From NCBI GenBank assembly GCA_963753345.1, contig CAVWBU010000047.1, positions 166,002 through 230,001 of the forward strand: a stretch of 64,000 bases of DNA, written 5' to 3'. The position numbers were made by a program, and so were the translations under genes. This DNA is from an uncultured Fibrobacterota bacterium. Its GTDB lineage: Bacteria > Fibrobacterota > Chitinivibrionia > Chitinivibrionales > FEN-1185. This document shows positions 1 to 64,000 of this stretch, one piece after another (positions within the stretch are counted from its first letter, which is position 1; every line of letters starts with the position of its first letter). Below the pieces are notes generated by a model. The model was not told where the DNA came from. It ran no database searches and saw only the letters and a program-made list of their open reading frames with translations.

Positions 1-1
1 C

Positions 2-136
2 ACAATTATTTCACGAAACGTCAAACTCTCGGAGGCCCCATCGTTTGGGAAGCCAATAATTCTGTATGATATCATGTCCTCCGGTGCGGAAAATTACCTG
101 AACCTTGCAAAGGAAATCATGCGCAATGGCGAGTAG
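2..136 (+). CDS. parA: ParA/Soj ATPase, 3' end (partial, runs off window)
   Basis: Frame 2 reads [44 protein letters not shown], the typical Soj C-terminus; overlaps the parB start. Confidence 0.93.
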
Positions 137-1019
137 CGGTCATTCTCGAAGAGCACTGGGAAGAGGTCTTACAAACCTCATTCCGCAGGATAGCGAAGAA
201 AGGGGAAGCGACAACAAAGTTGTCCTCGTGGATTGCAATTCCATCCGGCCTAACCCATTTCAGCCCCGACGGGGATTCGACAAGGAAGAATTGGATGGAC
301 TGGCGGAAAGCATCAAAAACCAGGGCCTTCTTCAGCCGATCATCTTGAGAAAGAAGCTTGACGGATACGAAATTGTCTCGGGCGAACGCAGGTTTCGTGC
401 TCTTCGGCAACTGGGCCACGACAAAATTCCCTGCATCATTAAGCCGAAAATAGCCGACCGCGAAATGATAGAGATGGCGCTTGTGGAAAACATTCAACGC
501 GAGGACTTGAACGAAATCGAACAGGCCGCCGCATTTCAGAAGCTCATGCTTGAATGCGGGCTTTCACATGAAGAACTGTCGAAAAAGGTGGGAAAAAGCA
601 GGAGCGCCATTACCAATACGCTTCGATTGTTGAAACTGCCCGAGGAGCTCCAGCGGCGATTAATCCGGGGCGAATTAACCATGGGGCACGCGAGGGCGCT
701 GCTGTCGGTCGAGGGCGATTTGGAGCAGAAAGCACTCGGGGAGAGGATCGTTTCCGAGAACCTTTCCGTGCGAGAAGTTGAAGAGATTGTTCAGCATGGC
801 AGGCAGAGAAGAACATTTTTGAAAGCGGGTTCTTCAAAGAAACGGCCACTGGAGCACCAAGATCCGAACATGGTCGTGCTTGTTGAGAAGCTAATCCACA
901 GGTTTGGAACCAAGGTATCTATTATAGGATTGCAGAATCACAAGGGCAAAATAGAGATCTATTTTCATGATATGGCCGATTTCAACAGGATTTCAGACCT
1001 TCTCTCCCACGGACAGTAG
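126..1019 (+). CDS. parB: ParB/Spo0J chromosome partitioning protein
   Basis: RALGRGL N-terminal peptide, [28 protein letters not shown] and HTH ([12 protein letters not shown]). Confidence 0.96.
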
Positions 1020-1096
1020 TATGTTCGTTTCATCAGAGCAATTAGGAAGTGCTGTTCCTGTTTTCCGGAATGGCACCGTTAACCAGCGAAAGTGAA

Positions 1097-1966
1097 ATGC
1101 AGAGAAAAAAATATTACACAATAATGTTTATTCCGGAGGGCAACCTTCGGACATTTTCCATGCATGTCCATAGAAACATTGTGTACTCATTAGGCGCATT
1201 TCTTCTAATCTTTTTTGTCGGTTTTATCCTTCTGGTCGTAAAGTCAGGAGAGATTGCAGCAAAACTCCAGCTTGTTTATATTCTTACCCTTGAGAACAAG
1301 AGGTTAAAGGAAGAGAAGGGAAAGATCACCTACGTGGCAGCCAAGCAGGACAGAATAGAACAGATGGGGCGCTATCTGCAGAGAATTGGAAGGTCGGTAA
1401 GTGCCGATCAAAAGAAAAGTCAGAGTTCCCTGCTGGCTCTTAAGGGTAACAGTCACGGCGTTGTTCCGCGGGACAATATTGACGAAATGATAGATAGCCT
1501 TGCAGAGCCGTCGACAAGCAGGGTAGACGATGCGGGCAAGCGGAGTGTTGCAAGAGAAATGTCTCTCGCGGCACTTCCAAATATTCAGCCTGTTGTTGAC
1601 GGGTGGATAACAAGGGGGTATCTGGTTGAGGCCAACGACACCGAACAAGCGCACAACGGTGTTGACTATGCCGCAACGCAGGGCTCATTGATTCGCGCAA
1701 CAGCACCGGGAATTGTTGACAATGTCGTCAACGACAGATACTTTGGACTTCTGCTTACCATCAAGCACGCGTATGGAATGTCAACGAGGTACGGCCATTG
1801 TCTGCAGATTCTTGTGTCGAAGGGTGATCACGTTGAACGCGGTCAGACGGTGGCCCTGGTCGGAAACACAGGGCGGTCCTCCGCGCCGCACCTGCACTAC
1901 GAAGTGCTTAAAGACGGCAAGAATGTCGACCCGACAAATTATATTGTGACCACGAGCGAGAAATGA
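1097..1966 (+). CDS. M23 family metallopeptidase with N-terminal TM and coiled coil
   Basis: HNGVD and PHLHYEV zinc motifs; KYYTIMFIPE N-terminus followed by a TM helix. Confidence 0.92.
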   Translation: MQRKKYYTIMFIPEGNLRTFSMHVHRNIVYSLGAFLLIFFVGFILLVVKSGEIAAKLQLVYILTLENKRLKEEKGKITYVAAKQDRIEQMGRYLQRIGRSVSADQKKSQSSLLALKGNSHGVVPRDNIDEMIDSLAEPSTSRVDDAGKRSVAREMSLAALPNIQPVVDGWITRGYLVEANDTEQAHNGVDYAATQGSLIRATAPGIVDNVVNDRYFGLLLTIKHAYGMSTRYGHCLQILVSKGDHVERGQTVALVGNTGRSSAPHLHYEVLKDGKNVDPTNYIVTTSEK

Positions 1967-2349
1967 AAACAACGGTCTTATCACAGGAGCGAAACATGGA
2001 CAAAAGCAACGACAAAGGATTGCACACAATCCTGGGGGAAGGTACGGTCTTTGAAGGAACCCTTTCGGTACCTCACAGCGTTCGCATAGACGGCCAGCTT
2101 AAGGGAAAACTGGAAACCTCGGAAACACTAACGGTGGGAAGCAAGGGCCTTGTCGAGGCAGACATTGTTGCAAAGAATGCCATTATTGGGGGCAGCATAC
2201 GAGGAAACATGTCGGTGGAAGACCGGATTGAACTCGAGGCAACAGCATCTCTTGTCGGAGATTTGAAGACTCGTGATCTGGTAATCAATGAAGGTGCCAC
2301 ATTTCACGGAAATTGTCTGATGGATACGGGAAAGAACGTTCGCGTATAG
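1963..2349 (+). CDS. Bactofilin (polymer-forming cytoskeletal protein, CcmA family)
   Basis: TILGEGTVFEGTL...VRIDG...LVINEGATFHGNC beta-helix repeats; start may be 1996. Confidence 0.93.
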   Translation: MKTTVLSQERNMDKSNDKGLHTILGEGTVFEGTLSVPHSVRIDGQLKGKLETSETLTVGSKGLVEADIVAKNAIIGGSIRGNMSVEDRIELEATASLVGDLKTRDLVINEGATFHGNCLMDTGKNVRV

Positions 2350-2421
2350 CGCAGCGTGCTGTTTGGCCGAACCATTGAAAACAGGCTGGCTTGAGGGACA
2401 TGGCTCCATATTGAGGACCGG

Positions 2422-2580
2422 TGTTGACAACTGTTCGCAGCCAACTGCAACAATATCACATTGATAAAAAACAAGTTACAGCAAGAGCATTCTTGAGCCA
2501 ACAAGTTATCAACACGGCTTTCTTCCACCCCTGGTCAATGTTGACAACAAGTTCTGCGAGCTCCCCCTGTTCATTCCACA
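2422..2580. promoter_or_regulatory. Cluster of DnaA-box-like 9-mers, candidate oriC segment
   Basis: TTATCAACA 2506-2514; TGTTGACAA 2422-2430 and 2539-2547; weaker CATTGATAA 2459-2467 and CATTCCACA 2572-2580; non-coding gap between convergent genes near parAB. Confidence 0.45.
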
Positions 2581-2745
2581 ACATTCCCCGTAACTGCTGA
2601 TTGCGGTCGGCCACAGACGCGGCCAGGGGCACACGGGCAGTTTTACCGCACGTAAAGATGATGGCGGCACAACCAGTCCGGTGTGTCAAGGCGTCCGTTC
2701 GAGGGGCTTTGTGAAAGAGTCCAAACGTAAACAGCGCGCGGGATT

Positions 2746-3462
2746 TCACTCGAGGGACGCAAGAATTTTCTCCGCAGCATCCGCAGGATTCTTGTCCTCA
2801 GTAACCGCACGGCCTATGACGAGGAGGGTCGCACCGTTTTGCAGTGCCTCCTTCGGCGTCGTCACGCGCTTTTGATCGTGAGGGTCGCCGTGTTTGAGCC
2901 TGATTCCGGGAGTGACGATTTCGAAACCATCGGGCAGTAGCGGCTTTACGTGCGGGAGGTCTGCGGCAGAGCACACGATGCCGTCGAGCAGCGCGTCAAC
3001 AGCGCGCAGGGCGAGGATTTTGATGTGCTGCTCAAGGGCAACCGAAACGTTAAGCTCGTTGAGGAGGGCAGAGGCGTCAATACTGGTAAGCAGGGTGACG
3101 CCAATTATTTTTGTTGGCGCAAGTCCTTCGCTGTTTGCTTCGCGCGCGGCAGAGCAGGCGGCCTTCATCATTTCTGATCCGCCTTGAGCGTGGACCGTCA
3201 TAAAATGCACGCCGAGGCGTGACGCAGCGAGAACCGCGTTTGCAACAGTATGCGGAATATCGTGAAATTTTAGATCGAGAAATACTTTGCGCCCCGATTC
3301 GAAGACGCAGTCGAGTATGGACGGACCAAACCGGGTGTAAAGTTCGAGTCCGACCTTAAAGGTCCCAAAACAATGCTTTGTCTGGGCAACGAGCGACTTC
3401 ACGTCGGCGGGAGATCGTAAGTTGTCAAGGGCAAGGGCGAGATTTTCGGATCTGTCCTTCAT
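2746..3462 (-). CDS. pyrF: Orotidine-5'-phosphate decarboxylase
   Basis: LALALD, FKVG, VFLDLKFHDIPHTV, VTPGIR, DQKRV, VIGRAV; likely start MKDRSEN at 3462. Confidence 0.96.
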   Translation of the reverse strand: MKDRSENLALALDNLRSPADVKSLVAQTKHCFGTFKVGLELYTRFGPSILDCVFESGRKVFLDLKFHDIPHTVANAVLAASRLGVHFMTVHAQGGSEMMKAACSAAREANSEGLAPTKIIGVTLLTSIDASALLNELNVSVALEQHIKILALRAVDALLDGIVCSAADLPHVKPLLPDGFEIVTPGIRLKHGDPHDQKRVTTPKEALQNGATLLVIGRAVTEDKNPADAAEKILASLE

Positions 3463-3994
3463 TCCGTAAAAATAATCAATGGCAGCGCTTTTCAAAACGG
3501 AAACAGCGGAAACTATTGGAGAAAGGGCGTTCCGGGAAGAAAGCCCCCGCTCTCGCCACGGGCGCCTTCCGCTGCGGGGGATTGCGTTGACACATGCGAT
3601 GAAGAACAAAGAGGAAAAGAAGAGCTTCGCCTCCACTCACGGCATATTTTTTGATCTCACTACTGGGAACTTGGTTGTTCGCTTGGATAGCGCGCAGATC
3701 CGCAAAGCGGCGTGTGCTTGCTACCCAAAGCAGAATTCCCCGTAAAATGGTGTTAGTTCAAAAAATTATGGATCACGCGAGCAAGACGAAGCTCAACGGA
3801 GAATATAATCAATATTTTCAAAAAAAGATCACTTTTGAATGAAATAGTTTTAGAAAATCGGCTCTTATATCCTTAATAGAGGAAGCCGCCGGCACATTGA
3901 CGGTGTGCAGGCTTGACGTTAGTTGTTTTGCAAATGGGGGAGGATTAGGTATATTATGTTTTCATATGTATTACCAAGAGACAAAGAGGCACCG

Positions 3995-5362
3995 GTGAGC
4001 AGTTTTCTTGTTGATGGCGGATTTTCCCTCAAGGGAAGCATTGCGACCTCGGGGAACAAAAATGAAGCATTGCCGGTCATCGTCGCAGCGATGGCATGCG
4101 GGGAAACGGTGACGCTGTGTAATGTTCCGGACATCGGAGACGTGCGCAACATGTTATCGATTGCGGCGCATCTTGGCGCGCACGTATCGGCATTGCGGGA
4201 TGGAAAGGTAGTCATTTGCGTTCCCGACGCCCCGGCCTCCGAGCTGCCTCTTGCAATGTCAAGCACAATCCGTGGCTCGATTCTGTTTGCCTCGGCGCTC
4301 CTCGTGAGAACGGGAAAGGCCGTGATACCACAGCCCGGTGGGGACTCAATTGGAAGAAGAAGGCTCGATACGCATTTTCTGGTCTTCCGGGCGCTGGGCG
4401 CGACCCTTACGATACGCCATGCCCATCCTCGGCAACCGTCATCCTCCGTGCTTTACATTCTGGAGGCCCGGAAAGGGCTGCGCGGGGCCGAGATATGCCT
4501 CGATGAAGCCTCGGTTACGGCCACCGAGAATGCAATCATTGCGGCCGCCGGAGCGAAGGGAAAAACAACCATTGTCAACGCAGCGTCGGAACCGCATGTG
4601 CAGGGATTGTGCAGGTTTCTTATGGCCGCCGGCGTGCGCATCGAGGGGGTCGGTTCCAATGTCCTCGCCGTCCATGGGGCCGCAAGATTCAATGCCGTGC
4701 GCCATTCAATTGGAAGCGATTACATCGAAGCAGGCTCTTTTGTCGGACTTGCGGCGGCAACGCGCTCGGAATTGACAATCACGAATGTGGATATACAGCA
4801 CATGAAGATGATCCTCTTCCAATATGCACGGCTCGGCGTGCGCGCGGAGGCGGACAGCCGGCGGCGATCGCTGCTGGTGCCCCGGCGCCAGGCCATGCGC
4901 ACGCGGGAAGATCTCGGCGGCGCCATACCCAAGATCGATGACAATGTCTGGCCGGCCTTTCCTGCGGATTTGATGTCTATTATGATCGTTGTTGCCACCC
5001 AAGCAAAGGGAACAACGCTTCTCCACGAGAAGATGTTCGAATCACGACTGTTTTTTGTTGACAAATTGATAGCCATGGGCGCCCACATTGTTCTGTGCGA
5101 CCCGCATCGGGCGGTGGTGACGGGCCCCTCGGCACTTGTGGGATCGACCATATCCTCGCCCGATATACGCGCGGGCATGGCACTTCTCATTGCGGCATGC
5201 GCGGCGGGAGGTGCCAGCCGGATCCACAACATCGAGCAGATTGACAGAGGATACGAGCGCATCGACGCAAGGCTTGCCGCTCTGGGCGCGCATATTACCC
5301 GGACCCCGGACCGCCGCACAGGCGGTTTGACGCCCGGGAAGCCGCAGGTAGCAGGCTCATGA
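3995..5362 (+). CDS. murA: UDP-N-acetylglucosamine 1-carboxyvinyltransferase (Asp-type active site)
   Basis: SGNKNEALP, PGGDSIGRRRLDTH, SVTATEN, WPAFPAD, SPDIRAG, IDRGYE; GTG start after GAGG. Confidence 0.95.
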   Translation: MSSFLVDGGFSLKGSIATSGNKNEALPVIVAAMACGETVTLCNVPDIGDVRNMLSIAAHLGAHVSALRDGKVVICVPDAPASELPLAMSSTIRGSILFASALLVRTGKAVIPQPGGDSIGRRRLDTHFLVFRALGATLTIRHAHPRQPSSSVLYILEARKGLRGAEICLDEASVTATENAIIAAAGAKGKTTIVNAASEPHVQGLCRFLMAAGVRIEGVGSNVLAVHGAARFNAVRHSIGSDYIEAGSFVGLAAATRSELTITNVDIQHMKMILFQYARLGVRAEADSRRRSLLVPRRQAMRTREDLGGAIPKIDDNVWPAFPADLMSIMIVVATQAKGTTLLHEKMFESRLFFVDKLIAMGAHIVLCDPHRAVVTGPSALVGSTISSPDIRAGMALLIAACAAGGASRIHNIEQIDRGYERIDARLAALGAHITRTPDRRTGGLTPGKPQVAGS

Positions 5363-5922
5363 GGCTTCGCGAGGTCGCTATTGCGGGCGTTGTTCTTGTT
5401 GTCGCATGCGCAGCACCTATCAAACAATTCTATCCCGGAACGTTTTTTCCCGCAGAGCGCACCTACCAGAACAAACCTATCGGGTTTTCCCTGACCTACA
5501 AGGGGAGTTGGGAGCTGACGACAAACCCAAATGAAATGAGGGAAAACAGGGCCTTCGCCCAGGAACTCCATAAAACGGGCGTTGAACTGCTTTTTGTCGG
5601 TTTTACCGCGGAAAAGACCCAGGGAACGCGCTGTATCGCGAGCAACACAAACGAAGCAACCAGGGAATATGCGGAACAGATTCATCGCCTCAACAAGGAA
5701 CAAATCGAAAGCGACAGCGGGCTTGCGGACGATACGGTGCATACAGTCCCCATGGTGCGATGGGAGTACTCGAAGAACGAAATTCAGTTTGTTGAATTCT
5801 TTTTTGCGGTTGACACCTACAACATGCGGATTGCGTTCTGGACCACACCGCTCTTGTACGGAAAATTCTATCCGGTTTACCGAGAGATCCTGGGAACGCT
5901 GCAATTGACAGACCGGTATTAA
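5359..5922 (+). CDS. Hypothetical lipoprotein
   Basis: Signal peptide with lipobox-like VVAC; overlaps murA stop (ATGA). Confidence 0.7.
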   Translation: MRLREVAIAGVVLVVACAAPIKQFYPGTFFPAERTYQNKPIGFSLTYKGSWELTTNPNEMRENRAFAQELHKTGVELLFVGFTAEKTQGTRCIASNTNEATREYAEQIHRLNKEQIESDSGLADDTVHTVPMVRWEYSKNEIQFVEFFFAVDTYNMRIAFWTTPLLYGKFYPVYREILGTLQLTDRY

Positions 5923-5965
5923 TCCGGAGATGCCTGCAACAGGAGGCGTCTGAGGAGGACGGACA

Positions 5966-8712
5966 ATGATAGTCAATAACCTTCGGCTTCTCCTCGAGAA
6001 GCTTGACGAAAGCTGCACGAAAACGCTCGAATCGTCCATCGGGATGTGCGTGAACAGGGGACACTACGAGGTCCGATGGGAGCATCTGCTTGCCGAATTC
6101 CTCGACGATCCGCAGGGCGATGTGGCGGCGATCTTGGAGCGGTTCAAGGTTGACGCCGCCGCGCTCAGAAAGGCGCTCAATCGGGAGCTCGAAAACCTTC
6201 AAAGCGGCAACAGCGGCAGGCCGTCGTTTTCACCGCCGCTTATCGAGGCTTTTGAGCATGCGTGGAGCATTGGCACCTTGTGCTATGCGCTATCCTCGAT
6301 AACGCCGGGCACGTTGTTTGTTGCAATGCTGGAAAAAGGACAATTCTCATCAACGGCCTACGGTGATTTGCTTAAACCGGTGAACCTCGAAACGCTCAGG
6401 AACGAATTTCTTTCCATTGTCAAGCCGTCAACGGCACAAACCGCGGGAACGGCCCGTCGCAGAACGGCCCGCAGGTTCCGGCTCACCCGGAGGGGCGCAC
6501 GATACGCTCAGGCAGTTCTGCACAAATTTCACGGAGGAAGCAAGGGCGGGAAAGATAGACCCGGTTCTCGGCCGCGACGACGAAATTCGCCAGGCAATGG
6601 ACATCCTCAACCGCAGGAGGAAGAACAACCCCATTCTCGTCGGAGAAGCAGGCGTCGGCAAAACCGCGATCGTGGAGGGTATAGCGCTGCGCATTGCAAC
6701 CGGCGACGTTCCGGCCAATCTGGTGAACGTCGACGTGTGGGGACTCGACCTGGGGCTTCTTCAGGCCGGCGCATCCGTAAAGGGAGAATTCGAAAAGCGG
6801 CTCAAGAGCGTCATCGACGCGGTGAGGAACAATGCCGCTTCCACCATTCTCTTCATCGACGAGGCCCATACGCTGATCGGGGCTGGGGGAGCGGTCGGGC
6901 AGGGCGACGCAGCCAATCTTCTCAAGCCGGCGCTTGCCCGCGGCGACTTACGCGCGTGTGCCGCCACCACGTGGTCCGAATACCGGAAGTATTTCGAAAA
7001 AGACCCCGCCTTAGCACGAAGGTTCCAGCTTGTAAAGGTGGAGGAACCGGACGAAGAAACTTGCGCCGTGATGCTTCGAGGCGCAGCGGACGGCTTTGAG
7101 AAGCATCACGGCGTGCACATTACCCAGGCAGGTCTCGATGCGGCCGTGACCCTTTCGCACCGGTATATCTCCGGCAGGCAACTGCCCGACAAGGCCGTCG
7201 ACGTGCTTGACACCGCCTGCGCCCGCGTGAAAATGAGCCAGAGCGTGAAGCCGGCATCGCTTGACAACGCGGAACGTTCGCTGCGCAACGCGGAGCTGGA
7301 GAAGGCGAAGCTGGAGCGGGACCGGGATGCCGGGCTGCCCGTTGCCGCCGAACAGATTGACGATTGCGATAAGCGCGTTGCTTCAAAACGGGCGGAGATT
7401 TCGAGCGTGGCGGAACAGTGGGACAAGGAGAAGACTCATGGAGAAAAGATCCGACAGCTGCATGACACGTTGCTATCACTGCGGAAAAGCAATGCAGGGG
7501 TCGCCGAGGTCTCAAACGAGCTTGCGGCAATGAAGAGCGAACTTGAGGCGCTTGCCGCGATTCAGGGGGACAATCCCCTTGTGTTCCCGAATGTCTCTGC
7601 CGGCGTGTGCGGCCGGGTGGTTTCCGACTGGACAGGCATTCCGGTTGGGTCAATGGTGAAAGACGAAGCAGAGACGCTGCTTGCGCTTGAAACCAGGCTG
7701 GGAGAAAGGATTATCGGTCAGGACGGCGCGCTCGCCGCTCTCGCGAGCAGGATCCGCGCCTCGAAGACGGGCATGGGCAATCCCGATGCGCCCATCGGTG
7801 TTTTTCTGTTCACCGGCCCGTCGGGCGTTGGAAAGACCGAATGCGCGCGTGCGCTCGCCGACATCCTTTTCGGTGGTGAGAAATTCATCACCACGATCAA
7901 CATGTCGGAATACCAGGAAAAGCACACGGTCTCCCAGCTCAAGGGCTCGCCTCCGGGGTATGTGGGCTACGGCGAAGGCGGCGTTCTCACCGAAGCCGTG
8001 CGCCAGAAACCGTATTCAATCGTTCTTCTTGACGAAGTCGAAAAAGCCCACATTGAGGTAATGAACCTTTTCTATCAGGTTTTTGATAAAGGTTTCATGC
8101 GGGACGGCGAAGGCCGCGAAATAAACTTCAGAAACACCATCATCATCATGACCTCGAACCTTGCATCCGAGACCATCGTGGAACTGTGCACCCGGAAACA
8201 GGCACGGCAGCCGACCGCAGAGGAGATCATTGCCGCCGTCAGGCCGGAGCTATCGGCCCATTTTCAGCCGGCTCTGCTTGCGCGATGCACCATTGTGCCG
8301 TTCAGGCCGCTTGACAAAGAAGTAATGAAGGGCGTTGTGGCGATGAAACTCGACGTCGTTGCGCAGCGTCTCAGGCGGGTTCATGGGATCACCCTCTCGA
8401 TTTCTCCTTCGCTGGTCGACACGATTGCGGAGAGCTGCACCGCCATCGAGGCGGGGGCGCGCAATGCCGACGCAGTGATCGACGGCGCCCTCCTGCCGGG
8501 CATTTCACGGCGGCTGCTCAGCGCACATGGGCAAGGAGAACAGGGCGTACACCCGGCTCCATGTCGCGCCCATGCAAGCGGGGGAGTTTGAGATTGTGTT
8601 TCTGGAGGAAGGGGATGCCGAACCCGGAGACACAAAGAGCACGAAACGGAAAAGAAAGCAAAAGAAGGGGCAATCCGACGTGGAGCATCAGGATCAGCGA
8701 CAAGGCACTTGA
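5966..8712 (+). CDS. tssH: ClpV/TssH type VI secretion AAA+ ATPase, broken by two frameshifts (~6430, ~8520)
   Basis: RGHYEVRWEHLL N-domain; IDPVLGRDDEIRQ, GEAGVGKT, DLGLLQAGASVKGEFE, AATTWSEYRKYFEKDPAL, RYISGRQLPDKAV, GPSGVGKTE; pieces in ORFs 5966, 6417 and 8527. Confidence 0.85.
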
Positions 8713-8852
8713 CTTTCAGTGGTCACAACGGATTCGCGGTGGATATGGAATCCTTCCTGCAGCCGTCACTTACCCTGTTTCATACGTTTTAGGTGGGATA
8801 AAAAAGGGACGCCCGGTTCGGTGTTCCTGCGTCGAGAGAAATCGTTACTGGC

Positions 8853-9602
8853 TCACGCCAATGGGGTTTCCTGCTTTTTCTCGAGGGGTTCTTCTCGCCA
8901 CACGAAAATCGCGCCGCAGCTCTGGCAGGTGAGGAGCTTTGTTCCCCTGCGGATTTCGTTGATAAGCTGCGTTTCAAGAACCTTGAAGCACGAGGAACAA
9001 GTCTGGTTGTCGATGCCGACAAAGCTGAGCACGCGCGCGTTCTTCCGGCGAGAGAGAATATGATCATAGGTTCTGAGAAGCGACTTCGGAATGCCGGCGG
9101 CAATGGCCGATCGTTCCTGTCTGAGGGTTGCCACGGAAGAATCTATGGATGCCACTTTCGTCTTGAGGTCGGCAATTCTTGGTTCACTCTCTGTCTTGAC
9201 CTTCTCGAGATCGTCCTTTTTTGCTTCGAGCGATTGCGTAACCTTGTCCGCTTCGGCCATAAGGGTTCTCATCCGCGTGTCGGCGCCGGCAATGGTGCTC
9301 TTGAAGTTTTCGATCTCGGCGTGAACCGCGTCGTATTCCCGGTTGGTCTTTATTGAATTGAGCCGTTCCTGGCTTTTGTCAAGGGCAGTCTTCGCGTCCG
9401 CGACCTTCTCTTCAAAGGACCTCTTTTCCGCTGCATTTGCGTCCAGTTGGCTGTCGGCGCCGTCAACGGCTTTCTGCGCGTCCGCAATTGCCCGCTCCAG
9501 TTCCGCAAGTGATTTTGGCAGGCTGCTCTGGGATTGAATAAGGTCGTGTATGCGGAGATCGATTGTCTGAAGCTGTACCAGCAGTTCCAAATCCCGTATC
9601 AT
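8853..9602 (-). CDS. Coiled-coil C4-type zinc-ribbon protein (DUF164-like)
   Basis: LQTID start, long coiled coil with TNREY, CSSC...CQSCGAI zinc ribbon. Confidence 0.9.
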   Translation of the reverse strand: MIRDLELLVQLQTIDLRIHDLIQSQSSLPKSLAELERAIADAQKAVDGADSQLDANAAEKRSFEEKVADAKTALDKSQERLNSIKTNREYDAVHAEIENFKSTIAGADTRMRTLMAEADKVTQSLEAKKDDLEKVKTESEPRIADLKTKVASIDSSVATLRQERSAIAAGIPKSLLRTYDHILSRRKNARVLSFVGIDNQTCSSCFKVLETQLINEIRRGTKLLTCQSCGAIFVWREEPLEKKQETPLA

Positions 9603-9675
9603 TTCGCCTCCGGTGGCCGCAGAAGATTAAAGCATAGCGATAGTGGCGCACGTTCGGGAAAAGACCCGGCACACG

Positions 9676-9707
9676 AAAACAAAAAAGCACCTCTGTCTGA
9701 GAAGTGC
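9676..9707 (-). terminator. Intrinsic terminator downstream of the tRNA
   Basis: Minus strand GCACTTCT-CAGAC-AGAGGTGC followed by TTTTTTGTTTT. Confidence 0.7.
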
Positions 9708-9808
9708 CTTTGTGATTGTCGTTCGGCCTTATGAATCGCTGCGCCGAAAGTGAGAAACAACAGTATCCGCTCGCGCATGTCAAATTCCGGTTTTCTATGG
9801 AAAAGAAG

Positions 9809-9885
9809 TGGTGGGCCCACTAGGACTCGAACCTAGGACTAACGGATTATGAGTCCGCTACTCTAACCAACTGAGTTACGGGCCC
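9809..9885 (-). tRNA. tRNA-Ile2 (CAT anticodon, lysidine type; could be called Met)
   Basis: GGGCCCGTAACTCAGTTGGTTAGAGTAGCGGACTCATAATCCGTTAGTCCTAGGTTCGAGTCCTAGTGGGCCCACCA; cloverleaf with CT-CAT-AA loop and encoded CCA. Confidence 0.93.
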
Positions 9886-9899
9886 TCAAGGGTGTCCCA

Positions 9900-9929
9900 A
9901 ATATAATTCCTTGCCCACAAATTCTACAA
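9900..9929 (-). promoter_or_regulatory. Putative sigma70 promoter of the tRNA
   Basis: Minus strand TTGTAG-N18-TATATT, ~14 nt upstream of the tRNA 5' end. Confidence 0.4.
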
Positions 9930-10010
9930 GGAGAGATGGAAGATTTCCGGCGACAATCGCGGTGCGTACCAGCTTGCCTCCGCGGCGCGGAGAACGGGAG
10001 AAAATCGCGG

Positions 10011-11012
10011 CTACCTGCAACAAGCCGCCAGAAGCGTTTCGCCGTCAACACAGGCCGTACCCAATTCCGCAACAGTAATGCCTGCCGCATGGTTGGCAAG
10101 AAATGCCGCCTCGATCGGCCTGGCTTTTGCGGTTATCGCCGCAGAGTAAACGCTGATGACCGTGTCGCCGGCGCCGGTGACGTCGAAGACATTCTGTGCC
10201 ACGGTGGGAAGATGGGAATACGTGTGAGCGGTCCGATCGAAAAGGGCCATGCCCCGTTCACTAAGCGTTATAAGCAGATACGGCAAGTTAAGCTTCCGCA
10301 CGATGGCCCACCCAAGCTTCTCGATGTCTTTGTCGTCAACCGTTGCGTACGGAAGGCCGAGAGCGGCGTGCGCCTCCTTGAGATTGGGCGTAATGACGCT
10401 TACTCCTTTGTAAAGGTCGAAATGGCGTTGCTTCGGGTCGACCGCAACAAAAAGGCGCTTGTTCCTGCAAGCGTCAAGAATACGCGAAAGAAGGGGCTTT
10501 GAGACGACACCCTTTGAATAGTCGGAAATGATGACTCCTTCCACCTTGGAAAGGAGCGAGGAACATTTTTCCCACAAAGCCTCTGTTTCGTCGCTGGTCA
10601 GATCACTCGCGGTTTCGCTGTCGACACGCACTATTTGCTGATGCCGCGCCATGATTCTTGTTTTCACCGTGCTCGGCCGGTGAGGAGATACAATCAACCC
10701 GTCTGCCGAACAGCCCGATTGGGCAACTCTTTCCCTGAGGTTTTTTCCGTTTTCGTCGTCGCCGCACAGCGAAACAAGGTGTGGGGTGACGCGAAGCGAC
10801 TTGAGGTTCTGAACCACGTTGGCGGCTCCTCCGAGCCGGAACGAACGCGATTGTACGTGAACCACCGGCACCGGCGCTTCAGGAGAAATCCGGTCGACAT
10901 CTCCCCAGACGTATTCGTCGAGCATGGAATCGCCGACAACCATGATTGACGAATGTGAAAAGCCGTTTACTATCTCTCTGAGGCGTGCCTTTGAGACATG
11001 CGGGACGGGCAT
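10011..11012 (-). CDS. rfaE1: D-glycero-beta-D-manno-heptose-7-phosphate kinase (HldE/RfaE domain I)
   Basis: VVGDSMLDEY, RISPEAPVPV, GGAANV, SDYSKG, DVTGAGDTV. Confidence 0.93.
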   Translation of the reverse strand: MPVPHVSKARLREIVNGFSHSSIMVVGDSMLDEYVWGDVDRISPEAPVPVVHVQSRSFRLGGAANVVQNLKSLRVTPHLVSLCGDDENGKNLRERVAQSGCSADGLIVSPHRPSTVKTRIMARHQQIVRVDSETASDLTSDETEALWEKCSSLLSKVEGVIISDYSKGVVSKPLLSRILDACRNKRLFVAVDPKQRHFDLYKGVSVITPNLKEAHAALGLPYATVDDKDIEKLGWAIVRKLNLPYLLITLSERGMALFDRTAHTYSHLPTVAQNVFDVTGAGDTVISVYSAAITAKARPIEAAFLANHAAGITVAELGTACVDGETLLAACCR

Positions 11013-11015
11013 GGG

Positions 11016-11675
11016 TCACATCCTTCCGCCGAAAATGATGGAATGCCAGAAAGAGGCATAGGGCACGTACAGCGGGTTAAGGACAAGAGACAAAGCCTTA
11101 ACCGGGGTTGCCCATTCAATAACAATCAAGACGAAGAAAACTACGGGTATATATCGCATGAGTCTGAAATAGCTTTCTATTCTTGACCGCGGGAGAAAGC
11201 TCAGGAGGATGTTTGAACCGTCCAGAGGAGGTATTGGGAGAAGATTGAAAAAGGAAAGCCCAACATTTATCTGATACGCAATTGTTAGAATAGGGAATAC
11301 ATACTCCGGCCACGGGACGCGGATCATGTTGATTATTAACAGCTGTAAGATAATTCCTATTGCTCCAGCGCAAAGAATATTTGATAATGGTCCGGCAACA
11401 CCGACCAGAGCAATGTCGCGGCCGGGATTCTTAAGGTTGCGGAAGTCCACGGGAACTGGTTTTGCCCAACCGAAAGGGCCGAAACACAGCATGAGCGTGC
11501 CGATCGGATCGAGATGGGCAACGGGGTTAAGTGAGAGCCTTCCTGCCTGCTTTGCGGTTTTGTCGCCTCGCCACAGTGCAACGAGACCGTGAGCATATTC
11601 GTGGATGGTTATGCCGAACAGGATGCCCGGAGCACGAAGCAGCAGATTCTGAACGAAGGATTGAACGTCGGGCAT
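11016..11675 (-). CDS. Site-2 protease (M50 family)
   Basis: HEYAH, GWAKPVPV, AGPLSN, FNLLPIPPLDG. Confidence 0.94.
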   Translation of the reverse strand: MPDVQSFVQNLLLRAPGILFGITIHEYAHGLVALWRGDKTAKQAGRLSLNPVAHLDPIGTLMLCFGPFGWAKPVPVDFRNLKNPGRDIALVGVAGPLSNILCAGAIGIILQLLIINMIRVPWPEYVFPILTIAYQINVGLSFFNLLPIPPLDGSNILLSFLPRSRIESYFRLMRYIPVVFFVLIVIEWATPVKALSLVLNPLYVPYASFWHSIIFGGRM

Positions 11676-11767
11676 GGTTCCTCAGAAAAACGGGTCAACC
11701 CTGAAAATACTTCCTTCCAATTAGAGAACCCCGCTGCGAGTGTCTGAGCATGCACGGACTGTAATAT

Positions 11768-13009
11768 TTAATTGCGTTTAAGGCGGGACATATCCACGTC
11801 CGATTCCCTGAGCATTTCTCCGACCGTGACAAAACGGTAGCCTGCGGCCTGCAAAGTATCGATAAGCCTGCCGAGAACATGATGAACCTGTTCCTCCTTC
11901 TGCAGACGAGCGGAATTGAGATGCATGAGAATGATGCCGCCGTTAATTCCGGAGCCCCCGCTGTGGGCAAGGCCGACAATCTTTTCGAACACCTGCTGAG
12001 GCGAATGATAACCCGGTGTTTCTTCGTCGGGCGTCCAGTCGTTGCTGTCAAGACCGAGCCGCCAGGTTTTTCCCTGTCGCCACCCGACGTGGAGAAACCC
12101 CGCATGTCGGGCCCACAGGCAGATTTCGCGATTGTATTCGCCGAACGGGGCTCTCCACAAAGGAGCAAGCCGCACGCCAAATACGGAGCGAAATAAAGAA
12201 TCTGTCTTGACAAGTTCATTGCGGAGAAATTCCTCCGATACTGTCGGCAGTATGGTTTGCGTATGATCCTGTGCGTAGGTCGTGAGGCGGGGGTGCGAAA
12301 AGGTGTGATTGCCGATTTCATGACCTTCGAATATGATACGTCGCACCACATCGGCGTTGCGCCTGATAAACTTGCCCGACAAGAACATGGTTGCCCTGAT
12401 ATTCCTCGATTTCAGCGTATCAAGAATGTCCTCAGCGGTATTTGCCTGATCATTTCCATCGAACGTGAGAGACACAAGACGTTTCTGAGCAGTGCCATTG
12501 TCAAATGAAACAGGCAGGCCATCAATGACAGCCGGAACAGGGGGCTCCGCGTGGACGACACATGCGTTCCTCCCGTTCCGTGACGACACATTCGTTGTGA
12601 CGGCAAGCGAGTCGATGCGGTTGCGCAAGTCCGCAATTTCCTTGTTTCGCTCCTTTATCTGTGCAAGAAGTTCTATTCGTTTTTCCTTCAATAGTTTGTT
12701 TTGTTCGGAAAGGCTTTGTACCCGGATCATGGACCATATGCCGAAGAAAAGGGTGCACAAAGCAAATGCAGCCGCAAAAAGAGCAAAAACTGATTGAACG
12801 GTTGGGTGTGTATGTTTGCCTTGCAGCGGTGTTGATGTCGCGGGTTGAGGCTTCTTCTGCAATGCATTCCAAGAGTAATGGGCTTGGCGAAAGACTTTAA
12901 CAGCACCTTTCGCGCAATCCCAGGACTTGCAAACCAACCCCCATCCGCCCACCACAGCCCTTTGGCAATGACGGCACCACGGGAGAAATCCCTTTTTCCA
13001 GTCTGGCAT
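11768..13009 (-). CDS. Membrane-anchored polysaccharide deacetylase (CE4/NodB)
   Basis: LTFDG, HEIGNHTFSHP, WRAPFGE, IILMH; TM plus coiled coil N-terminally; start uncertain. Confidence 0.88.
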   Translation of the reverse strand: MPDWKKGFLPWCRHCQRAVVGGWGLVCKSWDCAKGAVKVFRQAHYSWNALQKKPQPATSTPLQGKHTHPTVQSVFALFAAAFALCTLFFGIWSMIRVQSLSEQNKLLKEKRIELLAQIKERNKEIADLRNRIDSLAVTTNVSSRNGRNACVVHAEPPVPAVIDGLPVSFDNGTAQKRLVSLTFDGNDQANTAEDILDTLKSRNIRATMFLSGKFIRRNADVVRRIIFEGHEIGNHTFSHPRLTTYAQDHTQTILPTVSEEFLRNELVKTDSLFRSVFGVRLAPLWRAPFGEYNREICLWARHAGFLHVGWRQGKTWRLGLDSNDWTPDEETPGYHSPQQVFEKIVGLAHSGGSGINGGIILMHLNSARLQKEEQVHHVLGRLIDTLQAAGYRFVTVGEMLRESDVDMSRLKRN

Positions 13010-13039
13010 AGGAACCAAAATACAAGGTTGCTGGTTCGA

Positions 13040-13256
13040 TTGAATAGCACAGCCCGCGCATTGTCACTTCGTTGCCTAAGGTGTTGTAGTTGCGCTTCGC
13101 GCAAATAGTATGTCGTTTGCCTTTTCCCCGCGAGTTCGCTTGCGCGGCTACTCCTGTAGTATGTATGCAGGCGTAGTCGTGGTGGCGCGGGGATAGCGGG
13201 TATTCTATTTCCTTAGCTATGGAAGAACCCCCGCCACTTGGGGCGGGGTTCTTCAA
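13040..13256 (-). mobile_element. Structured TTGAA...TTCAA element, copy A (217 bp); putative non-autonomous IS200/IS605-type element or ncRNA
   Basis: Terminal hairpin GAAGAACCCCGCC-CCAAGT-GGCGGGGGTTCTTC; shares sequence blocks with 15791-15912. Confidence 0.6.
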
Positions 13257-13398
13257 TCACGATCGGGAGCCCCCCAAAACATTTCTGCAAAGGACGTTGC
13301 GGAATCACAAATGAGCGCTCTTCCAAGAATACACTTGAACGTTACCGGCAACCGCTATTATCTTTACATTGGATCTGTCCAAACATCGAAACACAGTT

Positions 13399-14322
13399 AT
13401 GGCAATTCCAAGTATCGAACTCATCCATGTGTCCAAAGACTTCCGGAGACACTTCTGGGAAAAGAAGGTGCCTGCCGTCATTGACTGCACATTTGCCGTC
13501 GAGAAAAACACCATTACCGGCTTTGTGGGTCCGAACGGCGCAGGGAAAACAACCTGCATCAAAATGCTCCTGGGCCTCATCAGGCCCACCACCGGAAAAG
13601 TGTTGATTAACGGACAGAACCCGGCTCTTCCAAGCTCGCGAAAGGGGCTCTCGTTCCTGAGCGAGCGGCCCTATTTTTACGATCATCTCACGGTTCGGGA
13701 AACCCTTCGATTTTCCTATGGACTCGTTGAAGGGTATGCGAAATCCGGTGAAACCGACATACTGCGGGCGCTGGAGGCCGTGGAATTGTCAGCATCCATC
13801 AATACAAAGGTGAAAAATCTCTCTAAGGGGATGCAGCAGCGCCTGTCAATGGCCCAGGCCCTGTTATGCAACCCAGACCTCATGATCCTTGACGAACCCA
13901 TGAGTGGTCTGGATCCTCTTGGGCGGCGGCTTTTCAGGCAGATTCTGCTTGCCTTGGGAAGCGAGGGTAAGACGATATTCTTCAGCTCTCATATTCTTGA
14001 CGATGTGGAATCGTTGTGCAGTCACGTCGTGGTGTTGTCAAAAGGCCGCCTTACGTATCAAGGGCCTCTTGCGCAGCTCGTTTCCGAGGAAGCCGGGGAC
14101 GCAGAATGCGTGGTAACGGGCCTCAGCGATGCAGACCGCCGCGTGCTTGCAGGGATGGGATTCACTATTGCGAAGAATCTGAGGGCGGGCGACACCATCA
14201 CTGTTCCCGGAGGCAGAGGCCTCAGGGAATGCCAGCGATATCTGTGGGAGAACGGCCTGTTCTGCGAGTCGGTGTCGAAGCGGTCCTCCTCGCTTGAGGA
14301 CATAATTTACAAAAGGCAATAG
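13399..14322 (+). CDS. ABC transporter ATP-binding protein (PilH-like)
   Basis: GPNGAGKTT, LSKGMQQR, ILDEPMSGLDPLGRR, SSHILDDVE. Confidence 0.92.
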   Translation: MAIPSIELIHVSKDFRRHFWEKKVPAVIDCTFAVEKNTITGFVGPNGAGKTTCIKMLLGLIRPTTGKVLINGQNPALPSSRKGLSFLSERPYFYDHLTVRETLRFSYGLVEGYAKSGETDILRALEAVELSASINTKVKNLSKGMQQRLSMAQALLCNPDLMILDEPMSGLDPLGRRLFRQILLALGSEGKTIFFSSHILDDVESLCSHVVVLSKGRLTYQGPLAQLVSEEAGDAECVVTGLSDADRRVLAGMGFTIAKNLRAGDTITVPGGRGLRECQRYLWENGLFCESVSKRSSSLEDIIYKRQ

Positions 14323-14333
14323 GAGATCCACGA

Positions 14334-15098
14334 ATGCGGGCGATTTTCGAGGTCGCGGCAAACACCTTCAAGGAAACGATACGCAACAACGTATTGTACA
14401 TCGTCCTTTTCTTCGTTGTCGCGCTTATCGTGCTGTCGGTGTTCGTGGCGGACTGGTCGGTGTTCGCCAGGATCCAGGTGATGCAGGACTTCGGTCTCGC
14501 CACGATGTCTCTTGCCGGGCTTATGCTTGCGATATTCATCGGCGTGGGAATGCTTGGGAAGGAGATGAGCCAGAAGACCCTGTATCATGTCGTCACCAAA
14601 CCAGTTTCGCGCGAGCAATTCGTATGTGGCAAGTTTGCGGGCCTGCTTGCCACGCTTCTGCTCACCTACGTGGCAATGTCGGTGATCTTTCTGGGTACGC
14701 TGCTGTATCTTGGCGGGACAATAAAACTTTCACTGATGTACGCGGTCGTTCTCATCTGGGCCGAAATGTCGCTAATCATCTCCGCCTCAATTCTCTTCTC
14801 AACGCTTACCTCGCCCATGCTCGCGTCATTCTTTTCGCTGGCCTTTTACATTGCCGGACACCTCAACGATTTACTCTCAATAAAGTTGGTTGAGGCAAAG
14901 GGCTCAATTTATCCTCAGGTGCTGAGGGCGATCTACTACATTCTTCCAAACCTGGAGCATTTCAATGTGCGCGACAACATCATCTATGGGGTGAGCTTGC
15001 CGGCGTCGTACTACGGTCTTGCAGTTGTCTACGGCATTCTCTACACGTCGCTGTTTCTCGCAATTGCATGCATCCTGTTTGCCAGAAAGGACCTTTAG
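14334..15098 (+). CDS. ABC-2 type permease (PilI-like)
   Basis: ANTFKETIR, KTLY..TKPVSR..F..GKF.G, six TM segments, C-terminal FARKDL. Confidence 0.88.
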   Translation: MRAIFEVAANTFKETIRNNVLYIVLFFVVALIVLSVFVADWSVFARIQVMQDFGLATMSLAGLMLAIFIGVGMLGKEMSQKTLYHVVTKPVSREQFVCGKFAGLLATLLLTYVAMSVIFLGTLLYLGGTIKLSLMYAVVLIWAEMSLIISASILFSTLTSPMLASFFSLAFYIAGHLNDLLSIKLVEAKGSIYPQVLRAIYYILPNLEHFNVRDNIIYGVSLPASYYGLAVVYGILYTSLFLAIACILFARKDL

Positions 15099-15100
15099 TG

Positions 15101-15779
15101 ATGCGGGCGCGCACAATCCTTGCGCCGGCATCGATTGCCGCAGGTCTTTTTTCATTGTGGCTGCTGATCCTCGTCGCGCAAAACAATCTTACGTCCATTC
15201 GGTCAAGGCACTGGGCGCCGCCAAGCATGGCATTTGTGCCCCAGAGTGAAAAAATCAAGCCCTATCTGCTCGGATTCCATACCGCGTACGCGGACTACCT
15301 GTGGATCCGCACAACGCTCTACTTCGGATCTGAGTATCTCTCGGGAGGCCAGTACAAGTGGCTTGTCCACATGGTGGATCTTGTCACCAAGCTCAATCCA
15401 GGCTTCTATCCCGCCTACGAATTTGCCGGGCTGATGATTCCGGATGTGTGCGGGGACCCGGATGCCGCCAGGGTAATTCTCGAACGGGGCATATCTTCTT
15501 CGGTTGAAAAAAAATGGAAGCTCTGGTTCTACCTCGGCATGATCTACTACCGATACTACGACAACAAGAAAGACGCCGCGGCCTGCCTTGCACGCGCGGT
15601 TGCGCAACCCGGTGCGCCCGGTTTCCGGCTCGCCGGCATTGCGGCGGCAATGTTCAGAAAAAGCCGGAGCGCCCGAGGAAGGCCGCGATTTTCTTGAGTT
15701 CATGTACAACACGAGCGAAAATCCGGAAGTGAAAAGGTTTGTAGGAGCGAAATTGAAGGCATTCTTGAATAGTCAATAA
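15101..15779 (+). CDS. TPR-like membrane-anchored protein (PilG-like), frameshifted at ~15660
   Basis: LLGFHTAYADYLWIRTTLYFG, LVTKLNPGFYPAY, ILERGI, W.LWFYLG; C-terminus continues in ORF 15588..15779. Confidence 0.7.
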
Positions 15780-15790
15780 CGAAGCTGCAT

Positions 15791-15912
15791 TTGAAATACC
15801 CCGCAGTCCCGCGGGACGGGGAATCTTCCATCCCTATGGAAGGAAAACATACTTGTAGTCGCTCGCTAACCCCGGAGCAAGCTCCGGAGAATGCGCTCGC
15901 TGTGGGATTCAA
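15791..15912 (+). mobile_element. Structured TTGAA...TTCAA element, copy B (122 bp)
   Basis: Hairpins CCCCG..GTCCCGCGGGACGGGG and CCGGAGC-AA-GCTCCGG; conserved blocks shared with copy A. Confidence 0.6.
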
Positions 15913-16144
15913 AGCCTCTCCGGCGCTTGATGAGTGAAACCCCCTCTTTTGAGAAAATGGCTTTGTTCAATCGCATCGGTTGTTACAGATTCCTGCAGCG
16001 ACTTCGTGGCGATTCTAGTGGGCATTTTTGTGCAAATATTGTATTGTTTACGTGATGGCTCAAGTTACGATCAGGCCATTGGCGGACAATCCCAGGTAAT
16101 CTTGACAACCACCGAAAAAGCCTATGACAAAACACGGGATTCCC

Positions 16145-16936
16145 ATGAAAGTGGTCATTTTAGCCGGCGGTTATGGAACACGCCTGAGTGAAGAGACAGA
16201 TGTTAAGCCCAAACCCATGGTGGAGATCGGCGGCATGCCGATTCTGTGGCACATCATGAAGATATACTCGCATTATGGTTTTAATGAATTCGTCATTTGT
16301 CTCGGCTACAAGGGATTTGCCATCAAGCAATTTTTTAACGATTATTTTCTTCATGAGTTAGACGTGACATTCGATTTTTCAAAAGGAAATAAACGGACCA
16401 TTCACGGGCACTCCGTGGAACCGTGGAAAGTGACTCTGGTTGACACAGGATTGAATACGAACACAGGAGGGCGGGTCAAAAAGATCCAACCATATGTCAA
16501 GAACGAAACATTCATGCTCACCTACGGGGACGGGGTCGCGGACGTCAACATTCACCATCTGTTGAAATTTCACGAATCGCACGGGAAGACGGTCACCGTG
16601 ACCGCAGTACGGCCCGCAGGAAGGTTCGGTGTTATTGATATCGACGCCACGAGCAGCGTCTCCAACTTCTGGGAAAAACCCAAGAGTGAGGCTTCGTGGG
16701 TAAGCGGGGGATTCTTTGTCATGGAACCCGGCATTTTCAACTATATCAAGGATGATAAAACAATTCTCGAAAAAATGCCGCTCGTCACCGTGGCCCGCGA
16801 AGGCAAACTCAAGGCATACAAGCATGAGGGTTTCTGGCAATGCATGGACAAACTGAGCGATAAAGTGCTGCTTGAAGACCTCTGGAATTCAGGCAAGGCG
16901 CCATGGCGTCTGTGGGACAAAAAGCCCCATGATTAA
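16145..16936 (+). CDS. rfbF: Glucose-1-phosphate cytidylyltransferase (copy 1)
   Basis: MKVVILAGGYGTRLSEET..KPKPMVEIG, LTYGDG, GFWQCMD. Confidence 0.96.
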   Translation: MKVVILAGGYGTRLSEETDVKPKPMVEIGGMPILWHIMKIYSHYGFNEFVICLGYKGFAIKQFFNDYFLHELDVTFDFSKGNKRTIHGHSVEPWKVTLVDTGLNTNTGGRVKKIQPYVKNETFMLTYGDGVADVNIHHLLKFHESHGKTVTVTAVRPAGRFGVIDIDATSSVSNFWEKPKSEASWVSGGFFVMEPGIFNYIKDDKTILEKMPLVTVAREGKLKAYKHEGFWQCMDKLSDKVLLEDLWNSGKAPWRLWDKKPHD

Positions 16937-18005
16937 CAAATCGTTCTGGAACAAAAAGAGGGTTTTTGCTACTGGCCACACCGGCTTCAAGGGTTCGTGG
17001 CTGTGCATGTGGCTCCACCGTCTTGGGGCGAACGTTACCGGCTATTCCCTGAAGCCTCCCACCAAACCGAGTCTTTTCAAACTGGCCGGTGTCGAGGAGC
17101 TTGTTGATTCTCTTACCGGCGATGTGCGCGACGGCAAGAAATTGATGAAATGCTTGTCCGACGCGAAACCGGAGATCGTGTTCCATCTCGCCGCCCAGCC
17201 GCTTGTCCGCGATTCGTACAGATTGCCGGTCGATACTTATGCAGTCAATGTCATGGGCACGGTAAACGTTCTTGAAGCCATCCGGCTTTGCGGCAATTCG
17301 GTGCGGGCATTTGTCAATGTTACCACCGACAAGGTGTACGAAAACCGGGAATTCCTCCATGCCTACCGGGAAAATGAGCCTCTTGGCGGATACGATCCTT
17401 ATGCAAGCAGCAAAGCATGCTCTGAACTGGTGACCGCCGCGTATCGTAATTCATACTTTAATCCCCAAGATTTTGCAAAGCATGGAATTGCACTTGCAAC
17501 CGCCCGGGCCGGTAACGTTATCGGAGGCGGAGACTGGGCAACGGACAGGCTGGTTCCGGATTGCATAAGGGCCATTCTGGCAGGCAGAACAATCGTTGTC
17601 CGGAATCCCCACGCAATCCGTCCGTGGCAGTATGTACTGGAACCCTTGAGCGGGTATCTTTGTCTTGCGGAAAAACTGTACACGAATGGCCCAAAGTACG
17701 GTGAGAGTTGGAATTTCGGTCCCGGTGAACATGATTGCAAAACGGTTGAACATCTTGTAAAAGCCATCTGTCGGCAATGGGGACCGGAAGCGTCGTTTGC
17801 ATTTGCAAAGGCAGAGGGGCTTCATGAGGCGTCTTTCCTAAAGCTGGACTCCTCCAAGGCCCGAGCGCGGCTCGGCTGGCGTCCGCGTTGGCATATTGAA
17901 AAGGCCCTGTCGGCGACCGTTGAATGGTATAAGGCCTATTCATCCCGAAGCGATGTAAGAAACCTTTGTTTCAAACAAATTGACGAATTCGAACGGACAA
18001 GATAG
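16929..18005 (+). CDS. rfbG: CDP-glucose 4,6-dehydratase
   Basis: FW..KRVF.TGHTGFKGSWL, HLAAQPLVR, TTDKVY, YASSK, RAGNVIGGGDW. Confidence 0.96.
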   Translation: MINKSFWNKKRVFATGHTGFKGSWLCMWLHRLGANVTGYSLKPPTKPSLFKLAGVEELVDSLTGDVRDGKKLMKCLSDAKPEIVFHLAAQPLVRDSYRLPVDTYAVNVMGTVNVLEAIRLCGNSVRAFVNVTTDKVYENREFLHAYRENEPLGGYDPYASSKACSELVTAAYRNSYFNPQDFAKHGIALATARAGNVIGGGDWATDRLVPDCIRAILAGRTIVVRNPHAIRPWQYVLEPLSGYLCLAEKLYTNGPKYGESWNFGPGEHDCKTVEHLVKAICRQWGPEASFAFAKAEGLHEASFLKLDSSKARARLGWRPRWHIEKALSATVEWYKAYSSRSDVRNLCFKQIDEFERTR

Positions 18006-18015
18006 AATAGCCGAT

Positions 18016-19080
18016 ATGGATAATCCTCTTGCAGGCGATCTGGATTACGTTCTCTCCCAAACAAAAGATTTCTGGGAAGAAGTTCGGGGAAAGCGGATTT
18101 TTGTCACCGGAGGGACGGGATTTTTCGGCTGCTGGCTGCTGGAGAGTTTTTGCTGGGCGAATCGAGAACTGAATCTAAAGTCAAAAGCAATTGTGCTCAC
18201 ACGAAACCGAGAGGCATTTTGCAGGAAAGCGCCGCATTTGGCAAACGACGCATCACTGGAATTAACAACAGGGGACATTTGTTCTTTTTCTCCTCCCGGG
18301 GAGTCTGTTTCTCTTCTCGTCCATGCGTTTGGATACCCCAGTGACCCTCTTCAAAGCAACAACGCGGAGGCAAACCTGGATGTTCTTGAAAAAACAATGG
18401 GAGGTTTACGGCATACGCTGAATTTTTGCGGTAAATGTGGGATTAAAAATATCCTTTTTGTCAGCACAGGCGCCGTATATGGAACACCTCCAGCGGAAAT
18501 GACGCATATCCCCGAGGATTTTTCCTGTGGTCGGAATTCTGCGGACACAAGAAATGCGTATCACGAGATTCGTCGTATGGCCGAAATGGTGGCAGCCATG
18601 TACAGTGATCGATTTTCTCTCGAAATCAAGATAGCGAGGTGCTTTGCATTTGTCGGTCCATACATTCCCCTGCACGCCAATTTTGCAATTGGAAATTTCA
18701 TCGGCGATGCTTTGCATGGAGGTCCGATAATTGTCAAAGGCGACGGTACGCCGGTTCGGTCATATTTATACATGTCGGATCTGGCCATCTGGTTGTGGAC
18801 CATATTACTAAGAGGAAGAAGCTGCTCGCCCTATAATGTTGGGTCCGAAAACGGGATAACAATTTTGGAAGCGGCCCGGTCGGTTGCGGACTGTTGCTCT
18901 CCGCGTCCGGACATCCAGGTTCAGGGAAAAACCTTGCCGGCATTTGCACCCGACAGATACGTTCCCAATACATCTAAGGCCAGAACGGAATTGGGCCTTT
19001 CTGAATCGGTTTCTTTGGAAGAGGCATTACGAAAAACGATACAATGGCATCGAAATTATCCTTTGAAAAGCATTAATTGA
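18016..19080 (+). CDS. NAD-dependent epimerase/dehydratase/reductase (extended SDR)
   Basis: TGGTGFFG, STGAVYG, ARCFAFVGP, GDGTPVRSYLY; YxxxK appears as YHEIR. Confidence 0.88.
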   Translation: MDNPLAGDLDYVLSQTKDFWEEVRGKRIFVTGGTGFFGCWLLESFCWANRELNLKSKAIVLTRNREAFCRKAPHLANDASLELTTGDICSFSPPGESVSLLVHAFGYPSDPLQSNNAEANLDVLEKTMGGLRHTLNFCGKCGIKNILFVSTGAVYGTPPAEMTHIPEDFSCGRNSADTRNAYHEIRRMAEMVAAMYSDRFSLEIKIARCFAFVGPYIPLHANFAIGNFIGDALHGGPIIVKGDGTPVRSYLYMSDLAIWLWTILLRGRSCSPYNVGSENGITILEAARSVADCCSPRPDIQVQGKTLPAFAPDRYVPNTSKARTELGLSESVSLEEALRKTIQWHRNYPLKSIN

Positions 19081-19134
19081 GTGACGAAAAATGATCTAAG
19101 GTTTTTGCACCAGTACCTAACCATGGAGACTTAA

Positions 19135-20016
19135 ATGCAGGATGTGAAAATTGGTGGGATTCCGATTGGCGAAGGCCATCCTTGCTTTATCGTTGCCGAA
19201 ATCGGAATCAACCATAACGGTGATCTGGACTATCGCAAGAACGACTCATCGATCGTTGCTTTTGCCGCCGGATGCAATGCGGTAAAATTTCAGAAAACGG
19301 ACCATGGACATTGTGTACTCTCCAGAGGAGCTGGCCAAGCCCCGGGAAAGCCCTTTCGGCTTACCAACGGTGATCTCAAAGGCGGTCTTGAATTTGGGGA
19401 AGAAAGAATATGAGGAAATAGACCGATACTGCCGAAATTGCAGGAAATAATATGGTTTGCATCCTGCTGGGACGAGGAGTCGGTGGATTTTATTGATCGG
19501 TTCAATCCACCCTGTTACAAAATAGCTTCAGCCTGCCTCACCGATGACAATCTGCTCAGGCACATCCGCGCCAAGGGGAAGCCGGTAATTCTCTCCACGG
19601 GCATGAGCACGCTGGAGGAAATTGATCATGCGGTTGAAATGTTAGGCAAAAAAGATCTGATTATTCTGCAATCGACCAGCACATATCCGGCGGATTATAT
19701 CGAGCTGGATTTGAAAGTTATTACTGAACTGCGTAAGCGCTATGAAGTTCCCGTGGGATATTCCGGTCATGAAACCGGGATTGCAACGACCGTGGCTGCC
19801 GTAGCTCTTGGCGCTTGCATGGTGGAAAGACATATAACCTTGGAGCGTTCCATGTGGGGTTCAGACCAGGCTGCTTCATTAGGGCCCAGCGGTATCACCC
19901 GTCTGGTACGCGATATTCGCTTGGCTGAAATGTCCATGGGCACCGGGTCGAAACGGGTTTTTGAACGGGAAAAGCCCATCATCAAGAAACTGCGTCGCGT
20001 AGGAGCCCGTTCATGA
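19135..20016 (+). CDS. NeuB-like PEP-dependent ulosonate synthase, short form; several indels at 19230-19440
   Basis: IVAEIGINHNGD, AVKFQK, YKIASA, ILSTGMS, VGYSGHE, VERHITL; no C-terminal antifreeze-like domain. Confidence 0.82.
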
Positions 20017-20504
20017 TCCCGATCAAGGCTGTTGCCCTCGATTTTGATGGTGTCTTGACAGACGGACTTTTCCTCTGGGGGCCTCAGGGCGAGGAATTCA
20101 AACGATTGTCGTTCCGGGATGTGATGGGCATTTCCCTGGCGAAAAAGGCGGGCTTGGTGTTCGCATTGATTTCCGGTGAGGATAGTTCGTTGGTTGACCG
20201 TTTTGCCCGCAAAATGGGAATTGCCGATGTGTACAAGGGATGCAAGGACAAGGCTTCTGCATTGAGGAAGTTTGCCGGAGGACACGGCCTGGCCCTGGGG
20301 GACGTTTGTTTCGTAGGCGACGATGTGAACGACCTGTCTGCCTTCGCCATTGCCGGATTTGCCGCCGCGCCCTCAGATGCCCACCCCAGCGTACGGCGGG
20401 CAGCCGGGTATGTGGCGCAGGCTTGCGGCGGTCAAGGTGCGGTCCGGGAGATATTGGATTACCTGACAGGAGACGATTCTGCCGATACGCGGATGTCAAG
20501 GTGA
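20013..20504 (+). CDS. KdsC-like HAD phosphatase
   Basis: LDFDGVLTDG, ISGE, VGDDVND, GG.GAVRE. Confidence 0.9.
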   Translation: MIPIKAVALDFDGVLTDGLFLWGPQGEEFKRLSFRDVMGISLAKKAGLVFALISGEDSSLVDRFARKMGIADVYKGCKDKASALRKFAGGHGLALGDVCFVGDDVNDLSAFAIAGFAAAPSDAHPSVRRAAGYVAQACGGQGAVREILDYLTGDDSADTRMSR

Positions 20505-20508
20505 TTCC

Positions 20509-22387
20509 ATGGCCATGAAATTATCCGATTATGTATTTCAATTCCTTGCCGAAAAAGGCGTGAAGCATGTCTTTATGCTGCCCGGCGGCGGCGCCATGCA
20601 CCTGGATGATTCCTTGGGCCGATGCAAGGCACTTACCTACACCTGTTTTCTGCACGAACAAGCACTTTCCATCGCGGCGGAGGCTTATGGCCAGAACACC
20701 AATTTTCCCGGCGTGGGTTTGGTAACATCCGGTCCCGGAAGCACGAACGCCATTACCGGCGTAACGGCCGCCTTTCTCGACTCCACTCCGTGCGTGTTTA
20801 TCTCCGGTCAAGCCAAGCGGTCCGATCTGAAGGGCAGCAGCCATCACAGGCGTTGCAGCCGCCTTTCTTGACTCCACGCCATGTTTGTTTATCTCCGGTC
20901 AGGCCAAGCGGTCGGATCTGAAAGGCAATACCGGCGTTCGCCAAATGGGTTCGCAGGAGGTCGATATTGTGTCCATGGTGTCGTGCGTCACCAAATACGC
21001 AGTTACCGTGCTGGAGCCGAACAAATTCGCTACCATTTGGAAAGGGCCTGGCACAGCGCGACCAGCGGGAGAATGGGGCCGGTTTGGCTCGATATTCCCC
21101 TCGATGTCCAGGCAGCAACGATCGATGAAACGTTGCTTGCCGGTTTCACCCCGGAACCCACAAGTCGACAGCAGTGCCGGATTACAACGATCGGCGGAAC
21201 AAATTGTTCAAATGCTCAACGCCGCCGAGCGTCCGCTTATTTTGTCCGGCAATGGCGTCAAGCTTGCGGGCGCTCAGGATATGCTGATCAAATTCGCAGA
21301 AGACAATCAAATTCCCATGGTGTTAACCTGGAAGGCAATAGACTTCCTGGGCTACAACCATCCGCTTAATTTCGGCAGTCCCGGTATTATGGGATCTCGT
21401 TCTGCGAATTTTATCGTGCAGAATTGCGATTTCCTGCTTATCATCGGGAGCCGGCTTGACCCCAGCATCACCGCCTTCAACAGCGCCGGCTTTGGAAAAA
21501 ACGCAAAGAAAATCATGGTTGACATCGACGAATCGGAAATCAGAAAGATCGGCCACATCGATGTCGCTGTTGTCGCCGATGCCGGCGACTTCCTTCAAGC
21601 GCTGAATAAGAGGCAGTCAGTCTTGCAGAAGCGGGACAGGAGCACGTGGTTGGCCTATTGCCGCGGCGTCAAGAAACGCTATCCTGTGGTGCTGGACGAG
21701 TACCGTCAAAGCGCCGATTCCGTCAACCTTTACGTCTTTACCGACGAGTTGTTTCAACAGCTTTCTGCGGATGACGTAATAACCCCGGAGAGTTCCGGAG
21801 CCGCGGGCGAAGTCACCTATCAGGCAATGCGCGTTAAAAAAGGACAAAAAGTAAGAAATGCAGCTGCCCTGGGGGCCATGGGGTTCGGACTTCCGTATTC
21901 GATAGGCGCCTGCATTGCCAATAACAACCGCCGCACAATCGTTATTAATGGTGATGGCGCGTTCCAGCTCAATATTCAGGAACTGGAAACAGTGAAGCGG
22001 CTTAAGCTGCCGATCAAGATGTTTATCCTCGATAACGGCAGCTATGGAAGCATCATGGCGACGCAACGGAACATGTTTAACGGCTTTTACGTGGGCTCTG
22101 AACCCGGCAGCGGGCTGACCCTGCCCGATGTGTGCGCCGTGGCCGCAGCCTATGGCATCCGCTGCGAACGCGCCGAAAACCATCGGGAACTCCCGGACGC
22201 CATTGCGCGCACGCTCAAGGGAAACGATCCGGCATTATGTGACGTAAAAGTCACTCAGAATCACGTAACGGCGCCGAGGGTGCAGGCCATGAAGACAGCC
22301 GATGGCGGCATGGTTTCCAAGCCGCTTGAAGACATGTGGCCGTACTTGCCGACGGAAGAGATGGCGCAAGAACATGATCATCCGTAA
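20509..22387 (+). CDS. ThDP-dependent carboligase (YerE/acetolactate-synthase-like), copy 1; interrupted by a 91-bp tandem duplication and frameshifts
   Basis: PGGGAMHL, HEQA, TSGPGSTNAITG, GPVWLDIPLDVQ, GDGAFQLNIQEL, PLEDMWP. Confidence 0.85.
20749..20928 (+). repeat. Diverged tandem duplication (period 91 bp) inside the ThDP gene
   Basis: 20749-20837 and 20840-20928 encode AITGVTAAFLDSTPCVFISGQAKRSDLKG and AITGVAAAFLDSTPCLFISGQAKRSDLKG. Confidence 0.9.
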
Positions 22388-22431
22388 TATAAACCCATTA
22401 ATTCGTGACAAATTGAACTCTTAGAATAAAC

Positions 22432-23550
22432 GTGGATATGAAAATGACAAAATCGGAAATGCGGACGAACTTAAAAGGCTTGTTATCACAGAAAAGAGAT
22501 TATTCTGAAGAAATTAAGAATATTGCAAATAATTGCGAATATGTCGTTTTTTATGGATGTGGAATGATTCTTCCCAGTATTGTTGATACATGGACAAAAT
22601 ATATTGGGAGGAGAATTGATTATTGTTGTGACAGCGATTGTGAAAAATGGGGGAAGTTTTTTAAAGGAATAAAATGTCTTTCTCCCCAGGAGCTTACGGC
22701 CATTAAAGACCGTTGCGCTGTTTTTATAACGATTGGAGATTACAGGCAGATTTACCGTTCGCTTCAAGAAAACGATTTTTTTTCCGTCAATCAAATTTAT
22801 AATTTCGACATTGCCGCTGCAGAATATATCAAAGGATGTAGACAAGAGGAAATAATTGATAACCTGTGTGAGGTATATGGATATTTATCGGACGAAAAAT
22901 CCAGGAAAGTTTTTGAATCCATAATTCATAGGGTCTTTGATAAGAAAATCAATACGGCCGTGATGTCGATGGTTTGTGAAGCCGATCAATATTTTCCGCC
23001 GGATATTGTCAATTTGTCAGAAACAGAATGTTTTGTCGACATAGGTGCATTCACAGGAGATACCGTACAAGATTTTATTCGGCGCACACACGGCAGATTT
23101 GAAAGTATCCTTTGTTTTGAGGTGGACCCAATCAATTACAATGCATTAACCAAAAACGTGGCTCAAATGCCTGAACGTGACCGGATACATACATACAATG
23201 TCGGCATATGGGACAAAGAAACAGACATCACGTTTAAAATCAGCAATTCCCAGAGCGTCATTGGCATGGGAGACGGGAAAGGGCACGTCATTCCTCTTGA
23301 TGATGTTCTTACAGATGAGCGTCTTACTTTCATTAAAATGGATATTGAAGGAGCAGAACCACATGCATTGCGTGGATCTCGGAATATTATCAGGAATCAA
23401 AAACCAACTCTTGCCGTTTGCATATATCACGATCTGAAACATTTATGGGAAATTCCGCTCTTTATCAAGAAGCTTGTACCTGAATACCATATTTGCCTCA
23501 GACACCATACTCATCTGGAGTATGAAACGGTTTGCTATGCCGTTTGTTGA
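22432..23550 (+). CDS. FkbM family methyltransferase
   Basis: FVDIGAFTGDT, FEVDP.N, FIKMDIEGAE, LAVCIYH. Confidence 0.9.
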   Translation: MDMKMTKSEMRTNLKGLLSQKRDYSEEIKNIANNCEYVVFYGCGMILPSIVDTWTKYIGRRIDYCCDSDCEKWGKFFKGIKCLSPQELTAIKDRCAVFITIGDYRQIYRSLQENDFFSVNQIYNFDIAAAEYIKGCRQEEIIDNLCEVYGYLSDEKSRKVFESIIHRVFDKKINTAVMSMVCEADQYFPPDIVNLSETECFVDIGAFTGDTVQDFIRRTHGRFESILCFEVDPINYNALTKNVAQMPERDRIHTYNVGIWDKETDITFKISNSQSVIGMGDGKGHVIPLDDVLTDERLTFIKMDIEGAEPHALRGSRNIIRNQKPTLAVCIYHDLKHLWEIPLFIKKLVPEYHICLRHHTHLEYETVCYAVC

Positions 23551-23600
23551 TTGTTATGTCCGCATTTATTATGAATTCTTTAAACAAATGAGAAAACAAC

Positions 23601-24665
23601 ATGAATATTAATGAAGAATCAAGAAAGCCCTTGGAAAACGAAAGAAGAGAAAAACTCAGAAGAGAGAAGCCGTTGGTGTATGAGAAAATAATGGAATATG
23701 ATTCAAAAATTGCGCGGGGGGAATGTACTGCGATTATAGATTTTTGTTTTGATTACAAATGCAATTTGAAATGCGCTCATTGCAGTAATAGTGAATTCGC
23801 CAAAAAAGAAAGAGCGCTGACCATCAGTGATTTGAATAATTTTACGAAACAGGCCGATGAACTAGGCCTGGCGCAATTCAATATTTCTGGAGGCGAGCCT
23901 TTGTGTTTTGATAATTTAGACGAAATAATACGCGCCCTTGACCCTTTGCGCTTCCATATAGCAATGAGTTCCAATGGACTCTTGTTGACACGGGAAAAAG
24001 CAAAACATCTAAAAGAAATTGGGCTTGACAAGATAAGGATTAGTCTGGATAGTATTGAAGAAAACGTCCACAACAAAAGCAGAAACCAAAAAGGAGTGTA
24101 TTCAAAGGCTATTGCCGCCCTTTTTTATGCAAAGGAAGCTGGTTTGCAGGTGGGAATAAATACCGTCATAAGCCATCAGAATTGCAGAACCGAGTCAACG
24201 GAAAAACTGGCAAAATATGCAAATGACAATGGTTTCAACCTTGACGTGTTCATCGCTCGCGCCATTGGGCGATGGGAGGGCAGGGAAGATGTTTTAATCG
24301 ACGAAGAAGACGCAAAACACCTGATAGATCTCAGAAATAAATACCCGGTGGTGCACAGAGATGTGTTCCCGACCTATAATCAAAACAGAGGTTGTGGAAC
24401 AGTGAAACACATCCTGCATTTGACGAAATATGGCGATATTCTGCCATGTGCATTCATTCACATTTCTCTTGGAAACATTTTCGAAGAACCGTTGAAAGAC
24501 GTTATCAACCGGGGATTGAAAATAAAACATTTTCACGAATATAACCCAAAGTGTTTGTCCGGGGAGGATAGACTTTTTATTGGAAAATATATGACAAAAT
24601 TCTATGGAAAACCTCTCCCTGTTCCTTACTGCGAAGTGTTTACCAAAGATGATTTCTGCGAATAA
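23601..24665 (+). CDS. Radical SAM/SPASM protein
   Basis: CNLKCAHC, SGGEP, C-terminal GC...YGDILPC...GNI...C. Confidence 0.9.
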   Translation: MNINEESRKPLENERREKLRREKPLVYEKIMEYDSKIARGECTAIIDFCFDYKCNLKCAHCSNSEFAKKERALTISDLNNFTKQADELGLAQFNISGGEPLCFDNLDEIIRALDPLRFHIAMSSNGLLLTREKAKHLKEIGLDKIRISLDSIEENVHNKSRNQKGVYSKAIAALFYAKEAGLQVGINTVISHQNCRTESTEKLAKYANDNGFNLDVFIARAIGRWEGREDVLIDEEDAKHLIDLRNKYPVVHRDVFPTYNQNRGCGTVKHILHLTKYGDILPCAFIHISLGNIFEEPLKDVINRGLKIKHFHEYNPKCLSGEDRLFIGKYMTKFYGKPLPVPYCEVFTKDDFCE

Positions 24666-25725
24666 TTTGACACTGTGCTTGGGACCGGTTCCAGAAGGAC
24701 TGCCGGAAGATCTATTCGACAGTCGGATCCGTTGCTACCATTGCGGATTGGAAAGAATGCCACCCGAAAGTGTGTCAGGATTTTCTCTTTTATGCGAAGT
24801 AAACGGCGTGCATACATTTTCAAAACGCACTTTTTCGTTGTACCGTTGTGAAACGTGTGGAATGGGAGTGACATTTCCACGAATTGCTGAACGATATATT
24901 CCCATCTTGTATGAAAATCATGCTACGATACCGTTTTCAGAAGAAGAAGGGATTGTTGATAATGTTCGGAAACTTTTTTTTCTTTTGGAAGCGCGATGGT
25001 GGTTGAAGCGCATTGGCACGATTGGCAATTTTTCCGGAGATGGTGTACAGTTCCGCATACTTGATTTTGGGACAGGCAGCGGGATGAATGCAATAGCGTT
25101 TGCACGTGTTTTGAAAGACCGTGGCAGGGTGTGGGCCACAGATTTTGCAACGCAAACTCCTCCACGGCTGTTGGAGAGCACGCAGGTATCGTATATCCCT
25201 TATGAATTGTTGGAAAAATCAGATCAGAAGTTTGATTGCATACATGTGCGAAATACGCTCGAACATGCATCGAATCCGTTGTTGCTTTTGTCGCGGCTGC
25301 GAGAATCGCTTTCTACGGGAGGTTCGTTGCTCATTGAAGTTCCGAGTTTGTTTCCTGCGCTGCATCCTTTTACCATGCGCCATTTTCAAGAACTGTTTCA
25401 ATCGAATCTGCCCTACCATTACTATTTTTTTACTCCAGAATCAATGCGTGTCTTGTTGCTGCGCGCCGGTTTCTCTTCAGAGATTCGGACAATGGATATT
25501 CCCGTTATCGGGCGCATGCTGCAGGCGCGGACAGGAAGTTTATTCAAGGGGCGGAGGTATCTTCTGTTGTTCGCGATAGGGATTCTTCTGTACCCTTTGC
25601 AGTGGTTGTATGTCCGATTGGTTGGAAGTTATCCCGTGATCAGGGCCCTTGCACGGAAGATTGACGATATGGAAATCACGTCGCCTCTTCAGCAAATACA
25701 TCGTAAAAATGGTTCTGCTATATGA
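24649..25725 (+). CDS. Class I SAM-dependent methyltransferase with N-terminal CxxC pairs
   Basis: CYHC...CETC, ILDFGTGSG, LEH, IEVP. Confidence 0.82.
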   Translation: MISANNLTLCLGPVPEGLPEDLFDSRIRCYHCGLERMPPESVSGFSLLCEVNGVHTFSKRTFSLYRCETCGMGVTFPRIAERYIPILYENHATIPFSEEEGIVDNVRKLFFLLEARWWLKRIGTIGNFSGDGVQFRILDFGTGSGMNAIAFARVLKDRGRVWATDFATQTPPRLLESTQVSYIPYELLEKSDQKFDCIHVRNTLEHASNPLLLLSRLRESLSTGGSLLIEVPSLFPALHPFTMRHFQELFQSNLPYHYYFFTPESMRVLLLRAGFSSEIRTMDIPVIGRMLQARTGSLFKGRRYLLLFAIGILLYPLQWLYVRLVGSYPVIRALARKIDDMEITSPLQQIHRKNGSAI

Positions 25726-26879
25726 AAAAACCATATCTCAGTAATTCCGGTTTGTTGAATTTAAAGGAGGCGTTTTGGCTGTCGTTGGCTTCCCCCCATT
25801 TCGCTTGCACCAATTTTAGAGATAAGCTTTCAGGAAAAAAGCAGATTCCGTTTCCTCGCTTTATAGACTTGCATTTAACCGACAATTGCAACTTTGCGTG
25901 TCCGATGTGTTCAGTCGCCGAGATTAGAAAATCGCATTTAAGCGCCGGGTTTCAGCAGATGCCGATTGAAATTATTAATAACTTGGCAAAAGAAGCCAGA
26001 CCACACGGAGCTATCGTAACCCTTTACGGTGGGGAACCGCTGCTATATCAGCACCTTGATGAGGCACTGCACCTACTGAAGCACAACAATTTGCTCGCCT
26101 TTATGACAACAAATGGCCTCTTATTGGAGAAAAAAGCTGATTCTCTCATCACCGGTGGACTTCATGAAATACAAATTTCGCTTGATGGCTGGGATGAAAA
26201 TTCACAGTACAAGAGAGGTTATGTAGCTGGTTCTTTTGAGGCCATTATTAAAGGAATTGAAAAACTTCTGGTTAAAAAGGGAAAGAAGCCCTTTCCTATC
26301 ATTCGTATCGTCACAGTTGTTACTAAGAACAACTTTCATAGCCTTGACCGAATCCAACAAACGATTTATAACCTCGGCATCAACCAATGGGTTATTAACC
26401 AGTATCAGTTTGTCACAAGCGATGTTCTTAAAGACCACGAAAACTTCAAAAAGTCAACGGGTATTGGTGACTTCATTCTCGGTGATAGAATGGGAGATAC
26501 ACCTTACTTTTCTAAAGAGGAAATACTTGAATTAAAAGCCTCCTTGGATCGAGTGCGCATTCAGCAACAAAAACTTAATATGAAAATTTGTTATAATTGG
26601 GATATCGACCTAGAACGATACTATTCGTTCGCAATGCCAACAAGACATTCCGTCTGTCGGCTTCCTTTCACTCGCGTTGATATACTTGCCGACGGAAGCG
26701 CAATGCTTTGTATTGAAGGTTATAAAATCGGATCCTTGGCAACAGAAACCCTTAAAGAAGCGTGGCGCGGAGATCGCGCTCGACGTTTCCGTTCGCTATA
26801 CAAATCCCTGGGGGTTATACCGATGTGTTTCCGGTGCTGTGGAATATACTTTGGTACAATGGTATTTGAGGGCGTTTAA
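25722..26879 (+). CDS. Radical SAM/SPASM protein
   Basis: CNFACPMC, GGEPL, TNG, ISLDG, CRLPF...DG..C...CFRCC. Confidence 0.9.
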   Translation: MKKPYLSNSGLLNLKEAFWLSLASPHFACTNFRDKLSGKKQIPFPRFIDLHLTDNCNFACPMCSVAEIRKSHLSAGFQQMPIEIINNLAKEARPHGAIVTLYGGEPLLYQHLDEALHLLKHNNLLAFMTTNGLLLEKKADSLITGGLHEIQISLDGWDENSQYKRGYVAGSFEAIIKGIEKLLVKKGKKPFPIIRIVTVVTKNNFHSLDRIQQTIYNLGINQWVINQYQFVTSDVLKDHENFKKSTGIGDFILGDRMGDTPYFSKEEILELKASLDRVRIQQQKLNMKICYNWDIDLERYYSFAMPTRHSVCRLPFTRVDILADGSAMLCIEGYKIGSLATETLKEAWRGDRARRFRSLYKSLGVIPMCFRCCGIYFGTMVFEGV

Positions 26880-26912
26880 AATATTGAAGAACGATGATGG
26901 TATATTTCATAC

Positions 26913-27944
26913 ATGATTAGATATACAGAATTGAAATCAACCAACCGGCAGAACCTTATTGAGGTACTACCGCTTGAAAAGCCGTTTACTGTGCTGATTG
27001 AGCCCTCAAGCTTGTGTAATTTTAAATGCATTCAGTGTTTCCAAAGCCTCCGGAAATCATCATATTTTACGAGGACCAAGATGAACATGCCGCTGGACCG
27101 GTTTCAGCGGCTCCTAGAACAATTGAAAAGCTGGGCCGGGGTAAAACATAAGGTTCTCAAGTTGAACCTTTATGGAGAGCCGCTGATGAACCCTGATTTT
27201 TGCGAGATGCTGAAACTCGCCAGGGAGGCAGCTATCGCAGAACGGATCGAAACCACCTCCAATGCCTCGCTGCTTTCCCGCGCCGTTGCCGAAAAAATGG
27301 TGGAATACCAGCTCGATTATGCTGGGATCTCCATATATGCCCCAGACCAAGAAAAACACCAGGCCATCACGGGTTCCCGGACGGATATTCGTCTCATTCA
27401 TGGAAATTTACGGGTCCTGCAGGATATTAAGAGGGCGAAGGGATCGGAAAAACCTTTTGTCAGCTGCAAAATGCTTGATTCGTACGGTCCGGAAAACAAC
27501 CGTTTCTTCTCAATGTATCAGGACGTTGCCGACGAAGTTTTCATAGATAAACCCCATGGCTGGATCAGGGCGGACAGCATCGATTTCGTGAAGAGTTATT
27601 ATAAGGGTGATGTTGCTGCCGCCCGCGATGACCTCCTGCAGAACAGTACTCAGAGAATTGCCTGTCCCATGGCCTTTACCACCATGGCGGTTCGGTGCAA
27701 CGGCGATGTATCGCCATGCTGCGTTGATTATATCGGCGGAACCAATCTTGGCAACATCGAAGAGCGTTCTATGAGCGAGATCTGGCATTCAGACCGCTGG
27801 TATGAATTTCAGAAGATCCAGCTTGAAAACCGCAAAAAGGAGAATTATTCCTGCGCACGGTGCGATATTTACAGAAGCGATCATTTCACAAAGGATACCA
27901 TTGACGGTTTTCGGGTGGAGAAATTGCGGGGGGATCATGAATGA
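26913..27944 (+). CDS. Radical SAM/SPASM protein
   Basis: CNFKCIQC, GEPLMN, CPMAF...NGDVSPCC...CARC. Confidence 0.9.
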   Translation: MIRYTELKSTNRQNLIEVLPLEKPFTVLIEPSSLCNFKCIQCFQSLRKSSYFTRTKMNMPLDRFQRLLEQLKSWAGVKHKVLKLNLYGEPLMNPDFCEMLKLAREAAIAERIETTSNASLLSRAVAEKMVEYQLDYAGISIYAPDQEKHQAITGSRTDIRLIHGNLRVLQDIKRAKGSEKPFVSCKMLDSYGPENNRFFSMYQDVADEVFIDKPHGWIRADSIDFVKSYYKGDVAAARDDLLQNSTQRIACPMAFTTMAVRCNGDVSPCCVDYIGGTNLGNIEERSMSEIWHSDRWYEFQKIQLENRKKENYSCARCDIYRSDHFTKDTIDGFRVEKLRGDHE

Positions 27945-28878
27945 CCAGAAATTAATTAGCGTCGTTACAGGTTGTCTCAACGAGGAGGGAAACCTCCAGG
28001 TTTTCTATAATCGCGTGAAAAAGGTGTTGGCCCAATTCCCTCAGTACCGACACGAGATAATTATTGCGGACAATTGTTCCACGGACGGCAGCCGAAAAAT
28101 CCTGCGGCGTATCGCTGCTCAGGACAAGAATTTCAGGGTTATTATGAATTCCAGGAATTTTGGGCCCATCCGATCAGGTTACAACGCTTTTTTACAGGCC
28201 AACGGTGATGCAGTGGTGCTGATGAGCGCAGATCTTCAGGATCCACCGGAGCTGATTGCCGAATTTATTCAGAAATGGGAACAAGGTTTTCAGGTGGTTT
28301 GCGGGGTACGAAGCGGGAGCGAGGGTAATCTGGTAATGTCATTTCTTCGCCGAAGCTACTACCGCTGGCTGGCGAGATTTTCCGACACAGATTATATCAT
28401 CCAAAACTTTACCGGGTTCGGCCTGTATAGTCGAAAAGTCATGGAGGCCCTGAAACGATTTCCTGATCCGGAGCCGTACTTTCGCGGGTTTATCTCGGAA
28501 GTTGGATTTCCTCGGGCCGAAGCAAGCTTTGTCCAGCCGAAACGAAAATACGGCAGATCAAAACATACCTTTTTTTCTCTCTACGACGTAGCAATGACAG
28601 GGTTCGTGAATCATTCCAAGCTGCCGCTGAGGATGGCGACGTTTTGCGGATTTTGCTTGGCTGGTGTCAGTCTGGTCATTGCACTGGGCTATTTCATCTA
28701 CAAATTGGTGTTCTGGGAAACTTTTGAGTTAGGGCTGGCACCAATAGTGATCGGACTATTCTTCTTCTCGGCGGTGCAGCTGATCTTCATAGGCATTATC
28801 GGTGAATACATCGGTGCAATTCTGACTCAGGTGAAAAACCGTCCGCTCGCTATTGAAGAAGAACGAATTAATTTCTGA
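27937..28878 (+). CDS. GT2 polyprenol-phosphate glycosyltransferase (GtrB/ArnC-like)
   Basis: NEE.N, DNCSTDGS, RNFG, ADLQDPPE, two C-terminal TMs, IGEYIG. Confidence 0.92.
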   Translation: MNDQKLISVVTGCLNEEGNLQVFYNRVKKVLAQFPQYRHEIIIADNCSTDGSRKILRRIAAQDKNFRVIMNSRNFGPIRSGYNAFLQANGDAVVLMSADLQDPPELIAEFIQKWEQGFQVVCGVRSGSEGNLVMSFLRRSYYRWLARFSDTDYIIQNFTGFGLYSRKVMEALKRFPDPEPYFRGFISEVGFPRAEASFVQPKRKYGRSKHTFFSLYDVAMTGFVNHSKLPLRMATFCGFCLAGVSLVIALGYFIYKLVFWETFELGLAPIVIGLFFFSAVQLIFIGIIGEYIGAILTQVKNRPLAIEEERINF

Positions 28879-28888
28879 GGGCTCTAGT

Positions 28889-30032
28889 ATGACGATTAGC
28901 AACTGCAGGGTTTGCGGGCAAGCGTTTTTCGGGGCACCGTTATTGCATTATGAGGATATGCCGAAGGCGGCCCAAAACTTTCCTAACGCAGCTGCCCTGA
29001 AAAACGAGACGGGCGTTGACCTAACCGTTTGTCAATGTTCGGGTTGCGGTTTGGTGCAATTGAGCAACGACCCTGTACCCTACTTCCGCGAAGTGATCCG
29101 GGCCGTGGCTTTTTCCAAGGTAGTCAAGGAGTTCAAGACCAGGCAATTCGCTGATTTTCTCGAAAAGTATTCTCTCCTTGGGAAAAAGGTCATCGAAATT
29201 GGGTGCGGCCGCGGAGAATTCCTTACCCTGATGCAGTCCTTGGACGTCGCAGCTTTTGGTTTAGAGTATTCAGCCGCGTCGGTTGCCGCATGTGTGAAGA
29301 ACGGGCTCAACGTGTCGAGGGGTTATTTTGATAAAGACACGACGATGCTGGATAACGGGCCTTTTGATGCCTTTTTGCTGTTGATGTTTCTTGAGCATAT
29401 GCCTGACCCCAATTTTGCGCTTAAAGGGATTTGTAACAATCTGAAGGACGGAGCTGTGGGTATTATCGAGGTTCCGAATTTTGACATGATCGTTGCGGAA
29501 GAAGCTGTTTTCCGAATTTATCGGCGATCACCTTCTCTATTTTTCAAAAGGGACTTTGCAAAACACGTTGAATTTAAACGGGTTTGATGTCTTGGAATGC
29601 GCTGAAATCCGCGACGATTATGTGCTATCCGCCACAGTCGCAAAAGAAAGAGAATGGACGTATCTGGTCTCTTGAAAAATCAAAGAAAGATTCACGACGA
29701 AATCCTTGATTTTATAGGAAGGTTCGAACGAAAGAAGGTTGCAGTTTGGGGCGCCGGCCATCAGGCTTTGGCTATCATCGCCATGACGAAAATAGCCCGG
29801 GAAATCAGGTATGTGGTGGACTCTGCAACCTTCAAGCAGGGCAAATTTACACCAGCTTCTCATATGCCCATTGTTGCGCCCGATGCTTTGCACTCGGATC
29901 CCGTAGATGCTGTCATTGTCATGGCGGCAAGCTATTCCGACGAGGTCGCCAGCATTCTGCGGCAAAAATATGGCAAAATAATCAAGTATCTCGATATTAA
30001 GGGATTTCGGACTGGAGTTCGTAGGAAATTAG
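28889..30032 (+). CDS. Sugar C-methyltransferase-like SAM methyltransferase, frameshifted (~29495, ~29645, ~29980)
   Basis: CRVC...CSGCGLVQ, EIGCGRG, LEH, EVPN, WGAGHQ, KQGKFTP, C-terminal ILRDFGLEFVGN*. Confidence 0.8.
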
Positions 30033-30049
30033 GATCAATGTGCGACTTC

Positions 30050-30534
30050 ATGTTCCGGCAAATTCGCAAAGCCCTGAAAAATAAAATAGTTCGTTTTTTT
30101 CTTGTCAGCGGCCTCAATACCGCCTTTGGATACGGTTTTTTTCTTTATTGATATTTATCGGTTTGCATTATGCAATTGCCGGGTTGGTTACCACAATTCT
30201 TGGAATACTTTTCAATTTCAAGACAACAGGGATGCTTGTCTTTGGCAACAACAAGAACAAGCTTATTCTTAAATTCATTGGAGTTTATGGAATTAATTAT
30301 GCGGTTGGAATGTTATTGCTCACGGTCCTTGAGCGTTCCGGAGTGGATGCATTGCTAAGCGTAACACTATTTCAAATTGTCCACTACTCGTTGCTCAAGA
30401 ACCCGAGAATCAATGCTTGCATTGGTGCAACAATACTTGCAATACCCATGGGCCTGTTCGCATATTTTCTCAATCATCGTTTTGTTTTTGCCAGGCCGAA
30501 GTTGCTTCCTGTGCAAGACACAAAAGAAAGTTGA
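30050..30534 (+). CDS. GtrA family flippase-like protein, frameshift in poly-T at ~30140
   Basis: RFFLVSGLNTAFGY...ILFNF.T...VF...KFI.VY...LNHRFVF. Confidence 0.8.
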
Positions 30535-30537
30535 TGC

Positions 30538-31855
30538 ATGGACTCTCCCGGATCATTGCGACAACAAATCCTGAAACTCACACGGGAATTTTACCAAACA
30601 GCAATTCTCCGGAAAGCCTTTTGTTGCTGGAAAAGACAAAATTCACTACGGCGGCAGGGTTTTCGATGAAAAAGAATTGGTGAATCTTGTTGACTCAAGC
30701 CTGGACTTCTGGCTTACGGCCGGCAGATATGCCGAAGAATTCGAAGCGCGCCTCTGCGCTTACCTGGGCGTATCCAACGCAATCCTTGTGAACTCGGGGT
30801 CTTCGGCAAATCTTATCGCCATAACCTTGCTGACATCCCACAAACTCGGAGAGAGACGATTAAAGCCGGGCGATGAAGTCATCACCGTGGCTGCAGGATT
30901 TCCAACCACCATTGCGCCTCTCACGCAAAACCAATTGGTTCCCGTATTCGTCGACGTAGATGTGGCTACCTACAACGTAAGGGTAGCGGATCTCCAAAAA
31001 GCAATTTCCTCCAAAACGCGCGCAATATTCATCGCTCACGCATTTGGAAATCCTTTTGATATCGATGCTATAACATCAATTGCGAAGAAACATGATTTGT
31101 GGTTGATTGAGGATAATTGCGATGCGCTCGGATCACGGTACAAGGGAAAATTGACAGGCAGCTTTGGCCATATTGCCACCCTCTCCTTTTATGCCGCTCA
31201 TCATATTACCACGGGCGAAGGCGGGTGTGTAGTAACAAACGATGAGACCATCGCAACAATCGCCCGTTCCTTCCGTGACTGGGGCCGGGATTGCTATTGC
31301 CAAGGAAATCAGAGCAATCGTTGCGGAAAACGGTTCTCCCAGAAATTCGGCGACCTTCCTGTGGGGTACGATCACAAATATGTTTACAGTCATCTCGGGT
31401 ACAATCTTAAAATGACCGACATGCAGGCGGCCATCGGGCTGGCCCAGATGGATAAACTGGATGCTTTCGTTGAACAAAGGAAACACAACTTTCATCTGCT
31501 TCGTAGCGGACTGGAACACCTTGATGCGTACCTGCTGTTGCCCGAAGCGACTTCAGACAGCGATCCTTCGTGGTTCTGTTTTCCGATTTCGGTGCGGGAA
31601 AATGCTCCGTTTACCAGAACGCAATTGACCGGATATCTCGAAGCCAACCTTATTGAAACCCGCAACTTCTTCGGCGGCAATCTGCTCCGGCAGCCTGCTT
31701 TGGCTCATGTCAACTGCAGGACGGTCGGCGACCTTAGGAACACCGATTTTGTCATGAACAATTCGTTCTTTGTCGGCGTCTACCCGGAAATAACCGACCG
31801 TCACATAGAATATATTCTCGATATTTTCGAGAGATTTGTGGGTTCGTTCAAATAA
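30538..31855 (+). CDS. rfbH: CDP-4-keto-6-deoxyglucose 3-dehydratase (E1), copy 1; frameshift at ~30620
   Basis: GRVFD, LVNSGSSANL, EDNCDALG, AHHITTGEGG, RDWGRDCYC, YDHKY. Confidence 0.92.
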
Positions 31856-31950
31856 CACCCCCGATCGTCATGCGAAGAAGAAAAGCGGGCAGTGTCATGT
31901 TGACCGCAGAATGACGAAAAGGTCTCTTGTACAAGAAGGCCGCAGATCAA

Positions 31951-34467
31951 ATGGGAAACAAACTGCCTGGCTCCGGATACGATAAGAGTCACCGGAACAC
32001 GCCCGCTTCGCCACCCGCCTCAGTTCGCAAAAAGAAAGCAGATTCTTTCCGGACACTTGATGATCTTCTGAACCGTCACGGCAACCTGATCTTTTTGTTC
32101 CTTCTGGTATTTATGGGCCTTTTCGTTTTCAGGGACTTTATTTCATTTCACAAACTATACCTGTTCAAAGACATCGGAAGCGATTCCATTAACATCAACT
32201 ATCCAGGTATGTTTCATATTGCAAACTACCTGAGAACCGACGGCATTCCCCGCTGGTCATTCAACCAGGGAATGGGGCAGAATATTTTTCCCGGATGTAT
32301 CTCGGACCCCTTCAGTCTTGCCTTGATGCTGATCGGCGGAAAACGCTTGGCCTACGGCATCGCATACATGGAACTGTGCAAGATCATTTGTGCCGGCCTG
32401 TTCTTCTTATTGTTCCTGAACAGGAGAGGCGTTACGAAATATGCGGCAATCCTGGGAGGATTTCTCTATTCCTTTTCGGGATTTGTTGTCCTCGGAAGCT
32501 GCTGGAACGGTTTTTCAACCGAGGCCGTTTATTTTGCGTTATTGCTCTATTCATTTGAAAGACTGTATCAGGATAGAACGTGGATTTTGTTTCCCGTTAC
32601 CGTTTCGTTAATTGCCGTCAATCAACCGTTCGATTTGTTTCTGTTTGGTTTGTTCCTGTCGATGTACGCGCTCTTCAGGCTGTTGGAAGACGGCAATTTC
32701 AACCTCAAACCGGCAGGTGAGATCTTCACCAGGATGATCGGACTGGGCGCGCTCGGCGTCGCAATGAGTTCGTTTTTCACCATCGCCGATGTCGTCCAGA
32801 TGCTCCAGAGCCCCCGCGTCGGGGGCGACGCGTCGCTCTTTTCCACACTCATTGCCAAACCCATCCTTGGATTCGAAGGCGAAGAATACGGTCCCCGGTA
32901 TTTCCTGACGGCCGTAATGCGGTTTTTCTCCAGTGACATGCTCGGGACCGGAAGCAACTTTCACGGCTGGTATAATTATCTGGAGGCGCCGCTGTTTTAC
33001 GGCGGGTTGATAAACCTGCTCCTGGTTCCGCAGGCATTCCAGCTTCTTGACATAAGGAGAAGGATCTCCTATTCGGTGCTTCTCGCAGTCTTTATTGTCC
33101 CCGTAATATTTCCGTTCTTCAGGTACTGTTTCTGGGGCTTTACCGGGGATTACTTCAGGCTGTATTCGCTTTTTGTGGTTCTTGTCCTTCTGCTGACTTC
33201 GCTAAAGGCCTTGAGCGGTATCGAAAAGAACGGCAAAATCAACGTGCTCCTGCTTGCGGCGAGCCTCGTGGTGTCACTCATTGTTCTGTATTATCCGTAC
33301 CGTTCTTTCGACAACGGCCCCGTGCTTGACGCGAAAGTGCAAACCATTGCGGCAGCTTTCCTGATTGTGTACGCATTTCTCATATACCTGTTGAAATACA
33401 GGAACACAAAATCATCCATTCAACTGCTCTTGCTTTCGGCCGTTCTGGTCGAACTGGTTTCCTTTTCCAATATTACGGTCAACGACAGACCCGTAATCAC
33501 CGGCGTTGAGAACAGGTTAAAGATAGGCTACAACGACTATACCATAGATGCGATGAATTACCTGAACGCAAGGGACAAATCGTTTTTCAGGGTAAACAAA
33601 TGCTTTTATTCCGGATTGGCAATGCACGGCAGCATCAATGATGCAAAAGTCCAGAATTTCAAAGGAACGCCGTCGTATTATTCATTCAATCAACAGTATT
33701 ACATCAAGTTTCTCGAAGAAATGGGCATCATCAACGGAAGTGCCGAAGCGGAAACCAGATGGGCGCCCGGCCTCACCGGCAGACCGCTTCTCCACGCCAT
33801 GGCGAGCGTAAAATATGCCTTGACAAAGAACAGCACAGCGGGATTCGAGAAGTATGGCTACGATTCCATTGCTTGTGCAGGCGATGTGAAAATATTGGAA
33901 AACAGATATTGTCTCCCGTTGGGCTTTTGCTATGACACCTATATTGATCACCGGGACTTTAGGAGGCTTGCCGCGGAAGACAAGAGCATCGTCATCAACA
34001 AGGCATGCGTCCTTGACGACAGTATCGACGACCTTGGCGGCATGTTGAAGTTCCGGATTCCGGCCGCGAAGCGAACCTATACGTTGAATGATTTTGGAAT
34101 TGATATTGGCAACCTGAGAAAGGACACGTTGTCGCTTACGCGCCAAGATCAGAACAATATAAGCGGCAACATCCGGCTCGACCGCACAAAGGTATTGTTC
34201 TTTTCTATTCCATTCGACAGAGGATGGTCGGCCGCGGTCGACGGGAAAAAGGCGAGATTGATGGTGACCAACATTGGTTTTACCGGCCTGCTGCTTGACA
34301 AAGGAACACATCGTGTTGAGCTGACTTGTGATCCCCCGTATTTTCGGCTGGGGGCGGTCATTTCTGTTCTGGCATTTGCCGTATTTGGGTTCCTCATCTT
34401 TCTCACCATGAAGAGACCGCGCCGCGTCTCTGCCGCGCAACAGGCGCCGGGTCCCGGCCGCCTTTGA
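31951..34467 (+). CDS. YfhO family membrane protein (GT-C type)
   Basis: DIGSDS, WSF..GMGQN, many TMs, C-terminal FFSIPFDRGWSA.VDG...N.GF.GL. Confidence 0.85.
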   Translation: MGNKLPGSGYDKSHRNTPASPPASVRKKKADSFRTLDDLLNRHGNLIFLFLLVFMGLFVFRDFISFHKLYLFKDIGSDSININYPGMFHIANYLRTDGIPRWSFNQGMGQNIFPGCISDPFSLALMLIGGKRLAYGIAYMELCKIICAGLFFLLFLNRRGVTKYAAILGGFLYSFSGFVVLGSCWNGFSTEAVYFALLLYSFERLYQDRTWILFPVTVSLIAVNQPFDLFLFGLFLSMYALFRLLEDGNFNLKPAGEIFTRMIGLGALGVAMSSFFTIADVVQMLQSPRVGGDASLFSTLIAKPILGFEGEEYGPRYFLTAVMRFFSSDMLGTGSNFHGWYNYLEAPLFYGGLINLLLVPQAFQLLDIRRRISYSVLLAVFIVPVIFPFFRYCFWGFTGDYFRLYSLFVVLVLLLTSLKALSGIEKNGKINVLLLAASLVVSLIVLYYPYRSFDNGPVLDAKVQTIAAAFLIVYAFLIYLLKYRNTKSSIQLLLLSAVLVELVSFSNITVNDRPVITGVENRLKIGYNDYTIDAMNYLNARDKSFFRVNKCFYSGLAMHGSINDAKVQNFKGTPSYYSFNQQYYIKFLEEMGIINGSAEAETRWAPGLTGRPLLHAMASVKYALTKNSTAGFEKYGYDSIACAGDVKILENRYCLPLGFCYDTYIDHRDFRRLAAEDKSIVINKACVLDDSIDDLGGMLKFRIPAAKRTYTLNDFGIDIGNLRKDTLSLTRQDQNNISGNIRLDRTKVLFFSIPFDRGWSAAVDGKKARLMVTNIGFTGLLLDKGTHRVELTCDPPYFRLGAVISVLAFAVFGFLIFLTMKRPRRVSAAQQAPGPGRL

Positions 34468-34475
34468 GAAGCACG

Positions 34476-37163
34476 CTACGGCCCGTCGTGCAGCGTTTTT
34501 ACTCCGGCCCAACCTTCAGCCACTTCATTTCTTTCCAGTTTGCCGTTCTTGATTCTCAGTTCCCTGATGTCGCCGAAGAAAAACCCATTGCGCATTCCCG
34601 CGTTTCCAAGATACAACGGCTCCGAGGTGTTCCTGTACACAATCCCCGGCGAGCCTATCCTTACCGAAGAGAGGATGGCGCCGTCTCGGTAAATGCGCAC
34701 GTAATCCGGCGCGACCTCGATGGCGAGGTAATTCCATTTTCCCAATTCCACGGGGATCGGTATTCCATATCCCCCGAAACTGAACATATACTCTGTTCTG
34801 TTCGAACCGTGCTGCAACAGGATCATTCCGGCGCCATCCCTGTAATTGCTGAACACGGTCGCGCCGGTGGTGAGCGAACAGGATGCGATATCCGCGGGTT
34901 TGAAGACCACTTCCACGGAAAAAGTGTCTTCAAGGGAAATACCCCCGGCTTCACCCACAGCGTGTTGCAATTTTGCCAGGAGATTGCGATCGAATAATTC
35001 ATGAAGAACGGCATTCGGATCGTTCTTAAACACCCGCAAAGCCCCGGCATTTTCCTTTCTTCTTGTCAGGAACATGATTCCCCGTTCGGTTTTTTCGACG
35101 CTTGAAACACGATAGAGAGAGCTCAGAATCGACGGAATGGCACCCCGACGGAAGGGAAAATCCGGCAACTCGACAAAAACCTTTGTGCTGTCATTGAGAA
35201 GCAGGTATTGTCGCAGCCGTTGGTAGTCGGATTTAAGGAACAGTTCTTCAATACCGGGATTGACGGCCGCAGCCGTTTTTGACATTTCATAATAGAGGCC
35301 CTGACGGTAATCCGCCGACAAAATCAGGATTTTTTCTTTCTCCCTCGCATGGGACCGAATGAAGCGGACATTTGCGTTTAGCCAGTTCTGCTCGATTGCG
35401 TTTTCCCTCTTGTCATGGTTTGCCGATATCACGTCGACAATTTTCCGGTGCGCATACAACGTCTGGAAAACCGAAAACGAAAGAATGAAAATCAAGAGTG
35501 CAAACGGAACAACCAGGATCCGGTTTCGTCTGGTCAATCCAAGGAGATCGTCCGCAAATACCGTAAGGAGACCAAAAAACGGCGGCATAACGGCGGTCAA
35601 ATTCGAGTTATGACTGCGGCCCCAGTAGTATTGGAAAGAAAGAACACCCACAACGGTCAGAAGAAACACGCCGGCGGCGCGAGGCGATATTGTTCTGGTA
35701 AGGATATGCCGAATCGAATAGCAGAGGCCGACAAGGTACGTGAGGGCCACAAGCATCCATGGATGGATCGTTTTCGGCATCGCAAGCATGCCGGCGCCGA
35801 CCACTGAAAAAACTTTTATCGTTGAAAACAGGAGCGACATGTCGGGAAAGGCGCCGTAGGCAAACCGAATACAGTATGAGTACGTCAGGAACGTCGCGAT
35901 AACGGAGCCCGCTCCGATAGCAAGATGTGCGGCCGTGTTGACGGCAATCGTGGAGAACCTCGGGTTCTCAAATTCAAGATAAATGTAGAAGGCAATCAGC
36001 GAGAGAAACGAGAGCAAGCCGAAATCGGGTGTCCACAAGATGCCGCATGCAAAAACGCAGAACGAGGCGTAATAAAGGACTCTGGAACGATACTTGAGGT
36101 AGATCGCGCTGTAGAGGAGCAATGAACTCGGAAGTATCCAACGCAGGGGCACCATTGCAAAATAGGCATCGAAATTGGTTGCGGTGCGATTCAACATGTA
36201 GCACATGAAGAAAATCGAGGTGATTCCCAGGAGAACTAGGATCCTGTTGGTGACCACGGACCGCAGGAAGAGAAGTTGAAAGAAAAAACACAGCAACGCA
36301 AGAACCGCCATTGTGGTGGAGAAGCTCAAAACGCTAAGCCCGAACAATTTGAGAAGGGGAACCACAAAATGAGGATAGAGCCCATAGGTGTTGGTGAAGT
36401 GGTCTATCAGCAACGGGACGCCGTTATACACCTGCACTACCGAGTAAAATACGGAGTTAAAATCGTAGGCGTTTTCCCAGGTTCGGGGAAAACTGAAGGA
36501 ATTCATGAAAAAGACAGAAAGGGCAAGCAGGCCGCAAAAACCGTAGGTCAAAATTTTCTCAACAATATTGAACGGCGGCGACCATTTCGCGGGAATACGC
36601 TCTTTGTAAAGAAGGTATGACAGGATAAGCGGAAAGAGGACCAAAAGGAACCAAGGAAAATGACTGTAGATAAAGGATCCCATGAAGTAGAAGTCCGCGT
36701 TTGTTTTCGCGACCAAGTCGTGGCCGTTCTCGGGAGCGTTTGCAAAAGGATTGGGAGCGGCAAGACCCTTATACAGGAGAAAAAGGACTGCCAAAACACC
36801 AAGCAGCAGAGAGCTAATGTACAAAATCTTAATAGTATTCCGTCGCAGCCCGGCAAGGGATTGACGCATCAAAAAGTAAAAACCGAATAGCAATACAGGA
36901 AAAGCGACCACCGCGAGACTGTACAAAAGCCGCTTCATCGGATATGGCCTGGCGCCGGTGGCATCTATGAGGGTTTCCTGAGCAAATAGTATTGCGCTGG
37001 AGATGTCGGGATGGTATAGTATTTCGATGAGCTTGACCGCGGCAAGAAATGCGATGATGGCCAAGAGCAGGGCTGCCGACCATCGCACCCACTCAAGCGC
37101 CAAGTCGTCGGGAATCAGGGGGGTTGTTTCGGCAGTGCGGCCTGGGTGTTTGGTGTTGTTCAT
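34476..37163 (-). CDS. Large multi-pass membrane protein, GT-C-like, with C-terminal LamG/ConA-like domain
   Basis: About 14 hydrophobic segments, D....YG loop motif; C-terminal FSVEVVFKP...WNYLAI...IYRDG...LYLG...F.GDIRELRI. Confidence 0.65.
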   Translation of the reverse strand: MNNTKHPGRTAETTPLIPDDLALEWVRWSAALLLAIIAFLAAVKLIEILYHPDISSAILFAQETLIDATGARPYPMKRLLYSLAVVAFPVLLFGFYFLMRQSLAGLRRNTIKILYISSLLLGVLAVLFLLYKGLAAPNPFANAPENGHDLVAKTNADFYFMGSFIYSHFPWFLLVLFPLILSYLLYKERIPAKWSPPFNIVEKILTYGFCGLLALSVFFMNSFSFPRTWENAYDFNSVFYSVVQVYNGVPLLIDHFTNTYGLYPHFVVPLLKLFGLSVLSFSTTMAVLALLCFFFQLLFLRSVVTNRILVLLGITSIFFMCYMLNRTATNFDAYFAMVPLRWILPSSLLLYSAIYLKYRSRVLYYASFCVFACGILWTPDFGLLSFLSLIAFYIYLEFENPRFSTIAVNTAAHLAIGAGSVIATFLTYSYCIRFAYGAFPDMSLLFSTIKVFSVVGAGMLAMPKTIHPWMLVALTYLVGLCYSIRHILTRTISPRAAGVFLLTVVGVLSFQYYWGRSHNSNLTAVMPPFFGLLTVFADDLLGLTRRNRILVVPFALLIFILSFSVFQTLYAHRKIVDVISANHDKRENAIEQNWLNANVRFIRSHAREKEKILILSADYRQGLYYEMSKTAAAVNPGIEELFLKSDYQRLRQYLLLNDSTKVFVELPDFPFRRGAIPSILSSLYRVSSVEKTERGIMFLTRRKENAGALRVFKNDPNAVLHELFDRNLLAKLQHAVGEAGGISLEDTFSVEVVFKPADIASCSLTTGATVFSNYRDGAGMILLQHGSNRTEYMFSFGGYGIPIPVELGKWNYLAIEVAPDYVRIYRDGAILSSVRIGSPGIVYRNTSEPLYLGNAGMRNGFFFGDIRELRIKNGKLERNEVAEGWAGVKTLHDGP

Positions 37164-37386
37164 CAGGTGATAAAGATAGATGGTGAATCGCCCGGCGGGC
37201 AATGGTCCCGATCTTACAGGAACGAGACAGGACTCGTGCAGGCTTAAGTGCGTGGGTGAGCGAGCATAAATAGAAAATCAAATCCAAAAAAGAGCGGATG
37301 CCAAATCAGCTGAGGAGCCCGAAGGGCTTAGGATTCCACTGCGACGACGCAGAGGCGCCGATCACCCCCAACAAAGGAGCAATGCA

Positions 37387-37659
37387 ATGACAAAATGGGA
37401 GTATCAGTTCCTCATTGCAGAGAAATACGGCAAGGGAATTTTCGGCTTTGTCCTGCCCAAGGAAATCTCGTGGAAAATCCATTATGTAAACGGCAAACAG
37501 CAGCAGAATTGGGCCGACGTCACTCTTTTCAATTACCTTGTAAAAATGGGTGAGCAGGGGTGGGAGGTGGCGTCAATGACGTCTCACATGTCCGTCCGCT
37601 CCGGAACCCTGCCGGTGGAGCACCTGTATATTGTCCTCAAGAAGCCGCAGGAACTCTAA
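37387..37659 (+). CDS. DUF4177-like small protein
   Basis: MTKWEY...L.KMGEQGWEV...LKKP; RBS AAGGAG upstream. Confidence 0.75.
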   Translation: MTKWEYQFLIAEKYGKGIFGFVLPKEISWKIHYVNGKQQQNWADVTLFNYLVKMGEQGWEVASMTSHMSVRSGTLPVEHLYIVLKKPQEL

Positions 37660-37917
37660 CGCGGAGAGGTACCGGATACTGTTGATGATTTGCTAGGACC
37701 GGTGTCGGGTTGCAAAATTTCCTGCACAAAAATCCATCATTTTATCATGGTGAGTTGCCTGCGTCCGGCATTTTCGCCGAACTTTGAAGCTTGTCATCAC
37801 GCAAGTTTCCACGTTTGTTGACGGCAAGAACGGCGCCTGTGCTATTTTCATCCGGTGGCGGCCGGACTTCCTGCCCACAATCCTATGTGAGAATGCACGC
37901 CCCGGTGTCCCACACCC

Positions 37918-39573
37918 ATGGAATACATTTCCACACGAACCAGGGTTTTTATTGCCAGTCTTGCAGTAATTGTATACTGTGCAGGCCTGTTTGTTACGGT
38001 CATGGACATCGATGCGGCGCAGTATGCATCCATGAGCTGCCAGATGGCAGCAAGCAACGACTTCTGGACCGCCCTTCTCAAGCCGGCCGGGTATCTTGAC
38101 AAACCGCCATTGCTCTTCTTCCTTTCCGCAGTGTCCTTCAAGGTCCTGGGCGTTTCCACGGTTGCCTATAAGCTGCCTTCGCTGCTTATTATGGTGCTGG
38201 GCTTTTACGCGACCTACCGCCTGGGGAAGCTGCTGTACGGACAGCGGATCGGCGTGCTTTCTGCGGTCATTCTTTGTTCCTCCGAAGGGATTATCTTTTT
38301 CACCAACGACGTCCGGACCGATGCGATCCTGACCGGAGCCGTTGTCTTTTCGGTTTGGCAGATAGCGGAGTTGATCCAGACCGGACGGGCGCGGTTTTTC
38401 CTCGGCGGATGCATCGGCATCGCGCTTGCGATGCTTGCCAAGGGGCCCATCGGTCTCATGGTTCCGGTTCTTGCCATAGGCAGCTGGTTTGCGGGAAAGC
38501 GCGATTTTAAAATGTTCTTCAAATGGTATTGGCCGATGGGCGGCCTTATCGTTCTCATAATGCTTTCACCGATGCTGTGGGGCCTGTACGCACAATACGG
38601 CTGGCATGGAATCAAATTTTACTTCTGGACCCAGAGCTTTGGAAGGATCACGGGGCAGAGTTCCTGGCGCGACACGTCGGGCTATTTCTTCTTTGTCCAC
38701 ACCTTTCTGTGGGCGTTTCTGCCATGGATGCTGCTTGCCTACTACAGCATCGGCGATCACGCCGTAACCTTGATAAAGAGCCGGTTCGATGCGGCGCATG
38801 GCAACGATATGCTTCTCCTCGGAGGGACGGTTTTCCCGTTTGTCGCGCTGTCGTGCTCGCACTACAAACTGCCGCACTATATTTTCGTGATTTTCCCTCT
38901 TGCGGCGATTCTGACGGCGAAGACAGTGTTCGAGTTGGCCGAGAAACAGCAGGCGGTAAAGGCCCGCGACGTGTTCATCCACACGCAACGCGTGGTCTGC
39001 ATCCTGATATGGGTTTTTGCGCTGGTCTGCCTCACCCTGTTCTTTCCCTGTACGAACCCGCTTGTATGGATTCTTATTGCGCCGGTTGCGGTTGCCACGT
39101 TCTACTTCTTGTCAAGGAACAAACCTCCGTTCGTGAGGCTTGTTGTCCCGTCGATGCTGGCGATATTCGGGTTAAACCTCGTGATAAACGTGCATTTTTT
39201 TCCGGAGCTCATGAAATTTCAAGGAGGAAGCAATGCCGCCGCGAGCATCCGGAGCAATCACGTTACGCCGGAACGCCTGTACTGCTACCGCGCGCATGAT
39301 TACTCCATAGATTTCTCCATGCGCGGCAAAGTTCCGGTTCTTGACAGTACGGGAGTTGTCGCGGCGCTGCGCAACAATGATGTCTGGATTTACACGGAAC
39401 GGCCGGGATACCGTTCCATCCTGGAAATGGGATACACGCCCGCAGCCGTGGATTCCTTCCCGAATGTTCATGTCGCGAAGGTGACCGCGAAGTTTCTCTT
39501 CTTCTGGAGCCGGCCCGCCGTTACAGGAAGGCAATACCTGCTTCATTTCATACCCAAGCCGGGATTTCTGTGA
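37918..39573 (+). CDS. ArnT/PMT-like glycosyltransferase (GT-C)
   Basis: D.AQYA, YLDKPPL, KLPS, D..LT, LAKGPIG, KLPHY. Confidence 0.88.
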   Translation: MEYISTRTRVFIASLAVIVYCAGLFVTVMDIDAAQYASMSCQMAASNDFWTALLKPAGYLDKPPLLFFLSAVSFKVLGVSTVAYKLPSLLIMVLGFYATYRLGKLLYGQRIGVLSAVILCSSEGIIFFTNDVRTDAILTGAVVFSVWQIAELIQTGRARFFLGGCIGIALAMLAKGPIGLMVPVLAIGSWFAGKRDFKMFFKWYWPMGGLIVLIMLSPMLWGLYAQYGWHGIKFYFWTQSFGRITGQSSWRDTSGYFFFVHTFLWAFLPWMLLAYYSIGDHAVTLIKSRFDAAHGNDMLLLGGTVFPFVALSCSHYKLPHYIFVIFPLAAILTAKTVFELAEKQQAVKARDVFIHTQRVVCILIWVFALVCLTLFFPCTNPLVWILIAPVAVATFYFLSRNKPPFVRLVVPSMLAIFGLNLVINVHFFPELMKFQGGSNAAASIRSNHVTPERLYCYRAHDYSIDFSMRGKVPVLDSTGVVAALRNNDVWIYTERPGYRSILEMGYTPAAVDSFPNVHVAKVTAKFLFFWSRPAVTGRQYLLHFIPKPGFL

Positions 39574-39631
39574 GCTTTTTTCCAGACGGTATTCCACCAA
39601 TGATGACCCTGAAAATCCGATCAATGATCTG

Positions 39632-39751
39632 TTATTACTCCGGCAACTAAATGTGCGTAACCAAAAAGCGTTCGTGGCGAACCTGTCGAACCATGAACGC
39701 CCCTGCATATGCGACTTGAAACATGGGCATATTTAATCGCCGGAGTAATAA
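39632..39751. mobile_element. MITE-like element with 25-bp terminal inverted repeats and an internal REP-like hairpin
   Basis: TTATTACTCCGGCAACTAAATGTGC / GCATATTTAATCGCCGGAGTAATAA (3 mismatches); internal GCGTTCGTGG...CCATGAACGC at 39668-39700. Confidence 0.65.
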
Positions 39752-39856
39752 TGTCCCGCAGGCACCACTTGTTTTTGCGGAAATCCTGATACGGGTTGAT
39801 TTTGTGCAGCGTGAACAAGCAGTAGAGAAAAGCCTTCGGCGTTTTCTCAAAAACAG

Positions 39857-39967
39857 ACCACGCCCTATGGGCGTGGTGCACAATGTTACGCCAAAGCGCT
39901 TACGCGCTTTTCTTTGATTTCGGGGGTTACACCCCCTCATCAAAGCCACGGCCTATGGCCGTGGTTC
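39857..39967. repeat. Paired IS200/IS605-like palindromes with intervening hairpins
   Basis: ACCACGCCC-TAT-GGGCGTGGT and CCACGGCC-TAT-GGCCGTGG; between them AAAGCGC-TTAC-GCGCTTT and CTTTGAT..GGGGG-TTACA-CCCCC..ATCAAAG. Confidence 0.65.
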
Positions 39968-42067
39968 TTTACTTCGTGCGTCCTTACGCATTGCCGCCAC
40001 CTTGTAGTATCGTGAGGAATCCCGCATGTCAAGCTTCTCATATACTGCGCTCAGCAACCGGAACGCAGCGACAACATCGGGCTTTCTCCTCAGGGCTCGA
40101 TGGCAGTCTGCAATTGCGGAGTCAAACCGACCGGCCGCGGCAAAGGCCGAACCGCGGGAAACGTAATTTCCCGTGCTGTCCGGCAGGAGGTTGATTGCCC
40201 TGGTGAAGAACGGCAGTGATGCTAATGCCCGGCCACCTCTCAACAATTCTTCCGCCGCTGCCAAAGAGAGGTTCGCGGACAAAGGATTGAGTCTTACCGC
40301 CTGCACCATTTCAAAAAGCGGCCTGTCCGGGTCTCCCTTTTTCAAATATGCGACGCCAAGATAGTAGTGAGCCTCCCAACTGAGCGGCCGCACTGCGAGA
40401 GCGCGATTGAGGCACAATATGGCGCTGTCAACAGAGTCGTATCTGAGATTCACAAGAGAAAGCCTGTACCAGGCGGAAAAAAAGTCGGGCCTGCACACGA
40501 TTGCTTTGCGGTAACATTCGACTGATTGCGAGGTCCTGCCGAGCGATTCGTACATTTCGCCGAGACATTCCTGAGCGCCCGCATGATTTGAATCTGCGCT
40601 CACCGCTTTCAGGAAGAAGAATAGCGCTTTTCCCGGTTTGTTCTCGTATCTCATAACAAGACCGGAATTGTAAAGTGCGGCGGGGTAGTTTGGGAAAATC
40701 CTGAGCGCTTCTGAAAAGTGGAATAGGGCGCTGTCGGGCATGCCCTTCCGAAGGAAAACCCCGCCAAGATTGTTGTGCGCAACGTAATTCCCTTGTGTGA
40801 CGGCAAGTGCGTGTCTGAAAAGCGTTGTGCTGTCGCTCCAGTAGGATGTCTGTCGCCTTGCAAGAAAGGAAAGGACAAAAAGGATGATGCATGCACCAAC
40901 GGCGGACAACCTCCGGCCTGAAGGATGAGGCATTGCAACCGCGGAAATGCTCCAGATCGCAATGATAAAAACGCCTATGAGTGGAATATACGAATATCTA
41001 TCCGCCAAAGCCTGCGAACCAACCTGCACTATTCCTATCACCGGCAGCAGGGAAATCACATACCAGAGCCATCCGGTAATAAACCATGGGGCCCGGCGCA
41101 GCAGCCTTATTGCCGCAACAGTGATTCCTGCCAGAACAAGGAAGGATAACGCCGCAAGCGGAAGGCTTATCTCCGGGGCGAGGGGATAGAAGAAAGCCAA
41201 TTTTATCGGCCACACGGCGAGCAGCAGATAATGCATATAGGAAATGACTGCACCGACGATCCTCATGTCAAGCGGGGAACCGGCCACCGCGCCGGAGTGC
41301 TTTTGCGCAAGAAAGGCGATCCAGCACACGACTATCGACAAAGCCGCAAACGGCGCCTTCTCTAAAAGCAACTTTTTCCAGGAGGTCCGCGGAGCCGTGC
41401 CGCTTTCCCGGTGTTTGCCGCACTCACTGCCGGGCCGCAGCCGGCCGAGCGGCCAGTAATCGAGCACCAGCAGGAGAAGAGGCAGGGTGACGACCATTGG
41501 TTTTGCCATGAGGCAGGCGGCAAAGTAGATAAGGGTGCGGACATAGTGCGACCGACGGAGCGTCCTCGCATAGGCAACATACGTCCACAAACTCAACAGC
41601 AGGAAGAACGTCGAAAGAACGTCTTTTCGTTCGGAAATCCAAGCAACGGATTCGACATGCAGGGGATGAAGCGCGAAGAGAAACGAAACCAGCGCGCTTC
41701 GCCATTGCGCTCCTGTGGCGGCTGCAAGAACAAGAAAGAGAAGCAGAGCATTGGCGACATGCAGACAGACGTTTGTCAGGTGGTAGCCGCCCGGGTCGTT
41801 TCCGAAAAGGTCGCGGTCGAGCATGAGCGACAGCCACGTGAGCGGATGCCAATTTGCCGCATCCATTGAGGTGAACGCCCAGCGGACGCTCTTGGCGGTG
41901 AGACCGGACTGCACGTTGGTGTTGTCGTACACATACTCATCGTCGTCATAATTAACAAAAGCGAAATTCCGCGCCGGCCAGTATACCCAGAGCGTGCCGC
42001 CGGCGATGGCCGCGAGGAAAATCGGCCTCACAAGGGTGCTGTTGAAAATTGCCGCGGGTAAACGCAC
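39953..42067 (-). CDS. TMTC-like GT-C membrane protein with C-terminal TPR repeats
   Basis: FVNYDD, NWHPLTWLS, LHPLHVESVAWISERKD, ADRYSY.P, followed by TPRs (AHNNLG). Confidence 0.88.
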   Translation of the reverse strand: MRLPAAIFNSTLVRPIFLAAIAGGTLWVYWPARNFAFVNYDDDEYVYDNTNVQSGLTAKSVRWAFTSMDAANWHPLTWLSLMLDRDLFGNDPGGYHLTNVCLHVANALLLFLVLAAATGAQWRSALVSFLFALHPLHVESVAWISERKDVLSTFFLLLSLWTYVAYARTLRRSHYVRTLIYFAACLMAKPMVVTLPLLLLVLDYWPLGRLRPGSECGKHRESGTAPRTSWKKLLLEKAPFAALSIVVCWIAFLAQKHSGAVAGSPLDMRIVGAVISYMHYLLLAVWPIKLAFFYPLAPEISLPLAALSFLVLAGITVAAIRLLRRAPWFITGWLWYVISLLPVIGIVQVGSQALADRYSYIPLIGVFIIAIWSISAVAMPHPSGRRLSAVGACIILFVLSFLARRQTSYWSDSTTLFRHALAVTQGNYVAHNNLGGVFLRKGMPDSALFHFSEALRIFPNYPAALYNSGLVMRYENKPGKALFFFLKAVSADSNHAGAQECLGEMYESLGRTSQSVECYRKAIVCRPDFFSAWYRLSLVNLRYDSVDSAILCLNRALAVRPLSWEAHYYLGVAYLKKGDPDRPLFEMVQAVRLNPLSANLSLAAAEELLRGGRALASLPFFTRAINLLPDSTGNYVSRGSAFAAAGRFDSAIADCHRALRRKPDVVAAFRLLSAVYEKLDMRDSSRYYKVAAMRKDARSKEPRP

Positions 42068-42076
42068 AAATGCCTG

Positions 42077-43978
42077 CTAGGGTTTGGCGTTTTTTGGTTC
42101 AAGCATGGCAAGCGAGTCTGCGACGAAACGCGAATAGCGCGCGGAATCACCGTTGCCGCACGCCTCAAAGGCCTTTGCCAGCTGACGGTGGGTATCGGCA
42201 TGGCGAGGGGCAAGCTCGATTGATTTTCGGTACCATTGAATGGCCTCACCGGGAGAACTATCGAGCAGGCAGCAGTTCCCGAGCGCGAGAAAAGATTCCG
42301 CATCCTTCGGATTGGCGCGAACTGCTTCGAGAAGATAATGTCTGCAATCGGAATAGTGTTTCATTGCACCGTAGGTGACGCCCAGATTATGCAACGCCGC
42401 GGCAAACCAGGGCTCAACGGTGATCGCGCGGCGAAAACATCTGATGGCGGCCAGCGTATCGCCGAGCATGCCGTAGGCATTGCCGCAGTCGAGATTGGCG
42501 AGCGTGTTGTTTGAATCAAGGGCAAGCAGCGGTTTGAACGCGTCGATTGCCTCATGAGGCTTTCCTTGACGAAGCAGAATCAGGCCGACATTGAGCCGGG
42601 GGGTGGTCTGCGACGGGCACAGCGCAAGGGACTTGCGGAAACAGTCGATTGCTTCGGAGTTGCAGCCCTGGTCGAGAAGGAAATTTCCCTTGATGCTGTA
42701 AGCGAGGAAATTGTCCTTGGTGACGGCCAGGGCATGATTTGCCAGCGTAAAATCGTTCTTCCAATACGCGCATTGGACCCGGGTGGCCATGGTCAACACC
42801 GCAAGCACGCCTACGCATGTCGTAATGATTGAGATTTGCAAAAACCGGGAGTGCTTTGAAATGTCATACAAAAGCCACGTTATCATGATAAAAGGTCCAA
42901 TAAGGGGAACATAGGTGTATCTGTCGGCCATGGCCTGAGATCCGACCTGGACGATTCCTATTACGGGCACAAGGGTTCCAAGGAACCAGAGCCACCCGGT
43001 AAACAGATAGGGGTGTTTTGTTGTCTGCAGAACGACGACGATAGAAATCGCGGCGAGAATTACGCAGGCGAGAAGAACCGGCGCCAGGGAGATGTGGTGC
43101 GGAATGGGGTAGAAAAAACAAAGCCGAGCCGGCCAGAACATGTTTCCAAGGTAGGATGCGTACGAAACCGCAGCATTTGCAAGTCTGTTGGCAAACGGAA
43201 GATCCGTGGTCTTCACGATTGCATCGCCAAGATGCTGGGCGATCGCGGTCACTACGCATGATCCCGCAGCGACAACAAAGAAGGGAATCTTTTCCGCCAC
43301 AAGGATCGGCCAATATGTTTTCGGTTTCTCCGGTCCGGTTTGCGGCCCTACAACAGACCTATTTGAAAATCTTTTTAGCGGCCAGAAATCAAGGAGCAAC
43401 ATGACAAAAGGGAGTGTAACGAGCATGGGTTTCGCGAGCAGGCCCAGACAGAAGAACGCAAACGATCCGGCATAGTCCTTTGGTTTTTTCCGCGATACGT
43501 AGCGCGAGTACCAGAGCAGGGAAAGAAACAACAGCATGGTGCTCAAAACGTCCTTGCGCTCAGAGACCCATGCCACGGATTCAACATGAAGCGGATGGAG
43601 ACCGAACAATGCGGCCACAAACGCGCTTTTCCACACAGACCCGGTGAGCGACCTTAGAACAAAGAACAACAGCAGCGTGTTGATCAAATGAAAAACCAGG
43701 TTCGTCAGGTGATGGCCGGCCGGCCGGTCGCCGTACAGCATGCAGTCAAGGGCGTGCGACAGCCAGGTGAGAGGGTGCCAGTTCGCGGCCTCGAAGGTAG
43801 TAAAGGCCCATTTCAGGTTTTCCCCGCTGATGCCGGTCATCACGTGGTGATTCTTGGAAACGTACTGATGATCGTCGATGCTCACAAAATCGCACTTGTC
43901 AACATTCCAGTAAGCAAATGCCGTGCAGATCACGAGCGAAAAGAATATGAAGTAAAGGATATTTCGTTGATGCATCAT
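42077..43978 (-). CDS. TMTC-like GT-C membrane protein with C-terminal TPR repeats (paralog)
   Basis: FVSIDD, NWHPLTWLSH, LHPLHVESVAWVSERKD, MADRYTYVP, TPRs; start may be 44050. Confidence 0.88.
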   Translation of the reverse strand: MMHQRNILYFIFFSLVICTAFAYWNVDKCDFVSIDDHQYVSKNHHVMTGISGENLKWAFTTFEAANWHPLTWLSHALDCMLYGDRPAGHHLTNLVFHLINTLLLFFVLRSLTGSVWKSAFVAALFGLHPLHVESVAWVSERKDVLSTMLLFLSLLWYSRYVSRKKPKDYAGSFAFFCLGLLAKPMLVTLPFVMLLLDFWPLKRFSNRSVVGPQTGPEKPKTYWPILVAEKIPFFVVAAGSCVVTAIAQHLGDAIVKTTDLPFANRLANAAVSYASYLGNMFWPARLCFFYPIPHHISLAPVLLACVILAAISIVVVLQTTKHPYLFTGWLWFLGTLVPVIGIVQVGSQAMADRYTYVPLIGPFIMITWLLYDISKHSRFLQISIITTCVGVLAVLTMATRVQCAYWKNDFTLANHALAVTKDNFLAYSIKGNFLLDQGCNSEAIDCFRKSLALCPSQTTPRLNVGLILLRQGKPHEAIDAFKPLLALDSNNTLANLDCGNAYGMLGDTLAAIRCFRRAITVEPWFAAALHNLGVTYGAMKHYSDCRHYLLEAVRANPKDAESFLALGNCCLLDSSPGEAIQWYRKSIELAPRHADTHRQLAKAFEACGNGDSARYSRFVADSLAMLEPKNAKP

Positions 43979-44233
43979 AGCCGAGGTCTTACTACGGTCG
44001 TGCGCCAAAACGAGACCGTCCAGGGGAGGGACAATGTGGTATCCTTTCATTATACTATATTTTCAAGGCCGGATACCACGGCAACCGCGGGAAAAGGCAG
44101 GACATATTTCCCGCTGGAATCGTATCGGCGACGGCCACACGCCAAGCTCATTTTTTGCTTGAAAACGCAGATGTTGCTATTGTAGGATCAAATATCATAT
44201 TTTTGTTCAACAGTTGAACAAAAGGCGCCTATC

Positions 44234-44545
44234 GTGATTGAATACAAAGTAATCCGCGAAATAGAACTCAATCCAATGCACACGCAGCGGAGTCTTGCCG
44301 AAAAGCTTGACATCAGCCTCGGCAAAGCGAATTACGTTCTTGCCGGACTCATGGAAAAAGGCATTGTCAAAGCGAACAAGCTGAAAAACAATCCGGACAA
44401 GATACGGTGGCAGTATATCCTCACGCCGGCGGGCGTCAAGGAAAAAATAAAGATAACCCAGCGGTATCTGCGGCACCGCCTGCAGGAATACGGCGAAATC
44501 CGGAAAGAAATAGCGCAGCTGGAGCAAGAGGTTTCGGCAAAGTAA
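44234..44545 (+). CDS. EPS-associated MarR family transcriptional regulator
   Basis: TQRSLA..L.ISLGKANY.L..L.EKG.VK...YILTP.G..EK. Confidence 0.9.
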   Translation: MIEYKVIREIELNPMHTQRSLAEKLDISLGKANYVLAGLMEKGIVKANKLKNNPDKIRWQYILTPAGVKEKIKITQRYLRHRLQEYGEIRKEIAQLEQEVSAK

Positions 44546-44694
44546 AAGGCGGCAGGTCGGGCGGCTGCCTTGACTAGCGGGAAGAGTTTGAAGCGGGAGC
44601 CGCCGACGGGGGCAAGGAGCGTACGGTCCGCAATTTCGCGCCGCGTCATCCGCAGGCATTTTCCGGCTGTGCAACGATATAAGGGTGATGTCGA

Positions 44695-45204
44695 ATGAAA
44701 CTTGCGACATTTGAAAAGATCGTGAAAGCCCTTAACAGGAACAAGGCGCGATATCTTGTTGTAGGCGGCATGGCGGTGGTTGCGCACGGATACGGAAGGC
44801 TGACCTATGATCTTGATCTTGTCTTGCAGTTGACCAGTGAAAATATCCTGAGAGGATTCTCCGCACTAGAGCGCCTTGGCTACAAGCCCAAGGTTCCCGT
44901 AACGGGGCAACAATTCGCGAATCGCAAACTTCGCGAAAGCTGGATCAGGGACAAAGGCATGATGGTCCTCAATCTCTTCAGCGACGAGCATCCTGATACT
45001 CCCGTTGATATTTTTGTGAGGGAACCGTTTGATTTCGATGCACAATATTCCGCCGCCGTTGAAGAGGAGTTATCCAAGGGCGTCCGGTTTCGATACGTGA
45101 ACATTGCCACACTTATCGCTATGAAAAAGAAGGCCGGACGCGACAAAGACCGGGACGACGTCACGCATCTCAAGATCATTCAGAAAGAAGCGCGCGATGC
45201 ATAG
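44695..45204 (+). CDS. Nucleotidyltransferase-fold protein (module 1)
   Basis: YLVVGGMAVVAHGYGRLTYDLDL; C-terminal LIAMK..AGR.KD..D. Confidence 0.82.
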   Translation: MKLATFEKIVKALNRNKARYLVVGGMAVVAHGYGRLTYDLDLVLQLTSENILRGFSALERLGYKPKVPVTGQQFANRKLRESWIRDKGMMVLNLFSDEHPDTPVDIFVREPFDFDAQYSAAVEEELSKGVRFRYVNIATLIAMKKKAGRDKDRDDVTHLKIIQKEARDA

Positions 45205-45370
45205 GCGCTCAATCCGGAAACACCTTCCTGATTGGAACAGCGGAATAAGGCTGCAGTTGCTGCATTTCAGATCGCTTTCGATAAGGGAAAAAATTAAGAT
45301 TGTGGAGGATATGGAAGGACTGGCCAGCTTCCTGCGCGCAAGAAAGAAAAGGCGCCTGTTGGCAACCTGA
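45197..45370 (+). CDS. 57-aa small partner protein (not in ORF track)
   Basis: MHRRSIRKHLPDWNSGIRLQLLHFRSLSIREKIKIVEDMEGLASFLRARKKRRLLAT*; overlaps the NTase stop. Confidence 0.65.
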   Translation: MHRRSIRKHLPDWNSGIRLQLLHFRSLSIREKIKIVEDMEGLASFLRARKKRRLLAT

Positions 45371-45532
45371 TCTTGTCGAAAAAGATCCATTACTGCGCGT
45401 TGTTTCACCCATGTGGGGAACGCCCTGGGGAAAAGGGATATTCTCGGTGATTTTCACCTTGCACCTTATCTATTTTTCCTTCATGACAACCACTACCATT
45501 CACCCCCCAAACCGATTTCCAGGAAGTTAACC

Positions 45533-46544
45533 ATGGAACAGCCTCCCGTAATCAGGCAAACAATGCCCGGGAACCAACCGTTATCTCATTCGCCCGCCGT
45601 ACTGCCTCACGACCCGGACGAGATAAACCTCCTGGAATACCTCTACGCGCTTGTCAAACACAAGCGGCTGATTATCGGGGCAACCGTACTGGGACTCGTG
45701 CTGGGCTTCGTGGCGGCGCTTGTCAAGGGCCCGACCTGGGTGGGAGAGGCGGTGATCGCGCCAAAGGAGCGGGAATCCCAGCAATCCACGTCGCTGGCCC
45801 AGCTTGGCGCGCTCGGCGGCATCGTGGCAAGCCAGCTTAACCTCGATCAGGGCAGTGCGAGCCTTAACACCATGGACATGATACTGGACAGCCGGGATTT
45901 CGGGGCGAAGCTGATCGAGAAGTATTCCCTATTGCCTGCCATTTACAAATATCAATGGCCGGGGAAATTCAAAAAGTACTGGGACCAGTCGAGAAACACA
46001 TGGAAATCGAATTTTGCTCAGCCGCAACCGCTGGCTATGGGGGGCTATGATACAAGCGAAATATCTTAAGAAGACGAAAGACACCAAAAAGAACGTAATC
46101 GTATTGTCCATTCAATCCAAAGATTCCACATTTACGAGCACTCTTGCGGCTAGGTATATAGAATATCTGAATGAGTATATTCGAACAAAAGTCCAGAACG
46201 AAGCAAAAGAAAACGTGGCGTACCTTGACAGTGAGCTTGTCAATATCCCCGACCCGTTGCTCCGATCAAAAATCGTCGGACTTCTCGCGAGCGAAATCGA
46301 GAAGGAAATGGTGGTAAGCAGGGAGGCGTTCAAGGTATCGGACCCATTGTATCTGCACAAGATCTTCAAGGAAAAGAAACTTTTTCCGCTTGTTTTCGGG
46401 TTTGGACTGTTCTTCCTGAGCTGCCTCATTGTAGTGTTCATCCACGCCTTCAGCTCTTCCGACAAGACCGAGGAAGACAAAGACCTTATCGAAAAGATAA
46501 GAAGAGAGTTTACGCTGTTGCCGCGAGCGGGGAAAAGAACGTGA
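45533..46544 (+). CDS. Wzz-like chain-length determinant, frameshift at ~46045
   Basis: DEINLLEY...KHKRLI TM1, periplasmic region, C-terminal TM2 (PLVFGFGLFFLSCLIVVF). Confidence 0.82.
46368..46523 (+). repeat. Direct repeat copy 1 (wzz 3' end)
   Basis: 156 bp, ~9 mismatches against 51194-51349. Confidence 0.93.
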
Positions 46545-46579
46545 ACATCCGCCGCGAATAGGTCAAAGGAAAGCAAAGC

Positions 46580-46987
46580 ATGGAAACGGATAGTAAAACA
46601 GCGGCGCTTGCGCCGATAATTGCCCTTCTACGCGAAAAAGCCGAATTCGTATTATTGTTCGGATCAATAAAAAGCGGGCGAATAATGCCGGAAAGCGATA
46701 TTGATATAGGCGTTTACCTGAAAAAAGGGAAACTGGATTTTGAGGAATACCTTAGACTAAAAGGCGCCCTGTCCGATGCATCGGAGAGAGAGGTAGACCT
46801 TGTTATCCTCAACACCTGCGACATCATCATCGCGATGCAGATTATCGCAAACGGAGAACTGATTATCAACAATAACCCCGGAATGTTCATTCGTTACAAA
46901 GCGGAAAAAATCAGCGAATACATCGATTTTAAGATGTCCCGCAAGATCATTGAAGAAAATCTCCTGAGAGGCGGAATATATGCTTGA
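46580..46987 (+). CDS. MntA-type minimal nucleotidyltransferase antitoxin
   Basis: LFGS-X10-DID (GSIKSGRIMPESDIDIG), VDLVIL. Confidence 0.9.
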   Translation: METDSKTAALAPIIALLREKAEFVLLFGSIKSGRIMPESDIDIGVYLKKGKLDFEEYLRLKGALSDASEREVDLVILNTCDIIIAMQIIANGELIINNNPGMFIRYKAEKISEYIDFKMSRKIIEENLLRGGIYA

Positions 46988-47402
46988 GAAGGACGCGATA
47001 TTGTCGAAAATATCCATTATCAAGCATTGTCTTGAAACCATCAACAGGGTAACGGGCCTTGACCCGGACCGGCTCGACGATATCATGGCACAGGACGTGT
47101 TTGTGTTGAACGTGCAACGAAGCGTACAGGCGTGCATTGACATCGCAAATATTCTCATCGCGGAAAACGGATGGAAACTTCCATCAAGCTACAAAGAGTC
47201 GTTTTCAATCATTTCCGGCAAGAATGTAATTTCCGAGGAACTCGGGAAGACCATGATGAAAATGTGCGGGTTCAGAAATATCGCCGTGCATGATTATCAG
47301 CAGATAACCTCCGAAATCATGAAGTCCATGCTCACGCACCACCTCAAGGATTTCGCGGAATTCTACTCGATTGTTTTCGAATATATCAACAGGATGCCGT
47401 GA
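46980..47402 (+). CDS. HepT/DUF86 HEPN ribonuclease toxin
   Basis: Q..ID.A, GFRNIAVHDY (RX4H followed by Tyr). Confidence 0.92.
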   Translation: MLEKDAILSKISIIKHCLETINRVTGLDPDRLDDIMAQDVFVLNVQRSVQACIDIANILIAENGWKLPSSYKESFSIISGKNVISEELGKTMMKMCGFRNIAVHDYQQITSEIMKSMLTHHLKDFAEFYSIVFEYINRMP

Positions 47403-47463
47403 CGCAAAGCGCGCACTTTCGTGAGCACCCGTCGTTTTTGCAAATTTTCAAAAACAAACGATT

Positions 47464-48273
47464 ATGATAAAGAACCCTTACCAGCAACTCCAGCATGAGT
47501 TTGTATCCGCTGGCGCGAAAGTCTTGCTGAGCTCCGGCCAGGCTTGTGTGGCATATGGCATTGCGGCCTTTTCAAAAGACGGCGACTGGGTAATTGAAGA
47601 ATCGGATATTTCGTGCCGCGCGGTATTGTCGGTTCTTGAACGTAAAGGTGCGGATTACAGGCTAGGGGTGCCACTTGACATTCGTTGGCTTGCAAAGGGT
47701 TGGACGAGCCACTTTGAGTACATGGACGGCGACCTCAGGGTGAGGACGGATTTCTGCTCCCGGCCGCCAAGGATCAGCGACATCAAACGATTATGGGCGG
47801 ATGCGGTCCAAAAATACGGTATCAGCGTTGTTGATGCACAGAGTCTTATTCGGTTAAAATCGTCGCGGCGATCCCGCGACTATATTGCAATCGGCGCTCT
47901 CGCGGAAGAACTCGGACTTAACGCTAATCTTCCCGAGTTGGCTTTGGAATACCTTCAAGATTATACCCCGTTGGCAAAAGCGGTCAAGCGATGGCCTGAA
48001 GCCGCTGTACGGTGCGATCGAGAGGCCGTTCGTCTTCTTCTGCAACAGGCTTCCCGCGATAGCGTCGTCAACTCCCTGGCACGAGAGCGAGATAGAATGA
48101 TGGAAGCCGACGAAAAACGGATCCAACGAATGCTTCGCGCATCCGCGGGCTATCAGGATGCTTTCTCCGCTCTTAAGAAATCGTGGAAGCAACAAGGGTC
48201 AAAGCTTATGCAACAGCATGCGGATCTTTGCTCCGCGGCCGCACCCTTGCTGGGAGAGAACCTCAATGGTTGA
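47464..48273 (+). CDS. Divergent nucleotidyltransferase-fold protein (module 3)
   Basis: LLSSGQACVAYGIAAFSKDGDWVI matches the GG.A...G...T.D.D pattern; LIRLK...R.RDY. Confidence 0.65.
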   Translation: MIKNPYQQLQHEFVSAGAKVLLSSGQACVAYGIAAFSKDGDWVIEESDISCRAVLSVLERKGADYRLGVPLDIRWLAKGWTSHFEYMDGDLRVRTDFCSRPPRISDIKRLWADAVQKYGISVVDAQSLIRLKSSRRSRDYIAIGALAEELGLNANLPELALEYLQDYTPLAKAVKRWPEAAVRCDREAVRLLLQQASRDSVVNSLARERDRMMEADEKRIQRMLRASAGYQDAFSALKKSWKQQGSKLMQQHADLCSAAAPLLGENLNG

Positions 48274-48472
48274 TTCCGCACGCATCCGGGCTGCGTCTTT
48301 GCGCCTCCTTGAGCCGTACACCATTCCACCCGACACGGTGTACCTTTCCGACGACCAGCGGGAGCTCAGCGAATTGCCGTTTGAAAAGCGGGCGGAATGG
48401 ATGGCGGAGTGGCTGTTGCTCGCGGCAAGAACGAATGAGAGCGAGGGGCGGGTGACAGAATGCCTCCCATGA
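48266..48472 (+). CDS. Small hypothetical partner protein
   Basis: MVDSARIRAASLRLLEPY...ELPFEKRAEWMAEWL; overlaps the upstream stop; GGAGAG RBS. Confidence 0.55.
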   Translation: MVDSARIRAASLRLLEPYTIPPDTVYLSDDQRELSELPFEKRAEWMAEWLLLAARTNESEGRVTECLP

Positions 48473-48720
48473 CCGACGACACGTCCCAAAAGGCCCAGCG
48501 GATCCTCATTAATGGATACCGCAGCATGCCGGCACGGCGCAAAATGCGCCAGGTTGTCACAATGACCCAGGCAGTACAGCGGATGGCGCTTGCGCGTCTC
48601 AGGAAGCAATATGGAAAGATGAACGAGCGGGAAGAGCGATTACGTCTGGCCGCTTTATGGCTCCCGCGGAAGACCATGGTCCGGCTCTTCGGCTGGGACC
48701 CGGTAAAGCAGGGGTATTGA
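48460..48720 (+). CDS. Small helical partner protein (module 4)
   Basis: DTSQKAQRILINGYRSMP..RK...; translationally coupled to the next NTase. Confidence 0.7.
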   Translation: MPPMTDDTSQKAQRILINGYRSMPARRKMRQVVTMTQAVQRMALARLRKQYGKMNEREERLRLAALWLPRKTMVRLFGWDPVKQGY

Positions 48721-48721
48721 G

Positions 48722-49315
48722 ATGCCGCTCGCTGACCCGCTTCTTATCGTGAGAAAAGTTACTGCGGTTTTTCAGGAGCTCAAGATTCCCTATCTGGTGG
48801 GCGGCTCTCTTGCAAGTTCTCTGCACGGAATTCCTCGGGCGACCCAAGACGCGGACATCGTGGCCGATCTTGGGCTCGCGGACATGGAGAAAATCGTAAC
48901 GTTGCTCGCCCATGATTTCTACATCGACAAAGAAAGCGCGGAGCGGGCGGTTCGCGAGAGGTCTTCCTTCAATATTATCGACAAAGAAGAAATTTTCAAG
49001 GTAGATATTTTCGTCAAAGGGAATGACGAGCTTTCGGACTTGGAAATGGAGCGAAGAATATCCTTCGAGGTGGGTGACGCCGGCGAGCAGCCGATCTTCG
49101 TATGCTCCCCGGAAGACATAATTGCCCACAAACTCTTCTGGTACAAGTCGGGAGAGGGCGTATCCGAACGGCAGTGGAACGACGCGATCAACGTCATAAA
49201 AGTTCAGCGGAGCAGCCTCGATTACGAGTATCTGCGGCGGGCCTCCAAGGCGCGAGGGGTCCTGGATCTGCTCGAAAAAGCATTGCGGGAAAACAAAGCG
49301 GAAGAGCTTTTGTGA
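48722..49315 (+). CDS. Nucleotidyltransferase-fold protein (module 4)
   Basis: YLVGGSLASSLHGIPRATQDADIV, KVDIF, SPEDII.HKL.W, SERQW.D. Confidence 0.82.
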   Translation: MPLADPLLIVRKVTAVFQELKIPYLVGGSLASSLHGIPRATQDADIVADLGLADMEKIVTLLAHDFYIDKESAERAVRERSSFNIIDKEEIFKVDIFVKGNDELSDLEMERRISFEVGDAGEQPIFVCSPEDIIAHKLFWYKSGEGVSERQWNDAINVIKVQRSSLDYEYLRRASKARGVLDLLEKALRENKAEELL

Positions 49316-49328
49316 AAAAGGATGCCCG

Positions 49329-49697
49329 ATGATTGACCTGAAGAAGGCCAGGGGAAATATCGACAGAAGATACGAAGCCGCCAGACAGCGCGCCGTGGAG
49401 GATTTCACGGTTGCCGCCCGCGACTGTTCCGCAATCGTGAAAATGATCGAATCCAAATACCTGCCGAAAAGAATATACCAGTGGGGCTCGCTGCTTCACC
49501 CCGAGCGATTCGATGAAAACTCGGACATCGATCTTGCCGTTGAAGGAATAACCGATGCGGAGACGTTTTTTGCCCTGCTGGGCGATGCCATGAAACTTAC
49601 GCAGTTTCCTCTTGATATCGTTCAAATTGAGAAGATTGAAAAAGAGTTTGCGGAAGCAATTCGTCAGTCGGGAAAGGTCGTTTATGAACGCACGTGA
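49329..49697 (+). CDS. Minimal nucleotidyltransferase (MNT, module 5)
   Basis: IYQWGSLL...F.ENSDIDLAVEG, LDIVQIE. Confidence 0.88.
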   Translation: MIDLKKARGNIDRRYEAARQRAVEDFTVAARDCSAIVKMIESKYLPKRIYQWGSLLHPERFDENSDIDLAVEGITDAETFFALLGDAMKLTQFPLDIVQIEKIEKEFAEAIRQSGKVVYERT

Positions 49698-50178
49698 GAA
49701 CATCAATTCATTGCGCGGAGAAATCCAACGCGGCCTGGCGGTGCTGGAGAGAATCGAGAAGTACTTCGTCGAATTTCAGGAGAACCGGCTCTCCGCGGCA
49801 TCGGGAACGGACGAAGCCATGGTGGTTGCACAAGCGCTGTCCAACTACTATACCTGTCTTGAAACCCTCTTCCTGAGGATTTCCCAGTTTTTTGAAAACA
49901 ACCTTGATCCCAAGCGCTGGCACCAGTCACTGCTGGAAAAAATGCTGTTGGAAATACCCGACTGCCGTCCACGCGTTATATCCGACGAAACCTTTCGCAC
50001 GATGAACGAGTTTTTGAAATTCCGGCATTTTACGCGCTACTATTTTGAAATGGACTATGACTGGGATAAGTTGCGCTATCTGATAAAGAAGTTTAACGAC
50101 GTTCGTGTGACGATAAGGAACCAAATGCTTACGTTTGACGCATTCCTGGCCGCACTGGCGCAAACAGGTGAAAAATGA
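49684..50178 (+). CDS. HepT-like HEPN protein (module 5)
   Basis: NYYT.LE..F.RI, WHQSLL..M, RP.VIS, FRHFTRYYF. Confidence 0.82.
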   Translation: MNARENINSLRGEIQRGLAVLERIEKYFVEFQENRLSAASGTDEAMVVAQALSNYYTCLETLFLRISQFFENNLDPKRWHQSLLEKMLLEIPDCRPRVISDETFRTMNEFLKFRHFTRYYFEMDYDWDKLRYLIKKFNDVRVTIRNQMLTFDAFLAALAQTGEK

Positions 50179-50411
50179 TTTTTTGCAAACGTCAATGATT
50201 TCAATGGCTGATATGGCTGTTTCTTGTGTCGAGAACGGATGAGAGCGAAGGGCGGGGGAAAACGATAGGTTGGCCTGGGGTATGTGAAAGACGGTGGGAA
50301 ATGCGGGGAACGGAGAGAAGCTCGCGTAGTTGCTAAAAGGGTATAAACCGGCGGATTGCGAACACCGGTTTGTGAACGATGCGGACATACGGAACGGAAC
50401 GAGGGGGCGCC

Positions 50412-50732
50412 ATGGAAATTAAAAGTTTGAATGACATCCGGACGCTTGCACAACCGGTGTTTGCCCAATCACCGGCTCAAAAAGCGGTCGTGTTCGGGTC
50501 TTGGTCGCGCGGGGCCCAGTCACGGAAATCGGATATTGACATCATGATAATTTCCAAGAGCACGCAAAAACGCTTCTTTGACAGATACGAAGATTTCAAC
50601 GGATTATATGACGCCTTCGGCAAGATCGGCTTGGATTTGCTGATTTATACGGATGAGGAATTATCCGCAATGAAAGACCGCTCATTCATACAAACCGTAT
50701 TGCGGGAAGGGGTTGTTATCTATGAGCGTTGA
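50412..50732 (+). CDS. Minimal nucleotidyltransferase (MNT, module 6)
   Basis: VFGSWSRG....SDIDIMII, DLLIYT.EE, EGVVIYE. Confidence 0.9.
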   Translation: MEIKSLNDIRTLAQPVFAQSPAQKAVVFGSWSRGAQSRKSDIDIMIISKSTQKRFFDRYEDFNGLYDAFGKIGLDLLIYTDEELSAMKDRSFIQTVLREGVVIYER

Positions 50733-51141
50733 AAAGAAAGATGCCCAGGCCTTGCGTTGGTTTTCCACGGCCCAGGACGATATGGGTGCAGCGGAAATAC
50801 TGCATAAAAACAAGAAGTTCGCCCAAAGTTGTTTTCACTCTCAGCAAGCGGGAGAAAAGGCCCTAAAGGCATTGTACTTCCTAAACGATGTTGAACCCTG
50901 GGGACATTCTTTATTAAAACTGTCGAAAGAGTTTGTCGGCCCAGCGGATATTATGGAAGAATTAAAAACATATGAAAAAACATTTCGTGAATTAGACCGA
51001 TATTACATTTCAACCAGATATCCGGATGGTTTGCCCGGAACCATTCCATCCGAAGCATATGATTCCGGCGATTCTGAGTCAGCGATCGAATCGGCGAAGA
51101 AAATAATAATATTGGTTCAGAACAAACTGGCGAAAAAATAA
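50722..51141 (+). CDS. HEPN domain protein (module 6)
   Basis: W...A..D...A, CFHSQQAGEKALKA, GHSL, LDRYYISTRYP. Confidence 0.9.
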   Translation: MSVEKKDAQALRWFSTAQDDMGAAEILHKNKKFAQSCFHSQQAGEKALKALYFLNDVEPWGHSLLKLSKEFVGPADIMEELKTYEKTFRELDRYYISTRYPDGLPGTIPSEAYDSGDSESAIESAKKIIILVQNKLAKK

Positions 51142-51193
51142 CTGCTGAAGTTGATTTCGAGGCGGTGGGTACGGTGCGGCTGTATATGAACTT

Positions 51194-51349
51194 AAGGAAA
51201 AGAAACTCTTTCCGCTTGTTTTCGGGTTCGGACTGTTCTTCCTGAGCTGCCTCATTGTAGTGTTCATCCGCGCCTTCAGCTCTTCCGACAAGACCGAGGA
51301 AGACAAGGACCTTGTCGAAAAGATAAGAAAAGAGTTGAGGCTGATGCCG
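51194..51349 (+). repeat. Direct repeat copy 2: orphan wzz 3' fragment
   Basis: Encodes KEKKLFPLVFGFGLFFLSCLIVVFIRAFSSSDKTEEDKDLVEKIRKE with no 5' part of the gene. Confidence 0.93.
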
Positions 51350-51396
51350 GGGGGAAGAAATAGCGAAATGTTGTTGTGCCGGAAAAAACAAAACCT

Positions 51397-52140
51397 ATGG
51401 CAAACCCTGTAAAACTTCGCGGTAACGTCGCTTCGTTGACAAGACATGACAAAGACGTTTTTGCGGTGTCCATTATGCCTGAGCGGTGCATACCGCGATT
51501 TAAGGCCGGACAGTTTCTTCATCTTGCGCTTGATGATTATGACCCCCAGGGTGGGTTCTGGCCCGAGTCCCGCGTGTTTTCGATAGCTTCGGCTCCGACA
51601 AGCGAACAGATTGAAATCGTTTACAGTGTTAAGGGCCGCTACACCGCCCGTATGCGGGGTGAACTCGCAATAAGCAAACAGGTCTGGCTCAAATTGCCCT
51701 ATGGCGAGTTTTCAATCGACAGTGCAGCAGCCGCAGGTCAGGACATCGTGCTCGTGGCCGGCGGGACCGGTCTTTCGCCTTTTCTCTGCTACCTCCGCAC
51801 CTTGCTAGACGGCAGCCCCAACACACGACGAATTCATCTGCTTTATGGCATTCGCAGCGCCGCGCATCTGCTTTGTCCCAAGGTGCTTTCTGCGTGCTGT
51901 TCTACGATAAAAGGTTTCGGCATGGATCTGTATGTCGAAAATAACGCAGACAGCGTATTATCAGGCATGAGACAGCAAGATGGGATGATTCAACTTAATC
52001 GGATCCTTGAAATAGGAAAAACCATGGCAGACCCCGCCTATTTTCTCTCTGGTCCTCCTATGATGATACAGACGTTCAAGAATGGGCTTGCTGCCGCCGG
52101 GATTAACGGCAAAAACATAAAGATTGACGAATGGGAATAG
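51397..52140 (+). CDS. FAD/NAD(P)-binding oxidoreductase (FNR-type; candidate E3/DdhD-like partner lacking the ferredoxin domain)
   Basis: FKAGQF, RVFSIAS, PYGEF, VAGGTGLSPF, SGPPMMI. Confidence 0.82.
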   Translation: MANPVKLRGNVASLTRHDKDVFAVSIMPERCIPRFKAGQFLHLALDDYDPQGGFWPESRVFSIASAPTSEQIEIVYSVKGRYTARMRGELAISKQVWLKLPYGEFSIDSAAAAGQDIVLVAGGTGLSPFLCYLRTLLDGSPNTRRIHLLYGIRSAAHLLCPKVLSACCSTIKGFGMDLYVENNADSVLSGMRQQDGMIQLNRILEIGKTMADPAYFLSGPPMMIQTFKNGLAAAGINGKNIKIDEWE

Positions 52141-52156
52141 AAGAGGAGCGGCAGTG

Positions 52157-53473
52157 ATGCCAAGATCGCCCACCGAACTTCGTAATGAGATTGTGGCTTT
52201 AGTTGAAGAATACCACAAGGTAAAATTTAGCAGGAAAGCGTTTGTGCCCGGCGAAACGCCGGTACGGTATGCGGGCCGGGTCTTTGATGAACGAGAGATG
52301 ATCTCTCTCGTCGATTCCGCGCTCGATTTCTGGCTTACTGCCGGGCGATTTGCCGAAGAGTTTGAATCAGAACTTGCCGCCTTTCTGGACCTTGAATTTG
52401 CCATGCTTGTCAACTCCGGTTCTTCCGCGAACCTTCTCGCCCTTACGGCGCTCACCTCTCCGCTGCTCGGTGATAAACGGCTTAAACCCGGTGACGAAGT
52501 GATTGCGGTTGCCGCCGGATTTCCAACAACTGTAAACCCGATTATCCAGAACAACATGGTGCCGGTGTTCGTTGATGTGAATCTTGGAACTTACAATGCC
52601 AGCCCAAACGACATCTGCAAAGCCGTCGGCCCGAAAACCCGGGCAATATTTCTTGCGCACACTCTTGGAAATCCGTATGATCTTGACGCTGTTATGGAGA
52701 TTGTTCGCGAAAAGAATCTCTTTCTAATAGAAGACTGCTGCGATGCGCTGGGCTCAACCTATAAAGGCAGGAAAGTCGGTACATTCGGAAATATCGCTAG
52801 TTTTTCTTTTTATCCCGCCCATCATATCACTCTCGGTGAAGGCGGCGCAATAGCGACCAACGATGAACATCTTGCCCGTGCCGTCAAGTCGCTTCGTGAT
52901 TGGGGCCGCGATTGTTATTGCAGCAGCGGAGAAAACAACACCTGCGGCAAGCGGTTTACCGGACAGTACGGCACACTGCCGACCGGGTACGACCACAAAT
53001 ATGTTTATTCCCATATCGGTTATAACCTAAAAGTGACGGATATGCAAGCCGCGATTGGCGTGGAACAACTCAAGAAGCTTCCTGAATTCTGTAAGAAGCG
53101 AAGGGAAAGTTTCGAGCGGTGGACTAATGGCTTCGGCAAATGGGAAGACAAATTTATTCTCCCAAAGGCGACGAACGGCGCCGACCCGGCCTGGTTCGCC
53201 TTTCCGCTCACTGTTCGTGATACAGCAGGCTTTTCCCGCACAGAATTGACAAACCATCTCGACAGCAATAAAATTGAAAGCCGGAATATTTTTGCCGGCA
53301 ACATGTTGCGGCAGCCGGCATATTGCGACATCAAATATCGCGTTCAGGGAGAGCTGAAAAACACAGACACAATTATGGAGAATTCCTTCTTTCTCGGAAC
53401 CTTTCCGGGCATCACTCAGCAACAGATTGACTTTACCATCGATGTTATTGATAAATTTTTGAGATCAAAGTGA
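52157..53473 (+). CDS. rfbH: CDP-4-keto-6-deoxyglucose 3-dehydratase (E1), copy 2
   Basis: LVNSGSSANL, EDCCDALG, YPAHHITLGEGG, RDCYC...NTCG, YDHKY. Confidence 0.95.
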   Translation: MPRSPTELRNEIVALVEEYHKVKFSRKAFVPGETPVRYAGRVFDEREMISLVDSALDFWLTAGRFAEEFESELAAFLDLEFAMLVNSGSSANLLALTALTSPLLGDKRLKPGDEVIAVAAGFPTTVNPIIQNNMVPVFVDVNLGTYNASPNDICKAVGPKTRAIFLAHTLGNPYDLDAVMEIVREKNLFLIEDCCDALGSTYKGRKVGTFGNIASFSFYPAHHITLGEGGAIATNDEHLARAVKSLRDWGRDCYCSSGENNTCGKRFTGQYGTLPTGYDHKYVYSHIGYNLKVTDMQAAIGVEQLKKLPEFCKKRRESFERWTNGFGKWEDKFILPKATNGADPAWFAFPLTVRDTAGFSRTELTNHLDSNKIESRNIFAGNMLRQPAYCDIKYRVQGELKNTDTIMENSFFLGTFPGITQQQIDFTIDVIDKFLRSK

Positions 53474-53489
53474 TTTTAGGAGAGAAATT

Positions 53490-54266
53490 ATGAAAGTAGT
53501 AATCCTTGCCGGTGGTTTTGGAACAAGGATAAGTGAAGAGTCGGCAATCAAGCCCAAACCCATGATTGAGATCGGGCACAAGCCGATCTTGTGGCATATC
53601 ATGAAGATTTATTCCCATTATGGATTCAATGAGTTTATCATCTGTCTTGGGTACAAAGGGTACATGATAAAAGAATATTTTGCGCACTATTTTCTACATG
53701 AATCTGACGTGACATTTGATTTTAACAATAAGAACCAGCAGATAACACATAATGAATATGCAGAACCATGGAAAGTTACTCTGGTTGATACGGGTGAAAA
53801 GACAATGACGGGTGGACGACTCAAAAGAATCCAGGGCTATTTAGAAAACCAACCATTTATGTTGACCTATGGTGATGGAATAAGCGATGTGAATTTAAGC
53901 TCTTTAGTAAAATTTCATCAATCAAGAAGAATGATTGCCACGGTTACTGCCGTGCAGCCGTCCGGCAGGTTTGGGGCGCTTAATTTAACATCCGACGATC
54001 TAATCGCAGGATTTGAAGAGAAGCCCAAAGGGGACGGCGCCTGGATCAATGGCGGATTCATGGTAGCTGAACCGGAGATATTCGATTACCTTACCGACGA
54101 CGCTACAGTCCTGGAAAAAGAGCCCTTGACTCAATTGGCCGAAGAGGGCAAGCTCGTTGCGTATAAACACAGCGGATTCTGGTATGCGATGGATACGCTT
54201 CGCGATAAATTGTTTCTTGAAAATCTTTGGAATACGGGGAATGCTCCTTGGAAGATTTGGGGTTAG
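53490..54266 (+). CDS. rfbF: Glucose-1-phosphate cytidylyltransferase (copy 2)
   Basis: MKVVILAGGFGTRISEES..KPKPMIEIG, LTYGDG, GFWYAMDTLRD. Confidence 0.96.
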   Translation: MKVVILAGGFGTRISEESAIKPKPMIEIGHKPILWHIMKIYSHYGFNEFIICLGYKGYMIKEYFAHYFLHESDVTFDFNNKNQQITHNEYAEPWKVTLVDTGEKTMTGGRLKRIQGYLENQPFMLTYGDGISDVNLSSLVKFHQSRRMIATVTAVQPSGRFGALNLTSDDLIAGFEEKPKGDGAWINGGFMVAEPEIFDYLTDDATVLEKEPLTQLAEEGKLVAYKHSGFWYAMDTLRDKLFLENLWNTGNAPWKIWG

Positions 54267-54268
54267 GC

Positions 54269-54531
54269 ATGGCTACAACTGATCCTTCTTTTTGGAAGAA
54301 CAAGAGGGAGTTTATTGTCGGCGATGCCGGCTTTTAGAGCCCATGGCTTTGCCTCGGGCTCCATAAAATGGGGGCAGCGACAGTTGAAACCGCTAATGGA
54401 TGTAAGCCGGGTTGAAATGGCGGAGATTGGTAGAATAGGAAAAACCATAATTGCGTATACCAGGCATTTTAAGAAATTACCTTACTCAGTGGACTTGTGC
54501 GAACCTCCTTTGCAAACAATTTGATGAGTAA
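54269..54531 (+). pseudogene. rfbG: Decayed, internally deleted rfbG relic
   Basis: MATTDPSFWKNKREFIVGDAGF*SPWLCLGLHKMGA aligns to RfbG SFWNKKRVFATGHTGFKGSWLCMWLHRLGA; AAACAATTTGATGAG (KQFDE) resembles the RfbG C-terminal KQIDE. Confidence 0.8.
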
Positions 54532-54594
54532 TTGAGAACAGAAACCAATGATTCCAGACAGTATTGGCTATGTGTTAAAATGGAGTGGCTTGTT

Positions 54595-56376
54595 ATGAAA
54601 CAAAGAGTTGCGGATTACATTTGTGAGCAATTATATCTGGCCGGTGGCGAGCACGTTTTTCTTATTACGGGCGGTATGATCATGTATCTTACGGACGCCC
54701 TATTGCTGAATGGGAAACAGAGATATACATGCTGCCATCATGAACAAGCCGCGGTTATGGCTGCAGATGCCTACGGACGATACACCGGAAAGCTTGGAGT
54801 TGCGTTTGTTACTGCAGGGCCGGGGGCATTAAATACTCTTACGGGCGTGGTTGGAGCCTATGTTGACTCTTCTCCCTGTATCATCGTTGCCGGGCAATCA
54901 AAAGCTTCCCAAGCAAGAGTGACCGGGCCAAGACAATTTGGATTGCAAGGTTTTAATACTAAGCCGATATTCGAACACGTAACAAAGTATGCTGTTATGT
55001 TGGATGATGTGAAGCGCGTCCGCTATGAAGTTGAAAAAAGCATTTATCTTGCCAAAGAACACCGCGTCGGGCCGGTATGGATAGAATGTCCGTTGGATAT
55101 TCAAGGCGCCTTGTTTGATCCGCAGGTATATGAAGGTTTTATTCCGCCGCAAAGAAAACCCTTTGAAATCATTGACAATAACATAATCAAGCAAGCCAAA
55201 TCTCTACTTGTTAATAGCAAGCGGCCCTGTGTTCTGGCAGGGGCGGGCGTACGCTTGTCCGGCGCTGTTTCCACGCTTCACGACTTTTTGCATAAGACAA
55301 ACATCCCTATAATCACTTCGCGGCTTGGCATGGATCTGATCGGATACGACCATCCGCTTTTTGTTGGAAGGCCGGGTTCCTATGGCGACAGGCCGGCCAA
55401 TTTTACTGTCAATAACTGCGACCTTCTTTTGATAATAGGATGCAGAATGGGAATAGGGTTGGTCGGCCACGACTTTCAGAATTTCGCGCCTCGAGCAAAA
55501 AAGATCATGGTAGACGTTGACGAAAAGGAGCTATCAAAGCCTTCGGTTGTCCCCGACCTCCCTGTTTTAGCCGATGCAGACGTTTTTTTAAAGGCCCTTA
55601 CGCGCTCGCTCGGCGATTATCGATGCGCAAATACTGCGTGGATTACCCAGACGCAGCAATGGAAAGAGAAATATCCGGTTGATTTGCCGGAATATCTGCA
55701 GGAAAAAGAAGGCATTAACTCATATCATTTTGTACGGGTCTTTTCGGAAGAAATGGATAGTGATGCTGTGTTCGTTCTTGATACTGGCTCGTGCTTCCAT
55801 GTATACGCTCAGGCATTCAACGTAAAGTTCGGACAACGACATATTATTACGGGCGGACTTTCGACTATGGGCTATGTCCCTGCGGTTATCGGCGCAGCTA
55901 GAGCATGCGGAAAAGAAGTCTACTGTATTTCCGGAGATGGTTCTCTTCAGATGAACATTCAGGAATTGCAAACGATCGTGGGGAACAAATTGCCTATCAA
56001 GCTGATTATTTTAAACAACAACGGATATCTGCTTATACGGCACACACAGACTAATTTTTTGGACGGCAGGCTTATCGGCGAAAGCCCTCAAACAGGGGTA
56101 ACATTTCCGGATCTGCAAAAAATTTCGCAAGCGTATGGAATAGCATACATGAAGATATGCGGCAACGATGGACTTCACAGTAAAATAGCGATGCTTAAGA
56201 AAAGCGAGGGCCCTGTAGTATGTGAGGTTATAACACCGCCGTGGCAATTGCTTATCCCGCGTGTCGCTTCGAAAAAGCTTGAAGATGGAACGATGGTATC
56301 AATGCCCTACGACGACATGTTTCCCTTCTTACCCCGAGAAGAATATCGCAACAATTGCGTGTTCGACAAAATTTGA
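54595..56376 (+). CDS. ThDP-dependent carboligase (YerE/ErwE-like), copy 2
   Basis: VADY, HHEQAA, TAGPGALN, GPVWIECPLDIQ, GDGSLQMNIQEL, NNNGY, DDMFPFL. Confidence 0.9.
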   Translation: MKQRVADYICEQLYLAGGEHVFLITGGMIMYLTDALLLNGKQRYTCCHHEQAAVMAADAYGRYTGKLGVAFVTAGPGALNTLTGVVGAYVDSSPCIIVAGQSKASQARVTGPRQFGLQGFNTKPIFEHVTKYAVMLDDVKRVRYEVEKSIYLAKEHRVGPVWIECPLDIQGALFDPQVYEGFIPPQRKPFEIIDNNIIKQAKSLLVNSKRPCVLAGAGVRLSGAVSTLHDFLHKTNIPIITSRLGMDLIGYDHPLFVGRPGSYGDRPANFTVNNCDLLLIIGCRMGIGLVGHDFQNFAPRAKKIMVDVDEKELSKPSVVPDLPVLADADVFLKALTRSLGDYRCANTAWITQTQQWKEKYPVDLPEYLQEKEGINSYHFVRVFSEEMDSDAVFVLDTGSCFHVYAQAFNVKFGQRHIITGGLSTMGYVPAVIGAARACGKEVYCISGDGSLQMNIQELQTIVGNKLPIKLIILNNNGYLLIRHTQTNFLDGRLIGESPQTGVTFPDLQKISQAYGIAYMKICGNDGLHSKIAMLKKSEGPVVCEVITPPWQLLIPRVASKKLEDGTMVSMPYDDMFPFLPREEYRNNCVFDKI

Positions 56377-56408
56377 GCCATAGTTGTTCAGCATAAAACA
56401 CTATCTTA

Positions 56409-57299
56409 ATGGCTGATAAGAAATTAAAAATCGCTATATTGGGCAGCGGGAATATTGGAACCGATCTTTTGATTAAAGTTCTCAGGTCTCCTTATTTGGA
56501 ATGCGGTCTCTTTGTCGGAAGACGACTCGGCTCTCCCGGCATGACAAAGGCAGTGAGTTTGGGCGTTCCAATTTCTGATCAAGGAGTCGATGCAATAAAG
56601 AACAATCCAGCCTGTTGCAGTCTGGTATTTGACGCGACTTCGGCCCTTGATCATAAAGTACATGCTCCAATTCTTAAGGATGCGGGTAAAACCGTCGTTG
56701 ATATGACACCCTCACAAATAGGCGATATGTGCTTGCCAGCAATAAATCTTAAAGAATGCCTGAATTCCTGGAATGTGAACATGGTTACCTGCGGCGGCCA
56801 GGCTTCCATTCCTATTGCTTATGCGATGGCCGAAGCATTGTCGGAAATAGAATATATAGAAGTTGTGTCGAGCATAGCATCGCGAAGCGCCGGGCCGGCA
56901 ACCCGTATCAATCTTGATGAATACATTGAAACGACAGAAAACGGCATTCAAAAATTTTCCGGGTGCAAAAAAGCAAAGGCCATTCTTATTCTCAACCCTG
57001 CCCAGCCATGCATCGACATGCAAACCACGATATTCGTCAGATTAGAGCATGAAAGGGTGCCTATCGACGAGGTGCACAAGAAGGTGCTTGCTATCGTAAA
57101 AAAAATACAACGGTATGTACCGGGTTATCAATTGTTAGTGCATCCGGTTGTTGAGAACAAACGGCTCATAACCATGGTCAAAGTGCAGGGACTGGGAGAT
57201 TACCTGCCGCGATATGCCGGCAACCTCGACATCATAAATTGCGCCGCGATCGCAATCGCGGAGGCGCATGCCAAAAAACAAGCAGGTATATATGGATAA
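56409..57299 (+). CDS. dmpF: Acetaldehyde dehydrogenase (acylating)
   Basis: IAILGSGNIGTDL, FDATSA, NVNMVTCGGQA, SAGPATR.N.DEY, GDYLP.YAGNLDI. Confidence 0.94.
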   Translation: MADKKLKIAILGSGNIGTDLLIKVLRSPYLECGLFVGRRLGSPGMTKAVSLGVPISDQGVDAIKNNPACCSLVFDATSALDHKVHAPILKDAGKTVVDMTPSQIGDMCLPAINLKECLNSWNVNMVTCGGQASIPIAYAMAEALSEIEYIEVVSSIASRSAGPATRINLDEYIETTENGIQKFSGCKKAKAILILNPAQPCIDMQTTIFVRLEHERVPIDEVHKKVLAIVKKIQRYVPGYQLLVHPVVENKRLITMVKVQGLGDYLPRYAGNLDIINCAAIAIAEAHAKKQAGIYG

Positions 57300-58320
57300 C
57301 AACAGAAAAAAAATAATGATCAGTGATCCGACTTTGCGCGATGGATCACATGCTGTGCAGCACAAAATTGCTGCCGCGCAAATCGCTTTATATGCAGCTG
57401 CTGCAGATAAAGCAGGCATACCGATAGTCGAGGTCGGTCATGGGAACGGAATAGGAGCTTCGTCATTGCAGGTGGGAGAAAGTCTGCTTTCCGACAAGGA
57501 AATGCTCGAGATTGCCCGCAAGAATTTGACAAAGAGCAAACTTGGCATTCATGTTATTCCAGGCTTTGCCACTATTAATCGCGATCTCAGTCTGGCTATA
57601 GATCTTGGCGTCGATGTCATTCGCGTTGCATCGCATTGTACTGAAGCGGATACAACGGAACGACATATCAGCTATGTCCGTGAACGCGGTAAAGAAGCAT
57701 ATGGGGTGCTGATGATGAGCCACATGGCATCAAAGGAGGTTCTTCTCGAAGAATGTCGAAAAATGGAGTCCTATGGTGCCGAAGCGGTCATTATCATGGA
57801 TTCTGCAGGTGCGTATTTGCCCGGGGATGTAGAAGAGAGAATCAGTACTTTGACTGAGACTCTTTCCATTCCGGTTGGATTTCATGGTCATAATAACCTT
57901 GGTCTTTCCGTCGCCAATTCGATTGTTGCCGCTGATTCCGGCGCGCTCATACTTGATGGTACGGCACGGGGATTTGGGGCCGGCGCCGGCAACACTCCGA
58001 TAGAGGTACTGGTGGCCGTTCTTGAAAAAGTGGGTTACAACACAGAAATTGAACTTTATGGAATTCTTGATGCGGCCGAAATCGCCGAGAAAGAACTCAT
58101 TCGGGAAATACCGACCATAAAATCAACAAGTATCATCAGCGGGCTTGCAGGAGTGTTTTCCGGATTTGCACCGCATGTCAACCGAGTTGCGATAGAGTAC
58201 GCAGTCAATCCGCGGGATATTTTTTTTGAACTGGGTCGCCGCAGGGTCGTTGCCGGTCAGGAAGATATTATCATAGAAGTCGCGATGCAGCTCAAATCCG
58301 ACACAACGGGTAAAAAATGA
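57292..58320 (+). CDS. dmpG: 4-hydroxy-2-oxovalerate aldolase
   Basis: DPTLRDGSHA, EVGHGNG, HCTEAD, MDSAG, GFHGHNNL, GAGAGN, VAGQED. Confidence 0.94.
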   Translation: MDNNRKKIMISDPTLRDGSHAVQHKIAAAQIALYAAAADKAGIPIVEVGHGNGIGASSLQVGESLLSDKEMLEIARKNLTKSKLGIHVIPGFATINRDLSLAIDLGVDVIRVASHCTEADTTERHISYVRERGKEAYGVLMMSHMASKEVLLEECRKMESYGAEAVIIMDSAGAYLPGDVEERISTLTETLSIPVGFHGHNNLGLSVANSIVAADSGALILDGTARGFGAGAGNTPIEVLVAVLEKVGYNTEIELYGILDAAEIAEKELIREIPTIKSTSIISGLAGVFSGFAPHVNRVAIEYAVNPRDIFFELGRRRVVAGQEDIIIEVAMQLKSDTTGKK

Positions 58321-59378
58321 GAAGCGAACAACAAGAAATAATTCAAAAAGACTGCCATGAAGTTATTGAACATTCCTCTGTTGAAATGCTCTCGCGCCTC
58401 AAAAACGAGTGCATTCTTGTTACCGGAGGTACCGGCTTCTTCGGCACCTGGCTGACGGAACTCATTGCCTTCCTCAATGACAACTATCATTTCGATATTA
58501 AATTAATGCTCCTGTCGGAGCGCGCTTATAATTTCAGCGAAAAAGCTCCGCATCTCGCAATGAGAAAAGATGTAACCTTGCTTCCCCGCGACATAACCAG
58601 CCTCTTTGAAGTACCGTCGGAAGTGAGCATGATCATACATGCGGCCGGGAGTCCTGATAACCGGCTACATGCTACGGATCCATTGCGGGTGGCACGGGTA
58701 ATCGTTAACGGCGTTTCCGCCGTACTTGACGCCGCTCTCAGATTGCCGAACCTCAAAAAGATTATTAACGTCAGCTCTGGCCTGATCTATGGACCGCAGC
58801 CACTCACCATTCAGAGGATTTCAGAAAGTTTTATTGGCGGCCCTGATTGCAATACGGGAATATCGGTTTATGCAGAAGCCAAGCGATATGCCGAAACCCT
58901 CTGCAGCATTTTCCGGACGCAATATAAACTGGAAATTGTCACAATCCGTCCGTTTGCTTTTATCGGTCCGTATCAACTATTAGATCGGCCATGGGCCATA
59001 AACAATTTTATCCGCGACAGCCTCAACGGCGATACCATCCGGATTCTCGGGGATGGTCAGACGGTGCGAAGTTACATGTACCCGAGTGATATGGCCTTCT
59101 GGGTATTAAGGATATTGGACAGCGGCATTTCCGGACACGCGTATAATATTGGCAGTCCGGAGGGGATCACCTTGCTTGAAACTGCGGAAAAGATAGCATC
59201 GCTGTTTCCCGTAAAACCCGCTATCCGATCGAACATCTCGCTGCAAACATCATCTCATCGATCCGTTTTTGTTCCGGATGTAAGCCGGGCCGAAGAGGAG
59301 CTGGGGTTGAGCATCACTGTTGGCATTAGTGATGCTGTTGAACGGACATTAAGATGGTATAGGGCACTACATGTCTAG
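58317..59378 (+). CDS. NAD-dependent epimerase/reductase (extended SDR)
   Basis: TGGTGFFG, SSG.IYG, YAEAK, RPFAFIGP, GDGQTVRSY. Confidence 0.9.
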   Translation: MRSEQQEIIQKDCHEVIEHSSVEMLSRLKNECILVTGGTGFFGTWLTELIAFLNDNYHFDIKLMLLSERAYNFSEKAPHLAMRKDVTLLPRDITSLFEVPSEVSMIIHAAGSPDNRLHATDPLRVARVIVNGVSAVLDAALRLPNLKKIINVSSGLIYGPQPLTIQRISESFIGGPDCNTGISVYAEAKRYAETLCSIFRTQYKLEIVTIRPFAFIGPYQLLDRPWAINNFIRDSLNGDTIRILGDGQTVRSYMYPSDMAFWVLRILDSGISGHAYNIGSPEGITLLETAEKIASLFPVKPAIRSNISLQTSSHRSVFVPDVSRAEEELGLSITVGISDAVERTLRWYRALHV

Positions 59379-59434
59379 GATAAACAGTTCTAAGTCATGA
59401 CACGCTTTTCATTTGACTAGTCGGATTGAATGTA

Positions 59435-60482
59435 ATGATAAGTCAAATAATACAAGAGGATTTGGATTTTATTTGTGCTGCCAATTTGCCGTGGAGTCAA
59501 CTAAACAATAGGACAGTTCTGATTTCCGGGGCAAACGGCTTTCTTCCGGCCTATATGGTTGAAACCTTGCTGAATCTAAACCGCACCAACGACATGAATA
59601 TTGAGGTAATCGGTCTGGTTCGCGATCGACAAAAAGCTCAAAAGAGATTTTCCGAATACCAAAACGACAAGCATCTCCATTTTCTTGTGCAGGACGTATG
59701 TGCACCAGTGCAGTATGATGAAAAAATTGATATTATAGTACATGCCGCTGAGCCAAGCTAGTCCAAAATATTTTGGTAGTGATCCAGTCGGGACTTTAAA
59801 AGCCAATGTCTTGGGGACCTACAACCTCCTTGAACTTGCTCGCATCAAGCACATCAATACGTTTCTTTATTTTAGCAGCGGAGAAGTATACGGGCAGGTT
59901 CCTGAAGATAGAATTCCTACACCAGAGGACTTTTTCGGCTTTATTGACCCGACGAACGTGCGAAGCTGCTACGCGGAAAGTAAGCGAATTGCCGAGACCA
60001 TGTGCGTTTCTTGGGCTTATCAATTCGGAGTTAACGCCAAAATTGTGAGGCCGTTTCATACCTATGGTCCAGGAATGGCGCTTGATGATGGACGTGTATT
60101 CGCGGATTTTGTCAGTGATATTGTCAATAAACGGAACATTATAATGAAAAGTGATGGCCTTGCCCGAAGGGCATTCTGCTATCTGGCAGATGCAACCATA
60201 GGCTTTTTTACAGTATTACTAAAAGGTGAAAACAATCAAGCGTATAACGTCGGTAATGATAAAGGTGAAACAAGTATTATCGATCTAGCTCATTTGCTGG
60301 TTTCTTTATTTCCCGAGCTGGGGTTACAGGTTATTCAAAGGCCAGGAGAAAAACAAACTGGGTATTTGCAGAGCAAGATTGTCAGGAATTGTCCTTCTAT
60401 AGAAAAAATTATGAAACTTGGATGGCAGCCTTATTTTAGTATTGCTGAAGGATTTCACAGAACAATAAGGAGTTTTTTATGA
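59435..60482 (+). CDS. NAD-dependent epimerase/dehydratase, frameshift at ~59750
   Basis: SGANGF, HAA/SQASPKY, SSGEVYG, CYAESKR, RPFHTYGPG. Confidence 0.88.
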
Positions 60483-61402
60483 AACTTGTAGAAATTGGAA
60501 AGGCGTTCAAGAATGGCAGTCTTTCCAAACGAGAATATATTGACAAAATGTATGAAAATCATTCCATATTGTTTGATTATATGGGGTTCATTAAACATAC
60601 TGACATCAAAAACATCGAGATAAACGACCGCGAAATCACAATGACGACCCGACGGAGCAGTATCAAAATGGTTGTTGTGCCTCTTGACAAAAGGATCATC
60701 CCGATTGAGATTATAAATTTCGGAGATTATGAGATTGAAATACTGAAAATGATGAGAAAACTCATTAAGTCGAATTTCACCGTTCTTGACATTGGAGGCA
60801 ATGCAGGCTGGTATGCAATAAATTTGTCAAAGTTAATTGAAAAGATAAGATTACATGTATTTGAACCGATCCCTAATACTTTTGAAATCTTAAAACGCAA
60901 TATCATTCTTAATCAAGTTCGATGTGCGGCCTTGCATAATTATGGGTTATCGAATGAAGACAAAGATGTTGATTTTTACTATTATCCGGAGGGATCCGGA
61001 AATGCGTCGATGGCAAATCTTTCAAATGTGAAAACGGCCACGAAAATCAAGTGCAAGGTTCGAACGTTGGATAATGTAGTAATGGCGTCAAAGATTAGAC
61101 CGGACTTTATGAAAGTTGATGTTGAGGGAGGCGAATTATTTGTTTTCCAAGGTGGTATTGAAACATTAAAACGATGCAAGCCGATTGTCGTTACGGAAAT
61201 GTTGAGAAAATGGGCTGCAAAATTTGATTATCATCCCAACCAGATAATCAATCTGTTTAGTAATCTTGGTTACAATTGCTACACGGTACGAAATGGCAGG
61301 TTGAAACGATTTTGCCTAATGGACGATAAATCAGCGGACACTAACTTCTTTTTCTTGCATGGGACAACGCATTTTAAGGAAATAAAACGGCTGGCTGCGT
61401 AG
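60479..61402 (+). CDS. FkbM family methyltransferase
   Basis: LDIGGNAGWY, FEPIP, TLD, MKVDVEGGE. Confidence 0.9.
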   Translation: MKLVEIGKAFKNGSLSKREYIDKMYENHSILFDYMGFIKHTDIKNIEINDREITMTTRRSSIKMVVVPLDKRIIPIEIINFGDYEIEILKMMRKLIKSNFTVLDIGGNAGWYAINLSKLIEKIRLHVFEPIPNTFEILKRNIILNQVRCAALHNYGLSNEDKDVDFYYYPEGSGNASMANLSNVKTATKIKCKVRTLDNVVMASKIRPDFMKVDVEGGELFVFQGGIETLKRCKPIVVTEMLRKWAAKFDYHPNQIINLFSNLGYNCYTVRNGRLKRFCLMDDKSADTNFFFLHGTTHFKEIKRLAA

Positions 61403-61499
61403 GGTCTATATCCGCATTCGGCTGTATTGTGTAAAGCGTTCATAGCAAGCAAATTGTCGGTAAATTGGTATTTTTCTAAAGAACAACAGGATTGCTTTT

Positions 61500-62885
61500 T
61501 TGCAGATCGCAACCGACATATTGCGCCATTCGTCAATAGTCGATAGTTGTTGCAAATTATTAGGTCTCGACAAGGCAAATTCATATGCCATTGTATTGCG
61601 GGCCTGGTCTTTGCTTAGAGCGCCAGTTACCATATATTTTATTGCAAAATACCTCAGCCTTGAAGAACAAGGATTGTGGTACACATTTCAAAGCCTCGGG
61701 GCCCTTACCATTTTTGCAGAGCTTGGATTTACTGCTATTATTACGCAGTATGTAAGCCATGAATTTGCTCATCTTACAGAAAAATCGAATGGGGAATTCG
61801 ACGGCGTTTGTGTATACAAAGATCGCTTTGTTTCCCTAATAAGATTTTCATTCAAACTGTATTCCATTCTTGTTGTTTCGGCGGCGATTTTATTGACCGC
61901 CCTCGGCACCCTTTTTATTTCGAGATTGGCCCTTCAAGCTTCATTCTTATTTGCGTGGATTTTATATTCTCTTTCAGGAGGTTTCGCCCTATTAGTTACA
62001 TTATTCGGTGCAATACAAATGGGCTGCAGAAAAGTCGCATTTGTTCAAAAGGTATCTTTAATTGGCATGGTTGGGGGCAACATTTTACTATGGGTAACTC
62101 TTTCTTTTGGTTGGAAACTCTGGGCGTTGGCAATTGGCAGCCTGACGAATATTGTTTTATCCACTGTATTCTATGTCGCTCTTAAGAAATCCTTCTGGCA
62201 TCAAATACTCAATTATAAACCGGAGCTTGAGATTAATTGGTTCCGTGAAATGCTTCCCTATCAGTGGCGCTACACTATAAGTGCGCTTTCGGGGTATTTT
62301 ATCTTCCAGGCATTAATTCCAATTACGGCATATTTTGCCGGTACGGCGGTTGGAGGTAAATTAGGAATGACTCTTGCGCTCACCGGCGCAGTTCAAGGAA
62401 TAGCATTGATCTGGGGAAGCAATAAATTACCGGAATTTAATGCTCTTGCTTCTCAGATGGAGGTTTCAAAAATGGAAATACTGCTCAATACGATACAACG
62501 ACAAAGTCTCCTAATTTTGCTTATCGTTGGAACGTTTGCTTATGTATGTTGCTTTTTCCTATTTCCAGTCATGCGCTGGAGCAACCGCATATTATCAATG
62601 ACCGAGGTCCTGATTCTTCTCCTGTATATCCCGCCAACGATAATAATTAATAATTGGGCAATCTTTCTTCGGTCGTTTAAAAAAGAACCTTATATGATTC
62701 TTTCTTTGACCTGTGCGATATTGACGGCAGGATCAGCGTGTATTTGCATGGGAGTATTTAAGTCAGCATTTATCATGGTACTATGTTATACCTGCATTGG
62801 TTGGATAATGGTAGTGCCTTGTTGGAGGGTCTTCACTAACTGGAGAAACATTTATTCCCATAAAGACTATGCTACCAATCGTTAA
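61500..62885 (+). CDS. Wzx-like polysaccharide flippase (start uncertain)
   Basis: About 12 TMs; LS.EEQG.WYTF, ELGF...I.Q.VSHE pattern. Confidence 0.72.
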   Translation: MQIATDILRHSSIVDSCCKLLGLDKANSYAIVLRAWSLLRAPVTIYFIAKYLSLEEQGLWYTFQSLGALTIFAELGFTAIITQYVSHEFAHLTEKSNGEFDGVCVYKDRFVSLIRFSFKLYSILVVSAAILLTALGTLFISRLALQASFLFAWILYSLSGGFALLVTLFGAIQMGCRKVAFVQKVSLIGMVGGNILLWVTLSFGWKLWALAIGSLTNIVLSTVFYVALKKSFWHQILNYKPELEINWFREMLPYQWRYTISALSGYFIFQALIPITAYFAGTAVGGKLGMTLALTGAVQGIALIWGSNKLPEFNALASQMEVSKMEILLNTIQRQSLLILLIVGTFAYVCCFFLFPVMRWSNRILSMTEVLILLLYIPPTIIINNWAIFLRSFKKEPYMILSLTCAILTAGSACICMGVFKSAFIMVLCYTCIGWIMVVPCWRVFTNWRNIYSHKDYATNR

Positions 62886-63936
62886 CAAGAAACCAGAAGA
62901 TAAATTTCTCTTATCGATAGCTATTCCCACCTATAACAGAGCATCCTACCTTAAGCTATGTTTGTCCCAGATATGCAAGCAACTCAATCATACTATCCAG
63001 CCAATAGAAGTAATCGTTTCTAATAATAATTCAACAGATCAAACAGAGGTGGTTATTAACGAAATTATCGCTTCTGGCATCCCAATTACGCACCTCCGGA
63101 ATTCTCAAAACATTGGCGCTGAGCTAAATGTGATCCAATGTTATAAGATGGCAAAAGGCAAATATGTACTGATTTTAGGCGACGACGATGTTCTATTAGA
63201 CAATTCTTTGAACAAGATACTACATGTACTCAAAAGAGGGGAATACGGTGTAATTTTCCTCAGGGCCTTTGGTTACAAGACGAACTATATGACGGAAATC
63301 CCGGGGGATAGCGAGGAGGGCTTTGTTGTTTGCACAAGTCACGAAAGGTTTCTCGAAAAAGTAAACTATTACATTACGTTTTTATCCTCTAACATCGTCA
63401 ACAAATCTCTGCTTGCGGATTCGATCGACCCTTCGCTTTTTGTAGGTACTAATTTGCCGCAACTAAGTTGGATTCTTCCAGCGGTCTTGAGGGCGCATAC
63501 GAATGCTTATAGCAAGGAATATTTGATTGCGGGGAAAGCGAGTAACACCGGTGGGTATCAACTATGTCAAGTGTTTGCGGTCAACATTAATAGAATATTC
63601 AAATTTTTGGTAATGAAAGGCGCAGAAATGCGATATTTTAAGGTGATTAACAGAGCACTTCTTCGACGCTTTTTTCCATACCACCTTTTGCTATTGCGAA
63701 CACAATCAGAGGGATCGCCCTTTGTTGAGGAAGATAAGTTCCGCGTGCTGTGCAGAGTGTTCGGGATGTATCCTTCTTTTTGGTTGGTGACTGTTCCAGC
63801 AATAAAATTTCCTCTCTGGGCGGCAACTTATTGGAACAAATACGTATTGAGACTATTAAAAATCGCACACAAAATTAACAATGCTATTGAGAAACTTCCG
63901 TGGAAGAAAAGAGAATTATTGATAATTAACAAATAA
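62869..63936 (+). CDS. GT2 glycosyltransferase
   Basis: LSIAIPTYNRA, NNSTD, N.G...N, ILGDDD. Confidence 0.9.
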   Translation: MLPIVNKKPEDKFLLSIAIPTYNRASYLKLCLSQICKQLNHTIQPIEVIVSNNNSTDQTEVVINEIIASGIPITHLRNSQNIGAELNVIQCYKMAKGKYVLILGDDDVLLDNSLNKILHVLKRGEYGVIFLRAFGYKTNYMTEIPGDSEEGFVVCTSHERFLEKVNYYITFLSSNIVNKSLLADSIDPSLFVGTNLPQLSWILPAVLRAHTNAYSKEYLIAGKASNTGGYQLCQVFAVNINRIFKFLVMKGAEMRYFKVINRALLRRFFPYHLLLLRTQSEGSPFVEEDKFRVLCRVFGMYPSFWLVTVPAIKFPLWAATYWNKYVLRLLKIAHKINNAIEKLPWKKRELLIINK

Positions 63937-64000
63937 TGGATACGATTTTGAAAAATGGCTACGCTACGAAAATGAGGCGTCCAAATGTAGTATCCATCCT

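Follow-up and report, generated by a model that had tools for sequence, protein, structure and literature searches.

The window, by which we mean the whole 64,000-nucleotide stretch that was analysed, carries at 16.1-34.5 kb a set of 16 genes that we call cluster 1. The genes and the profile matches that identify them are as follows.

16124-16936, + strand: rfbF, glucose-1-phosphate cytidylyltransferase, leading to CDP-glucose (TIGR02623, 394.9 bits against a cut-off of 300.25; PF00483)
16872-18005, + strand: rfbG, CDP-glucose 4,6-dehydratase (TIGR02622, 498.3 bits against a cut-off of 278.45)
17980-19080, + strand: extended SDR, likely start ATG at 18016 (PF01370)
19135-20016, + strand: SAF-less NeuB-like ulosonate(-phosphate) synthase, broken as assembled (PF03102)
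20013-20504, + strand: KdsC/YrbI-family HAD phosphatase, intact (TIGR01670, 117.4 against a cut-off of 106.95)
20509-22387, + strand: YerE-like (AHAS-like) ThDP carboligase, broken as assembled (TPP_N, TPP_M, TPP_C)
22432-23550, + strand: FkbM-family methyltransferase (PF05050, TIGR01444)
23601-24665, + strand: radical SAM/SPASM protein, putative tailoring (PF04055, PF13186; orthologues at L065, 48%, and L044, 55%)
24604-25725, + strand: class I SAM methyltransferase (PF13489)
25722-26879, + strand: radical SAM/SPASM protein (PF04055, PF13186)
26913-27944, + strand: radical SAM/SPASM protein (PF13186, PF04055; 66% identity to the L065 orthologue, no frameshift)
27802-28878, + strand: GT2 polyprenyl-phosphate glycosyltransferase, PgfS/ArnC/GtrB-like (PF00535; NF047588, 175.9 bits, below its cut-off)
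28853-30062, + strand: sugar C-methyltransferase, broken as assembled (Methyltransf_13/23/14 domains)
30050-30534, + strand: GtrA-family flippase, frameshifted (PF04138 from profile position 23, three-frame reading)
30536-31855 (ORF 30677-31855), + strand: rfbH, CDP-6-deoxy-D-xylo-4-hexulose 3-dehydrase, E1 (NF011936, 649 bits against a cut-off of 423, from profile position 50)
31927-34467, + strand: YfhO-family membrane glycosyltransferase (PF09586, 221 bits; weak PgfM matches)

The first-pass annotation of this DNA had the identities, order and coordinates of rfbF, rfbG and the SDR, NeuB, KdsC and ThDP genes right, as the profile matches confirm, but it missed five frameshifted genes and a duplication in the ThDP gene. 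It had also placed rfbH downstream, where the NF011936 match puts it, and had seen no NeuA or KdsB in the window; the scanned window ORFs indeed contain no match to PF02348, the family of both. The sole PF02348 match in the 4.5-Mb genome lies on another contig and is KdsB (TIGR00466, 191.8 against a cut-off of 155.2). The extended SDR is a candidate for the reductase of the branch keto group, the role of YerF and ErwF, the FkbM-family protein probably O-methylates the sugar, and the YfhO protein may carry out extracytoplasmic transfer from a lipid carrier. A gene for an E3 reductase (RfbI/AscD) was not found in cluster 1, which counts against the pathway that we propose below.

Read through one TGA, the window NeuB matches positions 4-241 of PF03102, and the profile search found no SAF domain in it. 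Since intact relatives are equally short (290-295 residues, PF03102 only), the shortness is a family trait and does not come from the break. In a frameshift-aware alignment 252 of 290 residues are identical to those of P0003, an intact protein that scores below the equivalog cut-offs of both NeuB (237.7 against 399.65) and PseI (203.7 against 340.25). The phosphatase does not reach the equivalog cut-off of either KdsC or KDN-9-P phosphatase; its best relatives of solved structure are KdsC proteins (99.6 bits), and its gene shows no frameshift relative to the L065 orthologue.

The best PDB match of the ThDP enzyme is 8rph, given as JanthE in PMC12188165. The window fragment scores 261.6 bits and the intact L065 orthologue 370.5 bits against it, compared with 160.3 and 244.6 bits, respectively, against E. 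coli AHAS I. With the AHAS model TIGR00118 the L065 orthologue reaches 352.5, short of the cut-off of 538, and the ThDP enzyme has the GDG..N motif as well as the HEQ glutamate. The window encodes another ThDP enzyme, and among solved structures both are nearer to the YerE-like JanthE than to AHAS. This other gene is intact and belongs to a second cluster (51364-63933), 30 kb downstream of cluster 1, where the YerE-like gene is accompanied by an aldolase and a dehydrogenase of the DmpG/DmpF type in exactly the erwiniose layout of PMC9306805. An SDR in the second cluster (58314-59375) is 37% identical to that of cluster 1.

Five of the 16 cluster 1 genes are broken as assembled, namely NeuB, ThDP, C-methyltransferase, GtrA and rfbH. 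In NeuB the frameshifts form three compensated pairs (near 19240/19254, 19294/19361 and 19402/19433), and positions 19411-19413 read as an in-frame TGA. The ThDP gene appears as two ORFs, 20509-20871 and 20885-22387, split by a diverged 91-nt tandem duplication (copies 20749-20836 and 20840-20927, 85% identical), and frameshift alignment reveals an additional compensated pair near 21020/21157. The C-methyltransferase, whose L065 orthologue is intact (393 aa), has two in-frame stops along with a compensated pair near 29492/29640, and is shifted again near 29993. GtrA is shifted near 30145, and about 33 initial codons of rfbH lie in another frame, with the shift near 30604.

We regard the frameshifts and the duplication as probable assembly or consensus errors, because the indels come mostly as compensated pairs (14-148 nt apart) over conserved coding sequence and the duplication is missing from related peat contigs, in which exactly 91 nt are skipped (3 runs, one study). 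If the breaks were real, cluster 1 would be a decaying pseudogene operon that has lost its long-branched sugar, and the erwiniose-type cluster downstream, with its intact ThDP gene, might replace its function. Few genes outside cluster 1 show such breaks, and rpoB as well as rpoC is intact, which would fit decay; in a search for the source reads, no run contained over 0.46 of the words sampled. Neutral decay, however, would not give compensated pairs, and the middle segment of NeuB, under six frameshifts, still has 55-57 of 65 residues (85-88%) identical to close homologues once frame-corrected. Moreover, several of the break events fall at homopolymers, the housekeeping gene for ClpB is frameshifted too, as is a cluster-2 epimerase, and related strains lack the duplication. 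Decay thus seems to us unlikely.

The short NeuB is encoded at no fewer than 596 genome loci, and we counted neighbouring genes at the best 80 of these. These 80 lean towards the clade of the window NeuB, as they are the top-scoring ones in a search with an alignment of 20 close homologues picked from 120. A ThDP gene lies within 7-8 kb at 50 of the best 80 loci, a CTP_transf_3 (CMP-transferase-type) gene at 17, both at 1 and neither at 14. The order NeuB-KdsC-ThDP is collinear in 43 of the 50 ThDP-context loci, which also contain genes of the extended SDR (29), FkbM methyltransferase (27), GT2 (22) and GtrA (10) families. YfhO and DmpG-/DmpF-type aldolase genes were each found at none of the 80 other loci. 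The ThDP-context loci span 11 named phyla; 33 of the 50 are from Acidobacteriota, so they are not independent. Full flanks are available for 33 of the ThDP loci: KdsC lies in 32 of them, one or more of rfbF/G/H in 22 and a CTP_transf_3 gene in a single one; the 11 without rfbF/G/H nearby count against the main reading. In a NeuB tree built by a quick method, with SH-aLRT values of both key branches under 95, a ThDP clade (58 rows, SH-aLRT 91) and a CTP clade (18 rows, SH-aLRT 83) are separated by a single change of context label, and the window NeuB falls in the former, beside Holophagales loci. The first-pass annotation had proposed to check whether this NeuB clade co-occurs with ThDP or with NeuA genes, and both the counts and the tree favour its reading.

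Gene neighbourhood and near-exclusivity towards CMP-transferase genes suggest that the NeuB product is the donor for the ThDP enzyme, and the same proposal in the first-pass annotation is supported by them. Alternatively, one operon could hold two separate routes, in which KdsB or another nucleotidyltransferase activates the NeuB/KdsC ulosonic acid for an ordinary Kdo- or KDN-like residue and the ThDP enzyme adds a yersiniose-type short branch from pyruvate or a small 2-oxoacid. Pyruvate is the substrate of YerE itself (PMC9306805), and the genome does have a KdsB. Furthermore, the sister NeuB clade, 65-75% identical, adjoins CTP_transf_3 genes, so that in other lineages the product would be a bona fide activatable ulosonate, and at five of the best 80 loci NeuB-(KdsC)-GT2 occurs with no adjacent ThDP gene. 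Yet elsewhere in 4 of 5 genomes of this orphan type there is a YerE-like homologue (43-48% identity, 503-567 bits), compared with 1 of 5 CTP-context genomes. Together with the scarcity of loci with both contexts, the collinearity and the lack in this genome of a dedicated cytidylyltransferase besides KdsB, this makes two separate routes improbable.

The identities and order of the cluster 1 genes and their conservation elsewhere are direct observations, and the donor reading leads from them to a pathway. Most likely, a CDP-activated dideoxy sugar receives a sialic-acid-like keto acid as its long side chain, giving a rare cell-surface sugar; on balance we favour, with some reserve, the reading that the cluster makes and exports a CDP-activated 3,6-dideoxyhexose with a long polyhydroxyalkyl branch at C4. 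CDP-4-keto-3,6-dideoxy-D-glucose would be made by RfbF, RfbG, RfbH and an E3 reductase whose gene lies elsewhere. The SAF-less NeuB would condense PEP with an aldose phosphate to a 3-deoxy-2-ulosonate phosphate and the KdsC-family enzyme would remove the phosphate, this pair supplying the donor instead of a pyruvate aldolase. The YerE-like enzyme would then decarboxylate the 2-oxoacid and add the resulting acyl carbanion at the C4 ketone of the CDP-sugar, a reaction type demonstrated for ErwE, MMAR_2332 and MyGE, after which the extended SDR would reduce the branch keto group. FkbM, the other methyltransferases and the three radical SAM/SPASM proteins could tailor the sugar, and GT2, GtrA and YfhO could transfer it to polyprenyl phosphate, flip it across the membrane and attach it on the outer side.

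The ThDP enzyme might also be a simple ulosonate decarboxylase, the NeuB product becoming a 2-deoxy-aldose that enters a glycan otherwise, with no C-branching of a CDP-sugar. ThDP decarboxylases do belong to the same superfamily, according to a review (PMC12247030). The nearest characterised relatives, however, are ketone-accepting YerE-like carboligases, the known ketone acceptor is made by rfbF/G/H, to which the cassette is linked, and the best 80 of the loci have no conserved kinase or nucleotidyltransferase for such an aldose. We consider this alternative very improbable.

YerE-like enzymes use hydroxylated 2-oxoacids from aldolases, giving longer acyl branches (Steitz et al. 2022, PMC9306805), so this background, cited in the first-pass annotation, is in print. 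Of what had been called possibly new there, the branching principle is therefore already known, and novelty may lie only in the NeuB/phosphatase supply module and in the branch length that it would give. The widespread cassette would be a supply-module variant of the YerE-like branching pathway.

The erwiniose pathway of Pectobacterium atrosepticum comprises the ThDP enzyme ErwE, the reductase ErwF, the aldolase ErwI and the acetaldehyde dehydrogenase ErwJ (Steitz et al. 2022, PMC9306805). It resembles cluster 1 in having CDP-4-keto-3,6-dideoxyglucose genes beside a YerE-like enzyme and a reductase and, if our proposal holds, in a 3-deoxy (gamma-hydroxy) 2-oxoacid donor made within the cluster. 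Cluster 1 has neither aldolase nor dehydrogenase, however, and its PEP-dependent NeuB-type synthase and KdsC-type phosphatase would supply the donor; the substrate would therefore be a phosphorylated aldose and the chain longer and more hydroxylated than C5. Caryophyllose genes are described in M. marinum (MMAR_2331 aldolase, MMAR_2332 ThDP enzyme, MMAR_2333 glycosyltransferase) and 'gastriose' genes in M. gastri (MyGE/MygI/MygF), and a methyltransferase is included in the R. palustris cluster (PMC9306805). In both sugars the polyhydroxy branch is long (C6, C7) and has a deoxy position adjacent to the branch carbinol, the pattern predicted for a 3-deoxy-2-ulosonate donor; their donor comes from HpcH-type pyruvate aldolases, whereas that of cluster 1 would come from NeuB/KdsC. 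Like the proposed cluster 1 sugar they are methylated; gastriose bears O-methyl groups.

Yersiniose A (YerE/YerF, Yersinia pseudotuberculosis) shares the acceptor pathway (ddhA-C, equivalent to rfbF/G/H) and the class of branching enzyme, but YerE takes pyruvate and does not require donor-supply genes, whereas the cluster 1 operon includes a dedicated two-gene supply module. The GT2, GtrA and YfhO genes at the end of cluster 1 recall three-component extracytoplasmic glycosylation (GtrB-like GT2, GtrA flippase and YfhO/PgfM-type transferase), which uses a UDP-sugar, while the cluster 1 donor would be a CDP-sugar. To our knowledge GtrB-like GT2 enzymes are known with UDP-sugars and not CDP-sugars, which counts against the main reading. 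KDN- and sialic-acid-type routes through a phosphorylated intermediate, of which B. thetaiotaomicron offers an example, combine a KDN-9-P or Neu5Ac-9-P synthase, a KdsC-type phosphatase and a CMP-synthetase. They share with cluster 1 a NeuB-family synthase with a C0-type HAD phosphatase (KdsC/KDN-9-P phosphatase family) after it; cluster 1 differs in having no CMP-synthetase partner and a NeuB without the SAF domain.

The window lies on a 230-kb contig, one of 55 in a metagenome-assembled genome of 4.5 Mb that is 94% complete. Sixteen genes (cluster 1) lie on its plus strand at 16.1-34.5 kb of the window.

Genes of cluster 1 (16.1-34.5 kb). Scores are in bits.
plus strand, rfbF, glucose-1-phosphate cytidylyltransferase (TIGR02623, 394.9)
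plus strand, rfbG, CDP-glucose 4,6-dehydratase (TIGR02622, 498.3)
plus strand, extended SDR, after rfbG
plus strand, NeuB-family synthase without SAF domain, after the extended SDR
plus strand, KdsC/YrbI-family phosphatase, after NeuB (TIGR01670, 117.4; cut-off 106.95)
plus strand, AHAS-like ThDP enzyme, after the phosphatase
plus strand, FkbM methyltransferase, after the ThDP gene
plus strand, radical SAM/SPASM protein, then a class I methyltransferase, then two further radical SAM/SPASM proteins
plus strand, GT2 of the polyprenyl-phosphate type
plus strand, sugar C-methyltransferase
plus strand, GtrA
plus strand, rfbH (NF011936, 649)
plus strand, YfhO-family membrane transferase, last gene

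Domain and profile matches placed every gene named in the first-pass annotation where it had been put, so its coordinates and gene list are correct. The rfbF, rfbG and rfbH products all exceed the equivalog cut-offs, and the genes for CDP-4-keto-3,6-dideoxyglucose are therefore present. An E3 gene is absent from cluster 1; an FNR-like reductase is found in a second cluster about 30 kb downstream. A domain scan of the window ORFs detected no aldolase gene in cluster 1. The earlier statement that the window holds no NeuA or KdsB was borne out, as no scanned ORF matched PF02348, the family of both enzymes. The only PF02348 gene of the genome is on another contig and is KdsB (TIGR00466, 191.8 against a cut-off of 155.2). 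A NeuA-type CMP-ulosonate synthetase partner for NeuB is thus missing from the window, and a PF02348 gene occurs at only one of 50 related loci with a ThDP gene near NeuB.

The first-pass annotation had proposed that the NeuB and KdsC-type products supply a 2-oxoacid to the ThDP enzyme. NeuB would condense PEP with an aldose phosphate, and the presence of a KdsC-type phosphatase argues for a terminal phosphate on the NeuB product, as in Kdo-8-P or KDN-9-P. The 3-deoxy-2-ulosonate freed by the phosphatase would be the ThDP donor, and the CH2 beside the branch carbinol of the product would derive from C3 of the ulosonate. The extended SDR, compared only with its paralogue in the second cluster, is a candidate for reduction of the branch keto group, the role of YerF or ErwF.

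The branching principle is already known: for erwiniose, caryophyllose and 'gastriose', Steitz et al. 2022 (PMC9306805) proposed a common scheme that starts with a 3-deoxy-2-oxoacid from a pyruvate aldolase, which the ThDP enzyme adds to CDP-4-keto-3,6-dideoxyglucose before the branch is completed by a reductase. The donors taken by ErwE, MMAR_2332 and MyGE are gamma-hydroxylated 2-oxoacids of C4-C8 (Steitz et al. 2022, PMC9306805); dihydro-2H-pyran-3(4H)-one served these authors as a surrogate acceptor. Cluster 1 has the genes for CDP-4-keto-3,6-dideoxyglucose in common with this scheme but differs in lacking the aldolase that makes the 2-oxoacid donor. A 2025 review (PMC12247030) adds JanthE and two more sugars, and refers to over 200 YerE-like clusters surveyed in silico by others (Krug et al. 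2024). When NeuB or neuraminate synthase was searched for in combination with YerE, with branched sugars or with thiamine diphosphate, the available portions of the matching full texts, a set outside which the Krug et al. survey falls, made no mention of NeuB. Within that literature, the Krug et al. survey aside, supply by NeuB and a phosphatase appears to be new to print.

The second cluster (cluster 2, 51364-63933) has the published gene layout of the erwiniose system, which places an aldolase-fed version and the putative NeuB-fed version side by side in one genome and lends support to this framework.

Genes of cluster 2 (51364-63933). Identities are to the cluster 1 paralogues; scores are in bits.
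plus strand, FNR-like reductase
plus strand, rfbH paralogue (57% identical)
plus strand, rfbF paralogue (63% identical)
plus strand, YerE-like ThDP enzyme, intact, 614 aa
plus strand, acetylating acetaldehyde dehydrogenase (TIGR03215, 371.7; cut-off 282)
plus strand, 4-hydroxy-2-oxovalerate aldolase (TIGR03217, 383.6; cut-off 286)
plus strand, extended SDR (37% identical)
59417-59758 and 59739-60479, plus strand, split epimerase
plus strand, FkbM, Wzx-like flippase and GT2

All three ThDP-enzyme domains (TPP_N, TPP_M and TPP_C) are present in the cluster 1 enzyme, spread over two ORFs; the intact orthologue at L065, a Holophagales locus, has 603 aa. Both window ThDP proteins contain the ThDP-binding GDG...N(N) motif, and the catalytic HEQ glutamate lies in the N-terminal part. 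Their second-ranked solved relative is 5ahk, which we take to be PpYerE. The best is 8rph, with 261.6 bits for the cluster 1 enzyme, 398.7 for the cluster 2 enzyme and 370.5 for the L065 orthologue, while the corresponding AHAS scores are 160.3, 221.2 and 244.6. The L065 protein also stays below the cut-off of the AHAS equivalog TIGR00118 (352.5 against 538.35). 8rph is described as JanthE, a YerE-like ketone-accepting carboligase (PMC12188165). By these scores the cluster 1 enzyme is nearer to the YerE-like carboligases than to AHAS. Carboligation by this enzyme at the keto group that CDP-4-keto-3,6-dideoxyglucose offers, and its choice of donor, are predictions.

The window NeuB matches the PF03102 TIM-barrel domain (227.6 bits, positions 4-241) and lacks the SAF domain (PF08666). 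Among 8000 candidates scored for the short NeuB family, all had E below 1e-10, and nearly all of the best 120 were 290-295 aa with PF03102 only; judged by these matches, the family is large and tightly conserved. Neither P0003, an intact close homologue of the window's NeuB, nor the NeuB protein of L065 reaches the NeuB equivalog TIGR03569 (237.7 and 246.0 against 399.65) or the PseI equivalog TIGR03586 (203.7 and 207.4 against 340.25). The nearest solved structure, 6ncs (142 bits), is SAF-less, has 290 aa and was named sialic acid synthetase by its depositors. The phosphatase passes the TIGR01670 subfamily cut-off and remains below the equivalogs for KdsC (NF007019, 116.1 against 208; L065 orthologue 133.4) and for KDN-9-P phosphatase (NF058599, 109.2 against 180; L065 orthologue 113.8). 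Among solved structures, the phosphatase is closest to KdsC (99.6 bits), followed by the KDN-9-P phosphatase type (82 bits).

The company that this NeuB keeps was followed with an alignment of 20 short-NeuB homologues, which retrieved at least 596 loci from a collection of species-representative genomes; the best 80 were kept. A first count by ORF calling with overlap removal, which recognised NeuB in 61 of the 80, was superseded by tblastn and all-ORF clustering. With the window proteins as tblastn queries (at least 50% query cover, up to 6 kb from NeuB), a KdsC-like gene was found at 72 of these best 80 loci, a ThDP gene at 46-49, rfbF at 28, rfbG at 26, rfbH at 29, the extended SDR at 33, FkbM at 23, GT2 at 17 and YfhO at none. 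All-ORF clustering within 7-8 kb of NeuB in the same best 80 gave a ThDP gene at 50 loci, a gene of the CMP-transferase type (CTP_transf_3) at 17, both at 1 and neither at 14, several of the last being short contigs. Placement of PF02348 matches from 50 carrier genomes was possible for single-contig genomes only, and local clustering was used instead. At 43 of the 50 ThDP loci, the NeuB, KdsC and ThDP genes are collinear and share a strand. Where both flanks of a ThDP locus are complete (n = 33), KdsC occurs in 32, at least one of rfbF, rfbG and rfbH in 22 and CTP_transf_3 in 1; none of the three rfb genes was found at the 17 CTP-context loci. Some reductase gene is present at 42 of the 50 ThDP loci, which represent 11 named phyla, Acidobacteriota accounting for 33.

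A direct probe for DmpG/DmpF-type genes found none at the best 80 loci, which fits NeuB and KdsC standing in for the aldolase. Aldolase families are also absent from the annotated conserved neighbour clusters. In genomes with NeuB-(KdsC)-GT2 but no adjacent ThDP gene, a YerE-like homologue was present elsewhere in 4 of 5 (43-48% identity, 503-567 bits; AHAS-level matches give about 30% and 200-260 bits), and in CTP-context genomes in 1 of 5. One cultured species, Acidocella aquatica NBRC 112502 (L019), combines NeuB-KdsC-GT2 with a distant YerE-like gene. The 80 NeuB proteins and the window fragment were placed in a quick maximum-likelihood tree, with six SAF-bearing paralogues as the outgroup. 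It resolved a ThDP-context clade of 58 rows (SH-aLRT 91) and a CTP-context clade of 18 rows (SH-aLRT 83), and a single switch from one label to the other suffices. The NeuB of the window falls inside the ThDP clade, beside Holophagales loci. Co-occurrence of this NeuB clade with ThDP rather than NeuA genes, the comparison suggested in the first-pass annotation, thus came out in favour of the NeuB-fed reading, which we infer from sequence comparison. The putatively NeuB-fed cassette is widespread and uncharacterised. Should the reading hold, sialic-acid-type synthases would have a second metabolic fate, their product becoming a carbon side chain and not a CMP-activated residue. The reading would also extend the donors of YerE-like carboligases to C8-C10 polyols, of interest for chiral tertiary alcohols, predict that abundant bacteria of soil and peat display very large branched sugars not yet known, and correct a systematic misannotation ('N-acetylneuraminate synthase', 'acetolactate synthase'). 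A DNA search with 19100-22400 against 61 related genomes turned up nothing close to the cluster as a whole; the matches were short pieces of ThDP genes (67-85%) in 3 genomes besides the window's own.

In the CTP-context sister clade (L017, L022, L030, L034, L041, L054, L079 and 10 more loci), one or two CTP_transf_3 genes adjoin NeuB. Neighbours there include short-chain dehydrogenases (14/17), an AP_endonuc_2 TIM-barrel (12/17), a Gfo/Idh/MocA oxidoreductase (11/17) and a GmhA-like SIS_2 protein (9/17). From its gene content the clade looks like an uncharacterised CMP-ulosonate pathway, mostly of Chloroflexota. A KdsB-like PF02348 match in the Verrucomicrobiae genome of locus L052 (G092:C1:1000991-1001629) is read through 4 TGA codons, possibly a broken gene, frameshifts or recoding.

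A GmhA-like SIS_2 isomerase is also encoded at 16 of the 50 ThDP loci (e.g. L018, L045, L063, L072, L075, L077), often directly upstream of NeuB, which hints at heptose 7-phosphate as the NeuB substrate in those lineages; the window's cluster has no such gene. A more far-reaching reading, which we put forward tentatively, is less likely than not. The SAF-less NeuB would make an acid of nonulosonate size (KDN-like, from hexose 6-phosphate), longer still with a GmhA-like isomerase, and the YerE-like enzyme would graft the whole acid. The result would be a branched monosaccharide of at least 14 carbons, C- and O-methylated via the radical SAM, C-methyltransferase and FkbM proteins. It would be common, though so far unseen, in the envelopes of Acidobacteriota from peat and soil and of 10 or more other phyla. 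If true, no natural sugar unit known to date would be as large.

The gene content described in the first-pass annotation stands, but that annotation had overlooked that NeuB, the ThDP gene and three more cluster 1 genes are broken as assembled. The NeuB ORFs 19135-19413 and 19438-20016 are in the same frame with a TGA between them. Frameshift-aware alignment with intact 291-aa homologues located three compensated shift pairs (near 19240/19254, 19294/19361 and 19402/19433), and the frame-corrected protein is identical to P0003 at 252 of 290 residues. Recoding of the TGA was rejected, since two compensating shifts flank it and the sequence between them is out of frame. Nor is a mosaic or recombinant origin needed, the frame-corrected middle segment being as conserved as the remainder (computed on 9 proteins). 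A tandem duplication of 91-nt period, with copies at 20749-20836 and 20840-20927 that are 85% identical, divides the ThDP gene into 20509-20871 and 20885-22387, and between an extra compensated pair of shifts near 21020/21157 about 46 conserved codons are read in the wrong frame. In the C-methyltransferase gene, the shifts near 29492/29640 compensate each other and come with two in-frame stops, and a further shift lies near 29993; GtrA is shifted near 30145, and the first ~33 codons of rfbH are in a different frame. The same alignment detected no shift in the KdsC-like gene, the third radical SAM gene or FkbM. Elsewhere in the window, ClpB (5954-8588, plus strand) has one frameshift near 6440-6520, giving a Clp_N ORF (5954-7096) and an AAA ORF (6384-8588).

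The frameshifts and the duplication of cluster 1 are probably assembly errors. The compensating shifts are paired at spacings of 14-148 nt, a pattern typical of a consensus from noisy or mixed reads and contrary to neutral decay, the less probable alternative, in which cluster 1 would really be degenerating. Under the six NeuB shifts, 55-57 of 65 encoded residues are still the same as in close homologues, and several events fall at homopolymer runs. Frames are also broken in the cluster 2 epimerase and in ClpB, whose housekeeping role points to base-level errors in the contig. Decay would agree better with the intact rpoB and rpoC, with breaks denser in cluster 1 than elsewhere in the window, and with the best sequencing run matching at most 0.46 of the sampled words, i.e. 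not the source reads. In three runs of a single peat-metagenome study, contigs pass directly from 20764 to 20856, without the 91 nt, and differ from the window by +1 at 21021 and -1 at 21164; as 90-96% relatives, leaving 19304-19387 without cover, they are no arbiter between error and mutation. One of these related peat contigs differs from the window at 17 of 496 letters over 18800-19295 (96.6% alike) and at 94 of 896 over 19440-20335 (89.5% alike), and between 19295 and 19440 the window's 144 nt are replaced by 141 unlike letters. By this comparison 18800-20335 is a patchwork between strains, which may have led to a poor consensus. The base-level sequence of the cluster 1 locus in this genome is accordingly unreliable.

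Beyond cluster 1, the stretch 34479-44062 encodes a Laminin_G_3-domain protein of 933 aa (minus strand), a glycosyltransferase of the PMT_2 family (37891-39570) and a pair of large TPR proteins, one of which includes a PMT_2 part (39956-44062, minus strand). These are possible candidate acceptors or partners of envelope glycosylation. Between the two sugar clusters, at 46562-47399 and 49594-51138 (plus strand), are two or three nucleotidyltransferase/HEPN (MNT-HepT type) toxin-antitoxin-like pairs.

Follow-up and report, generated by a model that had tools for sequence, protein, structure and literature searches.

Nucleotidyltransferase modules heading a strain-variable glycan locus of an uncultured peat bacterium: a probable toxin-antitoxin cargo hotspot

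Genes at the head of the glycan locus

The window, that is, the whole stretch of 64,000 nucleotides analysed here, comes from an uncultured peat bacterium represented by a metagenome bin (genome 4.5 Mb, contamination 4.79%). Between the MarR_EPS regulator gene and the CDP-sugar genes, at the head of a glycan (surface-sugar) locus, lie three MNT-HEPN pairs and three MenT/AbiEii-like nucleotidyltransferases (NTases) with small partners, all on the + strand and co-oriented with the locus (Table 1). The sequence-only reading had placed six mostly overlapping modules in 44695-51141, and all of them were found there. Its three distinct HEPN types were borne out by profile searches, which assign PF01934, PF20797 and PF05168 to one pair each. 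It had also put the modules next to marR-wzz; they do adjoin these genes, but wzz lies inside the span, with one module before it and five after. Also present in the span, and missed before, are 3' remnants of wzz and of sm68.

Table 1. Coordinates of the features in the window.
Feature	Position	Strand	Remarks
MarR_EPS regulator, conserved gene that opens the locus head	44234..44545	+	TIGR04176, 118.9 bits (cut-off 88)
NT169, MenT/AbiEii/DUF6036-like nucleotidyltransferase, toxin-like	44695..45204	+	motif VVGGMAVVAHGYGRLTYDLDL
sm57, small ORF, truncated here	45197..45370	+	8-nt overlap with NT169 stop
wzzA, chain-length determinant	45533..46544	+	Pfam Wzz on N-terminal part; frameshift at 46039-46046 splits the gene
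Direct repeat copy A, wzzA 3' end	46368..46523	.	156 nt, 94% identical to copy B
MntA1, class I MNT, antitoxin-type adenylyltransferase	46580..46987	+	NCBIfam MntA_antitoxin, 87.4 bits (cut-off 60)
HepT1, HEPN RNase toxin type	46980..47402	+	NCBIfam HepT_toxin, 131.6 bits (cut-off 60)
p269, NTase of an unannotated ~267-aa family, MenT1/JHP933-like fold	47464..48273	+	
sm68, small conserved p269 partner, antitoxin-like	48266..48472	+	after p269
p86, small conserved protein, antitoxin-like position	48460..48720	+	directly upstream of NT197
NT197, MenT1-like nucleotidyltransferase, toxin-like	48722..49315	+	
mnt2, minimal nucleotidyltransferase	49329..49697	+	Polbeta PF18765, 36.7 bits (cut-off 26.9); GS-x11-DxD
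HepT2, HepT-like_2 (PF20797) HEPN protein	49684..50178	+	93.2 bits (cut-off 27)
sm68 3' end remnant, putative junction scar	50204..50258	.	48410-48455 vs 50214-50259, 83% identical
mnt3, MNT of class II pair	50379..50732	+	Polbeta 38.5 bits, NTP_transf_2 35.9 bits; GS-x10-DxD
HEPN3, PF05168 HEPN protein, apparently old resident module ahead of wzz	50713..51141	+	PF05168, 91 bits
Direct repeat copy B, 3' remnant of a second wzz	51194..51349	.	
Strain-variable glycan genes begin: FNR-like reductase, RfbH, glucose-1-P cytidylyltransferase	51376..54266	+	RfbH 688.9 bits (cut-off 423); TIGR02623 422.5 bits (cut-off 300)

The head of the locus is conserved, whereas the region downstream varies between strains. 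MarR_EPS is 85% identical to its copy in a genome of the same genus (G002), which has no DNA match to the window past 51360, and a contig of the public run X1 diverges from the window after 51393. The frameshift in wzzA is missing from the contigs of all four public runs (4/4), which lack one base at 46045, restoring a single frame. Among the consecutive junctions, 6 of 14 overlap by 8-20 nt and two further gaps measure 1 and 13 nt, while no terminator-like site was found on the + strand in 44700-51400. The operon orientation and the near-absence of spacers indicate that the modules are probably co-read with the operon.

The two kinds of module

Although the count of six NTase modules holds, that description pooled two opposite logics, since the NTase would be the antitoxin in the MNT-HEPN pairs and the toxin in the MenT/AbiEii-like ones. 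MntA1 has the GS-x10-DxD motif, and the RNIAVHDY of HepT1 matches Rx4HxY, which is absent from the HepT2 and HEPN3 proteins. HepT2 probably starts at the ATG at 49684, giving a 14-nt overlap with mnt2, rather than at the TTG at 49612; it has no match to NCBIfam HepT, and the G002 module in its slot is only 26% identical. In the third pair, mnt3 is 79% identical to its G002 counterpart with a dN/dS of 0.22, and HEPN3 has a dN/dS of 0.13.

Turning to the larger NTases, neither NT169, p269 nor NT197 reaches a Pfam cut-off, with scores of 20.4 for DUF6036 (NT169; cut-off 23.6) and 17.8 for AbiEii (cut-off 22.5), and p269 has no Pfam match at all. NT169 aligns with the MenT1 sequence 8an4 (E 0.0087) and with NT197 (27% identity, E 5e-5), and has a dN/dS of 0.09 against G002. 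Its neighbour sm57, likewise without a Pfam match, aligns at 65% identity with the N-terminal half of a G002 ORF of 128 aa. For p269 and NT197, the structure predictions match the nucleotidyltransferases MenT1, JHP933 and TM1012. For NT197 (model pLDDT 91.1) the MenT1 structures 8an4/8an5 are found at E 8e-7 and TM 0.62-0.65, and a 10-sequence alignment leaves G28, R39, T41, D43, D45, D95, K137 and D154 invariant. The upstream p86 has 34 homologues, none with a Pfam domain; in G022 a homologue of 59% identity precedes an NTase, after wzz.

The p269 family comprises 181 homologues, none with a Pfam domain, in which SSGQAC...SKDGDW is invariant. A Foldseek search with the p269 model (pLDDT 93.4) retrieves 4ok0 (E 2e-5) and MenT1 8an4 (E 3e-4, TM 0.45-0.60). 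Its partner sm68 has 53 homologues of ~60-68 aa, several of which share contigs with p269 homologues. The predicted p269-sm68 complex scores 0.92 and the best control 0.01. Of 80 solved complexes 58 attain that mark, as do 2 of 110 mismatched pairs, counts that are approximate here because own alignments were used. Contact agreement between runs is at least 83% and partner pLDDT at least 73, with the predicted interface formed by p269 residues 26, 29-38 and 90-92, beside the catalytic motif. Part of the score may stem from resemblance to known structures of NTase toxin-antitoxin complexes, MenAT1 among them. G002 has lost the body of p269 to a deletion but retains the sm68 frame, the loss order expected of a toxin and its antitoxin. 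The two genes are newly described here as a conserved, unannotated pair whose products are predicted to form a complex. Over the modules dN/dS ranges from 0.09 to 0.32, indicating that they are under purifying selection.

Clustering, recurrence and junction repeats

Of the genome's NTase-fold genes, 6 of 16 fall within 6.45 kb; the stretch holds 3 of the 9 MNTs, 3 of the 7 MenT-like NTases, 1 of 3 HepT and 1 of 4 PF05168 genes. Such a cluster arose 0 times in 200,000 random placements, and even three genes together have P = 0.003, so the clustering is beyond chance. No two paralogues among the modules exceed 33% identity, and that only in short stretches; judging from these comparisons, the modules are mutually unrelated, separate arrivals.

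The arrangement recurs in relatives. In an order-level sample of 30 genomes with MarR_EPS, the Pfam MNT (Polbeta) model gave 206 matches; among the 150 listed, 22 lie within 10 kb of MarR_EPS, where ~0.9 are expected. These 22, all co-oriented (22/22), come from 11 of the 30 genomes and six families, related genomes being non-independent samples in such counts. At least one module is present at 23 of 80 MarR_EPS loci from several phyla, at 15 of 27 Fibrobacterota-like loci and 8 of 53 others; the latter count is probably too low because the training set of the locus HMMs was these very loci, and the genomes outside Fibrobacterota stand without a per-genome background. One relative (G072) carries 7-8 modules in the same layout; G004, G077 and G016 have marR-wzz with no module. 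That the pile-up recurs at the same place in many relatives points to a real gene-collecting site, and the accretion hotspot proposed by the sequence-only reading is thereby upheld. Its description as NTase-only applies to this window but not to the site, where BrnT, Zeta and ParE toxins, four-helix proteins of PF05635 and a Schlafen/AAA set occur in relatives. No tyrosine recombinase was found on the whole contig, in line with the integrase-free array reported before; the genome's 8 PF00589 matches are all elsewhere.

Several junctions bear repeats. The two wzz 3' copies flank five modules and align by blastn over 171 nt at 92%. In two public runs copy B is shorter by 141 nt (joint 51139>51281), and G002 has a wzz remnant of 330 nt at the equivalent place. 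The sm68 remnant aligns with the sm68 ends in G002 and G006. These copies, newly described here, look like recombination scars. At the sm68 repeats, public contigs also contain joints of a "skip" and a "go back" kind; the de Bruijn contigs behind these joints reach only 38 nt on one side, so that graph artefacts may be involved.

Interpretation

Cargo and defence hotspots between conserved core genes, like the toxin-antitoxin arrays of chromosomal integrons, gather diverse small modules at one address with strain-variable content. The present modules similarly pile up at one address and vary between strains, with no integrase nearby. We consider it probable that recombination has assembled them into a toxin-antitoxin cargo hotspot, sited at the conserved head (MarR_EPS, wzz) of a glycan locus that varies between strains. 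In contrast to the known hotspots and arrays, this one would occupy the regulatory head of an EPS or O-antigen-type operon, and the cargo is always co-oriented with the operon and mostly NTase-based.

Several known systems resemble the individual modules. MntA1/HepT1 shares with type VII HepT/MntA (PMC4621449, PMC7641770) the upstream MNT, the overlapping stop/start, GSx10DxD and Rx4HxY, and its NCBIfam equivalog scores exceed the cut-offs. The partners of mnt2 and mnt3 differ, being of PF20797 and PF05168 type and without Rx4HxY, and the analogy is firm for MntA1/HepT1 only. The present pairs also lie within a glycan operon instead of standing as a lone bicistron. The predicted folds of NT197 and p269 are closest to MenT1 of the MenAT/AbiE systems (MenT1-MenA1 8an4/8an5; Xu et al. 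2023, PMC10435456; Cai et al. 2020, PMC7450476). Both NTases have a small partner next to them, that of NT197 upstream as in MenA-MenT. However, no Pfam AbiEii/DUF1814 match here is above cut-off. The p269 protein is longer and has a helical domain at its C-terminus, SSG instead of GG and its partner downstream, and p86 and sm68 represent unannotated families. Clusters of several MNT and HEPN genes also figure, for extremophilic crenarchaea, in Anantharaman et al. 2013 (PMC3710099), but those belong to another domain of life, and here the genes sit in a glycan locus, mixed with MenT-like modules; the word "polysaccharide" has 0 occurrences in that article.

A defence island against phages that is linked to the receptor locus, with abortive-infection modules beside receptor-glycan genes and exchanged together with them, is a tentative and rather unlikely alternative. 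The layout appears to resemble that of defence hotspots between core genes without integrase, and the same site in relatives carries other toxins as well as a set made up of Schlafen AlbA_2, an AAA_22 ATPase and an HTH protein. In the PADLOC comparison that had been proposed, the MNTs match the families PDC-S09 (E 3e-12) and PDC-M05A (E 1.6e-9), but these are candidate-only families without cut-offs, and the HEPN proteins and MenT-like NTases matched no model. Defence would be compatible with a cargo hotspot rather than exclusive of it. The sequence-only reading had further suggested that the array may stabilise the variable glycan locus or respond to nucleotide pools; none of the present observations concerns nucleotide pools.

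We regard it as improbable that mnt3-HEPN3, at least, is a domesticated two-subunit nucleotidyltransferase serving the glycan locus in regulation or modification. HEPN3-type genes adjoin MarR_EPS in 7 genomes from four families (33-81% identity), including relatives of 33-48% identity in G022, G072, G078, G017 and G073, and those immediately before wzz (G022, G072; 43-48%) have diverged about as much as wzz. Across the four families the module appears to have been inherited vertically together with the locus head, which is unusual for a selfish element and may point to a host function. The missing Rx4HxY and the dN/dS of 0.13-0.22 fit domestication as well. PF05168 pairs are termed "Class II" in Yao 2020 (PMC7641770) and given there as unvalidated toxin-antitoxin systems, and the 2013 HEPN census (PMC3710099) reports domestication of MNT-HEPN into regulatory NTases. 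However, 12 of 20 HEPN3-type matches lie away from MarR_EPS, in part on small contigs, and marR-wzz occurs without a module in the three genomes named above.

Integron-like cassettes, in which the junction repeats seen in the window and in G002 would be sites for a dedicated recombinase, are very improbable: the repeats are 3' coding remnants of wzz and sm68, not attC-like hairpins or att sites, and the contig lacks a tyrosine recombinase. Hardly credible is an artefact uniting pieces of different strains, for, despite the contamination of the bin (4.79%) and a wzz frameshift missing from the public runs, independent contigs from two studies span wzzA-MntA1-HepT1-p269 (46006-47762, 46030-48375), another runs from HEPN3 into the wzz remnant (50944-51207), bridging both junctions, and G002 repeats the overall layout, which largely refutes it.

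In the cargo hotspot that we favour, the locus head would fill with self-contained toxin-antitoxin modules of two NTase-based kinds, which may persist by addiction. By analogy with type VII HepT/MntA, the HEPN protein would be an RNase toxin that the upstream MNT neutralises by AMPylation. The MenT/AbiEii-like NTases would, as MenT does, keep tRNAs from being charged through nucleotide addition at their acceptor ends, restrained by their small neighbours sm68, p86 and perhaps sm57. Modules would enter and reshuffle via recombination between variant locus heads, whose traces at the junctions would be the second copy of the wzz 3' end and the leftover pieces of sm68.

The array and its glycan locus

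The sequence-only reading had seen an array of six nucleotidyltransferase (NTase) modules, and this array is confirmed, all on the + strand at 44695-51141 of the window (166002-230001 of contig C47 in the source genome, G000, a 4.5-Mb metagenome bin that is 94% complete and 4.8% contaminated). Three modules are MNT-HEPN pairs and three combine a larger, toxin-like NTase with a small, antitoxin-like partner. The head of the locus consists of wzz and the MarR_EPS regulator gene (marR), for whose family, TIGR04176, no paper naming it was found in the full-text literature.

Features of the array and its surroundings in the window, and PF05635 genes at loci of relatives (L numbers)
Feature	Coordinates	Strand	Match
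MarR_EPS	44234-44545	+	TIGR04176 equivalog, 118.9 bits vs cut-off 88
NT169 + sm57	44695-45370	+	
wzz	45533-46544	+	Pfam Wzz
MntA1 + HepT1	46580-47402	+	
p269 + sm68	47464-48472	+	
p86 + NT197	48460-49315	+	
mnt2 + HepT2	49329-50178	+	
200-nt spacer	50179-50378		
mnt3 + HEPN3	50379-51141	+	
234-nt spacer	51142-51375		
FNR-like reductase	from 51376	+	
RfbH	52124-53473	+	689 bits
Glucose-1-P cytidylyltransferase	53490-54266	+	422 bits
PF05635 genes (relatives)	L102:8539-8895, L102:12161-12532, L023:13044-13409, L033:13508-13870		

Downstream of the glucose-1-P cytidylyltransferase there are ThDP enzyme and NDP-sugar dehydratase-like genes, and the locus is of the CDP-dideoxyhexose type. We rejected a role of the NTases as sugar-nucleotide enzymes in the glycan pathway, because the real cytidylyltransferase is encoded by a gene of its own.

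Some other features of the locus can be mentioned here. Behind RfbH and RfbF, at 54532-58320, a ThDP-dependent acetolactate-synthase-like enzyme, an acetylating acetaldehyde dehydrogenase and a 4-hydroxy-2-oxovalerate aldolase are encoded. The combination is unusual in a glycan locus; it might be used for a dideoxy sugar that is branched-chain or modified in another way. Upstream of the head, at 39953-44050 on the - strand, lie the genes for two membrane proteins (657 and 704 aa), which are paralogues in divergent orientation, have TPR repeats at the C-terminus and give weak PEP-CTERM PrsT-like TPR matches. In this assembly the wzz reading frame is broken in two where six G follow one another (46039-46046). 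The frameshift is probably an assembly error or a private variant, since the contigs of four out of four public runs are without the base at 46045 (with T>G at 46046), which gives a single open frame. A promoter scan was based on the sigma-70 consensus, whose relevance for this phylum is uncertain, and its matches were left unused.

The two kinds of modules

We turn first to the MNT-HEPN pairs. The three HEPN proteins are indeed of distinct subtypes, namely PF01934 (HepT1), PF20797 (HepT2) and PF05168 (HEPN3). All three MNTs have the GSx10-11DxD motif, and Rx4HxY occurs in HepT1 only; it was not found in HepT2 or HEPN3, which have FRHFTRYY and RYYISTRYPD instead. MntA1 (GS-IKSGRIMPES-DID; NCBIfam MntA, 87.4 bits against a cut-off of 60) lies upstream of HepT1 with an 8-nt overlap, and HepT1, where RNIAVHDY fits Rx4HxY, reaches 131.6 bits with NCBIfam HepT (cut-off 60). 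In gene order and motifs the pair is thus a predicted type VII HepT/MntA module of class I. HepT2 belongs to HepT-like_2 (PF20797, 93.2 bits against a gathering cut-off of 27). The corresponding slot in the same-genus genome G002 holds a module that is only 26% identical, which points to turnover within one subfamily. The third pair, a PF05168 HEPN (91 bits) without Rx4HxY beside an MNT with a GSx10DxD motif (GS-WSRGAQSRKS-DID), is by its sequence a class II HEPN/MNT.

The Shewanella SO_3165/3166 pair presumably lies near a polysaccharide cluster, a point on which no argument here is based. The word 'polysaccharide', sought for the context of that pair, occurs 0 times in PMC4621449 and in PMC7641770. 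In the latter (Yao et al. 2020), class I denotes PF01934-type pairs and class II the PF05168 pairs, which are without the Rx4HxY motif and not validated as a toxin-antitoxin system; its abstract describes HEPN/MNT as probably the most abundant prokaryotic toxin-antitoxin module, with an obscure physiological role.

The larger NTases, NT169, NT197 and p269, fall below every Pfam cut-off. With AbiEii/MenT (PF08843, DUF1814), NT197 scores 17.8 bits against a gathering cut-off of 22.5, and NT169 and p269 give no match; with DUF6036 (PF19502), the score of NT169 is 20.4 bits (cut-off 23.6). The three are therefore classed as MenT-like by fold and not as family members. The nearest structures to the NT197 model (pLDDT 91.1) are those of the MenT1 toxin (8an4/8an5, E 8e-7, TM 0.62-0.65), and for the p269 model (pLDDT 93.4) they are H. 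pylori JHP933 and MenT1 (4ok0, E 2e-5; 8an4, E 3e-4). NT197 and p269 are thus alike AbiEii/MenT in fold, but neither reaches the Pfam AbiEii family score. In an alignment of ten relatives, NT169 and NT197 have in common an invariant G, R-T-D-D, third Asp, Lys and Asp, and the catalytic carboxylates (DxD and the third Asp) are invariant also among the p269 relatives. Taken together, these findings place the three NTases near the MenT toxins, NT197 and p269 also by their predicted Pol-beta NTase fold. Sequence-only PDB searches gave weak matches only, and hhalign with the p269 profile found NT169 at E 0.0039 (8.5% probability) and nothing for NT197. The grouping of the three is based on motifs, folds, a BLASTP match between NT169 and NT197, and iterative HMMs, which may drift.

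Elsewhere in the source genome, three ORFs of ~150 aa (C26:2414-2866, C26:62064-62522 and C7:257-709) match the MenT-like NTase HMM with almost the same E-value, about 1e-48, and may represent a single element present in several copies. The sm57 homologue in G002 (L021:10975-11361) is 128 aa long, and another NTase-like ORF comes after it. In the window, sm57 (45197-45370) has lost its C-terminal half and the following NTase, and only 162 nt are left before wzz.

The p269 family (~267 aa) is well conserved, with 181 homologues of which none is annotated, and sm68 (53 homologues) and p86 (34 homologues) are likewise families without annotation. The modelled p269-sm68 complex scores 0.92, compared to 0.01 for the best control. 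Roughly 58 of 80 solved complexes and 2 of 110 mismatched pairs reach this mark, figures that are only rough because our own alignments were used. At least 83% of the contacts agree between runs, the partner has a pLDDT of at least 73, and the predicted interface lies beside the catalytic motif. The model supports binding without proving it, and part of the score may reflect the likeness to MenAT1, which is a solved relative. In G002, what is left of p269 is its first 34 codons, in fusion with an intact sm68; this naturally occurring derivative has dropped the toxin-like gene and retained the antitoxin-like one. With 181 homologue clusters for p269 and 53 for sm68, and with a confident predicted complex, the pair represents a new NTase-plus-partner family that is widespread and has no annotation.

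Scars and variation in the array

The junctions of the array carry remnants of genes. The 3' end of wzz (46368-46523) is repeated at 51194-51349 as a direct repeat of 156 nt, 94% identical, with five modules between the copies, and a remnant of the sm68 3' end (46-55 nt) lies between HepT2 and mnt3. Scars of the same kinds are found in G002, with a 330-nt wzz remnant after its HEPN3 and three sm68 remnants. Moreover, the last 39 nt at the HEPN3 stop have a match in G002 immediately ahead of the intact wzz, and in two relatives, G022 and G072, a HEPN3-type gene lies directly ahead of wzz. On the simplest reading, the ancestral order would have been marR, mnt3-HEPN3, wzz; a second head with further modules would have recombined in within this lineage, and one wzz copy would later have been mostly lost.

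The absence of an integrase or attC site, as claimed earlier, stands: contig C47 has no IntI-type tyrosine recombinase (the eight PF00589 matches of the genome are all on other contigs), and there are no attC-type repeats between the modules, the junction repeats being coding remnants of wzz and sm68. An integron cassette array is disfavoured on these grounds; an inverted-repeat scan gave just three weak pairs with 70-75% complementarity. The scars show growth and decay of such arrays without any integrase.

We have also considered Logan contigs of four public runs from two studies (peat and freshwater sediment), which cover the array at 95-99+% identity and bridge wzz to MntA1-HepT1-p269 and HEPN3 to the wzz remnant. 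In two runs, 141 nt of spacer and wzz remnant are absent (joint 51139>51281). The joints 48396>50213 and 50203>48401 at the sm68 repeats have 38 nt on one side, too short for a presence/absence call. In runs X1 and X3 the summed contig depth over the sm68 3' region (48331-48517) is about doubled, 24 compared to about 11, as expected if two repeat copies collapse in assembly graphs.

One contig of a single run departs from the window after 51393, at the start of the glycan genes, and G002 has no DNA in common with the window beyond 51360; the head is conserved and the genes behind it are variable. Between G000 and G002, dN/dS is 0.09 for both NT169 and marR, 0.11 for wzz, 0.13 for HEPN3, 0.22 for mnt3, 0.25 for sm68 and 0.32 for sm57.

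Recurrence at MarR_EPS heads and possible roles

The suggestion of an accretion hotspot at marR-wzz is supported by the genomes of the order. MarR_EPS occurs in 30 of 81, which together have 206 matches to the MNT family PF18765, 150 of them listed. Among the matches listed, at least 22 share a contig with MarR_EPS and are no more than 10 kb away from it (11 genomes, six families), every one on the strand of marR, compared to a uniform expectation of about 0.9 (31 windows of 20 kb in 145 Mb). When module content was compared across 80 MarR_EPS loci from a species-genome scan, at least one module was found in 23, always co-oriented with marR; these are 15 of the 27 Fibrobacterota-like loci and 8 of the 53 others (including Gallionellaceae, Sulfuricellaceae and Saccharospirillum bins), counts from HMMs trained on the same loci and from related genomes that are not independent.

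The modules are enriched also over the background of the source genome, of which the array stretch holds 3/9 Polbeta MNTs, 1/3 HepT-like, 1/4 PF05168 HEPN and 3/7 MenT-like NTase genes (own HMMs). With 16 genes placed at random, six fell within 6.45 kb in 0 of 200,000 trials. The paralogues do not exceed 33% identity, and this over short stretches, and are therefore not tandem duplicates, and the contigs of the four other wzz-like genes carry no such module.

That the hotspot takes NTases only holds for the window and fails for the site. A Pfam scan of 20 unassigned ORFs from relatives' hotspots gave BrnT, Zeta and ParE toxins, an AbiEii fragment and four PF05635 four-helix proteins, together with ordinary glycan or sulfate-activation genes. 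In three relatives, the PF05635 ('23S rRNA intervening sequence') four-helix-bundle genes, 113-130 bits, are found next to marR and wzz or between the two. In G072, two MNT-HEPN pairs stand between marR and wzz, and wzz is followed by a MenT-like NTase, a pair of MNT and HepT, and additional MNT and HEPN genes. An AAA_22 ATPase of 516/517 aa is found inside the module arrays of G072 and of another relative, G073 (L101:6574-8919, L102:9162-10712), joined in G072 by a Schlafen AlbA_2 protein and a winged-helix (HTH) protein, which together look like a defence-type set.

We consider it probable that the array is toxin-antitoxin cargo, gathered by recombination at a hotspot on the conserved head of a variable glycan locus. 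Phage defence is a live alternative of rather low probability; relatives have the defence-type set, and in the window 7 of the 10 proteins scanned with PADLOC-DB (HEPN3 and sm68 lay outside the scan) are without a match. The MNTs alone match, mostly candidate families (PDC-S09, PDC-M05A, PDC-M70A), and mnt3 matches oligonucleotide-cyclase models weakly (E 0.002-0.007). Domestication of an old class II pair, mnt3-HEPN3, is likewise live and more doubtful still: in 7 genomes from four families a HEPN3-type gene (33-81% identical) is found near MarR_EPS. These make up 8 of the 20 matches; the remaining 12 lie at other places or on small contigs.

In the full-text literature, with subscription journals and supplements outside the search, no prior description of toxin-antitoxin or NTase modules at MarR_EPS/wzz or glycan-locus heads was found. 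The ~25-fold module excess at one address, among the matches listed, would provide a testable setting for the role of HEPN/MNT. This address is the regulatory head of strain-variable surface-glycan loci in six Fibrobacterota families, with hints in Proteobacteria, and the candidate roles are in the exchange of the locus, in the response to phages that press on the glycan as a receptor, and in stabilising the operon.

It is, in our judgement, improbable that the MNT-HEPN and MenT-like modules are more than passengers, and two variants of this can be envisaged. The ancient class II pair between marR and wzz could be a working part of the locus, a nucleotidyltransferase of two subunits by which the glycan machinery is regulated or modified, or the modules, embedded in the operon, could impose an 'operon addiction', so that a cell would grow only as long as the glycan operon is kept and transcribed. 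If true, either variant would place this toxin-antitoxin family, the most abundant one and obscure in function, in a definite physiological context.
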